Part shown: one piece after another, positions 1 through 64,000 of the stretch
Numbering within the stretch: the stretch's first letter is position 1
Layout: the number at the start of each line of letters is the position of its first letter
From: Tubulanus polymorphus
Lineage: Eukaryota > Animalia > Nemertea
Direction: 5' to 3'
NCBI RefSeq assembly: GCF_964204645.1
Contig: NC_134030.1
Span: forward strand, 16,988,110-17,052,109
DNA length: 64,000 nt
The notes under the pieces: model-generated
Databases searched by the model: none
Seen by the model: only the letters and a program-made list of their open reading frames with translations
What the model was told of the DNA's origin: nothing
Made by a program: the position numbers and the translations under genes

Positions 1-667
1 TTTTAAATCATGCGTAATGAATGCGATTAAGCAGTGAAAACTAATCATTACATCTACTCACGCATAAATACACCCTCACGCATAAATACACCATCAATGC
101 AGCGCCTGTAAGCCCCAGTACCCGTATGTACACCCATACACATGTTGATGCAGATAACAGCCTCCACTTCAAAAGTTACGAACAAAATATTAGAAATATA
201 TGTGATCCGATTTACACCAAATAAACCTTTAAAGTAAGGTATTTAGCATCAATTGTTGTACCCAAAATTCCAGATTGATACACTACAAGTTTTTCGAGAA
301 AGCGAATTTTTTATTGTAAACCAATGTTGATTGACACGCAGGCTCAGCTGTACGCCTTATTTTATCGATGACGTCAGATGTAAGCAATAACATTACCACA
401 GGTGCAATGCAAACAGTAAAAATATTGAATTTTTTTTTAACAAACTTCTCTAACGGAATATTTATTTCTTTTCATAATTTGTCTTTCTTTTATGTGATTA
501 AAGATTTATACTTCAGACTTAGCTTCTTCGAACCTCAGGACTTTGAAGTCCTATTGTCACAAATGCAAATTTAGCTTTACTAGCAACGCCCTTCTCATTC
601 TCGATGACCCCTTGGTAAAGCTGTGAAATATTTTTGACTCGTAATATAGTGTAAAGTTTTTATTCAG

Positions 668-3600
668 GAATTGATGAGCAGTAAGGAGCAGGCGACCAGT
701 GTAACAGTTCAATTACAGAATGTACGCACAGAAAATGAGTTACTGAAAAGTATTGAACAGCGTCTCTCCGAAGAGAAACAGACAATGATGAGGGAACACC
801 AGACGCAGAATATTCTACTCACAAATTTACAGACTATTCAGGTTTGCTATTCTTTTAGATTTTTTGGGTCGTGAATTTTTGGTCTATGAAGAGTGACTAT
901 TTGCTTTTCACAAAATTTTAAGTCCTGCCGATCTTGAAAGGGTTTAAAGGACAAAAGCTATATTGCATGAATAAAAATATTCAAGTAAAAATATTTGGCA
1001 TTCTGAAATTTATTTTTGGCGCACCAATGCTTATTTTGATGACTTGAACAGATTAACTAGTATTGCGTAATGTATAATAAACATCAGCCAACAGGTTGAT
1101 GCTGTTTGTGTCGGATGTATAAAAACGCCATCCAACATTGGGATATGGCTTTCAGCAGTGACCCTGTCTCTACATGGGTATCGTCTAGGGAACTTAAGCG
1201 CGTTGTGCTTGGTAATTGGTGCTTGGTTCACCTGCTGATAGTAGGCGATGATATGCCACTGAGCTCAGGAGCAGGAAAAAACATCTGTCCGTTTCAGGAG
1301 GTCTCTGACCTGGAAAACTTATAGCATCTTACAAACAGGGAAAACTCGGGAAATTTGACAAGTTTTATTAAAGACCTGGGAAATGGAATTTGGGTAATAT
1401 TTTTTATCATGTGTACATTTATCAATATGTGATTCATAAAAAAATGAATGAATTGTAACATTTAACCCTAGCTATTCCTTTTATTTACCTAGGAAAATTT
1501 ATGTCATTGTATGTATTGATTAACTCAGAAAGATGGGCGAAAAGAGGCCATACTGCTTGAATTAAAACATGGCAGTTGCGCATTTAAAAAAATTGAATGA
1601 ATTATGTTTGATTTTATTTTTGCAGAATAATTTAGAACGTCAAGAATTCGAAACGAAAACTCATAAGAATAAGCAAATTGAAACTCTCGAAAAAGAGGTC
1701 ATGATTTTGCGAAGAAAAGTTGCGACAACTGAAGGCAAGGAGGATGGCCTTGTCAAACAGTTAACGGTTAGTTAGATGATAATCTGAAATTCCTGCACGC
1801 TGAATATGAAAAATGAATTCCAAAATGTTTCCATGAGCTAATAGTTTATCCAAATATTTTGTCCTCTTCAGGAATACTGCGAATGTATAGTAAAGTTCTT
1901 TATAGAAAATCTGTCAGAATAAAAATGTCTGAAATGTTTTCTGGAGCTAATACAGTTCATTCCACGTTTCGACTATTCTAATACAGTCTACCCTCGCTAA
2001 ACCCAATTTTGGGACGAGGTATATTTTAGCGTATAATCGAGTTAGGCATATAACTGAATTCAACCTGATAGAAAAAATTAAAAACTCTAAGTTAGTTTAC
2101 ACATCCTTTTGTAAAATCATTGGCGAATAATGGCGGGAATATACTATGGAAAAAGCGATATTGGAACTAAGATTCCGTGGTGGCTAAAACAACTTTTGGT
2201 TGTCTTCTGAGTTTTGTTTTTTCGTTTTGCCTCTCAGGGTCAATTGGAAGTCGCACAAAAAAATTATAATGAGGAACGAGAGAAATATATCAAAATTCGA
2301 GATGAATTGTCGGATTCTTATGCGCAACTTCACATCGTCAAACAAGAGGTAAGAGAGAAAAACCACGATTGTAGGGTAGGGGAAATCACCTGAATTAGCA
2401 AAGCTGCCAACCCTCCTCCTGCCAATTTCATTGTTTATCCTGCTGTCCAGGGAAGCATTAAATGTCATGGATTTTTAAACAATTAGCTTTTGTAACGGAA
2501 AATGACATGGTTTCTATCAATTTCTATGTTTTCAATTGAAAGTTGGCTCTTTTTGGCTTGCAGTTAGGGGGATAAGTAATCAATATATTACATTGCGAGT
2601 GTACATAATAAGGCAAGGGTTCACTGTGGCACTAGCAGTCAGTACTCTAGGCATGATATAATATGGCAAGTGATCACTGTGGAGCTAGGAGTCAGTACTA
2701 AATTTTCCCATGCATTGAGTTAGATTTCCTGTCCGAAACTTTTATTCATGATGCAGCTCTCTTCACCTGGGCACAAGATAAGTGCTTGATTTTAAGTTAA
2801 AAGCTAAAATGCTGAAATTTTTGGATGTCCCTGATAATCGATGGCTGTCCCAAAAATGGGGATATCTGTCCCTCAAAACAATTTTCAGGGGTTGGCAGCT
2901 CTGAATTAGTATTCATTTATTCGTGCCATCATTGCCACTAACTACGAGTTATCTCGTTATGGGTCAGCAGTGTCTCGATAAACCCCTATAAAAGTTGTTT
3001 CGATTGTTTTTGAATGGATAAAGGGAGGATATATTGTCGTGAAAAGGTTTTTCTTGTCGGGCAAATGTCTTGAAAGTGCTTCTCAAAATGGCCTTGAATT
3101 TTGGATGGCCTTGATGCTATGAACCCTGATGATTGCCACTACCAGTTACCGTATTTTCCGGCTAATAAGCCGATTTTCTAGCCTAAGACTTTAACCCCAA
3201 AATATCATGATCGGCTTATTGAACGGATACAATCTGACCTAAATAAGTTCTTTCTGAACTATGTCACTCTAATGCTCCTGAAGATCATCACAATCAATAA
3301 GAGTGTTCCATATTTATTTGAGGTCATTATTTACTACCAATAATTTACTACCATTATTTACTACCAATAATAATAACTATTTTGTTACTTTGTTTCTTTC
3401 ATCATGCCGCGTGATTAGTACATTTGTATATACGCGCATCAGCTGTCAGCTGCGCGCGTGTACGAATATTGGTTACAAAATATTGTTCTGTTCGTTAGTA
3501 ATTACCTGAGCGAGTCTATATATAGTAGAGGGACTCAGCAATGATCGTACTCTCACAGCACTCTCACACATTGGCAGGCGTGTATTGTCAGCCTTATACA

Positions 3601-6600
3601 TCGTCAATTAAGACCAAACTAATTGACAAATCAGTGAATTAAAATCTCCTGATGAAGGGCCTCGGCTTATTGGGCGAAGCATTAAGAAATCCTTGTATTT
3701 AAGGTTAAAAAACTGCCCTCGGCTTATTGGCGGAGTCGGCTTAATCGCCGGAAAATACGGTATCTCATAGTTCCGGTTTAGCCATCATATCTCACAGTTC
3801 CAGTTATTCCATCATTGCCACTGGAAGTTATCTTATAGTCACATTTCCACCACCATTGCTACTACAAGATTATTTCTTAATCATGGTTCTCCCATCATTG
3901 CCACCATTATGAGTTATTTCAATTATTGGAGTTATGGATATCGAGAAAATTTGATTTCTTCAAAAAAAAATTAAGTGTCTTTCTTTCCAACGCCTAGTGC
4001 ACTGATCTGAGAGCAAAATTGGAGGCGGCTGAAAACCGTTTGAAAAACATGGCCAAAACTTCAACAACCTCCGTGTGGAAATCACATTTGACAACCTCTG
4101 CAACGACCTCAGCAGATGGAGATACGACTAGTCGAACGGATGATTTGTCTGATGTCGTGAAAGACTTGAAAGCACAACTCGGCCAATCATCACTTGAGGT
4201 TAAAAGTAAGTCTTGTGTGAAATTTTTCGACAGAAATCATCTAGACATTTTCTTTCTATGAGATAAAGTGCCAGGGCCAGTTGTTCAAAAGTTTGTTAGA
4301 GTTAACCGGTGGATAGTTGACATAGTGACAATTAAAAGATCTTTGTTACTATGATGTTTATGATGAATATCATAGTAACACATTATCCACCAGTTATCTT
4401 GAACAATCTTTCGAGCAACTGCAGCTCTGAGCTGTGCGAAGGCTGAAATGATTTTGATTTTTGATTCGTTGTTGTAGGTTTGAAGGAACAGTTAGAACAA
4501 TCTAAACGACATGCAAGTCAATATAAGGGAATCGCTGACAGTATAGAGCAGAAACTAAAAGAACAGAATGAGGTAGTGTATCTCAACTCCTTAACTTCTG
4601 TCCATTCAACTGACCCCTGAATGATACCAGTTCCACAGTTATGGGTTTGAGTTAACTGTTAAGCGTAAGTTTAAGTCAGTTCATTTTTAGTGCATTAACT
4701 CTTGAGTCAAATCTTAACTCGTTCTGTGGAAGTGAGTCAAATTGCATGAAAAAGTATTTTAAGTCAACTTTTTCCCCTATTTCCAGTCTCTGATGCTTAA
4801 AGAGTCAATTTAATTTGTCTATTTCGTTAGCTTTAGTTGTCGCAAGAACACATGTCCTAATTATGTTCGTGCTTCTCATACATGTCACTGAGGCCGCTGC
4901 CATGTGGTGTATATATCTATTCACTATTGCTAGCTACGTACATGTATATGAGCGTAGCCCGCATGTGGCCTCATTTAAGTTTTCCAAGAAACTGCAAATG
5001 ATTCTAGCCACTCCTCACATGACAAGACTGCTGGTATAGGCAATGGTAACCACTGAACTGCAGGCGTGAATATGTTTGATCTTTAAAATAATGAGTATGA
5101 AATCTTGATGAATTATAAGGGCTTAGACTAGCCTAGGCCCTATAGGTACAGCTAGCAGTTGGCCTTAAGGTTCAGTTTATGAACAGCTTCAAAACACACA
5201 TGTTCGATCATGGATTGGATGTGAAGCTTATTCCCCAGAGATTGCATGGTCAACTTAATCGGCCTATGTCATGTGTATTTCCTTCAGGATACATTACGTG
5301 GGGCACATTTTAGAAGCTACCTTTGTTTGGGAACTATACCGCTAAACATTTTTTGGAGTACCCCCTACCGTATGGTGGCGCCGCCACGAGCGACTTGACT
5401 CCAAGCGCCGCCATATTTGGTGGGGTTTTTAGCCCACTTGGGACTTTAGTCCCAGCGGGCTATTGCGTTCACTTATCGTACGTCCGTCCGTCCGTCCGTT
5501 CGTTCGTCCGCTTTTGTACGTTCGTCCTTTTGAAGACGCTTCAAGGTAACGTCTTGATATTTGGGTTACACGTGTATCTATCCTAGACACATCTTCAGCC
5601 CAAAAACTGGCCCTGTCAGAATCAAGATGGCTGACTGGCAGCCATTGTTGTTCGCCAAAATCCGCACTTTTTACACATTTTTGAACTTTTTGAGGGAAAT
5701 TTTGAAGACGCTTCGATCAATTACCTTGATCTTTCGGATATATATGAATCCCCCCAGGGCGCATCACCATAAGAAAAATTGGGTCGATCGGACTCAAGAT
5801 GGCCGTCCTATGACCTTTTTAGTGCCCAAAAATGTTAATTTTTGCCCGAATTCTGAGTCCTGTAGCTTCCTACTGGTTTACCATTTCTCATTGCAATTTG
5901 TGATGGGTATTCTTTGGAAAGGGATGTTTTATACCTCAGACAGGTATTTTTCATCAGCCAATTATGACCCAATTGGCGGCCATCTTGGTGTCACCAGTAC
6001 TCATTCGTAAGTGGGAAAAAGTTTTTCCACATTATATTGATACCTAAGCGTATTTTGCTACCACAATCAATTAGAAAGTTGTAGCTCATAACGTGATCTA
6101 TGATTGTGGTGAGTTTCAAGGTAATTGGATTTCGTATATGGCCACCAGGGGGCGTTGAATAATACAATATCGTAGCATTTCTTTATTATATTCGTACCTA
6201 TGCATATTTTGTAACCACAATCAATTGGAAAGTTGTAGCTCATGACATCATCTATGATTGTTGTGAGTTTTAAGGACATTAGTTTTTCTATATGGTCACC
6301 AGGGGGCGTTGAATAGTAGAATAACTTAGTATTTCCTTATTATGTTGGTACCTAGGCATATTTTGTTACCATGATCAATTGCAAAGTTGTAGTTCATGAC
6401 ATGTTCTATGATTGTGGTGAGTTTCGAGGTCATTGGGTTTTGAATATGGTCACCAGGGGGCGTTGAATAGTAGAATGACTTAGTATTTCCATATTAAATT
6501 GGTAACGAGGCATATTTTGTTATCACAATCAATTACAAAATTGTAGCTGCTGACATGTTCTAGGATTTTGGTGAGTTTCAAGGTCGTTGGTTTTTGTAAA

Positions 6601-9600
6601 TGGTCACCAGGGGGCGTTGAATATTAAAATTGTTAGATTGTTGAGCATTTGAAACCATTTCCCAAGTGGGCATGGTGTCCCTGGACCCCTAGTTTTGGGA
6701 GCTGCCGCTTAGAATGTTATTTTTACACGTGGTTGGAAGCCATCTGGTTTATATTATTGGTCAGGACAGAGCTATTCAGCCGTTTTCATCAGTGAGTTCG
6801 TTCCATTTTGAATTCTTTTACTGATACACCAATAAACTCGATCATAAATTGTCACGGCCGGAGCACTCCGTTTCCGGATCCCGGCCACGCTTTCTGTTCG
6901 TCACAAATCGGTGACTTCTTGGGCGAGTAAACCACAATCCACGTTAAATTTTATTGCATTCGCACGTTCTATTATTTGCTTGCCTTTCAGCTTTTGGCGC
7001 TTGACTGGCCTAAGTGTCTGATTTGGTACCGTAAGCGGGTACCGGGCCAGTTATATTCAAATGACCTTTATTGTAGGTAACAAAACGTCATTGACTTAAT
7101 TATGTCGGAATCTAGTCCTAGAAATAGAAAACCCCATTAGCAGGTGCATGATATCTCTGGTACCTCTTCCCCTACTGGCACGGCATGACCTCCGGTAGGG
7201 GTGCAGGCCAGCATTCTCTCACAGGAGCCCTCGGTTGTAAGTTCCGTGCGGCAATCCTGCAACAAGAGGGCTCAAAGTCGGCGGCCGCTCGACACACAGA
7301 GCGGCAGGCGACCTAGGCTGTAAAGAGTTCGGCGGCGCCAGCCCCCAGCGGCCGGAGTTGGTTGGCCCTCCTGGCCGCCTTCGCGAAGAGCGAAGCGAAA
7401 AGTCGTTGAGCATCGGGTTTCGGCTGACCGGCTCCCGTTACTCAAGTTACGACAGTGGCCCAAGAGGCCACTAAAACCCAGCTAATCGGTTCTTGAATCT
7501 GTTCTGTTTTAGCCGTGGTTAATCAGCCGGGTCAAGTTTGGCCTGGTTCCATTTTGGAACCAGCTCCAGGTATCAGTCCGACCGAAGACAGGTCAGGATA
7601 GCCGAGGCAGCCAAGAAGCAAGCTGCTTTAGGGCTTAATAGATTTATCCTGTTTCAGCAAAATTATTTATATTTTATTTTAAGTAATAAGCTCTACCGGT
7701 TAATGTCAGATGCTGAGACGGTAAGAGCTTGGCTACCGGTACCTCTTCCCCTTCCAGCGCGATTCGACCTCTGGGAAGGGTGCAGTCCGGCGTTTTTTGC
7801 TAGGGGACATCCGACCGAAAGGTCACTGCACTGTCCCATGTGAGGTCACGGTTATTCGTCGGACCCGCCAACAACCCCGGCACTCCTGTCTTTAGCATCA
7901 GCTGAGTCCGATAACCACAGACCACCGTACCTCCTCCCCTTCCAGCACGGTTTGATCTCTGGAAAGGGTACAGGCTGGCGTTTTGTCACGGGTCCTCGCC
8001 CCAGAGGTCATTGCAGCTGTCCCGTGTTGGGTCAGAGAATCTCAGAGTCGTCAGGCTAGCCAACTGCCTGGCATTCCTGTCTCTGTAAACCTCTAGCATC
8101 GGCTGAGTCCGATAAACTACAGACCGAACCGGTGTTCAACCCACGCTGTGTTCATTCTTGGTAAATAAGCCGGATCCAGTGCGGCTCGGTGGCGCATTTG
8201 CCCTGGAGGCCTTTCAGTCAGGAGTCGCTCGGTGCACAGAGCGGCGCGACTTAGGCTGGGAAATTTCGGCATCTGGAGTCAGCCGTCGCGTTGAGTGTAG
8301 CGTATTACTGACTCCCAGGTCTCGGTCTGACCAGCACGGGTCCAGTCAGAAGATGGCTGACCCGCCCATTTCGTCCCAACTCGTAAGGATTTGGGGTTTC
8401 AGGCCGGACCAGCCTTCATGGTTCATGACTCCAAGATCTAGACAATTACCCTTGGAGTTGGGGACTGTCATTCGTTTGGTTTCAGGGTGACATCGCTTCC
8501 ATTTCCCGCATAGTGCGTACGAACGAAGGAACGTTGTTGAATGAATGTAGAAAGTCAGGGGTGATGACTGCCCGTACACCGGTAGTGGTCGTCTGACTGT
8601 CCAGTCATTCGGGTTCAGTCGCCACTTCACTGCACATTTTGTGCCGGTGGATGGGCTCATCGTTCCCTCATACAAGGGGTTCTCGGGAAGCTCCACTGTG
8701 CTCAACCTCATAAGTCCATGGATCGGACGGAGTGCATAGCTTCATACGAGTTCTCTGCTGAGTTCTCACTCCCTTCACGAGTCCTCTGCTGTGGCATCCA
8801 GTGGCCTCGTATCGACTAACTCTTGTGGGGCCGGGAGCGCCCAACTGAGTTTATTTAACCCCGCCTGGTTCTGGGCTTTTCGGGTTAGAGACTGCTTACG
8901 TTTTCTTGCCCGAATGCTTAGGTTGGTCGACGCATCTGTTAAACCGATTGTCAGGTTTTCTACCGTGTAGTGCATCAAGTTGCCTAGGGCGGGGAGCCTT
9001 TTCCTGGGCTTTCCCAAAACATTACTTTTAGATTGGTAATGTCCAGGAAATGACACTCATTAGAGAACTGAATTTTCAGTCCCTCCTACATATGGAATGT
9101 CTGACTTGCGGTGTGTTCCAGCGTTCATGGATTGGAATCCAGTCGCTGGAGAGGTCGGCCTCATATTATTTGTCTCGTCGTCAAGGCTCACGTTAATATA
9201 TTAGCGGCAAGACCTTCTAGATTGATGGATTCGGTTCTAAACTCCCGGAGCTGATCCAGAATTCGCTGTTCCGGGTTCTGCTTGGGTCACACTACTCTTC
9301 TTTTCTGATTGGTGCGCCCCAAGGGCGGAACAATATCCGAACATTAAATGGTCCATTAGGCTTTCTGAAAGCCGTGGTCGCAGACTTTGTTCTTTACGGA
9401 CACTCGTGGACGAGCAGCCAAGGTTAAGGCAAGTGGTTGATGACAATGATAGAGGCACATTCTCTCACCCTAACCCTTTTGTATGGTGCTAACTTGAGCC
9501 CACAGAGTAGCCATGTGAGTAAGGGCTTTCGTCTCCAGTTCGCTTGTGTCTCGCCATTTGAGACATCCTCTGGGCATAAGACCCTCTCCTGCAACGGGAT

Positions 9601-12600
9601 TTGCTGGGAGGTAGTGCAGGCTCTACCCCTGGCCAATTGGGTGGCGTCGATCGCCTTGATATGGGCATAGTGTTTGACCATCCAGGGTCGAGGTAACTAC
9701 CCCACCCAAGCCAGGGTAGTCGGCTCTGAAAAGTGATATCCAGGCTGTCGTGCATCACTCGTTATGGGGCAGTACTGGTCTTGGGTCCTCATTCTTGATG
9801 ATCCCAGCGGTGCACCTTCACAGCAGGCCATTTCAGAGATTTTGGAGGGCCGGCTGGCACTGATCGACAAGGGGTTGGGATGTTCTACAGCAACCCCTTC
9901 CCTGGCCGTTCCTCTTGGGAGTCTGATATACAGACATGTATGGTTAGCCATCAATAGCCAGTCTGGTCCTGTTTTCGGAATCTAGGAGTCACTCGGTCAA
10001 TTATTCTCTCTGATCATACAACAGATATTCTCCCCTGATGCAAGTTCGAAGGAATTCATATCTCTGTATTTAAACTAGCAGGCATGAAGGATATCAGGGC
10101 CGCTCTTCAGCCCTCAGGCCTTGGCCATCCCTAAGGAATTAATTGTCTCTTCCACGGAGGTGTCAATCCGAGGTTTTCCCGCTGTCTGTGTCCCCGTTCC
10201 GACCAGATGGCGTGGAAGATAAGACGATTTTGTTCTGCTGAGATGGAATCCTAGCGTACATTTAACCCCAGCCAAGTGGTGACAGCAGCCCTCGGCCAGC
10301 TAGAGCCAGCGTTGTCCTGCCAGATAGTTTTGATTACACCTCTGGGGCCTGCTCAGGCATGAAGGGTTGGTTTCTCAGATTTCTGGGCACGTCTTCCGGT
10401 GTGGGCCTTCATTCCCTCCCTTCTGTCACAGAGGGGTTTTCTGTAGGCACCTGGCACTTACATTGCTCAACCGACTATTGAGTCGACCTTGGATGAGCGT
10501 CTCCTACGAGTGCAGGGTTTTCAGTCAGGGGTTTTCCCCTTTATCACTAAATCCAGTGCCCTAGCACAGGCAGGATTTAAGTTTTCACGTGGAAGCTCTA
10601 AGCCGGTTCGTGTGGTCAACTAGTGAACAATCCGTGCACCCTCACTGGCACCTCGCTCGCTGAATTCTTTTCCTCTTCCCTTGAGGTTTAGAGTCACTCT
10701 TACCTTCCGTAGGTGGAAAGTTATGGATTTATTTGAGTATACTTTAGATATCATATAAATTTTAATCACTGCAGTTTTATGATTTTGTCTTAACTCCATT
10801 ACGTTAACTCACATCTAACCAACGGTTTTTATTGGTGATTAGATGTAAGAGAGTCAGTTCAGTCTCACAGTGATTTGATTCAGAACTGTTATCATTCTTC
10901 CAGTATCGGAGGGATGTGTATATATGACATAATTTGTCCACTCAGGGCGTGCAGATTGATAGCTGTCTGCCACTTGTTGTTCGCTTTACGTACAATCTGG
11001 CTCTGGTCCTAGCTAGACCATGTGTACATACTTTATAGATGGCTTCTCACCTTAACGGTTACCAGCCGCAATCGCCTATGCTTTTAGGGCGACAGGTAGT
11101 CTGAACCTGTTATCGAAGCACCATATTCTCCAACCAGTAGCGCTTTTTTTCGGTTGCTCGACTGGAGGTGCCTCGGGAAGTCCCTGAATGGGACTTGTCG
11201 TGGTGGTGCTATCTCGTCACCCATCCGTATCGCCCCTCTTCAAGAGTCTCATTAAGCAGGAGTTTTCCTTCTCTTCTATGTCAGCCTAGGAGGTCAGAAA
11301 TCCATGCTTTGGCTAACCAGCCTGGTCTGATCGTTTCAGTCCCTGTTCTTTTATTACTCTCCGCCCTACCTCAACTTAATCGCCAGAAATCGGCAGCCGG
11401 GATTGGTTGAGTGTGGAGGAGGAGGCGCTGAACCATAGGGTCCATTCAACTCCCTGGACAGGCTAGTTTTCTGGCCCGGGGGTTGAGTTATTAATTGCGT
11501 CAGAAAATCTCATCTTGGGGGAGAGATCTGTTGTTCATATCTCTGAAGGAGCATTCATCGACAGCGCCACTCGTTGATTGTCTGATTTCATTTGAGTGGT
11601 CTTTTTTCGTCGATAGGTCCGATCCTACTCACGTGGTTCGTCTAGTCGTTAAGTGTTTTCTATGGCTGCTTCGTGGGTGGTTTTTCGGGCGCTTCTATTG
11701 AAGATTTTGTGGAGGAGCTCCTTGGGCAGTGGGAACCCCTTCGCTTTCCCATATTGAAAGATATTTAGGTCTACTGTGTATTTTACCAGCGATAGGCCCA
11801 AGTACATTATGAAAACTCACTATTTTTAGATTTTAGGTATTTGAAGTTTTGGAATCTAAATATAGAATTAGAAGTTTAAGACAACGCTTCGATCTGTCCC
11901 TAGAGATTTTCGTCAGGTGTGGCTCAGTTTTTATAACCCAGGCGCTCGAAATTTTGTTTCGGGGTTTGTTCCTCATTCTGTGTTTCAGTCTTTATCTCCG
12001 ATGGATCTTTTTGATCCAGATCACGAGGTCGGACAGTTAATTTGAGGTTATTTGTGATTTTCCCTGCTCTTTATCGGCATCTCAGGGTCAGGTCCTCGGC
12101 CGGTGAGCGGCTGTGCGAGAGTGTTTGTCAATCGGAACTCGTCCGGGAGACTCACTCTCTCAGTGCGGCAAATATTATCGACGTGATTTTCATGTTTTGT
12201 TTTATCCGTTTATGAATATATATCCTGATATGTATATATATGTGTATGTTTATATGTGTATGTGTGCATATGTATATGTATGTTTATATATGTTTAAGAT
12301 ATAGTCAGTGCGCTCCAGCCAGGTTTCTAGTTCTTAATCCTCGGGCTGGTGTCAGATGTCTAATCTTTACCGGGCATCTTTGCCTTTGTAGCCCGGGTTT
12401 AGCTCGGGTTTTTTTGTCCTCGTGTTATTTGCTGGGTGAATTTTTACGTTTGTTGAACGTGCTTTTAAGGCTTTTGCCTTTACACATTTTTTGGGAGCCT
12501 TACCTGCCGCCTGGTGCTTGGCTAATCCTTCTAAAATGTGCCCCACACAATATGTCCTGAAGGAAATATCATAATTTTCCGAAGTAAAATTTGTATTTCT

Positions 12601-15600
12601 GAGGGATACCTACGTGGGGCACAGGATATTCCCGCCCGCCTTCCCCGCTCGGCTCTTTGCGCAGAGTTTCGGAAGAAATTGAGTCACGTGGCTCGTGGTG
12701 GCGCCACCGTACGGTACGGGGTACTCCAAAAATGTTAAGCGGTATAGTTCCCAAACTAAGGTAACTTCTAAAATGTGCCCCATGTAAGTATCCCTCAGAA
12801 ATACAAATTTTACTCTGGAAAATCTTGATTTTTGGCAATTGTACCGAGAGCAGACTGTATCCAGTGGTCATGGTAAATATACTGACATTTAATTTTGATG
12901 GATTAAACATACACCATCATGTTAATTTGGGGAAGTCTATACTAAGAATTTAGTTTTTCGTTTTTTCAGACAAGTAAGTCATTTAAAGATGCACTCGAAT
13001 CTCAAATGAATCATCTAAAAACAGGTAAATCTCACAGCTCTATTTCCCATTTCTTATTCAACTCTTCTAAGCTGATTCTTGATACTAATCTTTTAATTTT
13101 CTGCCGCGGTAGAACATGAAAAGAGGGTAAGAGAGGTTGAATCACTCGATAAAGAACGACAAGATTTGATGAACGAAAACATTCGAGTCACCGAGGAATG
13201 TCATAAAATGGTAAAAATCTTGACTTTCACGGACCATTAACGATCTAATTTGTTTTCTTTAATGTTAAGTCGGATTTAACATTTTGGGATTCGATGGCAT
13301 AGCGTTTTTGATAGGTTGAGGCAAGAAATTTTGATTGTCTTATTAATTTTAATGTATATTTAACAGAACGCCGATTTGCGTAAACAGTTGGCTAACTTAC
13401 AGTCAGAGTTAGAAGGAGCTATGAAGGCTCGGGAAGACGCGTTGGAGAAGGAACGGGCAGCCCGTGCTGACTGTCAAGCTCAAGTTGCCGTCGCCCATGA
13501 GGCACAATCGAAATATGAACGAGAATTGATGCTACACGCGGCAGATGTCGAGGCTCTTGTTGCCGTCAAAAAGGAGGTAATTCATCAAAGCAACTCTGAC
13601 AGGGTGACCACTTACCTGGGAATCGAGATATGTCGGGAATTTTCTTTTCTTTCAAAAGTCGGAATAGAGAATTTGGTTTAAAAAAAAACAAGAAAGCTAA
13701 AAATCGGGGAGAAGTGGCCACCCTGTCTAAATTTTTTATCGCTCAAAGCATGGTTCTTGCAGTAAATGGGAAAAACTCGGGAGTGTTGAATGGGGCAGAG
13801 TATGAGAAGGCTTTATGCTAGGTTGAGACTAAGTTAACTGTTGAAGGTTGAATGAAGCTAGAGTTGATTGTGGGATCTGAAATATAGAAGGATAAATTTG
13901 TTTTTTCAGCTGGAAGGATTCGAAGCCAGGCTCGAGATGCATCAAGATTCCGAGGATAAACTTGCAACAGAGCTCGACGTTAAAGAGGTTTGAATTTTTA
14001 TTATTTTTTTTTTCACTGAAATAAAAATATTCATAACATTGGAACTGCATTCTTAGTTGTCATTGGCTCATCGGCTGTAGTGCTCTGACCAATCAGAGAG
14101 CCATCGGCTGTAGTGCTCTGACCAATCAGAGAGTAGGTATTTTCTCCTTTCAATCTCATTTATTTTTTCACTGATGTTTTCAGAAATCGTGGAACGAGCA
14201 AAGGCAAATTTTAACTGAAGATCGCGCTTCTTTGGAAACTAGAGTGAAAGAATTGACAACTCAAAACGATCTGCTCCATCAACAGATGAACAAGGTACGT
14301 TTAAAACACTCAATTTGAGGTCGAATTTTATCAGTCTCAACTCAACCATTGTGAGAGACTGAGTCTACTGTATTTCACAAACTCTTACTCAGTATTTGAT
14401 ACCAACTCGGGGCAGATTTTACCAGTTGCAACTTGACCACTGTTAGAGACAAGAGTACTATATTTCACAAACTGTTGCACAGTATTTGACACCAACTCTG
14501 GGTAGAATTTTACCAGTCTCTACTTTGCCACAATAAAATGAAGTCTACTGTACTTCACAAACTCTTACTTAGTATTTGGACCCACAAGTCTGGTTAGACC
14601 CTACAACCCCAAGTTCACCCCAGCGAGTAAGCGACAGAGTTTCTAGTTTATTTTCTTATTTAGCTAAGTGAGCAAACAATTGCGATTCAGCAGGAGAAAC
14701 AGGGAACCTCATCAGCGAATCTAAATATTTCGTTATCCGAAGACAAAGACAAAAGCAATGAACAGTTACTTGAAGTTATTAAGTAAGTTTAATGCCCGTG
14801 CAAGGCACTGGAACTGCTACCATGGTAAGCAAGAATCCACCAGGTGTCGCTAGTGATTATTCCGTTACCTTGCTTATATTTCCTCTTCATTTCAATGAGA
14901 TACCGGCACTCACCAGATGGCACAATAAAACACTGCTGGTTGTAGTAAAAATCAGTACGTTCTCAGTGAAACCTGACCTTGATTTTTAGGATCAACTTTA
15001 GGATCAACATCATTAACCACTTGATATACACAGCTTATATTTTGTCATTAGAAGGGAAATACGGGCTGAAATAACATGGAAGTTTGATCCATCGGCGCTA
15101 CCCTACTTAGAGGTACTAGGAGAAAATGTGCTTCAAAAGTTTCATGGAATTTTTCCCCATTCCACTAATTGATACTAAACTTTGTTTCTTGAGTATGATA
15201 TCACAGGGAAAGCCCTTCAGGGTTCAAGTTCAATGTCGGATGCTAAAGGGCTTTCCCAGTGATGTCATACCCAAGAAACAAGGTTTAGTATCGACATCAT
15301 TATCAACAACATACATATAGAACAGAGTATTAAATAATTCTGACATATACTTGTGAGTCATGGGGAAAACCCATTACCATGCACATTATTGAAGTTGAAC
15401 ATGCTTACTACACAGTGCACCAAGATTTCATCTTTATACCTTATTGCAAATCGAGAACAAATCGATTTTTTGCTCAATAGTAAAATGTTCTCAGTTATTT
15501 TCCTGGACCCATAGTCCTCCGAATATTATCAAACAGGTCTCAAATAGATATTAGATTCACTTTCTCACTTAGTGTATGGTATACTGAAAATTGATTTGTA

Positions 15601-18600
15601 CCTACTACCGGTAATCAGAAGTTGAAGAAAATCGAATGGCTGTAACCCAGCACCACAAGCAACACCTGTTCAGTGCTGCCAAGTGTCCTGATTTTGGCAG
15701 AATTGTTAAAGAAAAATGCGAGGTTCTGACTTGTGCTTGAAAAATAGGATGGTAGAATACGTATGTCCTGATATTACGATTTTTAGGCCAGGCGTAGGCT
15801 GAGCCTATTACTATACAAATGGAGCGAATATAAATGACATGGTTTCCAGAGCAAAGGCTCTTTTAATGTGCAACTGAGCATATATATTCATAAAAATCAT
15901 TCATTAAAGCATTATCCATTCTCAAAACTCTACGTAGCTGAATTTTGAAAGAGGGCCTTGTTTAAATTTATATGAGCTTTTTCGCGAATATCTGATCGCA
16001 AAAATATTGGTTTTTAAAAGCCAATCAGAAAGCATTGACTCCTCGATGATTGGCTTAGCCGCAGAAATCAGCAGGTGTTCAGGTGAACCCGCGGAATCGT
16101 CTACCGTTTTACTTCCGAGTTTTATTTTAAGATCTAAAATTGTATTTCAAGATCGATTTCTGTGAAAGCTTTAGTTGATTTGGTTTTTGGGAGGAATATT
16201 TTTATTAGCACTACAGAAAATATCATTGGCCATTTTGCAAAGTCCGGGAAAAATAGCTTTTTCCTAAATCGGATAGATGACCTTGATATGCTAATTAGCC
16301 ATGTGCTCAAACTACAAATTCAATCAAATTTTATTCCACAAAAAATATTAAATCCAATTCAATTATACTTTATTGAACAAATTAAAACATCAAATCCAAT
16401 TCAATTTTGTTTTATTGAGCAAATTTCAGAAAATTCAATTCTATTCCGCATTAAAATCAATAAGACCAAGGGAAAAGATTTATCTGAGGTATTTGTTCCT
16501 GCCAGATCCAGTTGCTATCTGTGCTACTTTTGTATTCTACGATTGTATTGTGTGAATTATTAGGTATTGACTCTCAGCTGGGAGTGTGATTTGACAAATT
16601 TAACCCACAGAATGCATCATCATTTGCCATTTTATGAAAAGCTGACAGGCTGGCTATAGTGCCCCTTGGGGCTCTTGTTCTGGTCATTTATGATTTCCAT
16701 AAACGACTCACAGATTTTCTTTTCTTGTTTGCACTTCAATCATAAAAATCTTCATTTAAAAGATATCGTGAGCCACCAGATTCTCAATGGTGTCAACTTG
16801 GCTGCTCCATCCACTGGCTTGATGAGGTCCCATTACTATGGCAAGTGAGAATGTTGGAGTATGGTGGTCACGACAGTTGTATTTAAAAGTGATACTGACT
16901 TCACTGCGGTCATGGAGGACTCAGAACCACCAACAAAGAAGAAAATGATGCAGCAGTTCGTTAAAATTTATAGGACCTCTATCGCGAATATCTGAATGCA
17001 AAAATATCTGTTTTAAAAAGCCAATCAGAAAGCAAGGATTCCTATGTGATTGGCTTAGCCACAGAGATCAGCAGGTGTTCACGTGAATCCGCGTTATTGT
17101 CTACTGTTGTGTTTTACTTCCGGGTTTTATTTTAAGATTTAAAATTGTATTTCAAGGTCGATTTCTGTGAAGTCTTAAATTGATATGGTTTTTGGGAGGA
17201 ATATTTTTATTTGCCCTACAGAAAATATCATTGACAATTTTGCAAAGTCCTGGGGAAATCGATTTTCTCAAATCGGATGTAAGACCTTGATATGATATAG
17301 CCATGTGCTCAAACTGCAATTAATTCTATTTAATCAGGTGAAAGTTTTATTTGGCTGTTACTCCTTTAACCACTGAAAATATGAAAAAAAGTTAAAGGAG
17401 GAATTTGATAATCATCCGGTTGGAATACTCTAGCCACAGTAGCGTTGTCAGTACCTCATTTAATTATAAGTCCTGTGAGTTTTCTCCTATAGGCCTATCC
17501 ATTTTTCTAAGACTAGTTTGATAATTGTTAGATTTGGAATCTAAAAACCGGTTCTTATTACATTGAAAATGAACTGACTTTCAAGTTCATTTTCAATGCA
17601 TAAGATGAGGTAAAACTTTATTCTCCTGACTACTGTATATAACTAAGCATGTAATTGCGCCATCTGGTGAGCGCAGTTGGTTCCTGAATTGAACTTTTAT
17701 TAACAAAATAATCAATTGAAAAACAAATTATTAATTTTTTTGTAGATTTTTGCGAAGAGAAAAAGAGATCTCGGAAACTAAATTCGATGTCGTGAAATCC
17801 GAATCGAATCGTCTGAAACAACAAATACAAATGACCGAGGTTCAGGTGACTGAACTGAAAAAACAAATCGGTGAAGAACGAGAAAAATCACAGGTATTTT
17901 ATGAAAACAAGACCTGTCCCGGCAGACCCCAGACCCAGATATGTCCATATAGAGCCATATCCCAGAAATGGCTCTGCAAAACCCAGACCTGTCCCTGCAG
18001 ACTCCAAACCTGTCCCTTCAGAACCGAGACCTGTCCATCAGACCCCTGTCCTACCCTTTTAGAACCAGTTCACCAGGACTTGGCAGTTCTGCCAGGATAT
18101 TGTTCCAAAATAGGGCTTCAACTTCAGATATTGATTTTTGAGGCCAACATGAGCTTAACCTGAAGTAAAGTGTTAAACCCAACCCTTATTCTCTAGCTGC
18201 CTCATTGAAATTCTCCATTGAAAATGTAAAACTAAATGAACTCCCATTTTTTGTAGATAAGTGTTCAGACAGCCTTGGAGCATGCCGACTTGATGTTGAA
18301 GGTCGAAAAGATGAACTTGTTGACGGACAGTAATTACATGTTGCGTGAAGAGAACAGTCAGCTGAAACAACAACTGAGAACAGCTGAGGTCAAGGTAGGA
18401 TCCATCAGTGTGAAAATGAATATACTGTAGACCACTTTCAGCCACAGAGCTAATTGATTGCCTCTGATTATCACCTGCCCCAAGTTCTACTTACCACAGC
18501 ACCGTTTGCCCTGAGTCAATGCCTCTGATTATCGGGTGCCCCACATAAAATTTTTTTCGGGTTTGTGTGATTGTGCCCACCTTTGTTCCAACTGTCCTGG

Positions 18601-21600
18601 AATTCGCTCCTTTGGTGGCCCAGAGAAACATTATTGGTCCATTGAGATCTGAGGCAAATGCACTGTCAACTGTGGACAGAATATGCAACATTTCAAAAGT
18701 TAAACTTTTTTCACAGGAAAATAAGTCTGAAGATGACATGGCCAAACTCCGCGAGAAGATTAATTCAACAGAACAAACCCAGGTGGCACTACAGGCTGAG
18801 AAATCAGCGTTACAAGGGGAAGTTACTCGTTGGAAAAACCGGGTGAATCAGCTCATTGAACAATCCAATAAAAAAGATCCGGAAGAGCTTAAACGTCTGC
18901 AGTAAGTATTAAAATTCCTTGCATCCCGCCAATAAAAGAGGGCAGACAACTGGCGCCTAGCCAATACTCACGCAGGGAAGAAGATTGGCACCTAGCCAAT
19001 ATGCTGAGGGGCAGGAGATGACACTCCAAACCTGTGGCTGGGAAGAAGATGGGCAGTTAGGTAATATTCATCCTTGACCTGAATATATAGCCCTTGACCT
19101 GAAAAAAACCTTTGCTGTTATTATTTAAGACAAGAAAAAGACGAGATGCGTAAAACGATTATCAGTTTACGTGAAGAAAACTTCAAACTTCGCACCGAAA
19201 TCACGCAAATGAGTAATATTCATACACATACACAGTAAGTATACACCTCATACACTATTCCAATACACCTCATATGCCATCTCATACACCACTCCCTGAC
19301 ATCCCACTCTTGCAGTAATTTTTCTTGAAAACCACCTTTTTTAACCAGTCACCTCTAAAAAAATGTTACATCCTTTTAGTATGATTATATCTGTATATTT
19401 TCATTTGAGAAAATTGAAAAATCACCCCTTGACTTGTGAGTGCTGTTAAAACGTGACTTGTATTTTCTCATTTCTAGGAATGAATTGTCCTCTGCAAAAC
19501 TTCAAATAGAGAAACTCGTGTAAGTAGTTAATTGTAAAAATCAAACGATCCGAATTTTTGTTTTCCACGTTAAAAAATTTTCTACGAATTTTCAAATTTT
19601 TTTTTTCAGGAAAGATATCAATAATTCTGCAGCGAATAATAAAGATCAGCACAAAAAATTCACTGCAGATATTGAAGAAAAAGCCAAAACAATTGCTCAG
19701 GTGGGTGTTTACAGAGAAAACTGGAACCTGCTAACACCTGTCTAACTCATAAAAAGCAGGAACCCAACAACAAAACAATTGTTCAAGTTGTTTACAGAGA
19801 AATCTGTAACCCCCGAACACGTAACCCCCGAACACCTGACTAACTAGAGAAACCAGGAACCCCCGAACACCAGTTGTCTAACTCAAGAGAAAACAGGAAC
19901 CCTCTAACACCTGTGTAATTCAGAGAAAATTTGAATATTTGCGTTTTGTTTTTTCGGTTACGCAGTTGCGAAGAGTGGGACGAAAATACCGTCAACAAGC
20001 AGAAGACGCGCAAAAAGCAAGCGATGCAATGAAAGAGAAAATGGCGTCCGATGACGCGGCTAAAGGTACGAATGACTCAAAAGTTCAGACGCTCGAACAA
20101 GAGGTTACGACCCTGACTGAAAATGCGAAACAATTTGACGCGGTGAAAATGGAAAATGAACGGAAGCTGAAAATGGCGAATGATGAGATTCAACAGTTGA
20201 AGTCTCAAATTCAAATGCTCACATCACAAAAGACCCAAACAGAACAACAGATTCAGACAGTTACATCGCAACTCGAGGAAAAGCAGAAGGTAATGTAAAT
20301 TGATTAAGATTTTAACCCTTAGGCCCCTGTCTGCTACTTCAACTGACAGCTACTGAAATGACTTGAACCTTCAACCTATGTCTGCAAGCAAGGATTCTAA
20401 TTCAACTCAAATTTGACACTGAGGAAATGGCTTCTCATAGCATGAGTCTTAGCACCAACCTAAGCCAGCTAATGCGGAAATGGCACCACCAAACACTCGT
20501 TCATTCATTAAAAAAGTCAATTAATTTTCAATGAAATTTGAACTTGATTCTAAGGCTTTAAATCTGAAGATAATCAAGTCATCGAATAAGTATGGTACAC
20601 TTTCTCACTCATTTTATGGTATAGATTTTACTGAATGTTGATTTACTAACCAGAAAAATTGACTAAAATTTAATTGAATTATAGAAGAATTTGAAACGCG
20701 CAAACCCAGTCGCTATCCTTACTCCTGAATCTTCACTTTCCTCAGTGGCATTGTCATTGAGAACAAATCGAGGGTAGTGCATTTTTTTTCCAAAATTCAG
20801 CTATCTTTCATTTTCCCGTTTAGGAAATGAAACAAGAGGTGGATCTGTTAGCAAAGTTACAAGCAGATAAAGTCGAGGACGAAAGGAAACTCGCACAACA
20901 GCGGAATTTACTGCAACAGATGAAAGTACGTTTCAACTCGCAGCGGGAAGAGATTGAGAAACTGAAGTCATCTGCTGGGGACACAGACACGGAGCAGACA
21001 TCAACACGAATCGATCAATTAGAAAAAGAAGTGCAGGAAATGAAAGAGAAATTGAAACAAAAAACAGATGAGGCTTTCACGCTTCAATCTCAGGTATTGA
21101 TCGCATGGGAGATAAATTCTTGACTATCAAATCCCCTCCGCTCTCCCTATTACCATCCTCGCTCTATCTCCCTCCTCTTACCATCCTCTCTGTCCCCCTC
21201 TAACTATCCTCTCTCCTTTTGCCACACCCCCTCCGTCTGTCCTCTGATCATGTTTTTATGTTCGATTATATTTTTAAAATCGCTTTCTCTACCTCTTCAC
21301 TTCCTATCTCTCCTATCTCGGCCCCTTACTATCCTCTCTCATTTCTCCCTTTTCCTCTCTATCTCCCTATCCTCTCTTCCCCTTTAACTACACTCCCTCT
21401 TCATTCCTTCATTTCTTTGCTCTCATCTCTTGATAAGTTTATTAATATTTTCATTGCAGGTTGAACATCTTCAGAAAGAACGTGATTCACGTTCAAAACA
21501 ATCTCAGAAGCTGACAACAGCTACCGTCGAAATGTAAGATTTGTTTTAACACAATTAAAGATCATTGCCTCACGGCCAAGCTTCATCAAGTTTTGAAATC

Positions 21601-24600
21601 TTTAGGCCAGTCATAGGTCGAGCCTATTACTATGAAAATGGAGTCAATTTGAATGTCTTTGTTTCCGGATGAAAGGCTTTTTTGCTGTGCAAATGAGCAT
21701 AGATTCATACAAGTCATTCATTAAAGCATTATCCAATCTCCAATTTTTAGGAAGTTGAATTTTGAACAAGGGCCTCGTTTAAATTTAAGTTTTTAGGGAA
21801 AAATGGAGCGCAAAAATATCACTTTTAAAAAGCCAATCAGAAATCAAAGCCTTTTCTAATCCATTTCAATTTTATCAGCTCCGCTGTGAGCCGTCGTCTG
21901 TTCGTTCGTTCGTGCATGCGTGTGTGCGTGCGTCCGTCCGTCAACTTTTCCTTCAAATCGCTACTAGTCCTACAGTTTTAATCGGTTCAATTCCAAATTT
22001 GGTATGAATGTTCTATGGACCTAGGCCTACAAAGTTACAGAGCGATTTTTTGAATTTGTCCCCCAGGGGCGCCCCCTGGGGGTGTAGTTTCTATTTCTTC
22101 AAATCGCTACTTGTTCTACAGTTTTAATCGGATCAATTCCAAATTTGGTATGAATGTTCTATGGACCTAGGCCTACAAAGTTACGGAGCGATTTTTTGGA
22201 TTTGCCCCCCAGGTGCGCCCCTGGGGTTGGAGTTCCTATTTCTTCAAATCGCTACTTGTCCTACAGTTTAAATCAGATCAATTCCAAATTTGGGATGAAT
22301 GTTCTATGGACCTAGGCCTATAAAGTTACAGAGCCATTTTTTTTATTCATCCCCCAGGGGGCGCCCCTGGGGTTGGAGTTCATATTCTAATTGCTTCTAG
22401 TCCTAAAGTTTCAATCAGATCAATTCCAAATTTGGTATGAATGTTCTATGGACCAAGGCCTATAAAGTTACAGAGCATTTTTTGGATTCTTCCCCAGGGG
22501 TCGCCCCTTGGGGTAGAGTTTCTATTTCTTCAAAGTGCTACTAGTCCTACAGTTTTAATCAGATCAAGTCGAAATTTGGTATGAATGTTCTATGGACCAA
22601 TACCTACTAAGTACAGAGCCCTTTTTGGATTTGGCCAAAAGCGGGCACCCCTAGGTATGCAGGTTCCATTTCTTCAAATCACACAGCCGATAGGCTCCTT
22701 GTTCCCATTTCAAATCAATAAGACAAAGGGAAAAGTTTGATCTGAAGTATTCGTTCCTGCCATCTGTACTACTTATTAAGACACAGTTGTTCTGGGTGAA
22801 TAACAATTGAGCGTGGGAGACTGTTTTGGCAAATATAACCCACATAGTGCATCATTTATGAAAAGCTGAGGCTAGCCGTAGTGCTTGTTTAAACAGTTTA
22901 CTCCAATTTCTAGCGTGCCCAGCCAACAGAAACCAGCACCACGTGCCAACATTCAACCAATCCCTACACCGTCACCGTCATCCGTACAATCAGGCGCAAT
23001 GCCCAGTTCGAAAGTAACAGCCAGTATTCGACCGATGGCGATCACTACTCCCGGTCCATCAACTGTCGTTGTGACCACGCCAACAGCTACTGTCATGCCA
23101 CTGCAGGACCAAGGTATGTCAATATGCAAACAGCGATACTTACATGGATTGTGGCCACTCTGAAATATCGTCGAGGAGAATTATCGGGTTCATTCGTATT
23201 TCGTTTTCAGCAGATGATAACAATCGTACGGCGCTGGAACTACGACCAGTGCCGCCTATACAGACTGTATCGCCGCTCCCCGAGGGTACGTCTGCTGCTG
23301 TTGCTACTACTACTGCCACACCGCTCGGTAAGAACTCTACCCATCTCTCCCTCCGTCCTTACCACTTCTCTGTCCTTCCTCACATCCCCCAAACTTGATT
23401 TGTTAGTTCATTTTCAACTATTAACCCTTTCATTGTGTCTGTCTATAGTACAGTGTATAAATCAGTGGGCTTTGCTAGTACACCACATCGCAGTGTACAG
23501 TAAAACCTCCCTTAGGGAACACCTCTACTTAGTGAACACATCCCTTAGTGAACACTTTTTGCCCGGAACCAAATTTTCCCTACTCGTTTCCAATTAAACA
23601 GAACCTCATTTAGTGAACACCTCTCTATAGTTAACAGTGAACACTTTTTCTGGTACCAAATGAGCATTTTACCTCTCTATAGTGAACAGTGGTCCCATTC
23701 CAGAATATCTAGACAGTCAAAGTTTGCTAGTAGACTCATTGTTATCAGTATTTAGGTGTTCTTCATATATGTACATAACTCATGGTCATTCAATGGCTAG
23801 TGGTCTTTAATAGTCCTTAGGCAGTACTAATTAGATTAATTTGTGACTACAATTATGAATGGACAGCCGTTATTGTTTTTTTTGGTTAATGCTTAATATA
23901 GGGGGGTAGTTATTCAAACTGCTGGTAGGTGGCAGGGTGGGGTGGCACAAATATGTGCTACCTCTATTTAGTGAACACCTCTCTATAGTGAATAATTTCT
24001 TCGGAACCCCAAACATTCATTATAGAGGTTATACTGTATTGCTGTTGTTAGTAATCAGGTTTTATCTCTTTTGAACGATTGCAACACCTGTCAAACATGG
24101 TGAAATATTAGCAACTAAAGGATATACTGAACCATGGTGTAGGTGCTCTAAAGCTGTATGCTCCATTATTCAACACACTGAGATGGAATTTGTTAGAATT
24201 TTCAAACTATCTCCAGCACTCTTTTAAGGAATTTATAGCACTTTAAGGGTTTATGTCTTTGGTTCCTGAACTCATGCCGTAGTCAGAGATTGATGTGAAA
24301 AACATAGTGAAAAAAATTCTTTAAGTTGATGTCAAAAATTATGGAAAATTATTGATCATTTCAGCAACGGAGCCATCAACCCACGAGCCAGCAGTGCCCT
24401 TTACATCAACAGACGCAGGTCCATCTGCTGCTTTAAAACGAACGCGAGAAGATTCAGACGGGTGAGTTTTACCTGTCCGGGGGCTGGTTGCGCAGTTGTG
24501 GCTTCAGTCCAAAAGTGGTCTTAAATCTAGTATGTTTGTATGGTTCATCTGCCTGAGAGAAATTGGTTGATTAGATACAAGATGGCCGTCCTGTGACCTT

Positions 24601-27600
24601 TCTTGTACCCAAAATGGACATTTTTGGCCTGAATCCCGAGACCTGTAGCTTCCTCTTGGATGGAATTTTTCATTGAAATTTGTGATGAATATAGCAAGGG
24701 ATTTTACACATATCTGACAGATCTTTTGATCCGTCAAGCATTATGCTATTGGCAGCCATCTTTGTACTCATCAGTCCTCATTTGTAGAAACGTTTCTTGA
24801 GGAAAATTGAGCAGATTTTTAGCCCAGACTATATGTATATTGAAGGACAAGACCAGCAATTTTCATATCTAGACTAAATTGTAATGATGCTGGCTTGTTT
24901 ACACCAGGGAAGGGATCCCACCTCTCTGAAAAGACTGGCTTTTCTGTATTGTAAATGACTGTCATTCTGCGCTTCTGTGCGTTCAGAAACATTTGATATT
25001 AGTAGTATGGATGAAGGTTTACATGTGGTTTGACGTATTCAATCATTAGCTTTCTCCTTGATGACCTACGTTGCCTGTTTCTAGGGGTAACAGGTAAAAA
25101 GAATTTGAGAAAACCTTGTCTAACACAGTTTTTGTTCATTTTCCTTAAAGAGTTGGCAATTAAGTCATACAACCAGCTGTTGAAACCATACGGGCTCCGC
25201 AAAGAGCGGTCATTTAGTTAGGATATTGGCAGGAGGAGGCTAACTTTGAAATCTTTGTTTTCAAAAGTTAACGACTGCCACCAACGAACAAAGGTCTTTA
25301 ACCAGCACTACTGGAAGCATGATGTTTACATTCTAAAAAGTTACTAATGTCTTTAATGCCCATAAAATAAATTCAAACACAGTCAATCACCCAATATCTA
25401 AGTATTTTCATATTATTTTGGTATCCATGCATACTGAAATTAATTGTAAAATTGTACCTTGTAACATGTTCTCTGATTGAGGTGAGTTTCAAGTTCATTG
25501 GTTCTTATAGTTACCTGGGTGTTGAATAGCTTAATACCTTAGTATTATATCGGTACCTAGGCGTATTTTGTATCCATAATCAATTGCAAAATTCTAGGAT
25601 TGTGGTGAGTTTTAAAGGTCTGTTTGTTGAGCATTTCAAACCACTCCCCAAGTGGGTGTGGCGTACATCATATAGTGTACATCTTATGCTCTGCCAATAA
25701 GAAAATTTGATCCCTACTATCCACTTACCGTATTTTCCGCCCAATAAGCCGATTTTGTAGCCTCAGAATTTACCCCCTAAAAATTGGGGTCGGCTTATTC
25801 GCCGGTAATATCTTAAACCTAAAAGTTACTTAGCTCATTTATGCCAGCGACTACTCCGAGCAATGCCGTCAGTGGTCTGTGTACCTCACCCGTATGATTG
25901 ATCGCACCAACAATGTCATTAGACGTAGGATATAAATGATACCAGGTAAGTATGATACATTACCGGATCATTTTATTTATCATATGTGTAAATAGATAAA
26001 GCAGGGATCTGATTTTTCCGGCTTAAACCGGATTTCCGGCCTTTGGGACCAAAATATTGACCTCCTGGGATTTGCACAGATCCGTTGAGAGAAGTGGGGG
26101 GGGGGAGGGGGTGAGGTACTCTGCTGACTGACGATTGGTACCGGTGAGCCATAAAAGCGTTCAAGACCGGACAATCAGAAGTCTTTTTTTGCGCTGGATG
26201 GTTGCGCTGCTGTCAGAATTTGATGACGATCGACGACCCTCGAGCTATTAATAGACAGTGTTCGCTCACGTAATGCTAAAAAATGGCTTTTATGGCCCGT
26301 GGCGCCACCTACTGTATTTTGATATGCTAATGAGCAGGTGATGACGTCACTGTAACGTTTCAGAGTGTCCGCGGAGCAGATTTTCAGCATTACGCGAGCG
26401 TATGCTGAGTAAACTATCGCTCATAAATGAAAACAAAAACAACTGTAGTGAAAATTGTTGTTTATTTCTGAATGGAATTCCTCACTGAACAAATTGATGC
26501 GTAATAAAGGTAGATAAACCGATTATTAACGAAATTACGGACCAAAACGTCGCACGGAGAGTAGGTGTGACAGACAGTAGTTGTCTATTTCCTGGTTAGA
26601 ATTAGGAACATCGTATTTCCGTCGAGTACTGTACCCTTTCCTATGGTTTTTGCCAATATTTTCTAAATTTGGATTTATCGCCAATGGTTTTTCTATACGA
26701 CCCGGCCCTGCGGTATTGCATTTAGCCACTGGCGAAATCTGCATCTTTTTTCTTGGCGTTCTCGCAGTAGAACGCGTTGGATTTTTTCGCCGTAAAAATC
26801 TGGGAATTAGGATATTAGGGAGTTTTCACTCTCATAACGGTGAGTCCGTTCGGTTTGGGGGTCATCCCTGGTTTCTTTTTTTTTCCGTAAGAATTTTATT
26901 TACAAATATAATTTGATTGAATTGAATTGTTTTGATATGTAACCGGATAATTATGCCACCCCCTCCTAAGGGTCAGCATCGTGGCGGGGAGGGATGTGGG
27001 GATTTGTTTGGCGCCTGGGACAACCACGATTCATGTGCGTCGTGCAGGCGCAAATCCGGTCAAATATGTGCAAGGAGCAATCCTTGCAAGATTTGCGTCT
27101 TGTGGTCCGAGGACCTTTGGCTTCGGGCCGATAAGGCTCTTAAACTAAGAGATCGTCGTCGAGTTAGCAGGGATTCGTCGGTTTCGGCCGATGTGCCAAC
27201 CGACGTTTCTAATCCTGTTTCTTATCGTAAAGCGGAGCGGTCGCCGGTCGTTCAGGTACGATCGGCTTCCCAACTCCGTTCACCGGGGAGGAATGCTGGT
27301 TCACCGGCACCGGTCTCCGGTCATTCACCGGTCTCTGGTCGTTCACCGGTTCGGCCGGTTCAGACTACATGTTCGGAACCGAGCGCGCACCGCGGTAGTC
27401 GCGAACGGCCCGCACCGGTTCGGTCTGTACCGGTCCGGTCGGGCATCGGTCCGGTTCGGCCACCGGTCCGGTCCAGACGTCGTCCGGTTCAAAACATCCG
27501 GTACGTTCATCGTCTGATTCTGATCGTCGCTCCGGGGATAGAGCTCGCTCTCCCACTAGATTTAGACGCCGTGAGCGTAATAAACGAGCAAGATCTCGCA

Positions 27601-30600
27601 GATCAAGGTTTGATCGCGAGAGGGACTACGATCGTTATTGTCGGAAGTTTCGCCGTCGGTCTTCTCATCGTTCGTCGACGTCGGTAAGCGATGAAAGCGA
27701 TTCTTCTAGTAGGTCGCGATCCCGTTCGAGGGACCGTCACCGAAGTCGGCATGATCGTCGGGATACTGGAAAATACCTGACTCAGAAGGATTTCCATGTA
27801 TTTGAGGAGAAAATTTTAAACTTGTTATCTTCGTCGTAACAAGTCGCTGCAACTTCTACAACAGGTAAGCCTATTCCTAATTGTCCGGTTAGAAGTTCGC
27901 CAGCCCACTCAGTTTTTCGGAATTCTGACTCTGAATTCCTGGATGCTGCGGTAGGGTCTGATTTCAATGAGGATCCGGTCCCAGAAGCGGCAATTCCTTC
28001 TAGGGTCGTTCCTGTCGCGAGCAATTGTGGGTTGCCCTAGACGATGGGGCTTCCCTGGCTCGCAATGTATCTCCGTCCCGTTCAGTTTTATCCGAACCAG
28101 CGTGGGACATGCCATTTAGAGCGATGATAAGTGAGTTCTTTGTCAAGCACGGGGCAACTCGCGCTAAGCCCACAGCAGCTCCTCTGGTCGGTGAGTCAAT
28201 GGAAGCTTATCGCCCTCCGGACTCCGATCTTAACGTTTTACGGGAATCGTCAGCGGTTTCGAGAGAATGGGCTCGATTGGATACGCAATTATGGGGTGAA
28301 TGTCGGCCTGGAACTTTTTCATTTCCCCCTCCAGAACGGGGTATGAAATCTGGGAAATATTTTAGTTCAACCGATCCACCTATAGGCGCATTTCGCTCGG
28401 CGTATTACGCAACTCCAGGTGCTGTGGATCACAGTCATAACTGCCTGGATGCTGATTATACTTTGATCAGCCCGGATACTGTTACAGCACAGTCGGGTAT
28501 TCGTTTGCCAAAGTCCGGTTTGGTGGCCATGACGTCAATCCTGGACAATCTTACCAGGGTTGGTTCGTTTCAAGATATGGCACTTAAGGTGTTGACGGGT
28601 GAGCTTCGCGAGACTCACGCCGCCGTTCATGCGGGCTCCGAGAGAGTCAGTTGCCCTAAAACTGGAGGGAATGGACCGGATAATCCAATCTTTGGCTCAG
28701 TCTGTTTCGCATGTAATTCCGTTGTCGGTTCGGGGTCAGGCTAATCTGGTGTTAGCCTCCCGTCAGTCAGTGATGGACTCCAGTTCCAAAACTCGTCTAC
28801 CGGATATGGTGTCCAATGCTTTGCTGAGAGCCCCATTGGGGACGTCTTCTCGTCTCTTCTCCGGTTGGTGCGCTCCGGTTTCCGCAGAGCTGAGGAAGAT
28901 TCGGGAGGTTCAGGCCAAGTCCAACCCCCGAACTCCGTGGAAAAAGCGTTCTGGTCCGACGCCGGCGGCGCAAAGTTCGGCACGGACGCAAACAGGACCA
29001 TCTCAAACTTCAGCATTTTCTCAGGCGGCTTTGGATGCCGGTTGGAGAACTAGCGCGCAACTTCAACAATCGTGTCAAGCCTCGTCCGGTCGTAACAGTT
29101 CCGGTTCGTATCGAGGCAAGGGGAAGGCTCCAAAAAGGGGCTCTTCCTTTCGGAAAAACTCGATATGAATTCTTGGGACCAGTTGGAGGTTGTCTGCAGC
29201 AGGCAGCAACCCACTGGTCCGAACTCTTTGGAGACGGTTGGCCCTCCCGGGTCGTCTCTCGTGGCTACCGTCTCCGTTTCCTAAGGCGACGGTGCCTGAT
29301 GAGGTCACCTCCCGACATGCGGCCAAAACCAGGTCAGGAGGCCTTAATCTCTCCGGCTCTCAAGGAACTGGCAGAGAAGGGAGCGATAGAACCAGTTTGC
29401 AACGAAACTTCTCCCGGCTGGTTTTCTCGAATATTCATGGTACCAAAGGCCACAGGGGGTCAACGGACAGTGATAGATCTGTCATCCCTCAATCGGCACC
29501 TAGACATTCCAAGGTTCCGGATGACCAAGCCCAAGGACGTGATTCAAGGGCTCCGTCCGGGTCAATGGGCGGCTTCATTGGACCTGAAAGATGCTTACTT
29601 TCAGGTTCCAATTCACCCAAAATCTCGGCGATTTCTCAGGATAAAGTGGAAAGGCTGCCAGTTCCAATTCAGGTCTCTTCCATTTGGCCTCAGTACGGCC
29701 CCGAGGTTTTCACCAAGTTGGTCAAGTCAGTTCAGAAGGTACTTCAGTCAAGGGGTGTTCGACTGTTCGTTTACCTCGACGACTGGTTAATAGTTTCGGC
29801 TGAGGAATGTCGGGAGGCAATGACCTCAGTCTTGGACTTAGTCCATCAGCTAGGGTTCCGCGTAAACAGGGAAAAATCTCAGTTGACGCCGGCCCAACAG
29901 TTCACTTATCTCGGCATGGACTTCGATCTCCGAATCGGCAAGGTCTTTCCGTCTATGGTTCGAGTAGCCAAACTTCAAGAAGCTGTAGCGGGAGTGTCCA
30001 CAACCCCGAGAACAGCTCGTTACTGGTCACGGCTTCTAGGCTCCATCAGCTCCATGGGTCTGGTGGTGCCCTTAGGCCGCCTCAGAAGCAGGCGCTTGCA
30101 ACAATATTGGAAGGTCTTCTGGTCTCAGTCGAAGGGCAACTGGGAGGCCTTGATTCCCGTACCTCCAACCGTTCTAAGTCCGGATCTTCAGTGGTGGGCG
30201 GCAACTACGAATCTTCGGCTCGAGGTGTCACTAGCCCCGTTAGAGGCTCCAGTTCGTGTATTCACGGATGCCAGTTACCAAGGATGGGGGGCACATCTGG
30301 AGAACCGCGTCAAAGGCGGGAGATGGTCTCGCTACGAGGGCACCAACCACATAAATTTCCTAGAAATGCTGGCCGTGTGGAAGGCCCTGAAGTTCTTTCA
30401 CAGGAGAGTGGAGGGCCACCACGTTTGGTTAGCCACAGACAATTCAACAGTGAGGGCTTACCTTCAGAACCAAGGGGGCACTCACTCAGAAACCCTCACA
30501 GGTCTGTCGGCCAAAATTCTTCTTTGGTGCCAGACAAAGGGCGTGTCCCTGACTGTGGCACATTTAGCAGGGAAAAGGAACGTGATGGCCGATGCTCTGT

Positions 30601-33600
30601 CTCGTCGAGGTCAGGCTATTGCGACAGAATGGGTTCTCCACCAAGAAGTAGCCGATCGGGTTCGGGGCATTTTTGGCAATCCGCTGCTGGATCTGTTTGC
30701 CACCCGGTTCAATCGGAGGTGTCCTCTGTTTGTGTCCCCGTTTCCAGACGCGGAAGCGTGGGGGTCGATGCCTTCTCTCTGGACTGGTCGGGGATGCATG
30801 CGTATGCGTTCCCGCCCACACCAGTCCTGCCGCGCTTACTGGATCAAATAGAGAGATCAGTCAATTGCAACATAGTTCTGGTAGCACCATGTTGGCCGGC
30901 TCAGAAATGGTTCCTACCACTTCTCAACCTACTGTGCGACAACCCCAGGATTCTTCCGAATTTCCCATCGCTTCTGTCTCAGGGGAACTTTCGGCATCAT
31001 CCAAACAGCCAGTGGTTAAATCTGCTCGCCTGGCCATTGTCCAGCGATCTTTGTCAGCTTCAGGCTTTTCAGAACAGGCTGCCTCCTTTATCGCAGGATC
31101 TAAGCGGCCATCAACAAGTACCATTTACGATGCCAAATGGAGTCATTTTGCGGATTGGTGTGCTGCAGGGGAAATTGATCCATGCTCACCCTCTGTAGCT
31201 CAATTGGCAGATTTTTTACTGCACCTATTTGTAGTAAAAGGTTTGCAGGTCATAACTATTAAAGGTTACCGCTCCGCGATTTCTCATACATTGCGTGCTT
31301 CTGGATGGCCAAATGTAGCAGGGGATCATCGGATATCCCAGCTGGTTGCAGGGTTTTCTATTTCCCGGCCTCGGGTAACAAGGACAGTTCCACCATGGGA
31401 TCTGTCTGTAATTTTGAAGAAGTTAATGGAGGCTCCATTTGAACCTCTTTCGGCAGCGTCATTTGCAAATTTGTCAAAAAAGACTGTATTTTTGCTGTTC
31501 TTGGCTTGCTCGGCCCGTCGCTCTGAGATTCATGCGCTTTCAGTCCGACAAGGTCATATTGTCTCTGGGCCAGCGATTGAATTTGTTTCGCTGCGGCCTG
31601 CTTTGGAATTTTTGGCAAAGAACCAACGACCAGGCTCGGTTGGGCGTCAATGGCGAATTGAAGCCCTAAAATATCGAGTGGAACCGGGCATCCCGGACAG
31701 GACTTTATGTCCTGTGCGGGCGTTGTGTTTCTATTTAGATCGCTCTGCTTCACGGAGGGGTTCACGGGAGCGGTTATTTATTCCGCTGCTGGATCACCTA
31801 AAGGGGGATATTTCGCGGGACACAGTGGTGCTCCGTTGGAGTAAGTCTGTCGGGCCGCCTTTTGGAATTCACCGTCGACATTCACGTCATTTTATTTACG
31901 GGATGTTTCAGGCCAGTTAGGCTCATTAGCTTCACTTGGTCCTGTTGTCATGGCTCAAGGTGTCCGTTCTTTCCGATCGGACCCTTTAGTGTAGAATATT
32001 TATGTTGCATTATCAGGATCACGGGGTGTATCCTTGTACATAGTTTGGGCTCATATCTGCAAGTATTAATTTCGCAAAATTCTGGGGGGGCCCCTGAGCT
32101 GGACGGACTCACTGTGGCCAACCGGTCTTCCCTGTGCTACAGTGCTCCATTCCGTGCTTGGGTAAGTGCTCTCTTTTTCCCTCTTACCTTGCGTTTGAGC
32201 GGTGGTTTTTCTATCTACCTTTCCCACCATCCTTGTGCTAGGCTAGTCTAGCAAAAACCATAGGAAAGGGTACAGTACTCGACGGAAATATTACAATTTT
32301 TGGAACTAAAATTTGTATTTCCGAGTAGTACTTACCCTTTCCTATGGTGGGAATCCCGCCCACCTGCCCCGCATAGCTGTTTTTTTTGGTCTGCTATGAC
32401 GTAAAAAGATGGCGGATTTCGCCGGTGGCTAAATGCAATACCGCAGGGCCGGGTCGTATAGAAAAACCATTGGCGATATAATTCCAAATTTAGAAAATAT
32501 TGGCCAAAAACCATAGGAAAGGGTAAGTACTACTCGGAAATACAAATTTTAGTTCCAAAAATTGTAATTTTTATCCGAAATGCTCTAAAATCGCTCTCAG
32601 GGCAATGAAAATTCAAAATTTTTCTGGGGAAGTGCCCGCAGAAACACAGTCATCATACGGATTATTAATCAATTCGTTGAGCGGAGTATCATCTTCCACG
32701 TCAAATTCATCACCTGCTCAGATCATAACATCCTCTGTACCGTCCAGAGCTTTCGAGATACAGCACTTTTGGAACGATTTCTTAACCATTTCAACTGATG
32801 ATTGGTCTTAAATTTTTAACTATTTCTACTTATTCGCTATGAATTAAATAACTGAGTGGAAAATAACTGTGCACTGATTGGTAAATTACTGAGAATTTAC
32901 TAATTTTTGACAGATTTACGAAGTTAGTCATGGCCTTTGTTTTAATAGTGCCGGATCAGTGACGGCCAACTATAGCCTGAGAAATCAACATGGAATTACT
33001 GGAGATGCGCGCTTGACTTTTGAACCTAATTTGACCCAAATTCTCGTGATAAAAGTTTTTCGTTGGTTATTTAATCTGATAACAAAAAGGTACCTTAAAT
33101 TTTTAACTATTTCTACTTATTCGCTATGAATTAAATAACTGAGTGGAAATTCTGTGCACTGATTGGTAAATTATTGAGAAATTACTAATTTTTGACAGAT
33201 TTACGAAGTTAGTCATGGCCTTTGTTTTAATAGTGCCGGATCAGTGACGGGAAACTTTAGCCTGTGAAATCAACATGGAATTACTCGAGATGCGCGCTTG
33301 ACTATTGAACCTAATTTGGCCCGAATTATCATGATCAAAGTTTTTCGTTGGTTCTTTAATCTGATAACAAAAAGGTACCAAAAATATACAGTCATGCACA
33401 CAATAAACAAACTATAATGCATAAAACGGTTTATAAACGGTAAAATGTATCTTATAAATCTTGCGGTAAGATTAATGATGTTTCAATATATTGAATTTGA
33501 ATTGATGTCATTGTGTGATCAGCCTCAGGACTTCAGAATCACCAGCTGTTGCTATCACCATTTCCTAAAAAGAGACTCGGAAAAATTCAATACCGATTTT

Positions 33601-36600
33601 TGGAGTGCTGAGCAAGGGACTCGGCTTATTGGTCGGTAATATGCAAAATACGGTAACTTCTTTCAAGGGGTCCACTTGACATCTGCTGCCCAAGATGAAA
33701 GCATTAATTTCAGATGTTAGAAAATTAACTTTTGTATTTGTTTTGTTTTGGCAGCGCTCTAACAGAAGATGACAACAATCACATGCTGAAAAGAAGTAGA
33801 ACTCAATCAGAGGACAAGGAACAGGTAATAGTTGATACAGGCATTGTTTCTACAGTACTGGGAACTCGGGAAACACTTTGGCAATTTCCAAATGATATTT
33901 CCTGGTTTGGAAATGTTTTGGAATTTGATAGATTTTCCTCTCAACTGGTAAATTTTTGGGAAATTCATTAGGAGCTTCGTCACATAGCTTAATTCAGACA
34001 TTTCAGTTGCTTGCGCAGGTGTTGCATCCTCACTTGGCAGGAATTTGAATGGGTTGGTTTGACTCAGCCACGGCATGGAACCTTTCACACTAGATGGTGC
34101 ACATGTTTGTGTGGATGTACAAAAACTTGCAGCACCAATCAGATAGCCCGTTGTATAATCGCTGAGGCAAATGTTATGGAAATAATAATGACATTATCTA
34201 ATGCAGCTGTCAATCTGCGGTCTGTACCCACCCCTTCAGACAATTGACAGGCTATTGCTATCCTTATAAAAACTTATCGTCAAGACTTAGCAAGATAACA
34301 GAGTTGCCGCTTCTCCGGATTTCTCCGGAATTCCGGATTTAAAAAAAATCCAATTTCATTTCCGGATTTTCGGGAGAAGTCAAATAACCAAAAAAGAAAA
34401 CATCGCGAAAAAAATAAAATCAATTCGGGATTCGACCCTAAACATCAAAACGTAACGGCTCCATAGATGGTTCGAAAAAGCCGTATTGTGCTGCCACGGA
34501 GTGGCAACAACTCCGCAGTACACGATTAAACCAAGATGAAGCGATGATCGAAATCGACTGACGCTTCGTTTGTTTTTGGCTCTGGTTTATATATGAGGTC
34601 TATTTGACGGAACCAATCGCTATTTGAAAAAATGATCTATACACATTGTTGTTATTGACATATCTTGGAAAAGGTGAGTGAGTGTATAACCTTTGAGAAA
34701 ATGCTTACTGAAAGTTTGAAGCGACAGATTTTCATTGGATTATAATTTACAGACGTGAAAATTGATACACACTTCCGGTAATGAAAGTGAGGCCTATAAC
34801 GTGTATTGCGCCAGAACGCATCTCCTGGCGTTCTAATTTCAAAAATTTTTCTGGGGGAGTGCCCTCAGACCCCCGACTTATTTTCCGGATTTTTAGCTTC
34901 ACATAAGTGGCAACTCTGCAGATAAAGCAACAAGGTTCACCAGGATATCACCAATACGGTATGCTGAGGATTTCAGGCACAAGCCATAGACAGCCCATCA
35001 CTAACATCAATATTCAGGAGAGACATCGCCACCGTTCAGACTATTACAAAGTTCGAAACACAACCCTCGGATTGTTTAATTCAAACAAATTGGAAAATTA
35101 TTGTGAAAATTCATAAGAGATGGATGGAGATGGACAAGTTTACATTTTGTTGTGGTACTTGCAGAAGGGACAATAGGAAACATAAGTTGTCAATTTGGCC
35201 AATAACGATTTAATCATTTGGCCTCATATTGTATTCTGACCATCTCAATGAAGTTATTTCAAACATAGAAGCACTCTTCAGCTTTCTCACTTAGACTGTG
35301 GTTTATTTTGTTCGCAGTGATGAGACGATGAAAGATACATAACGTTGCTTGTATTTATAGGATGAAGGGCAGGTGGTAAAATACCTAATTAGATACAATT
35401 GCAAACTTCACACTCATTTGCGTAAACTATATATTTAAGAAATCCATAGTACCTTAGTTATCACGTGTATGTACGGTTCGAATCCTGTTCATAATTAAAT
35501 TCAAAAATATCATTGACACTTTGTTAAATCACACAGACAGATCGTCATTTCAATGGCAACATATCGACAGACATTCGCCATTCTGCCCTAGATCATAACG
35601 CTAGACATTCGACATCCAAACGACCCATCCTTACGCATGTTATCGACAGGCTTTTGCCATTCTTACAAAAACTGATCGTCAAGGCATCGATAAGGTCGAC
35701 GTCTATCGTCTGAGGGGGTGGATACAGACAGCAGATTGATAGCTACATAAGCTGCGCACTCTGGCTATTGTGGCAGGATATTGTACCTTGGCGATGCCAT
35801 CAGGATTGAATCCCTGCCGGGGGAGGATTGTGAATTGTAGCATCCAGGAGAGCCACATTGGAAAATTTCGTCGGGACGATAGAGCCTTCATTTCTCAAGA
35901 AATTTTTTTCAAACTCGATTCACAGGTAGGAAATGGTCCGTGGTACATTAAAATTCAGGTCGATAGGGCCTTTATTTCTCTAGCAATTTATCTAAAACTC
36001 GTTACAGGTTTGACATGGTATCTACCTAGCTACGATACCCCAGTGTTTTTAATTGATGTAGGCAGTGTTACCAAATTGCTTCCTGATGTATTGGTCTAGT
36101 ATAGACATAGCTTATAAGCGGGGGGGTATCAGAGGTGTGCTGACTCATCTTGATATTTGATAATTGTTACCTCTGTGATAGGATTCATCTCCTGTAGAAT
36201 TGACGTTCCCCAGATTTTTTCTAGCCACCAGAGGAGTTGAGTATTAAATAATATACGATACCTCTCATTTAATTGGTACCTTGGTACCTTGGTAAATTTT
36301 GTAACCTCAATCAATGGCAAAGTTGTAGCTTGTGACATGTTCTATGATTATGAGTTTTGAGATCATTGTTTTCAAGCATTTCAAACCACTACCCCAGTGG
36401 GCTTGGTGGTGTTTCTGGAACCCTAGTTCTAAACCTTTGAATGTTTTCTGTGATTTCAGGCTCAAGCTGAAGAATCTCAACCAGAGGATGCTGTCGAGTT
36501 AGACAATCTACCTGACTCTCAACATGAAGACAAAGCGGTAATTACTGACTCTCAATTCCCTTAATGACACAATAGACCAAATCATAGAATTATAAGCGAA

Positions 36601-39600
36601 TGGGAATACTGACTCTGTGACGTCTATACATTTGCCTCTGCGATCTTTAAAATTGATCAGCTGCCTCACTGTGAGCAATGAACAATAGATTCTTAAGAAT
36701 ATTTTCTCTGCAAGCATTGAGGACCATATTTGCCAAGTTGGTAAAGTTTTAAAAGTTGTAAACCTATCATGAAAAACACCAATTGAAAAAAGACTGTCAA
36801 CCAGTCTAGAAAATCTATTGTTTGTCATTGACGGTGAGGGGGCTGAACAAAATGTAAGGTGACTAGCCATGCTGGTTGCCTTAATGATGAATTTGTGATA
36901 TTATCACCTTTCCTACCCTTTTGATCATTTGAAGTCCCTTCAAGAAAAGATGGTTGCCTTCATAAATCATCCTCTGACATTATCAAATTGGCATCGTCAT
37001 TCCCCTTATGACATCATCGCATTAATTCCAAATTCTGCAGTGTATGAAAGATTTTGAATTTTCTATTTTTGCAACATTCTAGACTGAAAATAGTCCAGTT
37101 TTACTAAATGGAATTTTCTGCTGTGTTGTGCCTACAAACAGGATAGCTTCGAATTATATGTTATAATTTGGTTTTTTAAATACGACAACAATCTTCAAAC
37201 TCACTCAAATTTCAAACTGAATTTCCCTGTGCTGTTGTTATACAGGATGAAGATGACAGGGTGAGTGCAGAGGAGGAGGGTGATTACACCGTAGAAGATG
37301 AAGATGAGAGTGATGATGTAGTAGAAGAGGAAGGAGGAGTTGATGTTGAAATTGATGCTGATGATGACATGGATGAAGAATTTGAAGAAGTGGAATGTGA
37401 AGAATATGAGGTTAGTTATGTTTGGTTTGAATTCAATGCGCATTTGGATCAACGATAGCTTGACTGAGAGTTTAGTTTCAACTCCACCCAAACAAAGTTT
37501 GTTCACATCGCAAGCAGCCAATCAAGGACTGTGTAATTCCCATGCACTAGAGAAGGATCAGCAGAAATGGAACTACGAGATATCTCATATTGGCAATGGC
37601 TGAATCAGAACATCGAGATAACCCACTGCAGTATATGTCTTAAAACAGTCGGGGGTTGAGAATTGTGAATTTTGTGTGAACGTAATGAAGAATGAAGAAT
37701 TTTTTTTTTGAAATTTTGAGAAATTTAATTAATTTTATGCAACTTGCTCAAATTGTTCGAGATTATTGATTATTATTTGTGATCCGTTTTTAGGGGTCTC
37801 TAGGAGACGACATTGAAGGAGAATTCGCAGGTGGCGAGGGGGAAGGGCCAGAAGATGAAGATGTCGATGACGATGAAATGGAAGAAGATAACGAAGATGA
37901 AAGCGATGATTCTGATGTGGTAGTCATCTCTGATGATGAGAGTGTCAGCACTGTGCCGACAATCAGTTCAACGCAACAATTGGCTACATCACAATCTGGT
38001 CAGTATTCGGTTGTTACCATAACAATGATATTGAAATATACGCTGCACTTTACATTATAGAAAAAAGATAGATGCTTCTTCAAAAAAGGTTACTCTCATT
38101 TGAATTAAGAATTAATATGTCTAAAAAAATGAGTTTTGAAAGTTTTGACAGATTTACACTCTGAAAGAAATAGGAAGAGAATTCCGTAGAGTCGGTACAG
38201 GGCATACAAAAGCTCTGAGGTCAATGATTCGTTTAGGAGCATGTACGACCATGCCAGACCAGAACGAAGTGTCCTAGAAAATTAATAGGGTAACAGCTTA
38301 GAATCAACGTTAACATTTATTTTCCATTTCATTGATGTTTAGAACGGAAATTTAGCGGTGTTTTGGAAAGAAATTGAACGCGAACCGTTCATTCTTGCAT
38401 CGACATTCAAATGCGTTCTAATCGCGTGTACGATACGTGTCAATAGGTGCGATAAATGAGAACACGATGCGTTCGACACGCAAACATGCGCAATTTACAT
38501 TAAGTTAATTCTTAGCTGTTCCGTGCTAAGAAAGTTAGTCCTGAAGATCCTGGTTGTCCATACCATAGTAACATCGTCGAAAACCAGTTGATAATTATAA
38601 AAGCGAGAAACAGGAAAACCCCTGATTTACCGCCACAGCCAACGTAATCTTGTACAATCCTATATAAATGCATTACAATATTTCCCGATTTACTGCCAAG
38701 AATAACTCCATCCTTAATTATATTACAATAAGCCTTAAAACTACACAGTAAATGTATCCGATGAACACAGTGTTGCAAGTTTTCTATGTAATGCACAGTA
38801 TATATAATAAGATAAAACCCACAATCTACAGATTAAAAGAATTTAGAAACAAGAATTTATTTATTATCACACCTGAGGATGATCTCTAGGGTGAGATCGA
38901 AACGTCGTGTCTTATATATATTTTAGATTCAATGAATAAATTCTTGTTTTTAAATTCTTTTAATCTGTAGATAGTGGGTTTTTATCTTATTATCCGTTCA
39001 CCACGTTTGAGTGTGGTTATCGTTCTACAGTCTATATAATAGTCAGCCCTCCGGTAAGGTAGGCCTAATTAAAATTATTTTATTGAAATGGTACCGATGG
39101 AGTAAGTAAAATGATTTTTGGCGATATATGTATCAAGGCTGCGTGCATTATGGATGTGTATTTATTAATTGATCACCAATGTATATCATAGTATGTATCA
39201 TAAATGGCCTACGATGTTTTCCAGATGCGCCCCGATATATGTTATGCAAAAAGTTTTTGAAGATTTCTTTCTAGATTTGATTTAGTTAAAGTATAATTAC
39301 ATAGCCATAATTCATCAAAACAATATACATCGTTCTAAGCAGATATTAGTAGGTATATTAGTAGGTATTTGATTGACTTGACCTTAACCCCAATTAACCG
39401 CCACACTCCGTTTACCCCCAAAATCGGAAATCCCCGTGCATGACATTAAATCGAGGTATAACTGTATTAATAAAAAATTATGATTAAGAGAAAATTATGA
39501 TGAAAAAGAAATATGATTACCAGTTACGGGAAATTATTGTTAGCACAAACTTATTATTAAAGGAAGTTCAATTGTTAGAAAGTAATTGATAGAAAGTAGA

Positions 39601-42600
39601 AATATTTGATTAATTTAGCTCTAAATCATAATTGACAGTTATAATGGTAAAGTAATTCAAGTTGAAATTAACAATAATCATAATTAGCCCGCTTGGGACT
39701 TTAGTCTAGTCTTCAGGGCTGCGATTTTTAAAGTGGTGATACGCCCTATCCCGGTGATAAATCGCTATCCCGGTGTTAGATACTTATATCACTGGGATAA
39801 AATCAGCTCTCCCAGTGATAAAGTTAACATACCTCCAACATGGTGATAGCAACACTATCACCTGGTTAAATCATCAAAATGTCACGAAAATATATTCATT
39901 GTGACTTGTAAATGTCGTTTTGTAGAGTGACACAGGCCCTTGGAATAAAATATACCTTTTTTTCATTGTAATGGTTGCATGGTGTCTGATCACTGCAATG
40001 ATATATCTTATTTAGTTACATAATTGAAGAAAGGGTACTTGATACTAGCGAAAACTCCATGAACCATATGGTTTTTTAAAGCCCTTGGAATAAAGACTGG
40101 TGCACACGTGTCAGGGGACACTGTTCTAGGCGATTAAACAAAATCATTTGTACCGTATTTTCCGGCAATTAAGCTGACTCGGCCAATAAGCCGAAGGCAG
40201 TTTTTTAGCCTAAAATACATGGATTTCTGAATGCATCACCCAATAAGCCAAGGCCCTTCATCAGGAGATTTAAATTCACTGATTTGTCAATAAGTTCGTC
40301 TTAATTGACGATGTATGAGGCTGACAATAGGTGCCTGCCGATGTGTGAGAGTGCTGTGTAAACCATCATCGCCGAGGCGCTGCTATATATAAATTCGCTC
40401 AGGTGACATCTAACACACAGAGCCATATATTGTAACCTACATTTGCAAACACACGGCCGACTGCTGGCGCCCGAATTTACTAGCGCTGCAGTATTAGATA
40501 AGCCGCTGTGAAGTGGAAGAAACAAAGTAACAAAATAGTTCTAAATAGAATATTGGTAGTAAATTATGACCTCAAATAAATATGTAATACTGATTTTGAT
40601 GATCTTCAGGAGCATAAGAGTGACATAGTTCGGGAAGTAATTATTTAAGTCAGATCGTATCCCTCCAATAAGCCGATCATGATATTTAAGGGTAAAAATC
40701 TGAGGCTAGAAAATCGGCTTATTAGCCGGAAAATACGGTAAATCGCCTAGTGTCTCAGTGTCAAGCTATTTTGAGGGACAGTTCTATTTCAAGAGAGAAA
40801 AGGGGTACATTCCCTATTGAATAAGGGACAGGTCTTGAATATTAAGTACCTGAGTACCTGAATAGATCATTTGAGAATGAATTGCTTTTCGTTTTCCAAA
40901 AATACAAACATGAAAATTGACCCAAATTTCTTTACACTGACAAGGGCACAAATTTAGGGGGTTAAGCACGGCACGAGCCTGGGTCGACACTTGAAGATCA
41001 GCTTCGGCAATTCAGTCGGCTGACCAGTGTGTCCTAGGATTCTGCGGGATTCGAACTTTATGCTGACCAGCGCGCATTTGTCATCATAAATTTGCTCCTG
41101 TGGCTAAGGGGATTTCAACAATTTTATTTTTTGATTATTGCTATTTGCATTTGAATCTATTATGCCAAGAAATCCTATAAGTTAGTTCTTGAAGTGAGAA
41201 ATTAGATCGAAATGTCAGCCATTTTCTATTGTCATCACCGCGATAAATGCTCTTATCCTGGTGATGGTTATCACTGGCATGGAATGCTTTTTAAAAAACG
41301 GGAATTTATCCCTGTGATAACAATCACCGGGATAGCTCTATCACAGGGATGACTTAACACCGCTTTGAAAAACGCAGGCAAGGGCTATTGCGTTCACTTT
41401 TCGTTTGTTGTCCTGTCTGCCCATAGAATTATTTTGGGAAGTTTAGAAGACACTTCAATGGATTGTTTTGATATTTGGTTTGTACATGTATTTACCTCAA
41501 ACACATCTTCAGCTCAAAAACTGGCCCAGTTATATTCGAGATGGCTATTGTGACATGGTTTATGATTGTGGTGTGTGTCAAGGTTACTTTTTTATATGGT
41601 TACCAGGGGGCGTTGAATGGCAGAATAACTTAGTATTTTCATATTTTATTGTCCTTAGCCATATTTTGTAATCACGATCAATTGTAGAATCGTAGCTAGT
41701 GACGTATTCTATGATTGCGGTGAGTTCTTTCTTTTGCGGTGAGGTCATTCTTTCTTAATATGTTCGCCAGGGGCATTGAATAATTAAGTTTTCTGTTAAT
41801 TGAGCATTTCAAACTACTTGCCAAATGGGCATGGTGTCCCTCGACCCCTAGTTTCTACTTGATTTTTGTTTTATTCAGTTGATTCATCAATGCAGCAGAC
41901 GCCCACATTACAGACTCTACCGATGGTAGGAGGCGTTCCACGAACTCAAACCACAACTCGTGCTCAACTTACACCATTCACATTCCCGGTAAGGGGGTCA
42001 CCACTGACAACGAAAGAAACTCTCTTGATTATTTTACTTTTTCATAATTTTTTTTTTGTTTTCGACAAATCAGAATCAAGGAACCGGATTTGAAGATGGG
42101 GATGACTGCACTGTGCCAAGCACACCTACTCTGAGTTTACCACGTAGGAATGATGGGTTTGCTGAGGCTGTCAGGTAAAATATTAATATACATTAATAAT
42201 ATGATAAATATTAACGTTCAATGGTCAAACCACTCCTTAGTGGTCCAACTAGTTGACCACTTGTCTGCTCTACCCAGTGCTGGTCATGGTTGACCCATTA
42301 GCACTCAGGAATTTCAGTATGTAGTCTCAATTACTCCTCAGAAAATTCAAGGGAAAAGCCAAAATCACGACACCGAATAACTCCTTTGCTGTTTATTTCC
42401 ATGCACTACGAGTTCGTGTAATCTTGTAGTAAATAGTCGAGGCTTTCATACGATATAAGATTTGATGAGGTAGGCCACCAAAATCGTGTCCTTTTGGTAC
42501 CCCAAAATTCATCCAAACTTACTTGGATTTGAAGTGAGCGCTCAGATCTGTCATGTTCATACTCCAAATCATCGAAAAATTTTAATGGGAGGATTTTGAT

Positions 42601-45600
42601 TTCTGTACGATACTTTAAGGACTTCGGTGTCTTGTTTATCATAAGCTATTGCGTTTGAATCCCACTATAACCGTTTTTGTGCAGCATATGAAAAAAAGAA
42701 GCGGACGGATTATGGGGGCTTGAGGAGTCTTAGGCAGGGCTATAAACCCCGTAATGATTCGTTTGTTTGATTATTTTCAGTTCACCACAGGTTCCTCACG
42801 GTCGGTTCATTTTCACAGAGGGCAGCAGCGGTCAGTCGTCGGAACTGTCTCAACTTGCTTCGCAAGGGGGTTAGTTGATTAATCTTTTAAATCAATGACT
42901 TACTCAAATTCAAAGTTGGGACGCAAAAATAGTGACAACTTCAGTAATGTGTTCACTTCTGATCACTTACACTTAGTAAATGGAATTAGAAATACAAATT
43001 TGATTTCAAAAATAGTAAAGATTTCAGTAATTTGACAATGCAATTGACAATTTAAAGTGAATTTAAATTGCTAATACAAATTTGGACTCAAAAATAAAGA
43101 TTACTTTATTAACCCTTTCAATATTAGTAACTAACGATACACTGCGCCGCGGTGTAGACGCACTATAGTGGTACGCCCGTTTTTCAACACTAGGGTGGAA
43201 TTTTTCAAAATTTCCAAATCATCTCCAGCACTATAGGGTATTGATTAGTCAGCACTGAAAGGGTTAATGGGATGACTTATCCAAATAACTACTAAACCCT
43301 TTCAGTGCAGTGAATAATTTGGTGATGGGTTTTGCTAGTATACTGCATCCCAGTGTATCAATGTGATTAGTAGTTAGTTAGTCTGTAATGAAAGATGACA
43401 GCACCTGTAAATATAAGTAACTAACTATACTCCGCGCTGCGGTGTAGATGCACTATAGCCGTATGCCTCTTATACAACACAATTGGATGGAATTTTGAAA
43501 ATTTTCAAATGATCACCAGCTCTTTGAACATCTATTTAATTGTTGCAGCTCTTGGGATGGATGACACGCGGATGGATTTAACCCAATTCGATGAAGGAAA
43601 TCGAAATGCATCAACCACAACTTCGCCAGTGCCACCACCTGTAGTTGTGACAGCGCCTGCCGAACCGCAGCAGACGACCGCGTCTGAGACACGAGAAACC
43701 GACGGAGCAGCAGCAGAGGTTGACATCACACCACAGGTCGAATCAACCAGTGATATATTCAATGATGAAACATATACACCAAACGAGGAAAGGTTCGTGT
43801 TTTAAGAAGGGTCCGTGCGACTCCTTGATTTTTAGCCCACTTGGGACATTAGTCCCAGCAGGCTATTGCATTCACTTTTCGTCCATCCATCAAAGACGGA
43901 ATCCAGTTATTTTGGGAAGTTTTGAAGACCCTTCAATGTAATGTCTTGATAGTTGGGTTACAAATGTATCTACCCTAGACGCATCTTCAGCCCAAAAACT
44001 GGCTCTGTCAGATTCAAGATGGCCGACTGGCAGCCATTGTTGTTTGCCAAAATCAGCACTTTTTACACATATTTCAGGTTTTAGGGGGAAATTTTGAAGA
44101 CGCTTTGATCAATTTTCTTGATCTTTCATAGGTTTTTTGTATCCCCCAAGGGCCTATCAGCATGAGAAAAATTGGGTCGATCAGACTGAAGATGGCCGTC
44201 CTGTGACCTTTTTGTGCCCTAAGACAGGTATTTTTGATCAGCCAATTATGATGCAATTGGTGGCCATCTTGGTGTCTTCAGTACTCATTCGTAGGTGGAA
44301 AAAGTATTTCCACATTATATTGATACCTAAGCATATTTTGTTACCACAATCAATGCAAAGTTGTAGCTCATGACATGGTCTATGATTGTGGTGAGTTTTA
44401 AGGTCATTAGTTATTGTATAAGGTCACCAGGGGACATTGGATAATAGAATAACTTAGTATTTCCTTATCATTTTGGTACCTAGGCATATTTTGTTTCCAT
44501 AATCAATTGCTAAATTGTAGCTCATGACATGCTTCATGTTTGTAGTGAATTTCAAGGTCAGTGAGTTTTGCATATGGTCACCAGGGGCATTGAATAGTAG
44601 AATAACTTAGTATTTCCATATCATATTGGTACCGAGGCATATATTGTTATCACAAACAATTGCAAAATTGTAGCTGCTGACATGTTCTACAGTGTTGCCA
44701 CTTCTCCGGATTTCTCCGGAATTCCGGATTTTAAAAAAATCCAATTTCATTTCCGGATTTTCGGGAGAAGTCAAATAACCACAAAAGAAAACATCGCAAA
44801 AAAATTAAAATAAATTTGGGATTCGACCCTAAACATCAAAACGTGACGGCTCCGTAGAGGGTTCGAAAAAGCCGTATTGTGCTGCCACGTAGTGGAAACA
44901 ACCCGGCAGTACACGATTAAACCAAGATGACGCGACGATCGAAATCGACTGACGCTTCGTTTGTTTTTTGGCTCTGGTTTATATATGAGGTGTATTTGAC
45001 GGAACCAATCGCTATTTGAAAAAATGATCTATAGGCGGTAATGAAAGTGAGGCCTATAACGCGTATTGCGCCAGAACGCATCTGCTGGCGTTCTAATCTC
45101 AAAAAAATTTTTGGGGGAGGGCCCCCAGACCCCCGACTTATTTTCCGGATTTTTAGCTTCACATAAGTGGCAACTCTGGTTCTATGATTGTGGCCTATTT
45201 TCAAGGTCATTGGTTTTTGTGTGGTCACCAGGGGGCGTTGAATGTTCAAATTGTTAGATTAAGCATTTGAAACCACTTTTCAAGTGGGAATAGTGTCTCT
45301 GGACCCCTGGTTTTAGCTCTGCTGTGACAGCTAATGGGTTAAGGGATTAACTATCTTCGTTCGTTCATTCGTTTGTGCGGCCGTCAACTTTTAAGCCACG
45401 TTTGTTTTGGTCCCTCCCCCCTATGTCTTCAAATTGCCACTAGTCCTCCAGTTTTAATGAGATCAATGCCTAATTTGGTAGAATATTATAACTCGTAATC
45501 TGATAAAAGAATGCCCGTAACACATAATTTGCCTGTATCTTTGATCTTAGTGTGTTGCATTTAGGTTGAAATTTGGAAAGTATCGAGCTCAGGAAATGCT

Positions 45601-47275
45601 GTCTGCCTGTCAGCGAATTGTTTCTATCAGTTTTACACTGTAGGTGCTTGCAGACGGATTTATTCAAATGTTGTTCATAACGCAGTTTGTGTTTTACACT
45701 GACTGGGGAGGGGGTGTAGACTTGTCACTGCAGGGTTCAAAATAAAAAATAGCCAAGATCTTATTTCTTGAAAGCACAGTGCGAGTGAGGGATTTTCTAG
45801 ATGAAAATTACCAGTTAGCCTGCATATTAGCTACGCAAACTGTGCCGTTTGAAGATACTGTACTCTTGGGGTATCCTGAGTTATAGTTAGCAGTAGGTCT
45901 AGTGACAAAGGTGCTGTAAACACGGGGTAAGGTGAGCGGTATCTTGACTCATGTAGTGAAACAAACATACTTACAAATTGACGGACAAAATGAAAAGAAA
46001 ATCCTGTACATGATGTGTGCAGTAGAACAAAAAATTTGATTAGAAACTCAAACTTGTTTTCACTGGCAAATGAATGACCATCTCACCACTACTGCTAGTC
46101 AATTTTAAACATCTGTCTTCCATCATATGGATCTAATCAACCTCTTGTTGAAATTAGGTGCCTTTGAATTTAAAAAGGGCAGAATTTTGGGGGTCGAATG
46201 GAGGGCTTTTTACAATACCTTCCATTTCCTCTTGCCCCAACAGATTTTCCATATTATAATCTTCCCTGTTTCTGTTTTAGATCATCAACCGCGGTCACTT
46301 TTACCACGACTGAACAAACAGTAACAGACGACACGACTGTCGCCCCAGATGTAGAGTCAACCGGTGACATTGTCATCGATGACAATTCATCAGCGCAACA
46401 ATCGATCATCACAAGCGTCCCAGTCGCTGTTGCTACAGACGATCACTCATCAGATTTGCACAGCGATAGTCAAAGTATGTTTTAGAAATTAGAGCTAGCA
46501 CCTGGCTTTTAGAAACAAGATTTATCAAATTCAAATTATCCAACTATGACCATTGATGAACCACTCTAAGGATTATATGTCAAGAAATGATACCTTGTTT
46601 CTCCTAATCCGCCGCATCATTTTGAAAAGTGCAGTAAAATTTGAAATCCAGTTCATTTCTATAGCTGCTGGGTGTGTCATTGAGAAATGGATCATGAGTT
46701 TCAATAAAAAGTAATGTGTAGAATAGATAGGCGGCCTGCCTGTTCAACGCAGCAGGAAAGAGAAACAAGATATCAATTTAGAGTATGAAATATTTGCGAC
46801 TATATCCTAACAGTCATCTTAAGGAATACTGATGTTGTCCTCATTGAAACCATTGTTCCTTGTGTTTTTGATTGGATCCTTCATTTCATTTTCCTATTTT
46901 CTGTTTTTATAACAGAATTTATCAAATTCCCTTTGTATTATATTTTCAGCTGCTGCGAATCAACGACGAATACAACCAATTGTCTGGGACGTTGCCCCGG
47001 CAACGACAACAATGACATCGACCACCCCCATGACGACAGCTCCGATTCAGCGGATCCAATCAATTCAGACACTCGATAGTGGGAATCCACGCCAGTCATC
47101 GCAGATGAATCAACCGGTGCTGCAGCAACAACGAATGCACAACAATCAATCGATTATGGTACATCGCGGCGGGGCTCACAGAGGTCGCGGGGGAACCGCA
47201 AGACGCAGTCGACAATTCAGCGGTCCTAGACGCGGTGGTAACCGTGGTAACCGTGGCAATATGGGGCGATATTAA
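668..47275 (+). CDS. TPR: Nucleoprotein TPR (Tpr/Megator/Mlp1 nuclear-basket coiled-coil protein), multi-exon, 5' part lies before the window
   Basis: Exons traced by hand with GT-AG ends and consistent phases: 668-841, 1626-1766, 2238-2348, 3998-4205, 4478-4572, 12970-13024, 13113-13210, 13367-13576, 13910-13987, 14184-14294, 14664-14782, 17746-17893, 18257-18394, 18717-18901, 19130-19234, 19478-19519, 19610-19700, 19966-20289, 20824-21093, 21460-21533, 22914-23113, 23211-23327, 24365-24461, 33755-33824, 36460-36537, 37246-37410, 37794-37998, 41879-41988, 42074-42174, 42781-42869, 43549-43792, 46281-46474, 46950-47275. TPR motifs: [73 protein letters not shown], acidic block, [32 protein letters not shown]-terminal RGG/RGN tail. 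Confidence 0.95.
2399..2903. mobile_element. Non-autonomous TIR element (hAT-like MITE)
   Basis: TIRs CAAAGCTGCCAACCC / GGGTTGGCAGCTCTG, flanked by direct repeat AATTAG. Confidence 0.65.
3149..3760. mobile_element. Tc2/pogo-like MITE
   Basis: TA-CCGTATTTTCCGG...CCGGAAAATACGG-TA with subterminal AATAAGCCGA repeats; a related copy in the opposite orientation is at 40153-40738. Confidence 0.85.
5276..12831 (+). mobile_element. Degenerate DIRS1-like tyrosine-recombinase retrotransposon
   Basis: Left ITR (5276-5400) is the reverse complement of 12680-12790. ICR at ~12528-12625 is complementary to both outer ends. Remnants: RT ([14 protein letters not shown] ~9500-9670) and YR ([15 protein letters not shown] ~11170-11310), with many stops and deletions. 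Confidence 0.88.
5426..6696 (+). mobile_element. Helentron-associated (HINE/DINE-1-like) non-autonomous element nested in the DIRS copy
   Basis: TTTTTAGCCCACTTGGG 5' subterminal repeat with GGGACT-TT-AGTCCC hairpin; (GTCC)n microsatellite; 154-bp tandem units (anchors 6140, 6294, 6448, 6602); 3' CCCAAGTGGGC and CTAGTTTT end. Confidence 0.8.
13367..13576 (+). CDS. TPR: TPR exon with the TPR/MLP1/MLP2 domain core
   Basis: taacag|AAC...GAG|gtaatt; encodes [20 protein letters not shown]. Confidence 0.95.
14320..14580. repeat. ~88-bp tandem repeat, about 3 diverged copies
   Basis: Recurring aattttaccagtct...tatttcacaaactcttact.agtatttg units. Confidence 0.65.
15787..17320. repeat. Dispersed non-coding repeat family with a local partial duplication
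   Basis: 15787-16655 matches 21605-21850 plus 22660-22880; 15985-16315 is repeated at 16982-17318. Confidence 0.65.
21870..22654 (+). mobile_element. Second HINE-like family with ~145-bp satellite array (about 5 units)
   Basis: 5' T-run, (GTTC/GTCC)n tract, units anchored at cttcaaatcgctact (21951, 22097, 22242, ...), CCCCTAG end; splits the repeat family above; related 5' fragment at ~45311-45520. Confidence 0.72.
23498..24036. mobile_element. Tigger/pogo-like MITE
   Basis: TA-CAGTAAAACCTC...GAGGTTATACTG-TA with repeated AGTGAACACCTCT subterminal motifs. Confidence 0.75.
26953..29168 (+). pseudogene. DIRS gag-like ORF1 (frameshifted)
   Basis: N-terminal Cys/His cluster ([13 protein letters not shown]), Ser/Arg/Pro-rich middle, basic C-terminus overlapping the pol start; split over several ORFs. 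Confidence 0.7.
29160..31198 (+). pseudogene. DIRS pol: reverse transcriptase, RNase H and Dam-like methyltransferase domain
   Basis: RT: [29 protein letters not shown]. RNase H: [30 protein letters not shown]: DLFAT, DAFSLDW, YAFPP, LVAPCWP. Frameshifts near 29700 and 30765. Confidence 0.93.
30673..31920 (+). pseudogene. DIRS tyrosine recombinase, C-terminally truncated
   Basis: [46 protein letters not shown]; similarity stops after ISRDTV (~31825), with no HxxR or catalytic Tyr. Confidence 0.88.
32807..33378. repeat. Tandem duplication of a ~287-bp unit
   Basis: cttaaatttttaactatttctac...aaaaaggtac occurs twice head-to-tail with high identity. Confidence 0.85.
34299..34918. mobile_element. 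hAT-like MITE
   Basis: TIRs CAGAGTTGCC / GGCAACTCTG; near-identical, internally deleted copy at 44690-45178. Confidence 0.8.
38805..39030. mobile_element. Penelope-like pLTR remnant with inverted duplication
   Basis: ~58-bp inverted repeat (38805-38862 vs 38936-38993) brackets the hammerhead. Confidence 0.65.
38869..38910 (+). ncRNA. Minimal type-I hammerhead ribozyme (Penelope pLTR type)
   Basis: ACAC-CTGAGGA-T-GATCTC-tagggt-GAGATC-GAAAC-GTC-GTGT: CUGANGA and GAAA cores, 6-bp stem II, stem I ACAC/GTGT, GUC cleavage triplet. Confidence 0.8.
39684..41854 (+). mobile_element. HINE family-1 copy with nested TIR element (~39715-41380) and nested Tc2-like MITE (40153-40738)
   Basis: TTAGCCCGCTTGGGACTTTAGTC start resumes as GGGCTATTGCGTTCAC at ~41383; ends CCAAATGGGC...CTAGTTT; inner TIR CTGCGATTTTTAAAGTGGTG / CACCGCTTTGAAAAACGCAG. 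Confidence 0.7.
42074..42174 (+). CDS. TPR: TPR exon with conserved C-terminal VPSTPTL/DGFAEA motif
   Basis: cag|AAT...CAG|gtaaaa; encodes [33 protein letters not shown]. Confidence 0.93.
43829..45314 (+). mobile_element. HINE family-1 copy with nested hAT-like MITE (44690-45178)
   Basis: Colinear with 5426-6696, including the satellite units; the MITE duplicates GTTCTA of the host unit. Confidence 0.82.
46950..47275 (+). CDS. TPR: TPR last coding exon (RGG/RGN-rich tail)
   Basis: ttttcag acceptor, phase matches the previous exon; RRIQPIVWD...[14 protein letters not shown]. Confidence 0.88.
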
Positions 47276-48058
47276 ACTGTGCCTGCATTTGAAACGTACC
47301 GGTACTCAATTCAAAATCATGGATAATTTGAAAATATGGTGCGGCGTATCATTAGTTACTAATATTTCACTGATCAGTCAACAATACTTATCATATTGCA
47401 TTTTCCACAAATAGAACTTTTAAATATAAGGAAAATTGGTAGTTTATGTAATACCTTGATTTCTGAGCAGAAACTATACTATAATGTCATGTAAATTTAT
47501 TGAGTTTGGTAATTTGTGTTGGATCTCCTAATCTTGAAATTGAGTTTAGATGGGTTCTGCTTCCCACACGGATGTAGAGTTCCTGAGGAGCGTGGTTAGT
47601 TTTAGCCCAGAGTTTACCCATGGAGTCCGATTACTGGAACCAAAGGTGGATCAGTGTTGACACCGTGCTGTGCTGCCGCTATGCTCATCGTTGGGGGAAA
47701 TTTCGAACACGACTCTGTATTGAAAGGTGCTTGCTCACTACACCGCAGGCTGCAAATTTTTTTCACAAAAGAGTTTCTGCCATTTTGTTCGCAAAGAGGA
47801 TGCTCTGCTGTGTTTGTAAAGACGATAGATACACTGAAACCACTGAACGCATCGTCAAGAGCTCTGTTGAGTAGGCCTTCATTTATCCAGTGTAAACTTG
47901 TCAAATAGAAAACCTCAAGACATCGATCTCGCCCTATGCTGCATTATTTTAGTAAACGCTATTTTCGATAAAATATATTGTGACGTCATAGTTTTCGATA
48001 CTAATTCCAACGGATTTTGTAGATCCCAGTCGAGACCGGGCACAAAAGTACTGTTTCG

Positions 48059-48475
48059 TGTTGGAAGGGTCCGAACCTCCGAGAATATGACACTAACAAA
48101 ATAGTTACAGCTACAGATATACAACTTTATTTTCACTCACATGCCACAAGCATTCATAATGTCTCCCTTTCTTAAAAGCAATGTCAGAATTACAACAAAT
48201 TACTTTAATCCAATAAAATCACAACTTGATAATTAAGCAACATTCTCATATTAACTAGATTTTATATAATTAGTGGTAGTCGTGAGATAGTGTTACTATC
48301 TGATGTGCTTTTCGGTACTGCCTCGATCTGCGGACGTGACGATTCCTGTATATTCGTGGCCTCGGGTATTAATGGACTCGGTGCCATAGATTGATACTCT
48401 TGGATGTGTACCCGGCTTCGGCGGTATCAGCGGCCCATCACATTCAACTAGGTATGATCGGAGTAATTGGTAAAT
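48059..48475 (-). mobile_element. Gypsy-like LTR retrotransposon 3' remnant
   Basis: Minus strand reads RSYLVECDG/(fs)GR*YRRSRVHIQ (integrase C-terminal motif), then purine tract AAGAAAGGGAGA and a ~100-bp LTR-like segment with AATAAA ending in CA. Confidence 0.5.
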
Positions 48476-48546
48476 CAGGGGTTAAGACCAGAGGTCCTGA
48501 GGTCAACACACCACTCATCACCACAAGTTATTTTTTTTTCTTATAA

Positions 48547-48873
48547 ATGGGAGATAGAAAAGCATTCTTAGCAACAATAAATAACAGCATAAAACCAGCA
48601 AAAAACAATTTGAAACAAAAAAGTTAGTCGATGTTACAAAAGAAATTGAATACAAAATATTGAAATTAGAAAAAATTAAAAACTAAATATGGAGATGAAA
48701 TATCAGCAAATTTAAGTAACTGTAATGTTAGTACAATGCGAGAATTTAAAGTATTTTTACCTGATAAATGGGTTTCATTGAGTACAGAGGAATTAAAAGA
48801 TTTAGAAGGATTCAAAATAATCTATCATGGAAAAAATGAAGATGGTCATCATGATTTAGAAATTGTTGATTAA
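48547..48873 (+). pseudogene. Small viral ORF, possible OB-fold ssDNA-binding protein (copy 1, frameshifted)
   Basis: MGDRKAFL.../KKLVDV..YKILK..TKYG..VFLPDKW...EIVD*; fold is inferred from the TKYG...VFLP pattern only. Confidence 0.5.
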
Positions 48874-51800
48874 AAAAATAAATTGATAATAAAATTAAAT
48901 AAATATCAAGAATCCGAAATGACTTATCTGGACAATTTAATTGATCGAGGCACTGAAGAGAACGGTCGATAGTGTGTTTGCTATATACAGTGATTGCGCG
49001 TAACAACTAGCTGCGCTCGGATAGATCGATGTGGCGAGGCACTGACGAGAACGGTTGATAGCGTGTTTGCTATATACAGGGGGAAGGTGACCGCGCTCGG
49101 ATGGACCCGGTTCATTTAATTGTTTCAAAATAGAAATATTGTTAAAATGAATTAAAATTATTTTTTTGCTTTTTTAGATCATTCATCTCCACAAGTAATT
49201 TTTTTCCCAATAAATGGGAGAAGTGAGTACCAGACAGAAAACATTGATGTTAATAAAAATCAATATTATTGTGCGTACTGTAAAAAATTCATCGATAAAT
49301 CTCAAAAATCGCGCCATGAAAAAACTGAAAATCATATAAAAAATGTTATAGATTTTGAAACTTCAGAAAATTCCAATGAAAGAAAAGAACGATTAGAAAA
49401 TATGAATGTGGATGAAATAAAATGTGAAGTTTGTAATGAATTTATAACAAAAAGGAATTATAAAAGACATCTCGAATCACAAAAACACCAACAAAATTTA
49501 AGTAATAATATTTTAGGAACAGATTATTTTGATGATAAATCTCAACAAGTAAAAAAACCAGTTTCAAAAACTAAATCTATTTCAAATAAACCTTACATGG
49601 AAAATGTTAGAAATTATATCGATTCACTAGAAATAAAAGATACAATTGAAATTTTAGAAACATTACGTAGTAAAATTGGTCCTGCATCTATTATATTTAG
49701 ATTTTTTAAAGGAGCAACAATAGAGGATTATAGTAAATTTATTGAAATCATGGAAAAAATAATAGATTTTGTTACAGATGTTGAATATCCAAATATTAGT
49801 ATTTCTGGAAAAGTTAGTTTTATAAAATCAGAAGTAAAAATGGGGTATAATATTGAAACACACTGAAGAAATAATTTCAAAAACACAAATAAAAGAGAAA
49901 TTATAAAAAATATTTAATGAATTTAAACGACATATTGAAGAAAGATATTTTGAGGGTTCTGGCTTATCATTGAATGAAATTATATTTTTAGATTTAAATA
50001 TTTATAATAAAAAAGAAATAAAACATCAAAAAGTAATAAAATGTTTAAAAATGATTCAAACTTTACAACAGAAAAGGGTATTAAAGCATCGTCTTATATT
50101 AAATTGCCAATTAAAACTATTGCAGTAATAGATGTGCAGAATGATGATAATAAATGTTTTCTGTGGGCGAAAATGTTTTAAGTTGCTTACACCCAGCAGA
50201 AGATATTACGCATCGTTTTAGTTTAACAGATTATCGGAAATACGAAATATTATAAAAAAATTGCTCAATATCCAGTATCTAAAGATGATTCTTAAAATAG
50301 AAAAAGTTAATAATTTAAAAATAAATGTTTTCGAATTAATGCAATTACCAAAGACAAAAGGTGAAAATATTAAAGATACATTAGAAGCTTTATATTTAAC
50401 AGAATATTATGACGATAAAAATGTTATAGATTTGTTATATTACGAAAAAGATGAAAATGAACATTATATGTGGTTAAAACAAATTGATTTATTCTTTAGA
50501 ACAGAAAGTGATCATCATAATAAAATTTATCTATGTAGAAAATGTTTATCTTAATTTATGACAGAAAATGCGTTACTACAACATAAAGAATTATGTGATA
50601 ATAAAGATTTTTGCAAATTAATAATGCCAACAAAAAAAGATTGTAAGTTGAAATTTATTAATCATAAATTTAGAAATATTCCTCCATTTGAAATTTATGG
50701 GGATTTTGAATCGTTTAATAAAGAATTAACTGATCAAGATAGAAAAGAAATATACAATAAAAAGCAATTACTAAAATCAATGGATAAAGGAAATGAATTA
50801 AATGAAGACATAGTTCAAGATCCACCAATCATAAATACAATTAAAACAGTTCATCAAAGAGCTGCTGCTTATGGAATTTATATAAAATCAAATTATCCTG
50901 AATTATATGAAGGTCAATATATTTCTTTTAGAGGTGAAGATGTAGTTAATTAATTTTGTAATAAAATTATAGAATTAGAAAGTGATTTTGCACAATTATT
51001 TAACAAAAATAAAAGAATAGTTATGACAAAAGAAGATGAAATTGATTTTAATTATGCAAGTCATTGTTGTTACTGTGAAAAACGTTATTATTCATTTGAT
51101 AAAAAAGTTAGAGATTATGATCATTTAAATTCAAAATATCGTGGAGCTGCTCATGAAGATTGAAATTTACAAGCTAAAAAAGTATATTTTGTACCAATAT
51201 TATTTCACTATTTATCAAGATATGATACTCATCTATCTATATAACAATTATCAGGAAAATTAGGTGCAATTAATCTAGAAACAAAGAATATAATGCTATG
51301 AATTATTTAAATGTAAGAAAATATGATTTTAAACTACTAGCTAAAACATTCTGAAAATTATATTTCATTTCAATTTGGTTGCATTCGATTTTTAGATTCT
51401 TATAGATTTTTAGCAAGTTCATTAGATAATTTAGCAAAAAGTTTAGTTGATAATGATTTTGTAATAACTCGACATTATTATCCAAATGAACAAGATTTTA
51501 AATTATTGAGATATAAAGCAATTCCTTATTCATTTTATAAAACACATGATGATTTAATGTAACAGAATTATTAAAAGAACAATTTTATGATCAACTAAAA
51601 GAGGAGTATGTGAAAGATGAAGTTTTTAATAGAACATGAAATATTTGGAATCATTTTAAGATAAAAAATCATGGTGAATTAGTAGATTTAAATTTAAAAT
51701 CAGATGTTATGTTATTGGCTGACATATTTGAAAAATTTAGAGAAGTTAATTTAAATCATTTTAATGTTGATCCTTGTTATTTTTATTCAAGTCCTGGTTT

Positions 51801-51949
51801 AACCTGGCAATATGGTGTAAAATATACAAATGTAGAATTAGATTTATTAAAAGAACCAGACGTGGTTTTATTATTTGAAAAATCAATTAGAGGTGGAATT
51901 AGTGGTGTTATGTGAGATAGACATTTTAAAGCAAATGAATATAAATTAT

Positions 51950-54240
51950 TTTTCGAGTATACCAGGTTCGATCCAAACTACTAACAACGTACTAACTGAC
52001 TGACAGTACTAACAACGAGGCGTATTTCTCATAGTGAACTAACTCAGTTTTGACTTTATTTCCCCCTTTATAGTTACAGAATCAGCTGAACAGTAAATTG
52101 AACAAACAAGCGTGAACAGCAGTACAGGTTGTTCGGTTGTTCGCTTTATAATAAGGATTACAGGATATTACAATCTACAATACATAAAACATAATACACA
52201 CATATATATTCAGTTATTACTATTTCCAACATCCTCCCCGCCGCAAACGATGGCTTTTATCCTATCAGAGGCGAGTTTTGCTGCACGTCTCGAACTGCGT
52301 CTCGTAGCTCTATCTGGAACCGCGTTGGGAATGATGACGGTCTCCTCCAACTCGCTTTCACTGTTGATCTCCAGCGGATACAGTTTGTTTATTGGTCTAG
52401 AGGTTCGTCCTGAAGTTGTGCGAATAATTGAGGAACGAACTTTGTTATCTAGTCCGCGGTTTAGGTTTTCCACGATCGCTAATTTCCAATTGATACGCGG
52501 TGTATCTGCGTGCACTTGGACCAAATCGCCTATTTGATCACTTCGTTATAATCACCTGATGACAAGTGCCGCTCTCTTAGTGCCGTCAAATATTCATGGT
52601 GCCATCTAGCCCAGAAGTGCTTTATCAACTGAGTACGACGAACGAAACGCGTGTTCAACTGAGTAAACCCGTAATCTGGATCACTCAAATCGTCGTCATC
52701 CACGAGAGGATGAGGTAAACCAGTCAATCGGCGACCATGCAGCAAATGGGAGGGTGTTAGGAGGTACTCAATTCATCAACAGATACATGTGCTCTTCCTA
52801 ATGCCTTTTTAAGACAAGACTTTACAATACCCACCAGACGCTCCCAAAAGCCCCCATGCCAAGGGGCACGCTTTGGTATGAAACGCCATTCTACCCGTTT
52901 AGACGCCATTAACCGCTTAATTTCGGATGACTGTAGTAGCTCGTTCAATTCATTTGAAGCGCATGTATATGTTGACGCATTATCACTGATAACAACTCTC
53001 GGCAACGACCTCCGTGCAGAAAATCTGCGAAAAGCTTGGATGAATGAATCAGCACTAAGATCAGAGACTAGTTCAAGGTGAATGGCACGTGTTACCGCGC
53101 ATGTGAATAGGCAAATATAAACTTTTGCATAACCCGAACTTGTTTTGACATTCAATGCCCCAGTATAATCGACACCCGAGATTGAAAATGGTGGAGATTC
53201 ATTCACCCGTACCGCTTGTAATGGAGCAGGATCTGGTAAGGCTTGCTTAACAACAGCCTGCAAGTAAAACAAGATCGTAAGACAGAATTCACACACTGAC
53301 GAATACTAGGAATCAAGTATTTTTCTCTGATGAAATAAATAGTTTCACCCGGACCCGCATGCATGATTAAACAATGCGCATATTTTATGTACAAGCGAGT
53401 AAAATGACTGTATTTCGGCAGCAAAGCAGGGAATTTTGATGAACTTAGCAATTGAGAGTTATGAATTCTCCCCTCGGAGCGCAAAACCCGGTTTTTGTCT
53501 AGAAACAATTTTAATTGTTTCGCAATAGCGGGTAATTTCCCTTCAGATTCAATAACGTGAATAACTTGGCCATATTCTTTCTTTTGGCAACTAATCAACC
53601 ATAGTGTTTCAGCCGACTCTAATTCGTTTACATCGATTATATCAGTATTAATGAGCCGCTTCATACACTTATCAACGAACCGTTTTACGTAAGCCGTAAC
53701 TGTAAGCAGTTTACTCAATGAACTGTAACTTTCAATATCAATAATTTCAGAAATGTCATTTAGAGTATCTGTACTAAGCGCACAAGTTTCTAAACAATTA
53801 GAAATACAATCTGATTCATCACCAGTATTCAAACGGTCCTGATTAAAGTTTGTATACGAATTAGTCACTTCTATCAAATCTGGACCATACCACCATAATG
53901 ACGATTCTTTCAGAATATCTATTGACATGCCTCTCGTCAACAGGTCAGCGGGATTCTGACTTGTTTCACAATAGTGCCAATTAGTCAAAGCAACCAGTTG
54001 TCTGATTTCCGATATCTTATTTGAGACAAATACCGGAAGTTTCTTAGTCGAAAACAGCCAATGTAACACTGTACTATTTGACTATCGGACCAATAGTGAA
54101 CATCTAAGTCCAAATCTGTCAGTGATTCTACAATGAATGAAGACAAACGCGCAGCTGAAAGTGCTGCTCGTAATTCAAGTTCTGGTACAGTGCGTGATTT
54201 GATGGGCGCTACTCGGTTTTTCGACATAACAAGACTAACG
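51950..54240 (-). mobile_element. BEL/Pao LTR retrotransposon fragment (RNase H, integrase, 3' LTR) inserted in polB
   Basis: SKNRVAP..VPELEL, YWSDS, NPADLLTRG, HAG..C..C, GVDYTG, TRAIHLELV, SDNA, PWHGGFWERLV, FWARW..EYL, RPINKLYPLE; PPT GGCGGGGAGGA then TG-starting LTR from 52231 down to ~51950. Confidence 0.93.
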
Positions 54241-55040
54241 CTATATATTGACGCCAATAATTTATATGGTTGGGCAATGATGCAACCTCAACCATACAAA
54301 AATTTTATATTAACAGAAGTTGAAAATGATGATAAAACTGATTGGGAAAGTGCAATTATGGGTTTAAAAGATGAAGCACCAATTGGTTATTTCTTTGTAG
54401 TTGATTTAGAATATCCTGATAACGTAAGATTTAAAACAAGAAATTTACCATATTGCCCAGAACATTTAGCTGATAGATGATAGTTATTTAAGTGAATATC
54501 AGAAAAAAATAAAACCGAAAGATCATGTTTTTATAGAAAAATAAATATTAACATAAAATAATAAATACAATCATATCGTTCATTATAGAATGTTAAAATT
54601 TTATCTAAAACAAGGAAAATTAAAGAGTACATAGATATATTGAATTTAATCAATCGAAGTGGTTAGAAAAATATATAGATTTCAATACTCAACAGAGAAC
54701 CATATCAAAAACAGATTTTGAAAAAGATTTTTTTAAATTAATGAATAATAGTTTGTATGGAAAAACATGTGAAAATATTAGAAATAGAAATGATATTGAA
54801 TTAGTAAATAATTCTGAACGACTGAGACATTTACAATCAAGTCCTAGAAACTTACGAAATAAAAGATTTGAAGATTATTTAACAGCAGTATAATTAAAAA
54901 GAACATCAATGAAATTTAATAAACCAATATTTATAGGTTCAACTGTTTTAGAAATATCAAAATTATTAATGTATGATTTTTATTATAATGTTTTACAACC
55001 GCTTTTTGGGGAAAAACATATTGAAATATTATATTTTGAT

Positions 55041-56096
55041 TCTGTAACAGCTGATACTCCAATATTATTGAAATATAATAATCAAATATTAATAAGAAGA
55101 ATTTCAGAAATAATTCCAAAACAAAATAAATCTTATATTTTATATGGTAAAAAAGAGTTAATACAATTAAATGGATTAATGGATGTTTGGACAAGAAATG
55201 GATGGAAAAAATTAAAGAATATAATTAGACATAAAACAAATAAAAAAATTTAGAACTAAATTAGGGTTTGTAGATGTTACAGCAGATCGTAGTTTAATTA
55301 AACAAAATGGTGATGAAATAAAACCAACTGATATAAAAATTGGAGATGAATTATTACATAAAAGATTTTATCTAGGAATGAATCATATGTCATTTGATGA
55401 AATAATTGATAATATTATAACATAGAACCTGAAACATTTGAAGAAAAAGAATATATTTTCAAAGGATTTTTTATGGGAGATGGTTCAGCAGGTGTGTATA
55501 ATTATGTTGGTGGCAATAGATATTGTTGGTATTTATGCAATCAAGATTTGAAATTATTAGAAAGAATTAAGAAATACTGTGAAGAAGTTTATTCACATAA
55601 AATATTTAGAATCGTGGATCATATGAAATCATCAGCAGTTTATAGAATACTTGTGAATAATCCAAAAGATTTTGCAATAAAATATAATGATAAATTCTAT
55701 ATTCATGCAATAGTTAAAAGTAATACTTCTACCAAAGAAGAGATAGTGCCAGATTATGTATTAAATGCAAAATATAATCTAAGAAAATGGTTCTTCATTG
55801 GATTCTATGCTGCAGATGGGCAGAAAAAATATACGAGATCTCCAGTAATAACATTTGCGCAAAAAGGACAAGTTTCTATATTAGGATTGTATATATTAAG
55901 CAATTCATTAGGATTTAATATGAATATTGAATTAATTAAATCTAAACCAAATTGTTTTAATTTAAGACATGTAGAAAATGAACTAACTGAAGAAGTTAAA
56001 GATTTGTTTGAAACATCCAACCCAACTGACTATGTTTATGATTTATCAACAGATGATGGCACATTTAATTGTGGATTTCCATTAATCCTGGTCAAT
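55041..56096 (+). other. Intein with LAGLIDADG homing endonuclease in PolB motif C (degenerate)
   Basis: YFD|SVTADTPILL (block A); VDVTADRSL (block B, His replaced by Arg); GFFMGDG and FIGFYAADG (LAGLIDADG helices); DYVYDLST..LILVN|TDS (blocks F/G, Asn then Thr+1); two compensating frameshifts. Confidence 0.9.
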
Positions 56097-56209
56097 ACTG
56101 ACAGTTACATGCTAAAAATCAAGACAAATGACATAACAAAAGACTTAAAAACATTAAAACATCATTTCGACTTTAGCAATTACCCAAAAGATCATGAATT
56201 ATTTTGCAA

Positions 56210-56330
56210 TGATGACTATTAGGATATAGTCGAAACGTTGAAATGAACTACTATCTAGAAGTTAAATTTTCGCACTTTTCCGTTATAATTGTGGGATTCT
56301 CTCTACATCGCGTCAACACGGATATAGTGT
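56210..56330 (+). mobile_element. 5'-truncated Penelope-like pLTR/hammerhead fragment truncating polB
   Basis: TGA-T-GACTAT-taggat-ATAGTC-GAAACGTT has the same layout as the 38869 hammerhead but lacks the 5' core; polB similarity ends here. Confidence 0.55.
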
Positions 56331-57390
56331 TCTATCAATCGTGATCAACTTCATGAACCACCTTAATGCAATTTCTTAAAGAACCAAGGATCAAGTTCTA
56401 TTAATGGGAGACTGCAAAGAAGTTAACTAAGAAAAGCTCTCTGTCGCAGTGTCTGACAAACACATCGCAAGCTAAGTCTGTGAATGGATCTGTACCACTG
56501 GATGGTTCCAACATGTCGACCGTCCTACCAGATATAGAGGTAACGACACGCCCAACATCTTGGACCTCGTCATAACCAATCAAGAAACAGCCATCAACGA
56601 CTTCGTGTTCATGCCTGGGATCGGTAAACGCGACCATCTCGTACAGATCATATCTGTCAACTGCACAGTCCAAAACCAGAAGTGCCAACCCAGCACGAAA
56701 CGCTGCTACCATTAACCAAATTTCAAAGCCACGAACAACTCCTTACTGAAGACCCAATGGACGCCCAATTCAGCTGACCAAACCATTCAAGATTTAAACC
56801 TCATATGTACAATCTTTATTGCATCCCGGAATGAGAATGATTATCTTAATCTTACATAGTCTTTATATACATAATTGGGAAAACTAGATGTCAGAAAGTT
56901 TGTAGAAATCAGGACTCACAAACTAACACCTAGTGACATGTTTGAGAGACACAATTAATGATGAGTACCGACTAGAGCTAATTACTATGTATATATATTG
57001 AGTAGCTATATATATGATTATGAAATATGTGACTTATATCAGGGTGACACGTGCCAATTGGTGTTGAAAGAAAATAGAACTAAAACACAAAAGATGGCGA
57101 TGCTACTCTTACTCACAAAGTGACAAAAGACTACAACCGTTACGTCAAAGCGAGGTACTACTATAACATGCAACGAGGCTAAAAGCAACTACGAATCGCA
57201 ACTATCGGCTGAAATATCAGCTAATATCTGCTAACCCTCAAGCCTTCTGGAGCTCTGTACGCTCCACAACCAAGAACAAGGATTCAATTCCTCCTTGAAG
57301 GAAAGCAGGTGGATACCTAGCAACGTCAGACCATGACAAAGCCTCACTCTGGAACGACCACTTTGCATCGTCAACAACGTCAACATCGCC
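56330..57390 (+). mobile_element. CR1/L2-like LINE ORF2 fragments (APE endonuclease and linker)
   Basis: ~56500-56640 reads WFQHVDRPTRYRGNDTPNILDLVITN..GIGKRDHL; ~57130-57370 reads NPQAFWSSVRS..DKASLWNDHFAS. Confidence 0.8.
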
Positions 57391-58737
57391 AGACAACCCT
57401 GTAAAGGGAAATATTGGAAAATGGTCCTCTCCGAACTTTTTTTGCAGTGTATGTATAGTTGTATTCCCAGATATTGTTGTAAAAAGTATTATCTAGTTTT
57501 GAATTAGTTTAATGAAAAACTGAATATGGGGGAATTTTTACGAGAGGAATTCTTTCTGGGGGACATTTACCGGGGGATTTTTACCTGTTACCGTACAATT
57601 CCACTCTTAAAAAGCTTCAAACACTGATATATTCAAATATGATAATTTTATTTATCTGAAAACAATCCAGTATCTACCTTAGAGAACGATCGCAGGTAAC
57701 CGGTCAGGGTAGAGAAGCGCCAAGACGAACTTAACGGCCGAGCGTCCGTGACCAGAGTGAGCCACGAGATATTGGGGGATGATCGGCATTGTCAGGCAGG
57801 CCTGGGGTGGGATGCGCTCCGCCCTGGCCAAGACACACGACTGCATAATGATGGACAAGAAAGACACCGATGGCTATACCAGATGGGTCATTGCCGGGTC
57901 AACAAGAACCGCGCCTTCTGTCTCCCACTTGGACATTGGTGACAAATATACTACTTGTGAAACCTCGACAAAGAATATCCGAAGGGACTGCATTACCATC
58001 TCAACATCGAATGTGATAATACTTCTCCAGATGCGATCTTATTCATGCATACGCAGACCACATGTTTTGGCTAAAGTAAGTAATAACATTAATGAACCCA
58101 CGTGATCTAGCGTGGGATTGACAATTGAACCTCTGCTTGGGCATAAGGAACCACAGAGTGGGAGAAAATAACTCAATAGAAAATAAACGCTCATCAGTAG
58201 AATTGTATAATAATGTAATTGTCAATTTTAACTAGGCAAATTACAGCAATTAACACATAGCACTGGTATGCCTAGCCTATAATAGTTAATTTAATTCCTT
58301 TTAACCATTTGATTGTCAACAATGAATAAATGAGAAAAATTCCACAATAAATTAGCCAACGATGCAATGTTCTTGAATAGTAGAGTAACGTTTCGGCAGT
58401 AATTAGAAGATGGCGTTTTCAGATCAGAGGTCGAGAGGTCGAGACACCACTCATCACAGCTAGGCTCTAGTGAGAACGGACGATTGCTCTGTGACACACA
58501 TATACAGTGAGTGCGCGTAACAACAACTGCGCGTGGATAGATCGATACAGTGAGTCTCTACTGAGAACGGTTATTAACGCGCGTGCTATTACTGTAGTAG
58601 TACAGTGATTGCGTGTCAACTGTACCCGGATAAATAGATGTTGTGAGGCTTGGGTGAGAACGGTTAATAGCGTGTTTGTTATATACAAGGGGAAGTAATC
58701 CCCACTCATCACCACAAGTAATTTCTTTTCCTAATAA

Positions 58738-59063
58738 ATGGGAGATAGAAAAGCATTCTTAGCAACAATAAATAACAGAATAAAACCAGCAAAAAACAAT
58801 TTGAAATAAAAAAGTTAGTTGATGTTACAAAAGAAATTGAACATAAAATATTGAAATTAGAAAAGATAAAAACTAAATATGGAGTGAAAGTATCAGCTAA
58901 TTTAAGCTACTGTAATGTTAGTACATCGCGAGAATTTAAAGTATTTTTACCTGATAAATGGGTTTCATTGAGTACAGAGGAATTAAAAGATTTAGAAGGA
59001 TTTAAAATAATCTATCATGGAAAAAATGAAGATGGTCATCATGATTTAGAAATTGTTGATTAA
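58738..59063 (+). CDS. Small viral ORF, possible OB-fold SSB (copy 2; needs a -1 shift at A AAA AAC)
   Basis: Near-identical to 48547-48873; ATG in ATAAATG context. Confidence 0.5.
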
Positions 59064-59240
59064 AAAAATAAATTGATAATAAAATTAAATAAATATCAAG
59101 AATCCGAAATGACTTATCTGGACAATTTAATTGCTCCGCATAGATGGTGCCATAAACAGCACCCACACAGTGATAGACAAAAGTAGTGAGATATTCAATT
59201 AATTAAAAAAAATTATTTTTTTTGCTTTTTTTCTAAAATA

Positions 59241-59609
59241 TTAATCCATTTTCTTTATTATCAATTTTGGAATTTCAGAAGTATTTTCATTTTTGATAGC
59301 AGTTATTTCAGAATTATTTATATCATGAATTTTATTTGATTTCTTATACAAACTACACCCAATCAAAATGAATACAATTACAAATCCAACTGTAAAATAT
59401 AGATATTTATCAAATATTCTATCATTAGAAGGAGTAGAAATAACAATATTTTCACTATTTTTATTAACATTTTTATTACTTATTTTTTCTTTTACAGCTT
59501 TTTTATATTCTTGTGATTTAATTCCTAATTGCCGAGACCATTCAATTTGTTTCTGAGTTCTCGGTTTTTTCTTCACAGTTAATTCCTTCACTTCTTTCAC
59601 CTCGCTCAT
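59241..59609 (-). CDS. Small basic viral protein with one predicted transmembrane helix
   Basis: KKKPRTQKQIEW; hydrophobic YLYFTVGFVIVFILIGCSLY; ATAAATG start. Confidence 0.65.
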   Translation of the reverse strand: MSEVKEVKELTVKKKPRTQKQIEWSRQLGIKSQEYKKAVKEKISNKNVNKNSENIVISTPSNDRIFDKYLYFTVGFVIVFILIGCSLYKKSNKIHDINNSEITAIKNENTSEIPKLIIKKMD

Positions 59610-60146
59610 TTATTATAGAAATATTTTTACTTTCAATATTTGAAAATGTTATAACCCCAGTTGATAATAATGTCATAAATCCGCCTAATTGAAATGATAA
59701 ATATCCAATCCATTTATTTAATTCAGTCATAACTAAATAATCATTTTTTAATCGGAATATAATCTATTTTCATCTTCAATTGGTAGTATATAATTACATA
59801 ATTTACTATAACCTTTTACTACATTTTCTGATATCGCGTCATTAATTCTAGCTGTTCTCGCGGATTCATAAATCTTAAATAATCTAATAATTTCATCTGA
59901 TTTCATTGTATCTAATTCATTATAAGTTAAATTTTTACCGACAAAATTTTTACATTTTCCAGATGCTATTAATATTTCTAATTGATGTTTACAGTAAAGA
60001 TAATATTCATAATTATTATTTGTTGTAACATTATTTAAAGCACAATCATCTGGAGTTAATTTGTTTTCTGTTATTCCTAAATCATCTAAAGTTTTTTCAA
60101 TTGGAACATCACCATTTTTAGATTTTATTTTCTTTTCACCCCCCAT
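59542..60146 (-). pseudogene. Polinton hypothetical protein split by a 1-nt frameshift
   Basis: ORFs 59748-60146 and 59542-59730 join as ...LYSD(L)KNDYLVMTEL... if one T is restored at ~59750. Confidence 0.6.
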
Positions 60147-60171
60147 TTATATAACAAAAAAATTAATTGTG
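60144..60171 (-). promoter_or_regulatory. Example of the recurring viral upstream motif ACAA(G/T)T(A/T)A-Tn-Nx-ATAAATG
   Basis: Also at 48522-48549(+), 49190-49217(+), 58713-58740(+), 63454-63481(-). Confidence 0.6.
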
Positions 60172-60177
60172 TGATGT

Positions 60178-60435
60178 TGCAACTAGAATTTAACTAGAAT
60201 GTAACTAGAATTCAACTAGATTAACAAGCTAGTTGAAATATTTTTGTTTTTGTTTATTTCTTGTTAAATCTAGTTGATTTTTGTTTCAACTACTAACAAC
60301 TAGAATTCAACTAGAATGTAACTAGAATTAAACTAGATTAACAAGCTAGTTAAAATATTGTTAAATCTATTTGATTTTTGTTACAACTACCAATAACTAG
60401 AATTCAACTTGAATTCAACTAGATTAACAAACTAA
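60178..60435. repeat. Intergenic array of 11-bp AACTAGAATDY units inside a duplicated ~120-bp block
   Basis: aactagaattt-aactagaatgt-aactagaattc-aactagattaacaagctagtt occurs twice, with a partial third copy. Confidence 0.8.
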
Positions 60436-60441
60436 TTGAAT

Positions 60442-61050
60442 TTAAATAAATTCATATTTAAATGGGTGTTGTAATCTAAATAGTAATTTTGATCTTTTAA
60501 TATTTTTCAACTTATCCATATATTCATTATGTAAATCATGTGGAATAATATCATTTTCCTCAAGTGCATTTTTCATCGATTTTCTATCTTTATTGTAGAA
60601 TAAAACTAGAAATCTAATGTTTTCTCTAAAGTCTTTAATAATTGAATTATATTTTTGATTTAAAACCCATGTTGTTATCCCAAAATGTCTCCCAGAGAAA
60701 GCTAGATAACATAACTCACTTTCTCTAACTTTTGAATCATGTAAATTTGCGCAATCATCTATGATAAATAATGTATTTGATCCTTTATAAATATCAATTG
60801 CTATTTTTATACAATTATCTAAATTTTCTTTTACTGTTTTAGGATCTAATATAATAAATTTATTATTCCTAGTAATATTTCTATCATAAGTTTGATTAAA
60901 TTCATATGTTGGACAAAATAATACTATATTATCAAAATAGTTTTCATAAACAGTTTCTAATAAATTTAATATAAAATAAGTTTTTCCACAATTTGTTACA
61001 CCAGAAATTAACATATTATGAGGCTCAAATATGAATAATTCCTTATTCAT
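60442..61050 (-). CDS. A32/FtsK-like DNA packaging ATPase
   Basis: Walker A GVTNCGKT, Walker B FIIDD, GRHFG, LNQKY, RENI; intact 202 aa. Confidence 0.92.
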   Translation of the reverse strand: MNKELFIFEPHNMLISGVTNCGKTYFILNLLETVYENYFDNIVLFCPTYEFNQTYDRNITRNNKFIILDPKTVKENLDNCIKIAIDIYKGSNTLFIIDDCANLHDSKVRESELCYLAFSGRHFGITTWVLNQKYNSIIKDFRENIRFLVLFYNKDRKSMKNALEENDIIPHDLHNEYMDKLKNIKRSKLLFRLQHPFKYEFI

Positions 61051-62178
61051 TTATATATTTTTAATTTTACTTGATAATATCCATTCATTGAATTTATCTG
61101 GCCATCCAACCCATTTTACTAAAGAATATTTTTTTCTTTTAATAGTTTTTGTTTTTAATACTTTTTCAATTTTATATTCTTGTTCTAGATTTTCAGTAGT
61201 TAAACTTAATTCTTCTTCGTAAAAGTAGCCATCAACTTCTTCACCATCTAAATCTTCTAATTTATAGACATATGGTTTTGTTGTTATTACCTTTTTTATT
61301 TTATATATTTCTCTAGTAAAATTTCGATCGTATCCTTTATCAAATATCTTTTTATACTTAGAAATTCTAACATTTTGACCAACTTTAAATTTAGGTTCAC
61401 CAAAATCATCTACAAGAAATGCTCCATATAAATTATTCCAAACAATTTCAGCATTTTCAGGTTTTCTAGCATCAATAGGTTTCATTCCAATAGAAGAATG
61501 ATAAGAATTATTATATCCTTCTATCAATTTTGGCAAAACATCAATCCATTTAAAAGTATTATTCGCTGTAAAATATTTCCACATTCTTGTTCTTAATGTT
61601 CTATTAAATCGTTCAACAACTGCTGCTTTTTTATCCGATTTTGTTGAAAAATATTTAATATTATGATTGTCTAAGAGTTCATGAACAAGTGAATTATTAA
61701 ACTCTTTTCCAATATCAAATTGTATTTTTTCTGGTTTTAGTTCATCATCCGAAAGAAATTTTCTTAAAACATTTGATGTTTGTGCAGCATCTTTTCTATA
61801 AAGTGGGAAACTCCATACATAACGACTAAAAATATCAATTATATTCAATAACCACCAATAATCATCATTATCTTTCTTAACATTTTTCATATCAATTAAA
61901 TCTCCTTGCCACCGTTGATCTACATAACTTACCATAGTTTTACGAGTTTTATATTTTCTAACAATTTTTTTATGTGTTGTATATGTTGGTTGTTCTAACA
62001 TAAATTCATTTATATCTTTATATTTAACTAAATTTTGTGGGATTATCTTATCTAATTTATCTTGTTTTACTTTACGCCATATATTTTCAGTAGAAGAATA
62101 AGTAACCGAACTCTCAGGGTTGTAATATAAATTTCTTAAATATTGTTCTTTAGTATTAGGAGTTTTTTTACCACCCAT
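61051..62178 (-). CDS. Retroviral-type (rve) integrase with C-terminal chromodomain
   Basis: WQGDLIDM, IIDIFSRY, QFDIGKEF, VVERFNRTL (DDE); YKIEKVL..LVKWVGWPDKFNEWI; intact 375 aa. Confidence 0.95.
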   Translation of the reverse strand: MGGKKTPNTKEQYLRNLYYNPESSVTYSSTENIWRKVKQDKLDKIIPQNLVKYKDINEFMLEQPTYTTHKKIVRKYKTRKTMVSYVDQRWQGDLIDMKNVKKDNDDYWWLLNIIDIFSRYVWSFPLYRKDAAQTSNVLRKFLSDDELKPEKIQFDIGKEFNNSLVHELLDNHNIKYFSTKSDKKAAVVERFNRTLRTRMWKYFTANNTFKWIDVLPKLIEGYNNSYHSSIGMKPIDARKPENAEIVWNNLYGAFLVDDFGEPKFKVGQNVRISKYKKIFDKGYDRNFTREIYKIKKVITTKPYVYKLEDLDGEEVDGYFYEEELSLTTENLEQEYKIEKVLKTKTIKRKKYSLVKWVGWPDKFNEWILSSKIKNI

Positions 62179-62208
62179 TTATATATCCTTAATTTTAACT
62201 TTATATTT

Positions 62209-63456
62209 CTAATATTGAATACTATCTAATTGTGAATTTACAATATTTAATTGTGCGTCAGATATAATATAAATGTGCATTTTAAAATTTTTGATTCCTT
62301 TTTTCTTTTTCATGAATAATTGTATTCCATCTTTAGTGTTCTGTAGTTTTTTCCCACAACCATGTAATGAATTATCCTCTGTTGTTCTAAAATCTAACCA
62401 TAATGCATATTTATTGCCGGTATAATAATCAATTTGATTAATATTACAATTTTCAAATGATTTTACTTTTTCATTCATAAAATGTTTTCTAATTTCTGGC
62501 CATTGATCTATCATTCTCATTCCCTGACAAAATATTTTATTTGCTATTCCTTCGATAGTTATTTCTACTTTTGTTATTTCAGGATTATAATAATTATCAA
62601 CCTTTATTGCGCCATTAGAATATGTTGCAATTGTAAAAAATATTAATATACCTTTAATAGATCTTCTTGGGAAGTTAATATTCTCATTAATCATTTCATC
62701 ATTTGCATTAATAGTTACAGTTTTAAATTTATCAATATAATCATATAATGATGAAAATCCTTGATTGTATTGAGTTTGAATTGTGCTAGCAATATTTTCA
62801 TTAGTAACTGTGTCATATTCTAAACATATATTCGATAATTTATAACCCATATCTTTAACAACGCTAGATAATACAATTTCATTAACAGGAGCAAATGTTA
62901 TCTCAAATGTAATATCTTCTTGAATTGCGTATTTATATAAAGGTGCATTATTATTTATCAATTCAAAGTCTAATGGAATTTTATATTTGCTTCCATAAAT
63001 CTTTTTAATCAAATTATCTGTGGCACGAGTTACTATTGCGTCATTAGCTCCTGATCTTAATTTATTATGGTTTTCCGATTGAATACCCTGAAATATCATA
63101 TTATTTCTATTTTCTTTAGTTAACCATAAATCTTTATAATGCATAAATAAATTATAATCATCTAATGAGAAAACTGTTTCCGGACCAATCTTTATAGTTA
63201 ATTTTTTAATCAAATATCTTCCAACATTATCAACAACATAATTGTTATCATGGCCAGTTACTTTTATATCGGCTGATAAATAAATACTATTTGGAACATA
63301 AAAAGTATTTTGTGTTAATCTATGAATTCTAACATATAAAGTTTCACCAGGATTAATATTTGAAGGGTTATTAGTAATTATCTGATGTGATCTTTCTGCT
63401 TTAATAGCATTAGATATTCTAGAAATCTTAGAAGGACTTATATAACTCCCACTCAT
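62209..63456 (-). CDS. Major capsid protein (double jelly-roll, Polinton/adintovirus type)
   Basis: Intact 415-aa beta-rich ORF next to integrase and ATPase; NNPSNINPGE.L.V, KIPLDFE, YKLSNICLEYD, PRRSIKGIL, YNPEITKV, YALWLDFRT, HG.G resemble invertebrate Maverick MCPs (from recall, not a search). Confidence 0.85.
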   Translation of the reverse strand: MSGSYISPSKISRISNAIKAERSHQIITNNPSNINPGETLYVRIHRLTQNTFYVPNSIYLSADIKVTGHDNNYVVDNVGRYLIKKLTIKIGPETVFSLDDYNLFMHYKDLWLTKENRNNMIFQGIQSENHNKLRSGANDAIVTRATDNLIKKIYGSKYKIPLDFELINNNAPLYKYAIQEDITFEITFAPVNEIVLSSVVKDMGYKLSNICLEYDTVTNENIASTIQTQYNQGFSSLYDYIDKFKTVTINANDEMINENINFPRRSIKGILIFFTIATYSNGAIKVDNYYNPEITKVEITIEGIANKIFCQGMRMIDQWPEIRKHFMNEKVKSFENCNINQIDYYTGNKYALWLDFRTTEDNSLHGCGKKLQNTKDGIQLFMKKKKGIKNFKMHIYIISDAQLNIVNSQLDSIQY

Positions 63457-63480
63457 TTATTAAACAAAAAAATTAATTGT

Positions 63481-64000
63481 TTATTTTTTATTATTTTTTT
63501 CTTGATATCTTTTTGATATCATATTCACTAACCCAAAAATAATAGCACTTACAACTGTAATTAAAAATAAAATAATATGTTCAGCAGCAAAGTTAAGAAT
63601 ATTCCCAGCAGATTTCAATATAAAACCAACAATTGATGCAATAATTCCTGGTAATGCTGCAGCAGATTTTTTAGATAGTTCCCATAAATATTTTGCTAAT
63701 TTCTTTAAACCATCCTTAACTTTATCTTGTATAGAATTATTATCATTCGGGGGTTTATCCGGTTTATTGGGAGTAGGAGTAGATTTCAAAGCATTTGATA
63801 TTGCTAAACCAATTGGTGTAAATAACATAGTTACAGCTGTTAGAATTGAAAGAATTGTTATTCCTTCTAATTTAAATAATAACTTTATTCTATCTTTCAG
63901 TGATATTTCAGAATTTGGTTTTATCAATAAATCTTTAAAAATAACTTTTAATCTATTTATATTATAATCATATGATTTTAATGATAATTTAATTTCTTCT
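63481..64000 (-). CDS. Polinton membrane-associated protein (5' end beyond the window)
   Basis: Frame stays open to the window edge; hydrophobic segments GITILSILTAVTMLF, AAALPGIIASIVGFIL, HIILFLITVVSAIIFGLV. Confidence 0.7.
   Translation of the reverse strand, partial: EEIKLSLKSYDYNINRLKVIFKDLLIKPNSEISLKDRIKLLFKLEGITILSILTAVTMLFTPIGLAISNALKSTPTPNKPDKPPNDNNSIQDKVKDGLKKLAKYLWELSKKSAAALPGIIASIVGFILKSAGNILNFAAEHIILFLITVVSAIIFGLVNMISKRYQEKNNKK

Follow-up and report, generated by a model that had tools for sequence, protein, structure and literature searches.

Nearly every gene in one clade of Polintons starts at TAAATG below a fixed upstream A/T box like that of poxvirus late promoters, and for this reason the elements likely need a large helper virus. 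The clade includes a multicopy Maverick/Polinton, two degraded copies of which lie in a 64-kb stretch of Tubulanus polymorphus DNA (the window). We infer both the helper dependence and the pox identity of the helper from sequence: dependence on a large virus of some kind appears quite likely, and the account we lean towards is that of a virophage-like Polinton whose genes are read by a helper of poxvirus type.

Results

The preliminary description had treated 48522..63481 as a single element. Instead, the window contains two separate, like and same-oriented element ends starting AGTAATT, at 48462 and at 58398, one from each of two copies. The putative terminus of copy A (48462..48521, +) ends in CACCACTCATCAC, is 77% alike to 58398-58457 and has host-like sequence on its left. 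That of copy B is followed by a 255-nt repeat insert (58447-58702) and an A/T box (58713-58737), the whole spanning 58398..58737 (+). The insert is missing from many other copies: 376 reads skip from 58446 to 58702. Two tandem repeat units of ~90 nt lie at 48922..49086 (+) and also at 58527-58695, and an AACTAG-rich intergenic repeat array without a long open frame occupies 60180..60440. The Polinton gene set is present in T. polymorphus, and reads show many chromosomal copies.

Three hallmark genes of Mavericks/Polintons were found in the window, encoding a protein-primed family B DNA polymerase (pPolB), an rve integrase and an A32-type ATPase. The polymerase gene (49214..56222, +) was recovered as tblastn pieces matching the intact polymerase P0186 (PF03175) at 32-62%; stops, frameshifts and an inserted retrotransposon interrupt it, and its 3' end is truncated. 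The inserted LTR-retrotransposon fragment (51939..54241, -; Integrase_H2C2, E=1.6e-7), which from its motifs we take to be BEL/Pao-like, is private to this copy or to a few: 127 reads skip from 51938 to 54242, and read depth there falls to host level. An intein with a homing-endonuclease region (55041..56096, +) interrupts the polymerase catalytic motif (YFD|S ... N|TDS) and is 56% alike to the intein of P0186 (PF14890, PF14528), which also has a TIGR01445 match. A terminal small gene precedes the polymerase in copy A (48547..48873, +; broken by stops and frameshifts; tblastn 52% to L001:125-466) and recurs, also broken, in copy B (58738..59063, +; 71% to L001), the metagenome locus L001 holding an intact 114-aa homologue. 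Its product is possibly a phi29-type single-strand DNA-binding protein, a candidate lead suggested by an Atlas score of 0.87 to a cluster in which 44% of members have PF17427; a fold search gave nothing informative.

The remaining genes lie on the opposite strand. A 122-aa predicted membrane protein of a clade-specific family (59241..59609, -) has its start within the coding end of the gene upstream, a member of conserved Polinton family F3 (59542..60146, -; function unassigned; frameshift near 59750) with a box at 60147-60171. The A32-type packaging ATPase (60442..61050, -; Pox_A32, E=4.4e-13) and the retroviral-type integrase with chromodomain (61051..62178, -; rve, E=3.7e-10, above cut-off; Chromo, E=8e-4) are both open, and the TAA of the ATPase's TAAATG doubles as the integrase stop codon. 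Also open is the major capsid protein gene (62209..63456, -; box at 63457-63481), whose product has 935 homologues. It matches Capsid_N weakly (E=0.0095, below cut-off) and viral clusters at Atlas 0.97-0.98, some of which have jelly-roll families in 10-24% of their members, weak but concordant evidence for a predicted double jelly-roll capsid protein. The C-terminal part of a gene of conserved Polinton family F2 (63481..64000, -; 75% to L001:4328-5782) carries the element past the window end. No adenain (adenovirus-type cysteine protease) was found in the window, in the 11.5-kb L001 or in the scanned frames of the clade, whose loci are all incomplete.

The eight ATAAATG starts and five upstream boxes first noted from the letters are all present, with one coordinate corrected (the polymerase ATG is at 49214, not 49215). 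Indeed, ATAAATG is found at 8/8 identifiable Polinton starts in the window, six of them independent, and each of the eight agrees with where a homologous protein or protein family has its N-terminus. The AT-rich parts of the element contain 431 ATGs, 15 of them after ATAA; with the eight starts removed the background is 7/423, against which six independent ATAAATG starts have a chance probability of about 2e-11. Of the five boxes, not two but three are copies of one another. Those at 48522 (box and start of the copy A terminal gene, 48522..48549, +), 49190 (box and start of the polymerase gene, 49190..49216, +) and 58713 are three homologous copies of one terminus-proximal sequence, aligning over CACTCATCAC-CACAAG, and in other copies reads link the terminus-proximal promoter with the start of the polymerase gene (joints 58742->49229 and 48554->49222). 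The CACAA part of the proposed shared box is family-specific and not conserved in relatives; an A at -18, T at -13/-12 and the TAAATG itself are conserved.

The preliminary description had named enrichment over an AT-matched background, and comparison with Polintons of other clades, among the tests of its reading. The capsid clade comprises the window and 16 metagenome loci (15 tree rows, support 100/99, plus two loci added by identity). TAAATG is found at 44/53 homology-supported starts in this clade, against 162/2584 of all ATGs and 0/48 starts in AT-matched controls (13 loci of other lineages, GC<=0.34); TAAAT lies within -8..+2 at 48/53. Clade loci with GC>=0.26 still have TAAATG at 21/29 starts, and AT-richness, which had been offered in support, fails to set the clade apart from other lineages. 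Moreover, 54 of 65 non-shadow ORFs of at least 70 aa bear TAAATG when near-duplicates are dropped. The motif is restricted to certain lineages: for the capsid gene alone, TAAATG starts 14/15 genes in the clade vs 3/33 outside, and elsewhere among Polintons, lineages use start motifs of their own or lack one, a sister lineage having TATA over 17/22 starts (background 84/1081). Unrelated accessory genes (dNK, HNH-like, zinc-finger) likewise start at TAAATG, and divergent gene pairs 28-30 nt apart bear it on both sides; very short divergent spacers are found too in lineages without TAAATG. Contrary to the usual translation context, T occupies -3 in 43/48 clade starts, against a purine in 144/196 elsewhere.

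Upstream of the motif, A at -18 was found at 42/54 TAAATG starts vs 25/92 non-start TAAATG sites, T at -13 at 43/54 vs 31/92, and T at -12 at 47/54 vs 31/92 (p 1e-7 to 1e-10). Counted from TAAAT, T is commonest at the 9th base (87%), with the 10th close behind (80%), and A is most frequent at the 15th (78%). The A peak is significant at the 15th base (-18) only; -17 is not significant, and no A run lies farther upstream. In vaccinia late promoters, as described in PMC11980589, TAAAT(G) overlies the start codon and the 10th base upstream is a conserved T; intermediate promoters have an AT-rich stretch 15-19 upstream. The spacing of these putative promoter bases is that described for vaccinia post-replicative promoters, and two features of poxvirus intermediate/late promoters, TAAAT(G) over the start codon and a T about 10 bases upstream, are found here. 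The promoter-like reading in the preliminary description is well supported by comparison, since the pattern is clade-wide, locked to the ATG, absent in AT-matched sister lineages, also on unrelated accessory genes and close divergent pairs, and accompanied by a T as far upstream as in vaccinia late promoters.

Other poxvirus-like signals were sought. The TGA-containing upstream core of early promoters was represented by no fixed TGA: TGAs are scattered, and no single position has more than 4/57. Coding strands are poor in TTTTTNT (14 vs 40, O/E 0.35) as part of a general avoidance of T-runs (T5 O/E 0.47; 0.60 in GC-rich outgroup loci), and the groups use AATAAA alike (0.92 vs 1.00). A scan of 95 non-core frames and 25 accessory ORFs turned up no Pox_ family. 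As a separate observation, the 83% of genes with the motif far exceeds the share in any one poxvirus temporal class, which fits a satellite and is not itself a pox property.

Discussion

In the account we favor, A(-18)...T(-13/-12)...TAAATG would act as a post-replicative promoter of poxvirus type, and the RNA polymerase reading it would come from a cytoplasmic helper virus that infects the same cell. The motif would serve as the transcription initiator, with RNA beginning inside TAAAT and gaining by slippage a poly(A) leader that replaces the unfavorable T at -3. Polymerase, integrase and capsid genes would all await the intermediate/late stage of the helper, as described for mavirus, and helper infection would switch on integrated copies. 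Judging from gene content, the element would come with a polymerase, packaging ATPase, capsid and integrase of its own and borrow its transcription, as a virophage-like parasite of a pox-like helper.

The best surviving alternative, which we nevertheless consider unlikely, also makes the element helper-dependent, the helper being a large DNA virus other than a poxvirus (irido-, marseille-, pitho-like or other Megaviricetes) with TAAATG late starts. Indeed, TAAATG starts are not pox-specific: they were found at 12/37 ORFs of a giant-virus bin, at 10/16 and 9/16 ORFs of a further two contigs of giant-virus type and at 21/87 in prasinovirus-like contigs, these shares being inflated because contigs were chosen by their TAAATG pattern. 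The closest structures to the capsid of the first bin are 6ojn and 7yjl, which we take to be the capsids of an iridovirus and a marseillevirus, and invertebrate iridoviruses are well known. The intein, taken earlier to fit a pox-like or other large virus, is a weak argument: its nearest non-Polinton relatives (30-35%) occupy the same insertion site in pol-delta-like polymerases that stand alone, and no poxvirus polymerase is among the structure matches listed. However, the intein is patchy within the clade (absent from member L008) and able to move independently of helper choice. Moreover, the 31 TAAATG starts of the giant-virus bin and the two giant-virus-like contigs, a small sample, lack both peaks, with A(-18) at 42% vs 78% in the clade and T at -13 and -12 at 52% vs 80-87%.

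Somewhat less likely again is an autonomous nuclear Polinton served by host RNA polymerase II, the motif being a lineage core promoter or a TATA or poly(A)-signal look-alike in compact AT-rich spacers. Starts read TATAA|ATG (TATA-like) in 23/57 cases and AATAA|ATG (poly(A)-signal-like) in 24/57, the element is integrated in nuclear DNA in many copies, and the start motifs of other Polinton lineages would suit this view as well. However, a TATA box over the ATG would begin the RNA inside the gene, but these ATGs mark conserved N-termini. A poly(A) signal needs no lock to the next ATG, and the motif is also found on terminal and divergent genes without a same-strand gene upstream. Finally, T at -3 is a disfavored base for scanning translation.

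We regard as improbable transcription from a resident cytoplasmic element with a pox-derived RNA polymerase, like the yeast linear plasmids, or from an autonomous family member carrying one. Yeast virus-like elements are described as using a TAAAN initiator and poly(A) leaders (PMC6211774), but no ATNTGA-type element has a fixed place here, the TGA count given above being the maximum at any one position, and neither the window nor 95 non-core frames from 24 loci, which are fragments with no complete element among them, gave a match to an RNA polymerase family. That TAAATG is a translation or packing feature, by stop-start coupling or as an in-frame stop against read-through, is more improbable still and largely refuted: genes are tightly packed and the integrase stop in the window is the TAA before the ATPase start, but TAA ends the upstream ORF in just 2/44 cases, just 9/57 starts have an upstream stop no more than 10 nt away, four exceptions retain TAAAT off frame (48 vs 44 of 53), and A(-18) and T(-13/-12) are left unexplained.

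How animal Polintons get expressed is a standing question, and a lineage-wide, position-locked promoter of helper type makes it directly testable. The promoter reading predicts a pox-like virus in hosts for which we found no record of one in the literature, and start-site motifs across Polinton lineages may be a guide to helper identity. Tentatively, animal Mavericks/Polintons could be endogenous virophages lineage by lineage, their start motifs naming their helpers: the TAAATG clade would be the inherited parasite of an unseen aquatic-invertebrate poxvirus, and the TATA sister lineage would be tuned to an asfarvirus-type helper. Animal Polinton virions are described as unobserved so far (PMC8097293; bioRxiv 10.64898/2026.06.19.733378); if this reading is true, their absence would be explained, and the copies would be a mavirus-like inducible antiviral system in animals.

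Among known systems, animal Mavericks/Polintons (Polintoviricetes; adintoviruses, PMC8502044) have the same pPolB, rve integrase with chromodomain, A32 ATPase and jelly-roll-type capsid, the same AGT-starting ends and many chromosomal copies. The present element probably belongs to Polinton Group 2 of bioRxiv 10.64898/2026.06.19.733378, a candidate assignment; its clade differs in its clade-wide TAAATG promoter architecture. We found no description in the literature of a promoter pattern like TAAATG in Polintons: the word promoter does not occur in the available text of PMC8502044 or of the bioRxiv report, and that of PMC8097293 describes no element promoters. The yeast elements pGKL1/2 are also pPolB-based and linear, with a TAAAN initiator (PMC6211774), but they encode an RNA polymerase and need the ATNTGA element, neither found here, and have no capsid or integrase.

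As described in PMC6723459, mavirus has pPolB and an rve integrase and inserts into its host's DNA, to be reactivated by its helper, whose late promoter stands before all mavirus genes. Mavirus and Sputnik differ in their protist host, Mimiviridae helper, motif and, putatively, capsid lineage, and their dependence is experimental, ours inferred. Closer to animals, PLVs occur in entomopoxvirus occlusion bodies (AHEV_PLV1/2, CBEV_PLV1, Ca_PLV1; PMC11296320); these are small Polinton-type viruses tied to animal poxviruses, with one lineage placed within maverick-polintons, and the tie comes from co-sequencing of the occlusion bodies. The text of that report has no match for promoter, motif, TAAAT or upstream, and no promoter analysis. 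Compared by gene content, these PLVs lack an rve integrase and have protease, phospholipase and L2-mu-like genes not found here. The intermediate/late promoters of vaccinia, and of salmon gill poxvirus, as described in PMC11980589, PMC5294985 and PMC4542343, have the same TAAAT(G), a T about 10 upstream and A-rich sequence farther up; here, in contrast, almost every gene of a satellite-sized element has the motif, those for replication among them.

Two decayed Polinton copies near a host nucleoporin gene

Judged by an intron-split nucleoporin gene, a reverse-transcriptase element and an LTR-retrotransposon fragment, the window is eukaryotic and very probably animal. Its host part carries the intron-split gene, for the nucleoporin TPR (TPR_MLP1_2, E=5.9e-12). 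Inside it, at 26953-31920 (~27-32 kb), lies a retroelement of high GC that encodes reverse transcriptase and RNase H and is followed downstream by a recombinase-like open reading frame (ORF); we take this element to be of the DIRS type. From 48.5 kb on, GC drops to 0.23-0.30 in two blocks. Two Maverick/Polinton pieces are present in the same orientation, with ends at 48462 and 58398 that are alike. Copy A has a broken terminal small gene (48547-48873) and a broken, truncated protein-primed polymerase gene, which carries an intein (55041-56096) and an inserted LTR-retrotransposon fragment (51939-54241). This polymerase ends at a 32-bp stretch (56211-56242) that in other reads is part of a high-depth tandem repeat. 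Copy B, which extends past the window edge, has the same terminal small gene, also broken (58738-59063), and on the minus strand genes for a membrane protein, a conserved protein (frameshifted), an A32 ATPase, an rve integrase and a capsid, the last three open. An AACTAG repeat array fills intergenic sequence at 60180-60440, between the ATPase gene and that of the conserved Polinton family F3. Tandem ~90-nt units (GAGAACGG...TATATACAG) lie near both ends, at 48922-49086 and 58447-58702; they are missing from many other copies and may represent the insertion of a small element. One set of genomic reads labelled as this species has a read depth of ~230-830 over the Polinton vs ~5.5 in the lowest flanking bin. 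This corresponds very roughly to ~40-150 copies at a likeness of at least 85%, from one run, 12% read, with a one-bin baseline.

ATAAATG at the element's gene starts

All eight ATAAATG starts listed in the preliminary description are present and account for 8/8 identifiable element starts, with one ATG at 49214 rather than 49215. The five upstream boxes it quoted are also in the window sequence. However, three of the five are one homologous terminus-proximal sequence, so the independent starts number six, to be set against a background of 7/423 (p ~2e-11). The box itself held in part: its CACAA is not kept outside the window family, but an A at -18 and T at -13/-12, counted from the ATG, are enriched in the wider clade.

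TAAATG starts across a Polinton clade

Relatives were fetched by capsid alignment, taking the best 80 of 101 confirmed metagenome loci. ORFs were clustered, and starts were counted only for families judged real genes and with N-termini agreeing with a homologue. On a capsid tree of the 49/81 loci with a capsid ORF of at least 300 aa, the window falls in a 15-row clade (support 100/99), to which L019 and L044 were joined by identity of at least 50%, giving 17 loci. Here TAAATG occurs at 44/53 starts vs 162/2584 of all ATGs, and TAAAT falls within -8..+2 at 48/53; the other 64 loci have TAAATG at 18/251 starts. For the capsid gene alone the counts are 14/15 in the clade vs 3/33 outside. The TAAATG signature is real, strong and lineage-wide.

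Base composition does not account for it. Once 12 loci of other TAAATG lineages had been set aside, a choice made after the data were seen, 13 loci at GC <=0.34 gave 0/48, and clade loci at GC 0.26-0.44 gave 21/29. These GC-split counts rule out AT-richness as the cause. The comparison with other lineages and an AT-matched control that the preliminary description had called for bears out the motif (44/53 vs 0/48), and the AT-richness it had cited as fitting loses its weight. Kinship alone could be proposed, but the clade capsids are merely 51-75% alike, the motif precedes more than 10 unrelated gene families, and it is also present on accessory genes (deoxynucleoside kinase, HNH-like, zinc-finger) that occur in no more than a few loci.

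With L014 coded positive (TAAATG 4 nt upstream) and L023 negative, the trait changes state three times on the capsid tree, each a gain or a loss. Most cases outside the clade belong to two small lineages (L053/L064 and L054/L055) and to fragments off the tree. Across L053, L064, L070, L054, L055, L060, L061 and L077, which represent two or more lineages outside the main clade, TAAATG starts 13/19 ORFs, and the A and T peaks are shifted by about one base. Another lineage (L037, L039, L017, L018, L062) has TAAAA(A)ATG-like starts, which may reflect either a usual A-rich context for translation or an initiator of the intermediate type. L027, L030, L035, L052 and L076 possibly use a different helper.

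Motif architecture

The motif profile was built from non-shadow ORFs, of which 54/65 in the clade start with TAAATG, after two near-duplicate loci were dropped; the control was 92 non-start TAAATG sites in the same loci. A is found at -18 in 42/54 starts (25/92 control sites) and at -4 in 46/54 (37/92), and T at -13 in 43/54 (31/92) and at -12 in 47/54 (31/92). Positions -17 and -11 show no enrichment over the same control. At -3, 43/48 strictly supported clade starts have T; elsewhere 144/196 have a purine. Divergent genes 28-30 nt apart have TAAATG on both sides, and short divergent spacers are present in other lineages too. A trans-splice acceptor was ruled out, there being no AG ahead of the ATG.

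A proposed helper virus

A helper virus is a plausible explanation for the signature, and a poxvirus is our best guess at its identity. From the observed gene content and motif we infer the whole of the transcription and the helper, and we lean slightly towards an integrated, silent element expressed via the RNA polymerase of an infecting poxvirus-type virus. The element would integrate by its own integrase and then stay silent. Once a poxvirus-type virus had infected the cell and entered the post-replicative phase, the viral RNA polymerase would transcribe the element's genes from TAAAT. The element would replicate with its own polymerase and do its own packaging, in the manner of mavirus with CroV.

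That the helper is instead another large virus is appreciably less probable. Scanning viral contigs for a TAAATG pattern yielded 55 loci; as these were picked by pattern, their start shares are inflated. With that bias, TAAATG starts number 10/16 and 9/16 in the giant-virus-like contigs L131 and L096 (family judged by gene look), 12/37 in bin G001, whose capsid is closest to 6ojn and 7yjl, and 21/87 in five mostly prasinovirus-like loci. In L131, L096 and L085/L140/L141, between one third and two thirds of the ORFs start with TAAATG, possibly a late initiator of irido/pitho-like viruses. Across 31 starts of L131, L096 and G001, A at -18 reaches 42% and T at -13/-12 52% and 52%; the clade peaks are missing, which favours the pox pattern, on a small sample.

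The intein, adduced earlier as fitting a large virus, does not point to poxviruses. Its closest relatives are in other protein-primed polymerases (five matches, 39-56%), followed by family B polymerases (30-35%); for three family B intein carriers checked, pol delta ranked first, with no poxvirus polymerase among the matches listed. The intein has a homing endonuclease, is patchy in the clade and has pol-delta-like relatives at the same site. A search of 25 accessory ORFs and 95 non-core frames turned up no Pox_ family.

In codon-shuffle tests, depletion of poly(A) and splice signals did not separate the groups, AATAAA having an O/E of 0.92 in the clade vs 1.00 in other AT-rich loci. TTTTTNT has an O/E of 0.35 (z -5.8), inside a general sense-strand T-run deficit; its avoidance looked specific at first, and the controls (T5VT 0.39, T5VV 0.65, mirror 0.63) showed general T-run avoidance.

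Transcription by host polymerase II is an unlikely source of the signature. Transcription supplied by a resident polymerase-bearing element is quite improbable; the clade starts show no TGA core at a set position such as early poxvirus promoters or yeast plasmids have. Stop-start packing is the least credible explanation, and such coupling was ruled out, the TAA being the upstream gene's stop in just 2/44 cases.

Relatives of individual genes

The terminal small gene (48547-48873, 58738-59063; L001:125-466) possibly encodes a phi29-type single-strand DNA-binding protein. Its nearest Atlas clusters are without a name and mostly arthropod, and a single-sequence fold was poor (pLDDT 51) and gave no match. 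The deoxynucleoside kinase of clade member L001 has three close relatives at 60-67%, then distant ones at 28-38%; a single viral-contig relative is 37% alike, and these relatives did not pinpoint a helper virus. The kinase genes L001:10343-10981 and L007:2898-3380 have no mutual tblastn match at 1e-3 and are possibly separate acquisitions. No relatives were found in viral contigs, scanned with the capsid, with two capsid alignments, with the intein and with an intact polymerase, or in prokaryote genomes. A 55% identical capsid (P0044 and cluster members) is annotated on short contigs of several Bartonella sp. assemblies. These records are probably host contamination, and the annotation may point to land animals as hosts of the clade.

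Comparison with known promoters and systems

We found no description of TAAATG-type promoters in animal Polintons in the literature searched, chiefly open-access papers and preprint main texts. A term search of the accessible text of PMC8502044, PMC8097293, PMC11071308 and bioRxiv 10.64898/2026.06.19.733378 gave nothing on element promoters. The three papers listed with both "TAAATG" and "polinton" concern protist virophages and aphid small RNA.

As described in the available excerpts, vaccinia late promoters have TAAAT then G over the start codon, and T is conserved at the 10th base upstream; those of the intermediate class have TAAA and an AT-rich stretch 15-19 bases upstream (PMC11980589). 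The clade's T at the 9th-10th base and A at the 15th fit these post-replicative promoters. For known promoters of this kind, initiation within the AAA and poly(A) leaders made by slippage are described (PMC5294985, PMC6211774); in the clade such a leader would replace the T at -3. In a fish poxvirus, conserved genes are listed with TAAATG (PMC4542343). Egoviruses are tied to Trichomonas polintons via KilA only, in the portion available (bioRxiv 10.1101/2024.03.23.586382). PLVs linked to poxviruses have been described from the occlusion bodies of entomopoxviruses; unlike the window element, they are without rve integrase, and the accessible text has no promoter analysis (PMC11296320). In mavirus, the CroV late promoter stands ahead of all genes (PMC6723459).

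Follow-up and report, generated by a model that had tools for sequence, protein, structure and literature searches.

A decayed LAGLIDADG intein at the Pol-c site of a Polinton protein-primed DNA polymerase, and its relatives in multicopy elements

In the window, by which we mean the whole stretch of 64,000 nucleotides that was analysed, the catalytic motif C of a Polinton protein-primed DNA polymerase (pPolB) is interrupted by an insert that is almost certainly a LAGLIDADG intein located at the Pol-c site. The account that we favour as a whole, and consider probable, is that this insert is the dead copy of a predicted self-splicing Pol-c intein, which is likely to have been homing among Polintons after one likely crossing from a giant virus.

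Results

An intein in motif C of the polymerase

The insert is exactly 1056 nt long, a multiple of 3, and is flanked by the codons Y-F-D on the left and T-D-S on the right; motif C of pPolB is thus interrupted as YFD/TDS (the slash marks the junction throughout), at the position and with the length given in the initial annotation (Table 1). Since intein-free pPolB relatives aligned to the window match up to position 55043 and again from 56082-56097, the bounds of the insert are placed independently. The intein-free proteins P0056, P0057 and P0059 align with either flank (62-78%) and lack the insert.

The N-terminal residues of the insert are SVTADTPILL and its C-terminal residues are YVYDLSTDDGTFNCGFPLILVN. 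The closing GFPLILVN places the terminal Asn before Thr+1, and the junction residues are those of class 1 (S...N/T). The start, the LVN end before Thr and the two LAGLIDADG-like helices were all located as first described. The copy in the window is dead, as had also been proposed: its frame is broken twice, around 55250 and around 55413, and block B is read in a shifted frame with its His absent. The missing block-B His counts against the function of this copy and not against its membership in the intein family.

Table 1. Features of the window discussed in the text, with the evidence for each.
Feature	Position	Strand	Evidence or remark
TAAATG at probable pPolB start	49211..49216	+	
Decayed Polinton protein-primed DNA polymerase gene	49214..56216	+	PF03175; tblastn with intact relatives
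BEL/Pao LTR retrotransposon piece within pPolB gene	51960..54230, approximate	-	Peptidase_A17, Integrase_H2C2, rve, DUF5641; gap in pPolB matches
N-extein half of motif C (YFD)	55032..55040	+	
LAGLIDADG intein, dead copy	55041..56096	+	two frame breaks, block-B His absent; profiles, alignments
N-terminal splicing region, block A (Ser1, SVTADTP) to block B	55041..55296	+	TIGR01445 E 0.0014, under cut-off
First LAGLIDADG helix GFFMGDG	55464..55484	+	PF14528
Second LAGLIDADG helix GFYAADG	55800..55820	+	sequence, alignment
C-terminal splicing region, blocks F-G (YVYDL ... GFPLILVN)	56031..56096	+	terminal Asn before Thr+1
C-extein half of motif C (TDS), Thr+1 nucleophile	56097..56105	+	
Short very-high-copy repeat truncating pPolB	56211..56345	.	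depth ~3,300-3,600 vs ~5 beyond; loose ends 56211, 56344
Packaging ATPase, A32-like	60442..61050	-	PF04665 E 4e-13
Retrovirus-like integrase with C-terminal chromodomain	61051..62178	-	PF00665 E 4e-10, PF00385 E 8e-4
Probable major capsid protein, 415 aa	62209..63456	-	weak Capsid_N E 0.0095; inferred from size, position

When compared with domain profiles, the pieces of the window intein scored under the cut-offs (LAGLIDADG_3, 22.3 versus 22.5; intein_Nterm, 19.5 versus 24.5; Intein_splicing, 11.6 versus 35.8). The search with Hint and LAGLIDADG profiles that had been suggested was positive for the intact relative P0003, which scored above the cut-offs of PF14890 (37.7/35.8) and TIGR01445 (32.9/24.5), and also of PF05204 and PF14528. 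P0001 and P0005 match intein profiles with scores under the cut-offs. The C-terminal open piece of the window intein matched P0001, an intact pPolB containing an intein, with an E value of 3.5e-78 and 57% identity. This piece matched 12 intein-containing proteins among 593 candidates, five of the pPolB type (41-57% identity) and seven that are RNA-primed PolBs (30-36%).

Ser1, the terminal Asn, Thr+1 and the two DG helices are present in 18/18 full-length pPolB inteins, and the TExH motif of block B in 17/18; seven of these 18 are near-copies of one family and one has an internal stop. An AlphaFold model of P0002 built on a 60-row alignment had pLDDT values mostly of 84-97 across the intein; an earlier model, based on an alignment of 7 rows, had a pLDDT of 51 and was set aside. 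The top Foldseek matches of the P0002 model were TliVMA, PI-PkoII, PI-PfuI, PI-SceI and I-DmoI (E 8e-15 onward).

The insert could be conceived instead as a fused, unspliced nuclease domain, like the HNH and VSR inserts of Polinton pPolBs. Such inserts are on record in the accessible text of PMC10748475, and the window's own pieces stay under the intein cut-offs. However, the insert breaks the catalytic D-T-D itself and has complete HINT blocks together with splice-junction residues, and relatives pass the intein profiles and fold like homing inteins. We regard a fused nuclease as highly improbable. The initial reading of an intein at the Pol-c site of a Polinton pPolB is upheld by the YFD/TDS insertion and by the profile matches and folds of the relatives.

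The surrounding element

The gene belongs to a decayed Polinton (approximately 48.5-64 kb), with pPolB pieces on the + strand and the ATPase, the integrase with its chromodomain and the probable capsid gene on the - strand. Of the Polinton gene set, pPolB, rve integrase, packaging ATPase and capsid are present, the capsid assignment being weak. Neither a protease nor a minor capsid gene was seen in the part of the Polinton lying in the window, beyond the end of which the element extends. No long inverted repeat was found in 46000-64000, and the right end of the Polinton is probably outside the window.

Across the polymerase part, the pPolB pieces are each 50-77% identical to P0056/P0057/P0059 by tblastn. 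The gene contains many stops and frameshifts, it is split by the retroelement, and its C-terminus is missing from about 56210. At the high-copy repeat that follows, read joints fold back or repeat, and a related 25-nt inverted match lies at 46794-46818.

The hexamer TAAATG opens 8/8 gene starts examined (48547+, 49214+, 58738+, 59609-, 60146-, 61050-, 62178- and 63456-), against a background of 26/433 ATGs in the element; with 7 of the 8 starts independent, the binomial p value is about 2e-10. Most of the eight starts have a T-rich or A-rich tract upstream, and the form is (A)TAAATG. TAAAT is given as the poxvirus late transcription start element in the accessible text of PMC4542343. The sequence suggests that the TAAATG gene starts resemble poxvirus-type late starts; they may instead mirror an A-rich translation context.

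A direct duplication of 437 nt (95% identical) was observed between 48511-48946 and 58702-59136, each copy containing the start of the same small ORF, and beside it repeats are shared upstream, at 48462 and 58398. Together, the duplication and these repeats suggest that two Polinton ends lie here in tandem or nested. Between the ATPase and the next ORF, at 60175-60440, a CAACTAGAAT-like unit is repeated at intervals of about 117 nt.

Elsewhere in the window, a DIRS-like retroelement with overlapping ORFs extends over 26900-31920, RT and RNase H being recognized by Pfam; its ORF 30652-31920, which we take to be tyrosine-recombinase-like, has no Pfam match. BEL/Pao and DIRS-like elements have a mainly metazoan range, and their presence makes it likely that the window comes from an animal genome. 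Coiled-coil coding stretches at 17735-18163 and 19882-20298 are probably host-gene exons. These stretches may resemble nucleoporin TPR, a resemblance for which no support was obtained from Pfam or the ESM Atlas (19882-20295 best 0.87, low recognition).

A family of pPolB inteins

By profile and extein searches, at least 15 pPolB clusters (90% identity) were found to carry the intein, whole or partial (P0001-P0005, P0090, P0153, P0160, P0169, P0170, P0173, P0176-P0178 and P0397), and the insertion site is identical wherever the junction is present. In every tree, the Polinton inteins lie on one side of one branch (FastTree support 1.0); this clade includes 13/13 Polinton rows in the 100-row tree (SH-aLRT 98) and 10/10 in the 59-row tree calculated under a site-heterogeneous model (support 100). 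Near-identical family members and partial inteins were left out before tree building, and the PolB inteins were clustered at 52% (from 274 to 99), with hand-picked subsets of 59 and 49 rows. For the extein tree, 59 columns around the insertion site were removed.

The window intein groups with that of P0001 (98), and the window extein with the empty P0056/57/59 (0.998). The possibility that a large virus recently passed its intein directly to the window pPolB was rejected, since the Polinton inteins all belong to a single clade and the one closest to the window intein (58-62% identity) is that of another Polinton.

The pPolB intein family is alive elsewhere: relatives have intact ORFs, and the breaks of the window copy are absent from most reads of the same species. 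In run X5, the reads were unlike the window copy in 132/212 and 140/207 cases at the frame breaks and in 240/250 at the block-B codon, which indicates that the defects of the window copy are not common to most copies.

P0177, a Polinton-type pPolB with an intein, is annotated at its source as a protein from a bacterial symbiont MAG, and the intein-free pPolB P0058 bears the label Sulfurimonas; the two appear to be host or viral sequences binned with bacteria. The JGI data contained at least nine loci with a related intein, among them one pPolB and eight PolB. In IMG/VR, no confirmed relative was obtained (0/32 and 0/70 pattern matches).

Filled and empty alleles

The intein is carried by 5 of the 120 nearest pPolBs and is lacking in the other 115. 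On the extein tree, 17 filled tips out of 136 need 16 changes, versus a mean of 16.3 with shuffled labels; intein presence is clustered no more than by chance, on a set of tips that is biased, the filled ones coming from intein searches and the empty ones from an extein search.

P0005 is recognized as a pPolB by Pfam (E 9e-32); its extein has no BLAST match to P0001 or P0003, and its intein is 44-46% identical to theirs. An unalignable extein with an intein so similar requires transfer between distant pPolB lineages, whatever the place of P0005 in the tree; its position as outermost among the Polinton inteins was not rejected (p-AU 0.48). The separate comparison of inteins and exteins proposed in the initial annotation thus revealed disagreeing histories, both for P0001/P0005 and for P0001 and the viral PolB P0193: the exteins have no BLAST match and the inteins are 46% and 42% identical, respectively.

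Intein-plus and intein-minus alleles, which it had been proposed to look for, were found together in three families, those of the window species, P0003 and P0176, the empty alleles being precise. In the window species, the mean depth in run X5 was about 5 over the flanks, 204 over the intein and 481 over the upstream extein. These depths correspond to roughly 40 filled among 100 copy-equivalents, an occupancy derived from depth bins with about 12% of the reads taken, an 80% likeness cut-off and a short flank. The empty junction at the exact site, with position 55040 joined to the C-extein, was present in 19 X5 reads and in one X1 contig.

In the P0003 cluster, 15 of 136 members were looked at, and the 13 that span the site comprise 7 filled and 6 empty alleles, 94-99% identical overall. 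On each side of the site only 6-7/11 residues agree in the empty alleles, versus 11/11 in the filled ones. Moreover, the empty alleles fall into three site haplotypes (YFDTDAM, YTDCDSM and YGDTDAM), whereas the filled alleles are uniform. In the P0176 cluster (15 of 121 members), five filled alleles were accompanied by one precisely empty allele, P0431, which is 99% identical and has an unchanged site; a precise loss and a target not yet invaded fit this allele equally.

Cys replaces Thr at +1 in 35/65 empty pPolBs of the clade that holds 10 intein-bearing tips and in 0/51 outside it, a difference inflated by relatedness, which the count does not consider. Thr is found at +1 in all 14 filled tips having a C-extein. 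The change of the motif from DTD to DCD was observed in the P0070-P0161 group of intein-free pPolBs. Judging from these sequences, DCD in empty pPolBs is a possible escape from the intein endonuclease. Differences between filled and empty alleles focused on the site are predicted by flank co-conversion and by escape alike, and protein data cannot separate the two.

The distribution could also be explained by an intein that entered once, was inherited with the element and was precisely lost many times, without current homing, the site variation being due to recombination among Polinton lineages. This explanation agrees with the death of the window copy, with homing being only predicted, with the unchanged site of the empty P0431 and with intein subclades that partly track the extein subclades (P0160/P0177/P0178; P0002/P0003/P0169/P0170/L001). 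However, about 350 codons would have to be lost precisely on many occasions, given the 115/120 nearest pPolBs without the intein and its unclustered presence. Furthermore, both endonuclease helices are kept in 18/18 relatives, which argues for selection on cutting; the filled/empty differences are concentrated at the target site, and the intein is also found in P0005, with its extein unalignable to the others. Simple inheritance is in our opinion quite unlikely, and homing among Polintons is preferred.

Relatives outside Polintons

The nearest non-Polinton relatives are Pol-c inteins of RNA-primed PolBs, with up to 42% identity and exteins unalignable by BLAST. Two of these RNA-primed PolBs are labelled 'viral metagenome', the viral nature of most of the PolB rows being deduced from Pfam and BLAST alone. 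The PolB locus L003 contains a P8 minor capsid gene (E 3e-24), WLM, an AAA ATPase and a nucleotide kinase, a gene set that we take to be giant-virus-like, and its intein end is G-F-P-L as in the Polinton clade. The G-F/Y/T-P-L end occurs in 18/18 Polinton inteins and in 50/238 PolB Pol-c inteins, and the site is YGD/TDS in 222/274 extracted inteins.

Free trees, rooted on topoisomerase II inteins and built with the archaeal Pol-c inteins and the Mimivirus intein left out, nest the Polinton clade among the Pol-c inteins of RNA-primed PolBs (support 99 for a clade of 25 rows). When the Polinton inteins were constrained to lie outside every PolB Pol-c intein, the cost was 17.5 lnL (p-AU 0.26), with tree searches that were unfinished; a quicker AU run gave p 0.66, its free search being worse than the constrained ones. 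The sister group of the Polinton clade differs between trees and the stem of the clade is long (0.19-0.41). The nesting among large-virus Pol-c inteins anticipated in the initial annotation is thus returned by the best trees, but the outside placement is not rejected. As for the exchange between a large-virus PolB and a pPolB that it proposed, the nearest non-Polinton relatives do reside in large-virus-type PolBs, but the jump was not made into the window pPolB itself, the Polinton inteins being one clade.

That the intein crossed between the RNA-primed and protein-primed polymerase classes is well supported by the sequence comparisons; the direction from large virus to Polinton is likely but unproven. 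Because all sampled Polinton inteins form one clade, the trees point to one older crossing between the classes, followed by Polinton-to-Polinton spread. The target DNA differs from the large-virus sites at 6-9/18 bases, so that ordinary homing across the polymerase classes is not obviously feasible. For co-infection as the route of crossing, the TAAATG starts are circumstantial evidence.

The same mobile intein might have had another origin, passing from Polinton-type polymerases to large-virus PolBs, or reaching both from a shared unsampled source such as an archaeal PolB or a phage. The two AU results, the long stem, the unstable sister group and trees calculated without archaeal sequences are compatible with such an origin; in addition, the Mimivirus intein was placed with archaeal pol-c alleles by Ogata et al. 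(accessible text of PMC549080). On the other hand, the Polinton clade falls within the diversity of PolB Pol-c inteins in every free tree. Relatives hosted by PolBs greatly exceed those of pPolBs in number and diversity, the pPolB inteins appearing only as fragments among the 150 best representatives, and no tblastn match was found in 50,697 GenBank phage records. We consider this other origin unlikely, and a large-virus source is retained as the preferred one.

The same intein lineage was also observed in topoisomerase II and at a second PolB site, SAN/SMY (P0171, P0302, P0421; P0175, P0284-P0293), often with two or three inteins a protein and in large-virus-type genes. At L007:4162-5650, a PolB intein of 480 aa, far longer than its relatives, occupies a long branch elsewhere in the tree; its end, FNCGFPLIIKN, almost matches the last block of the Polinton inteins.

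Discussion

The site and the anatomy of the intein are those of known Pol-c inteins; new is the kind of host protein, a polymerase that is protein-primed and encoded by an integrating element present in many copies in a probable animal. According to the accessible text of PMC549080, the PolB intein of Mimivirus is a LAGLIDADG intein at the same site (YGD/TDS there, YFD/TDS here), and Pol-c inteins likewise have Ser1, a terminal Asn and Thr+1 within about 340-355 aa. Unlike these, the Polinton inteins form a clade of their own, are hosted by the protein-primed polymerase of an integrating multicopy element instead of an RNA-primed PolB, and reside in a probable animal nuclear genome.

A viral polymerase gene that brings its intein into a eukaryotic nuclear genome has been described for the endogenized polymerase inteins of Gallot-Lavallee et al. 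2023 (PMC10710043). The cases in the accessible text of that study are viral-like DNA polymerases on algal and labyrinthulid scaffolds, and the words 'polinton', 'animal' and 'metazoa' have no occurrence in it. In contrast with those cases, the Polinton intein is carried by a multicopy element, of which both filled and empty alleles exist and many ORFs are intact.

An endonuclease inside a Polinton polymerase is also known from the HNH/VSR inserts in pPolB2 (accessible texts of Jeong et al. 2023, PMC10748475, and Krupovic et al. 2024, PMC11161782). One sentence of Krupovic et al. raises the suggestion that intein invasions gave rise to these inserts, the word 'Hint' having no occurrence in the accessible text; in that of Jeong et al., the source for this sentence, 'intein', 'Hint' and 'LAGLIDADG' do not occur. 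Unlike the HNH/VSR inserts, the Polinton intein has a full splicing domain and splits a catalytic motif.

The fold is shared with TliVMA, PhoVMA, PI-PkoII, PI-PfuI and PI-SceI (Foldseek E 8e-15 to 5e-8). I-DmoI is superimposed on the P0002 model with an rmsd of 2.4 A over 175 columns, and PI-PkoII is matched in sequence with an E value of 2.9e-9. The solved homing inteins differ by their low identity (11-18%), by their other host proteins or sites and by their cellular hosts.

According to reviews, inteins are absent from metazoan genomes (accessible text of PMC8529194), and the eukaryotic inteins surveyed in that of PMC5784728 are from fungi, protists, plastids and large DNA viruses. Ordinary homing was thought implausible even between Mimivirus and archaea by Ogata et al. 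2005 (accessible text of PMC549080). No description of a pPolB intein was found in the accessible texts of the literature searched, for example PMC11161782, PMC10748475, PMC12220804, PMC5718144, PMC3671162, PMC5784728 and PMC10710043, a scope outside which Repbase, InBase, subscription papers and supplements lie; the word 'intein' does not occur in the accessible texts of PMC8097293 and PMC8502044.

From the chemistry of class 1 inteins (Ser1, block-B TxxH, terminal Asn and Thr+1), intact copies would be translated as a precursor. An acyl shift at Ser1, aided by block B, would be followed by transfer to Thr+1 and by cyclisation of the Asn, by which D-T-D would be rejoined. Since splicing rejoins D-T-D, the polymerase should be active only after splicing, and an imprecise loss of the intein would be lethal to the element. 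The two-motif LAGLIDADG domain is predicted to cut motif C of other Polinton copies where this site is empty, either in the chromosome or while free elements replicate, and repair from a filled copy would paste the intein with short flanks. Empty alleles may escape when their target site changes, one such change being the replacement of Thr by Cys in the catalytic motif. With less confidence, we suppose that the first crossing took place where a Polinton and a large DNA virus occupied the same cells, which would fit the TAAATG starts. The window copy itself would be capable of neither splicing nor homing.

A more far-reaching version holds that an active homing intein exists in animals, that it is giant-virus-derived and sweeps multicopy Polintons across unrelated pPolBs, driving DTD to DCD, and that Polintons are virophage-like parasites of large DNA viruses; we give it slightly less than even credence.

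The finding concerns an intein family that resides in multicopy elements of what is probably an animal genome and has relatives with intact ORFs, although the gene that contains it is viral and not a host gene. It reveals that RNA-primed and protein-primed polymerases have an intein allele in common, although their own sequences can no longer be aligned. It also provides a natural example in which homing and escape of the target site can be followed within individual genomes, and in which selection appears to alter a catalytic motif. In addition, the intein is a molecular marker for the question whether the Polintons of animals parasitize large DNA viruses. If this is true, the intein and the poxvirus-type gene starts would record a virophage-like replication of animal Polintons on large DNA viruses.
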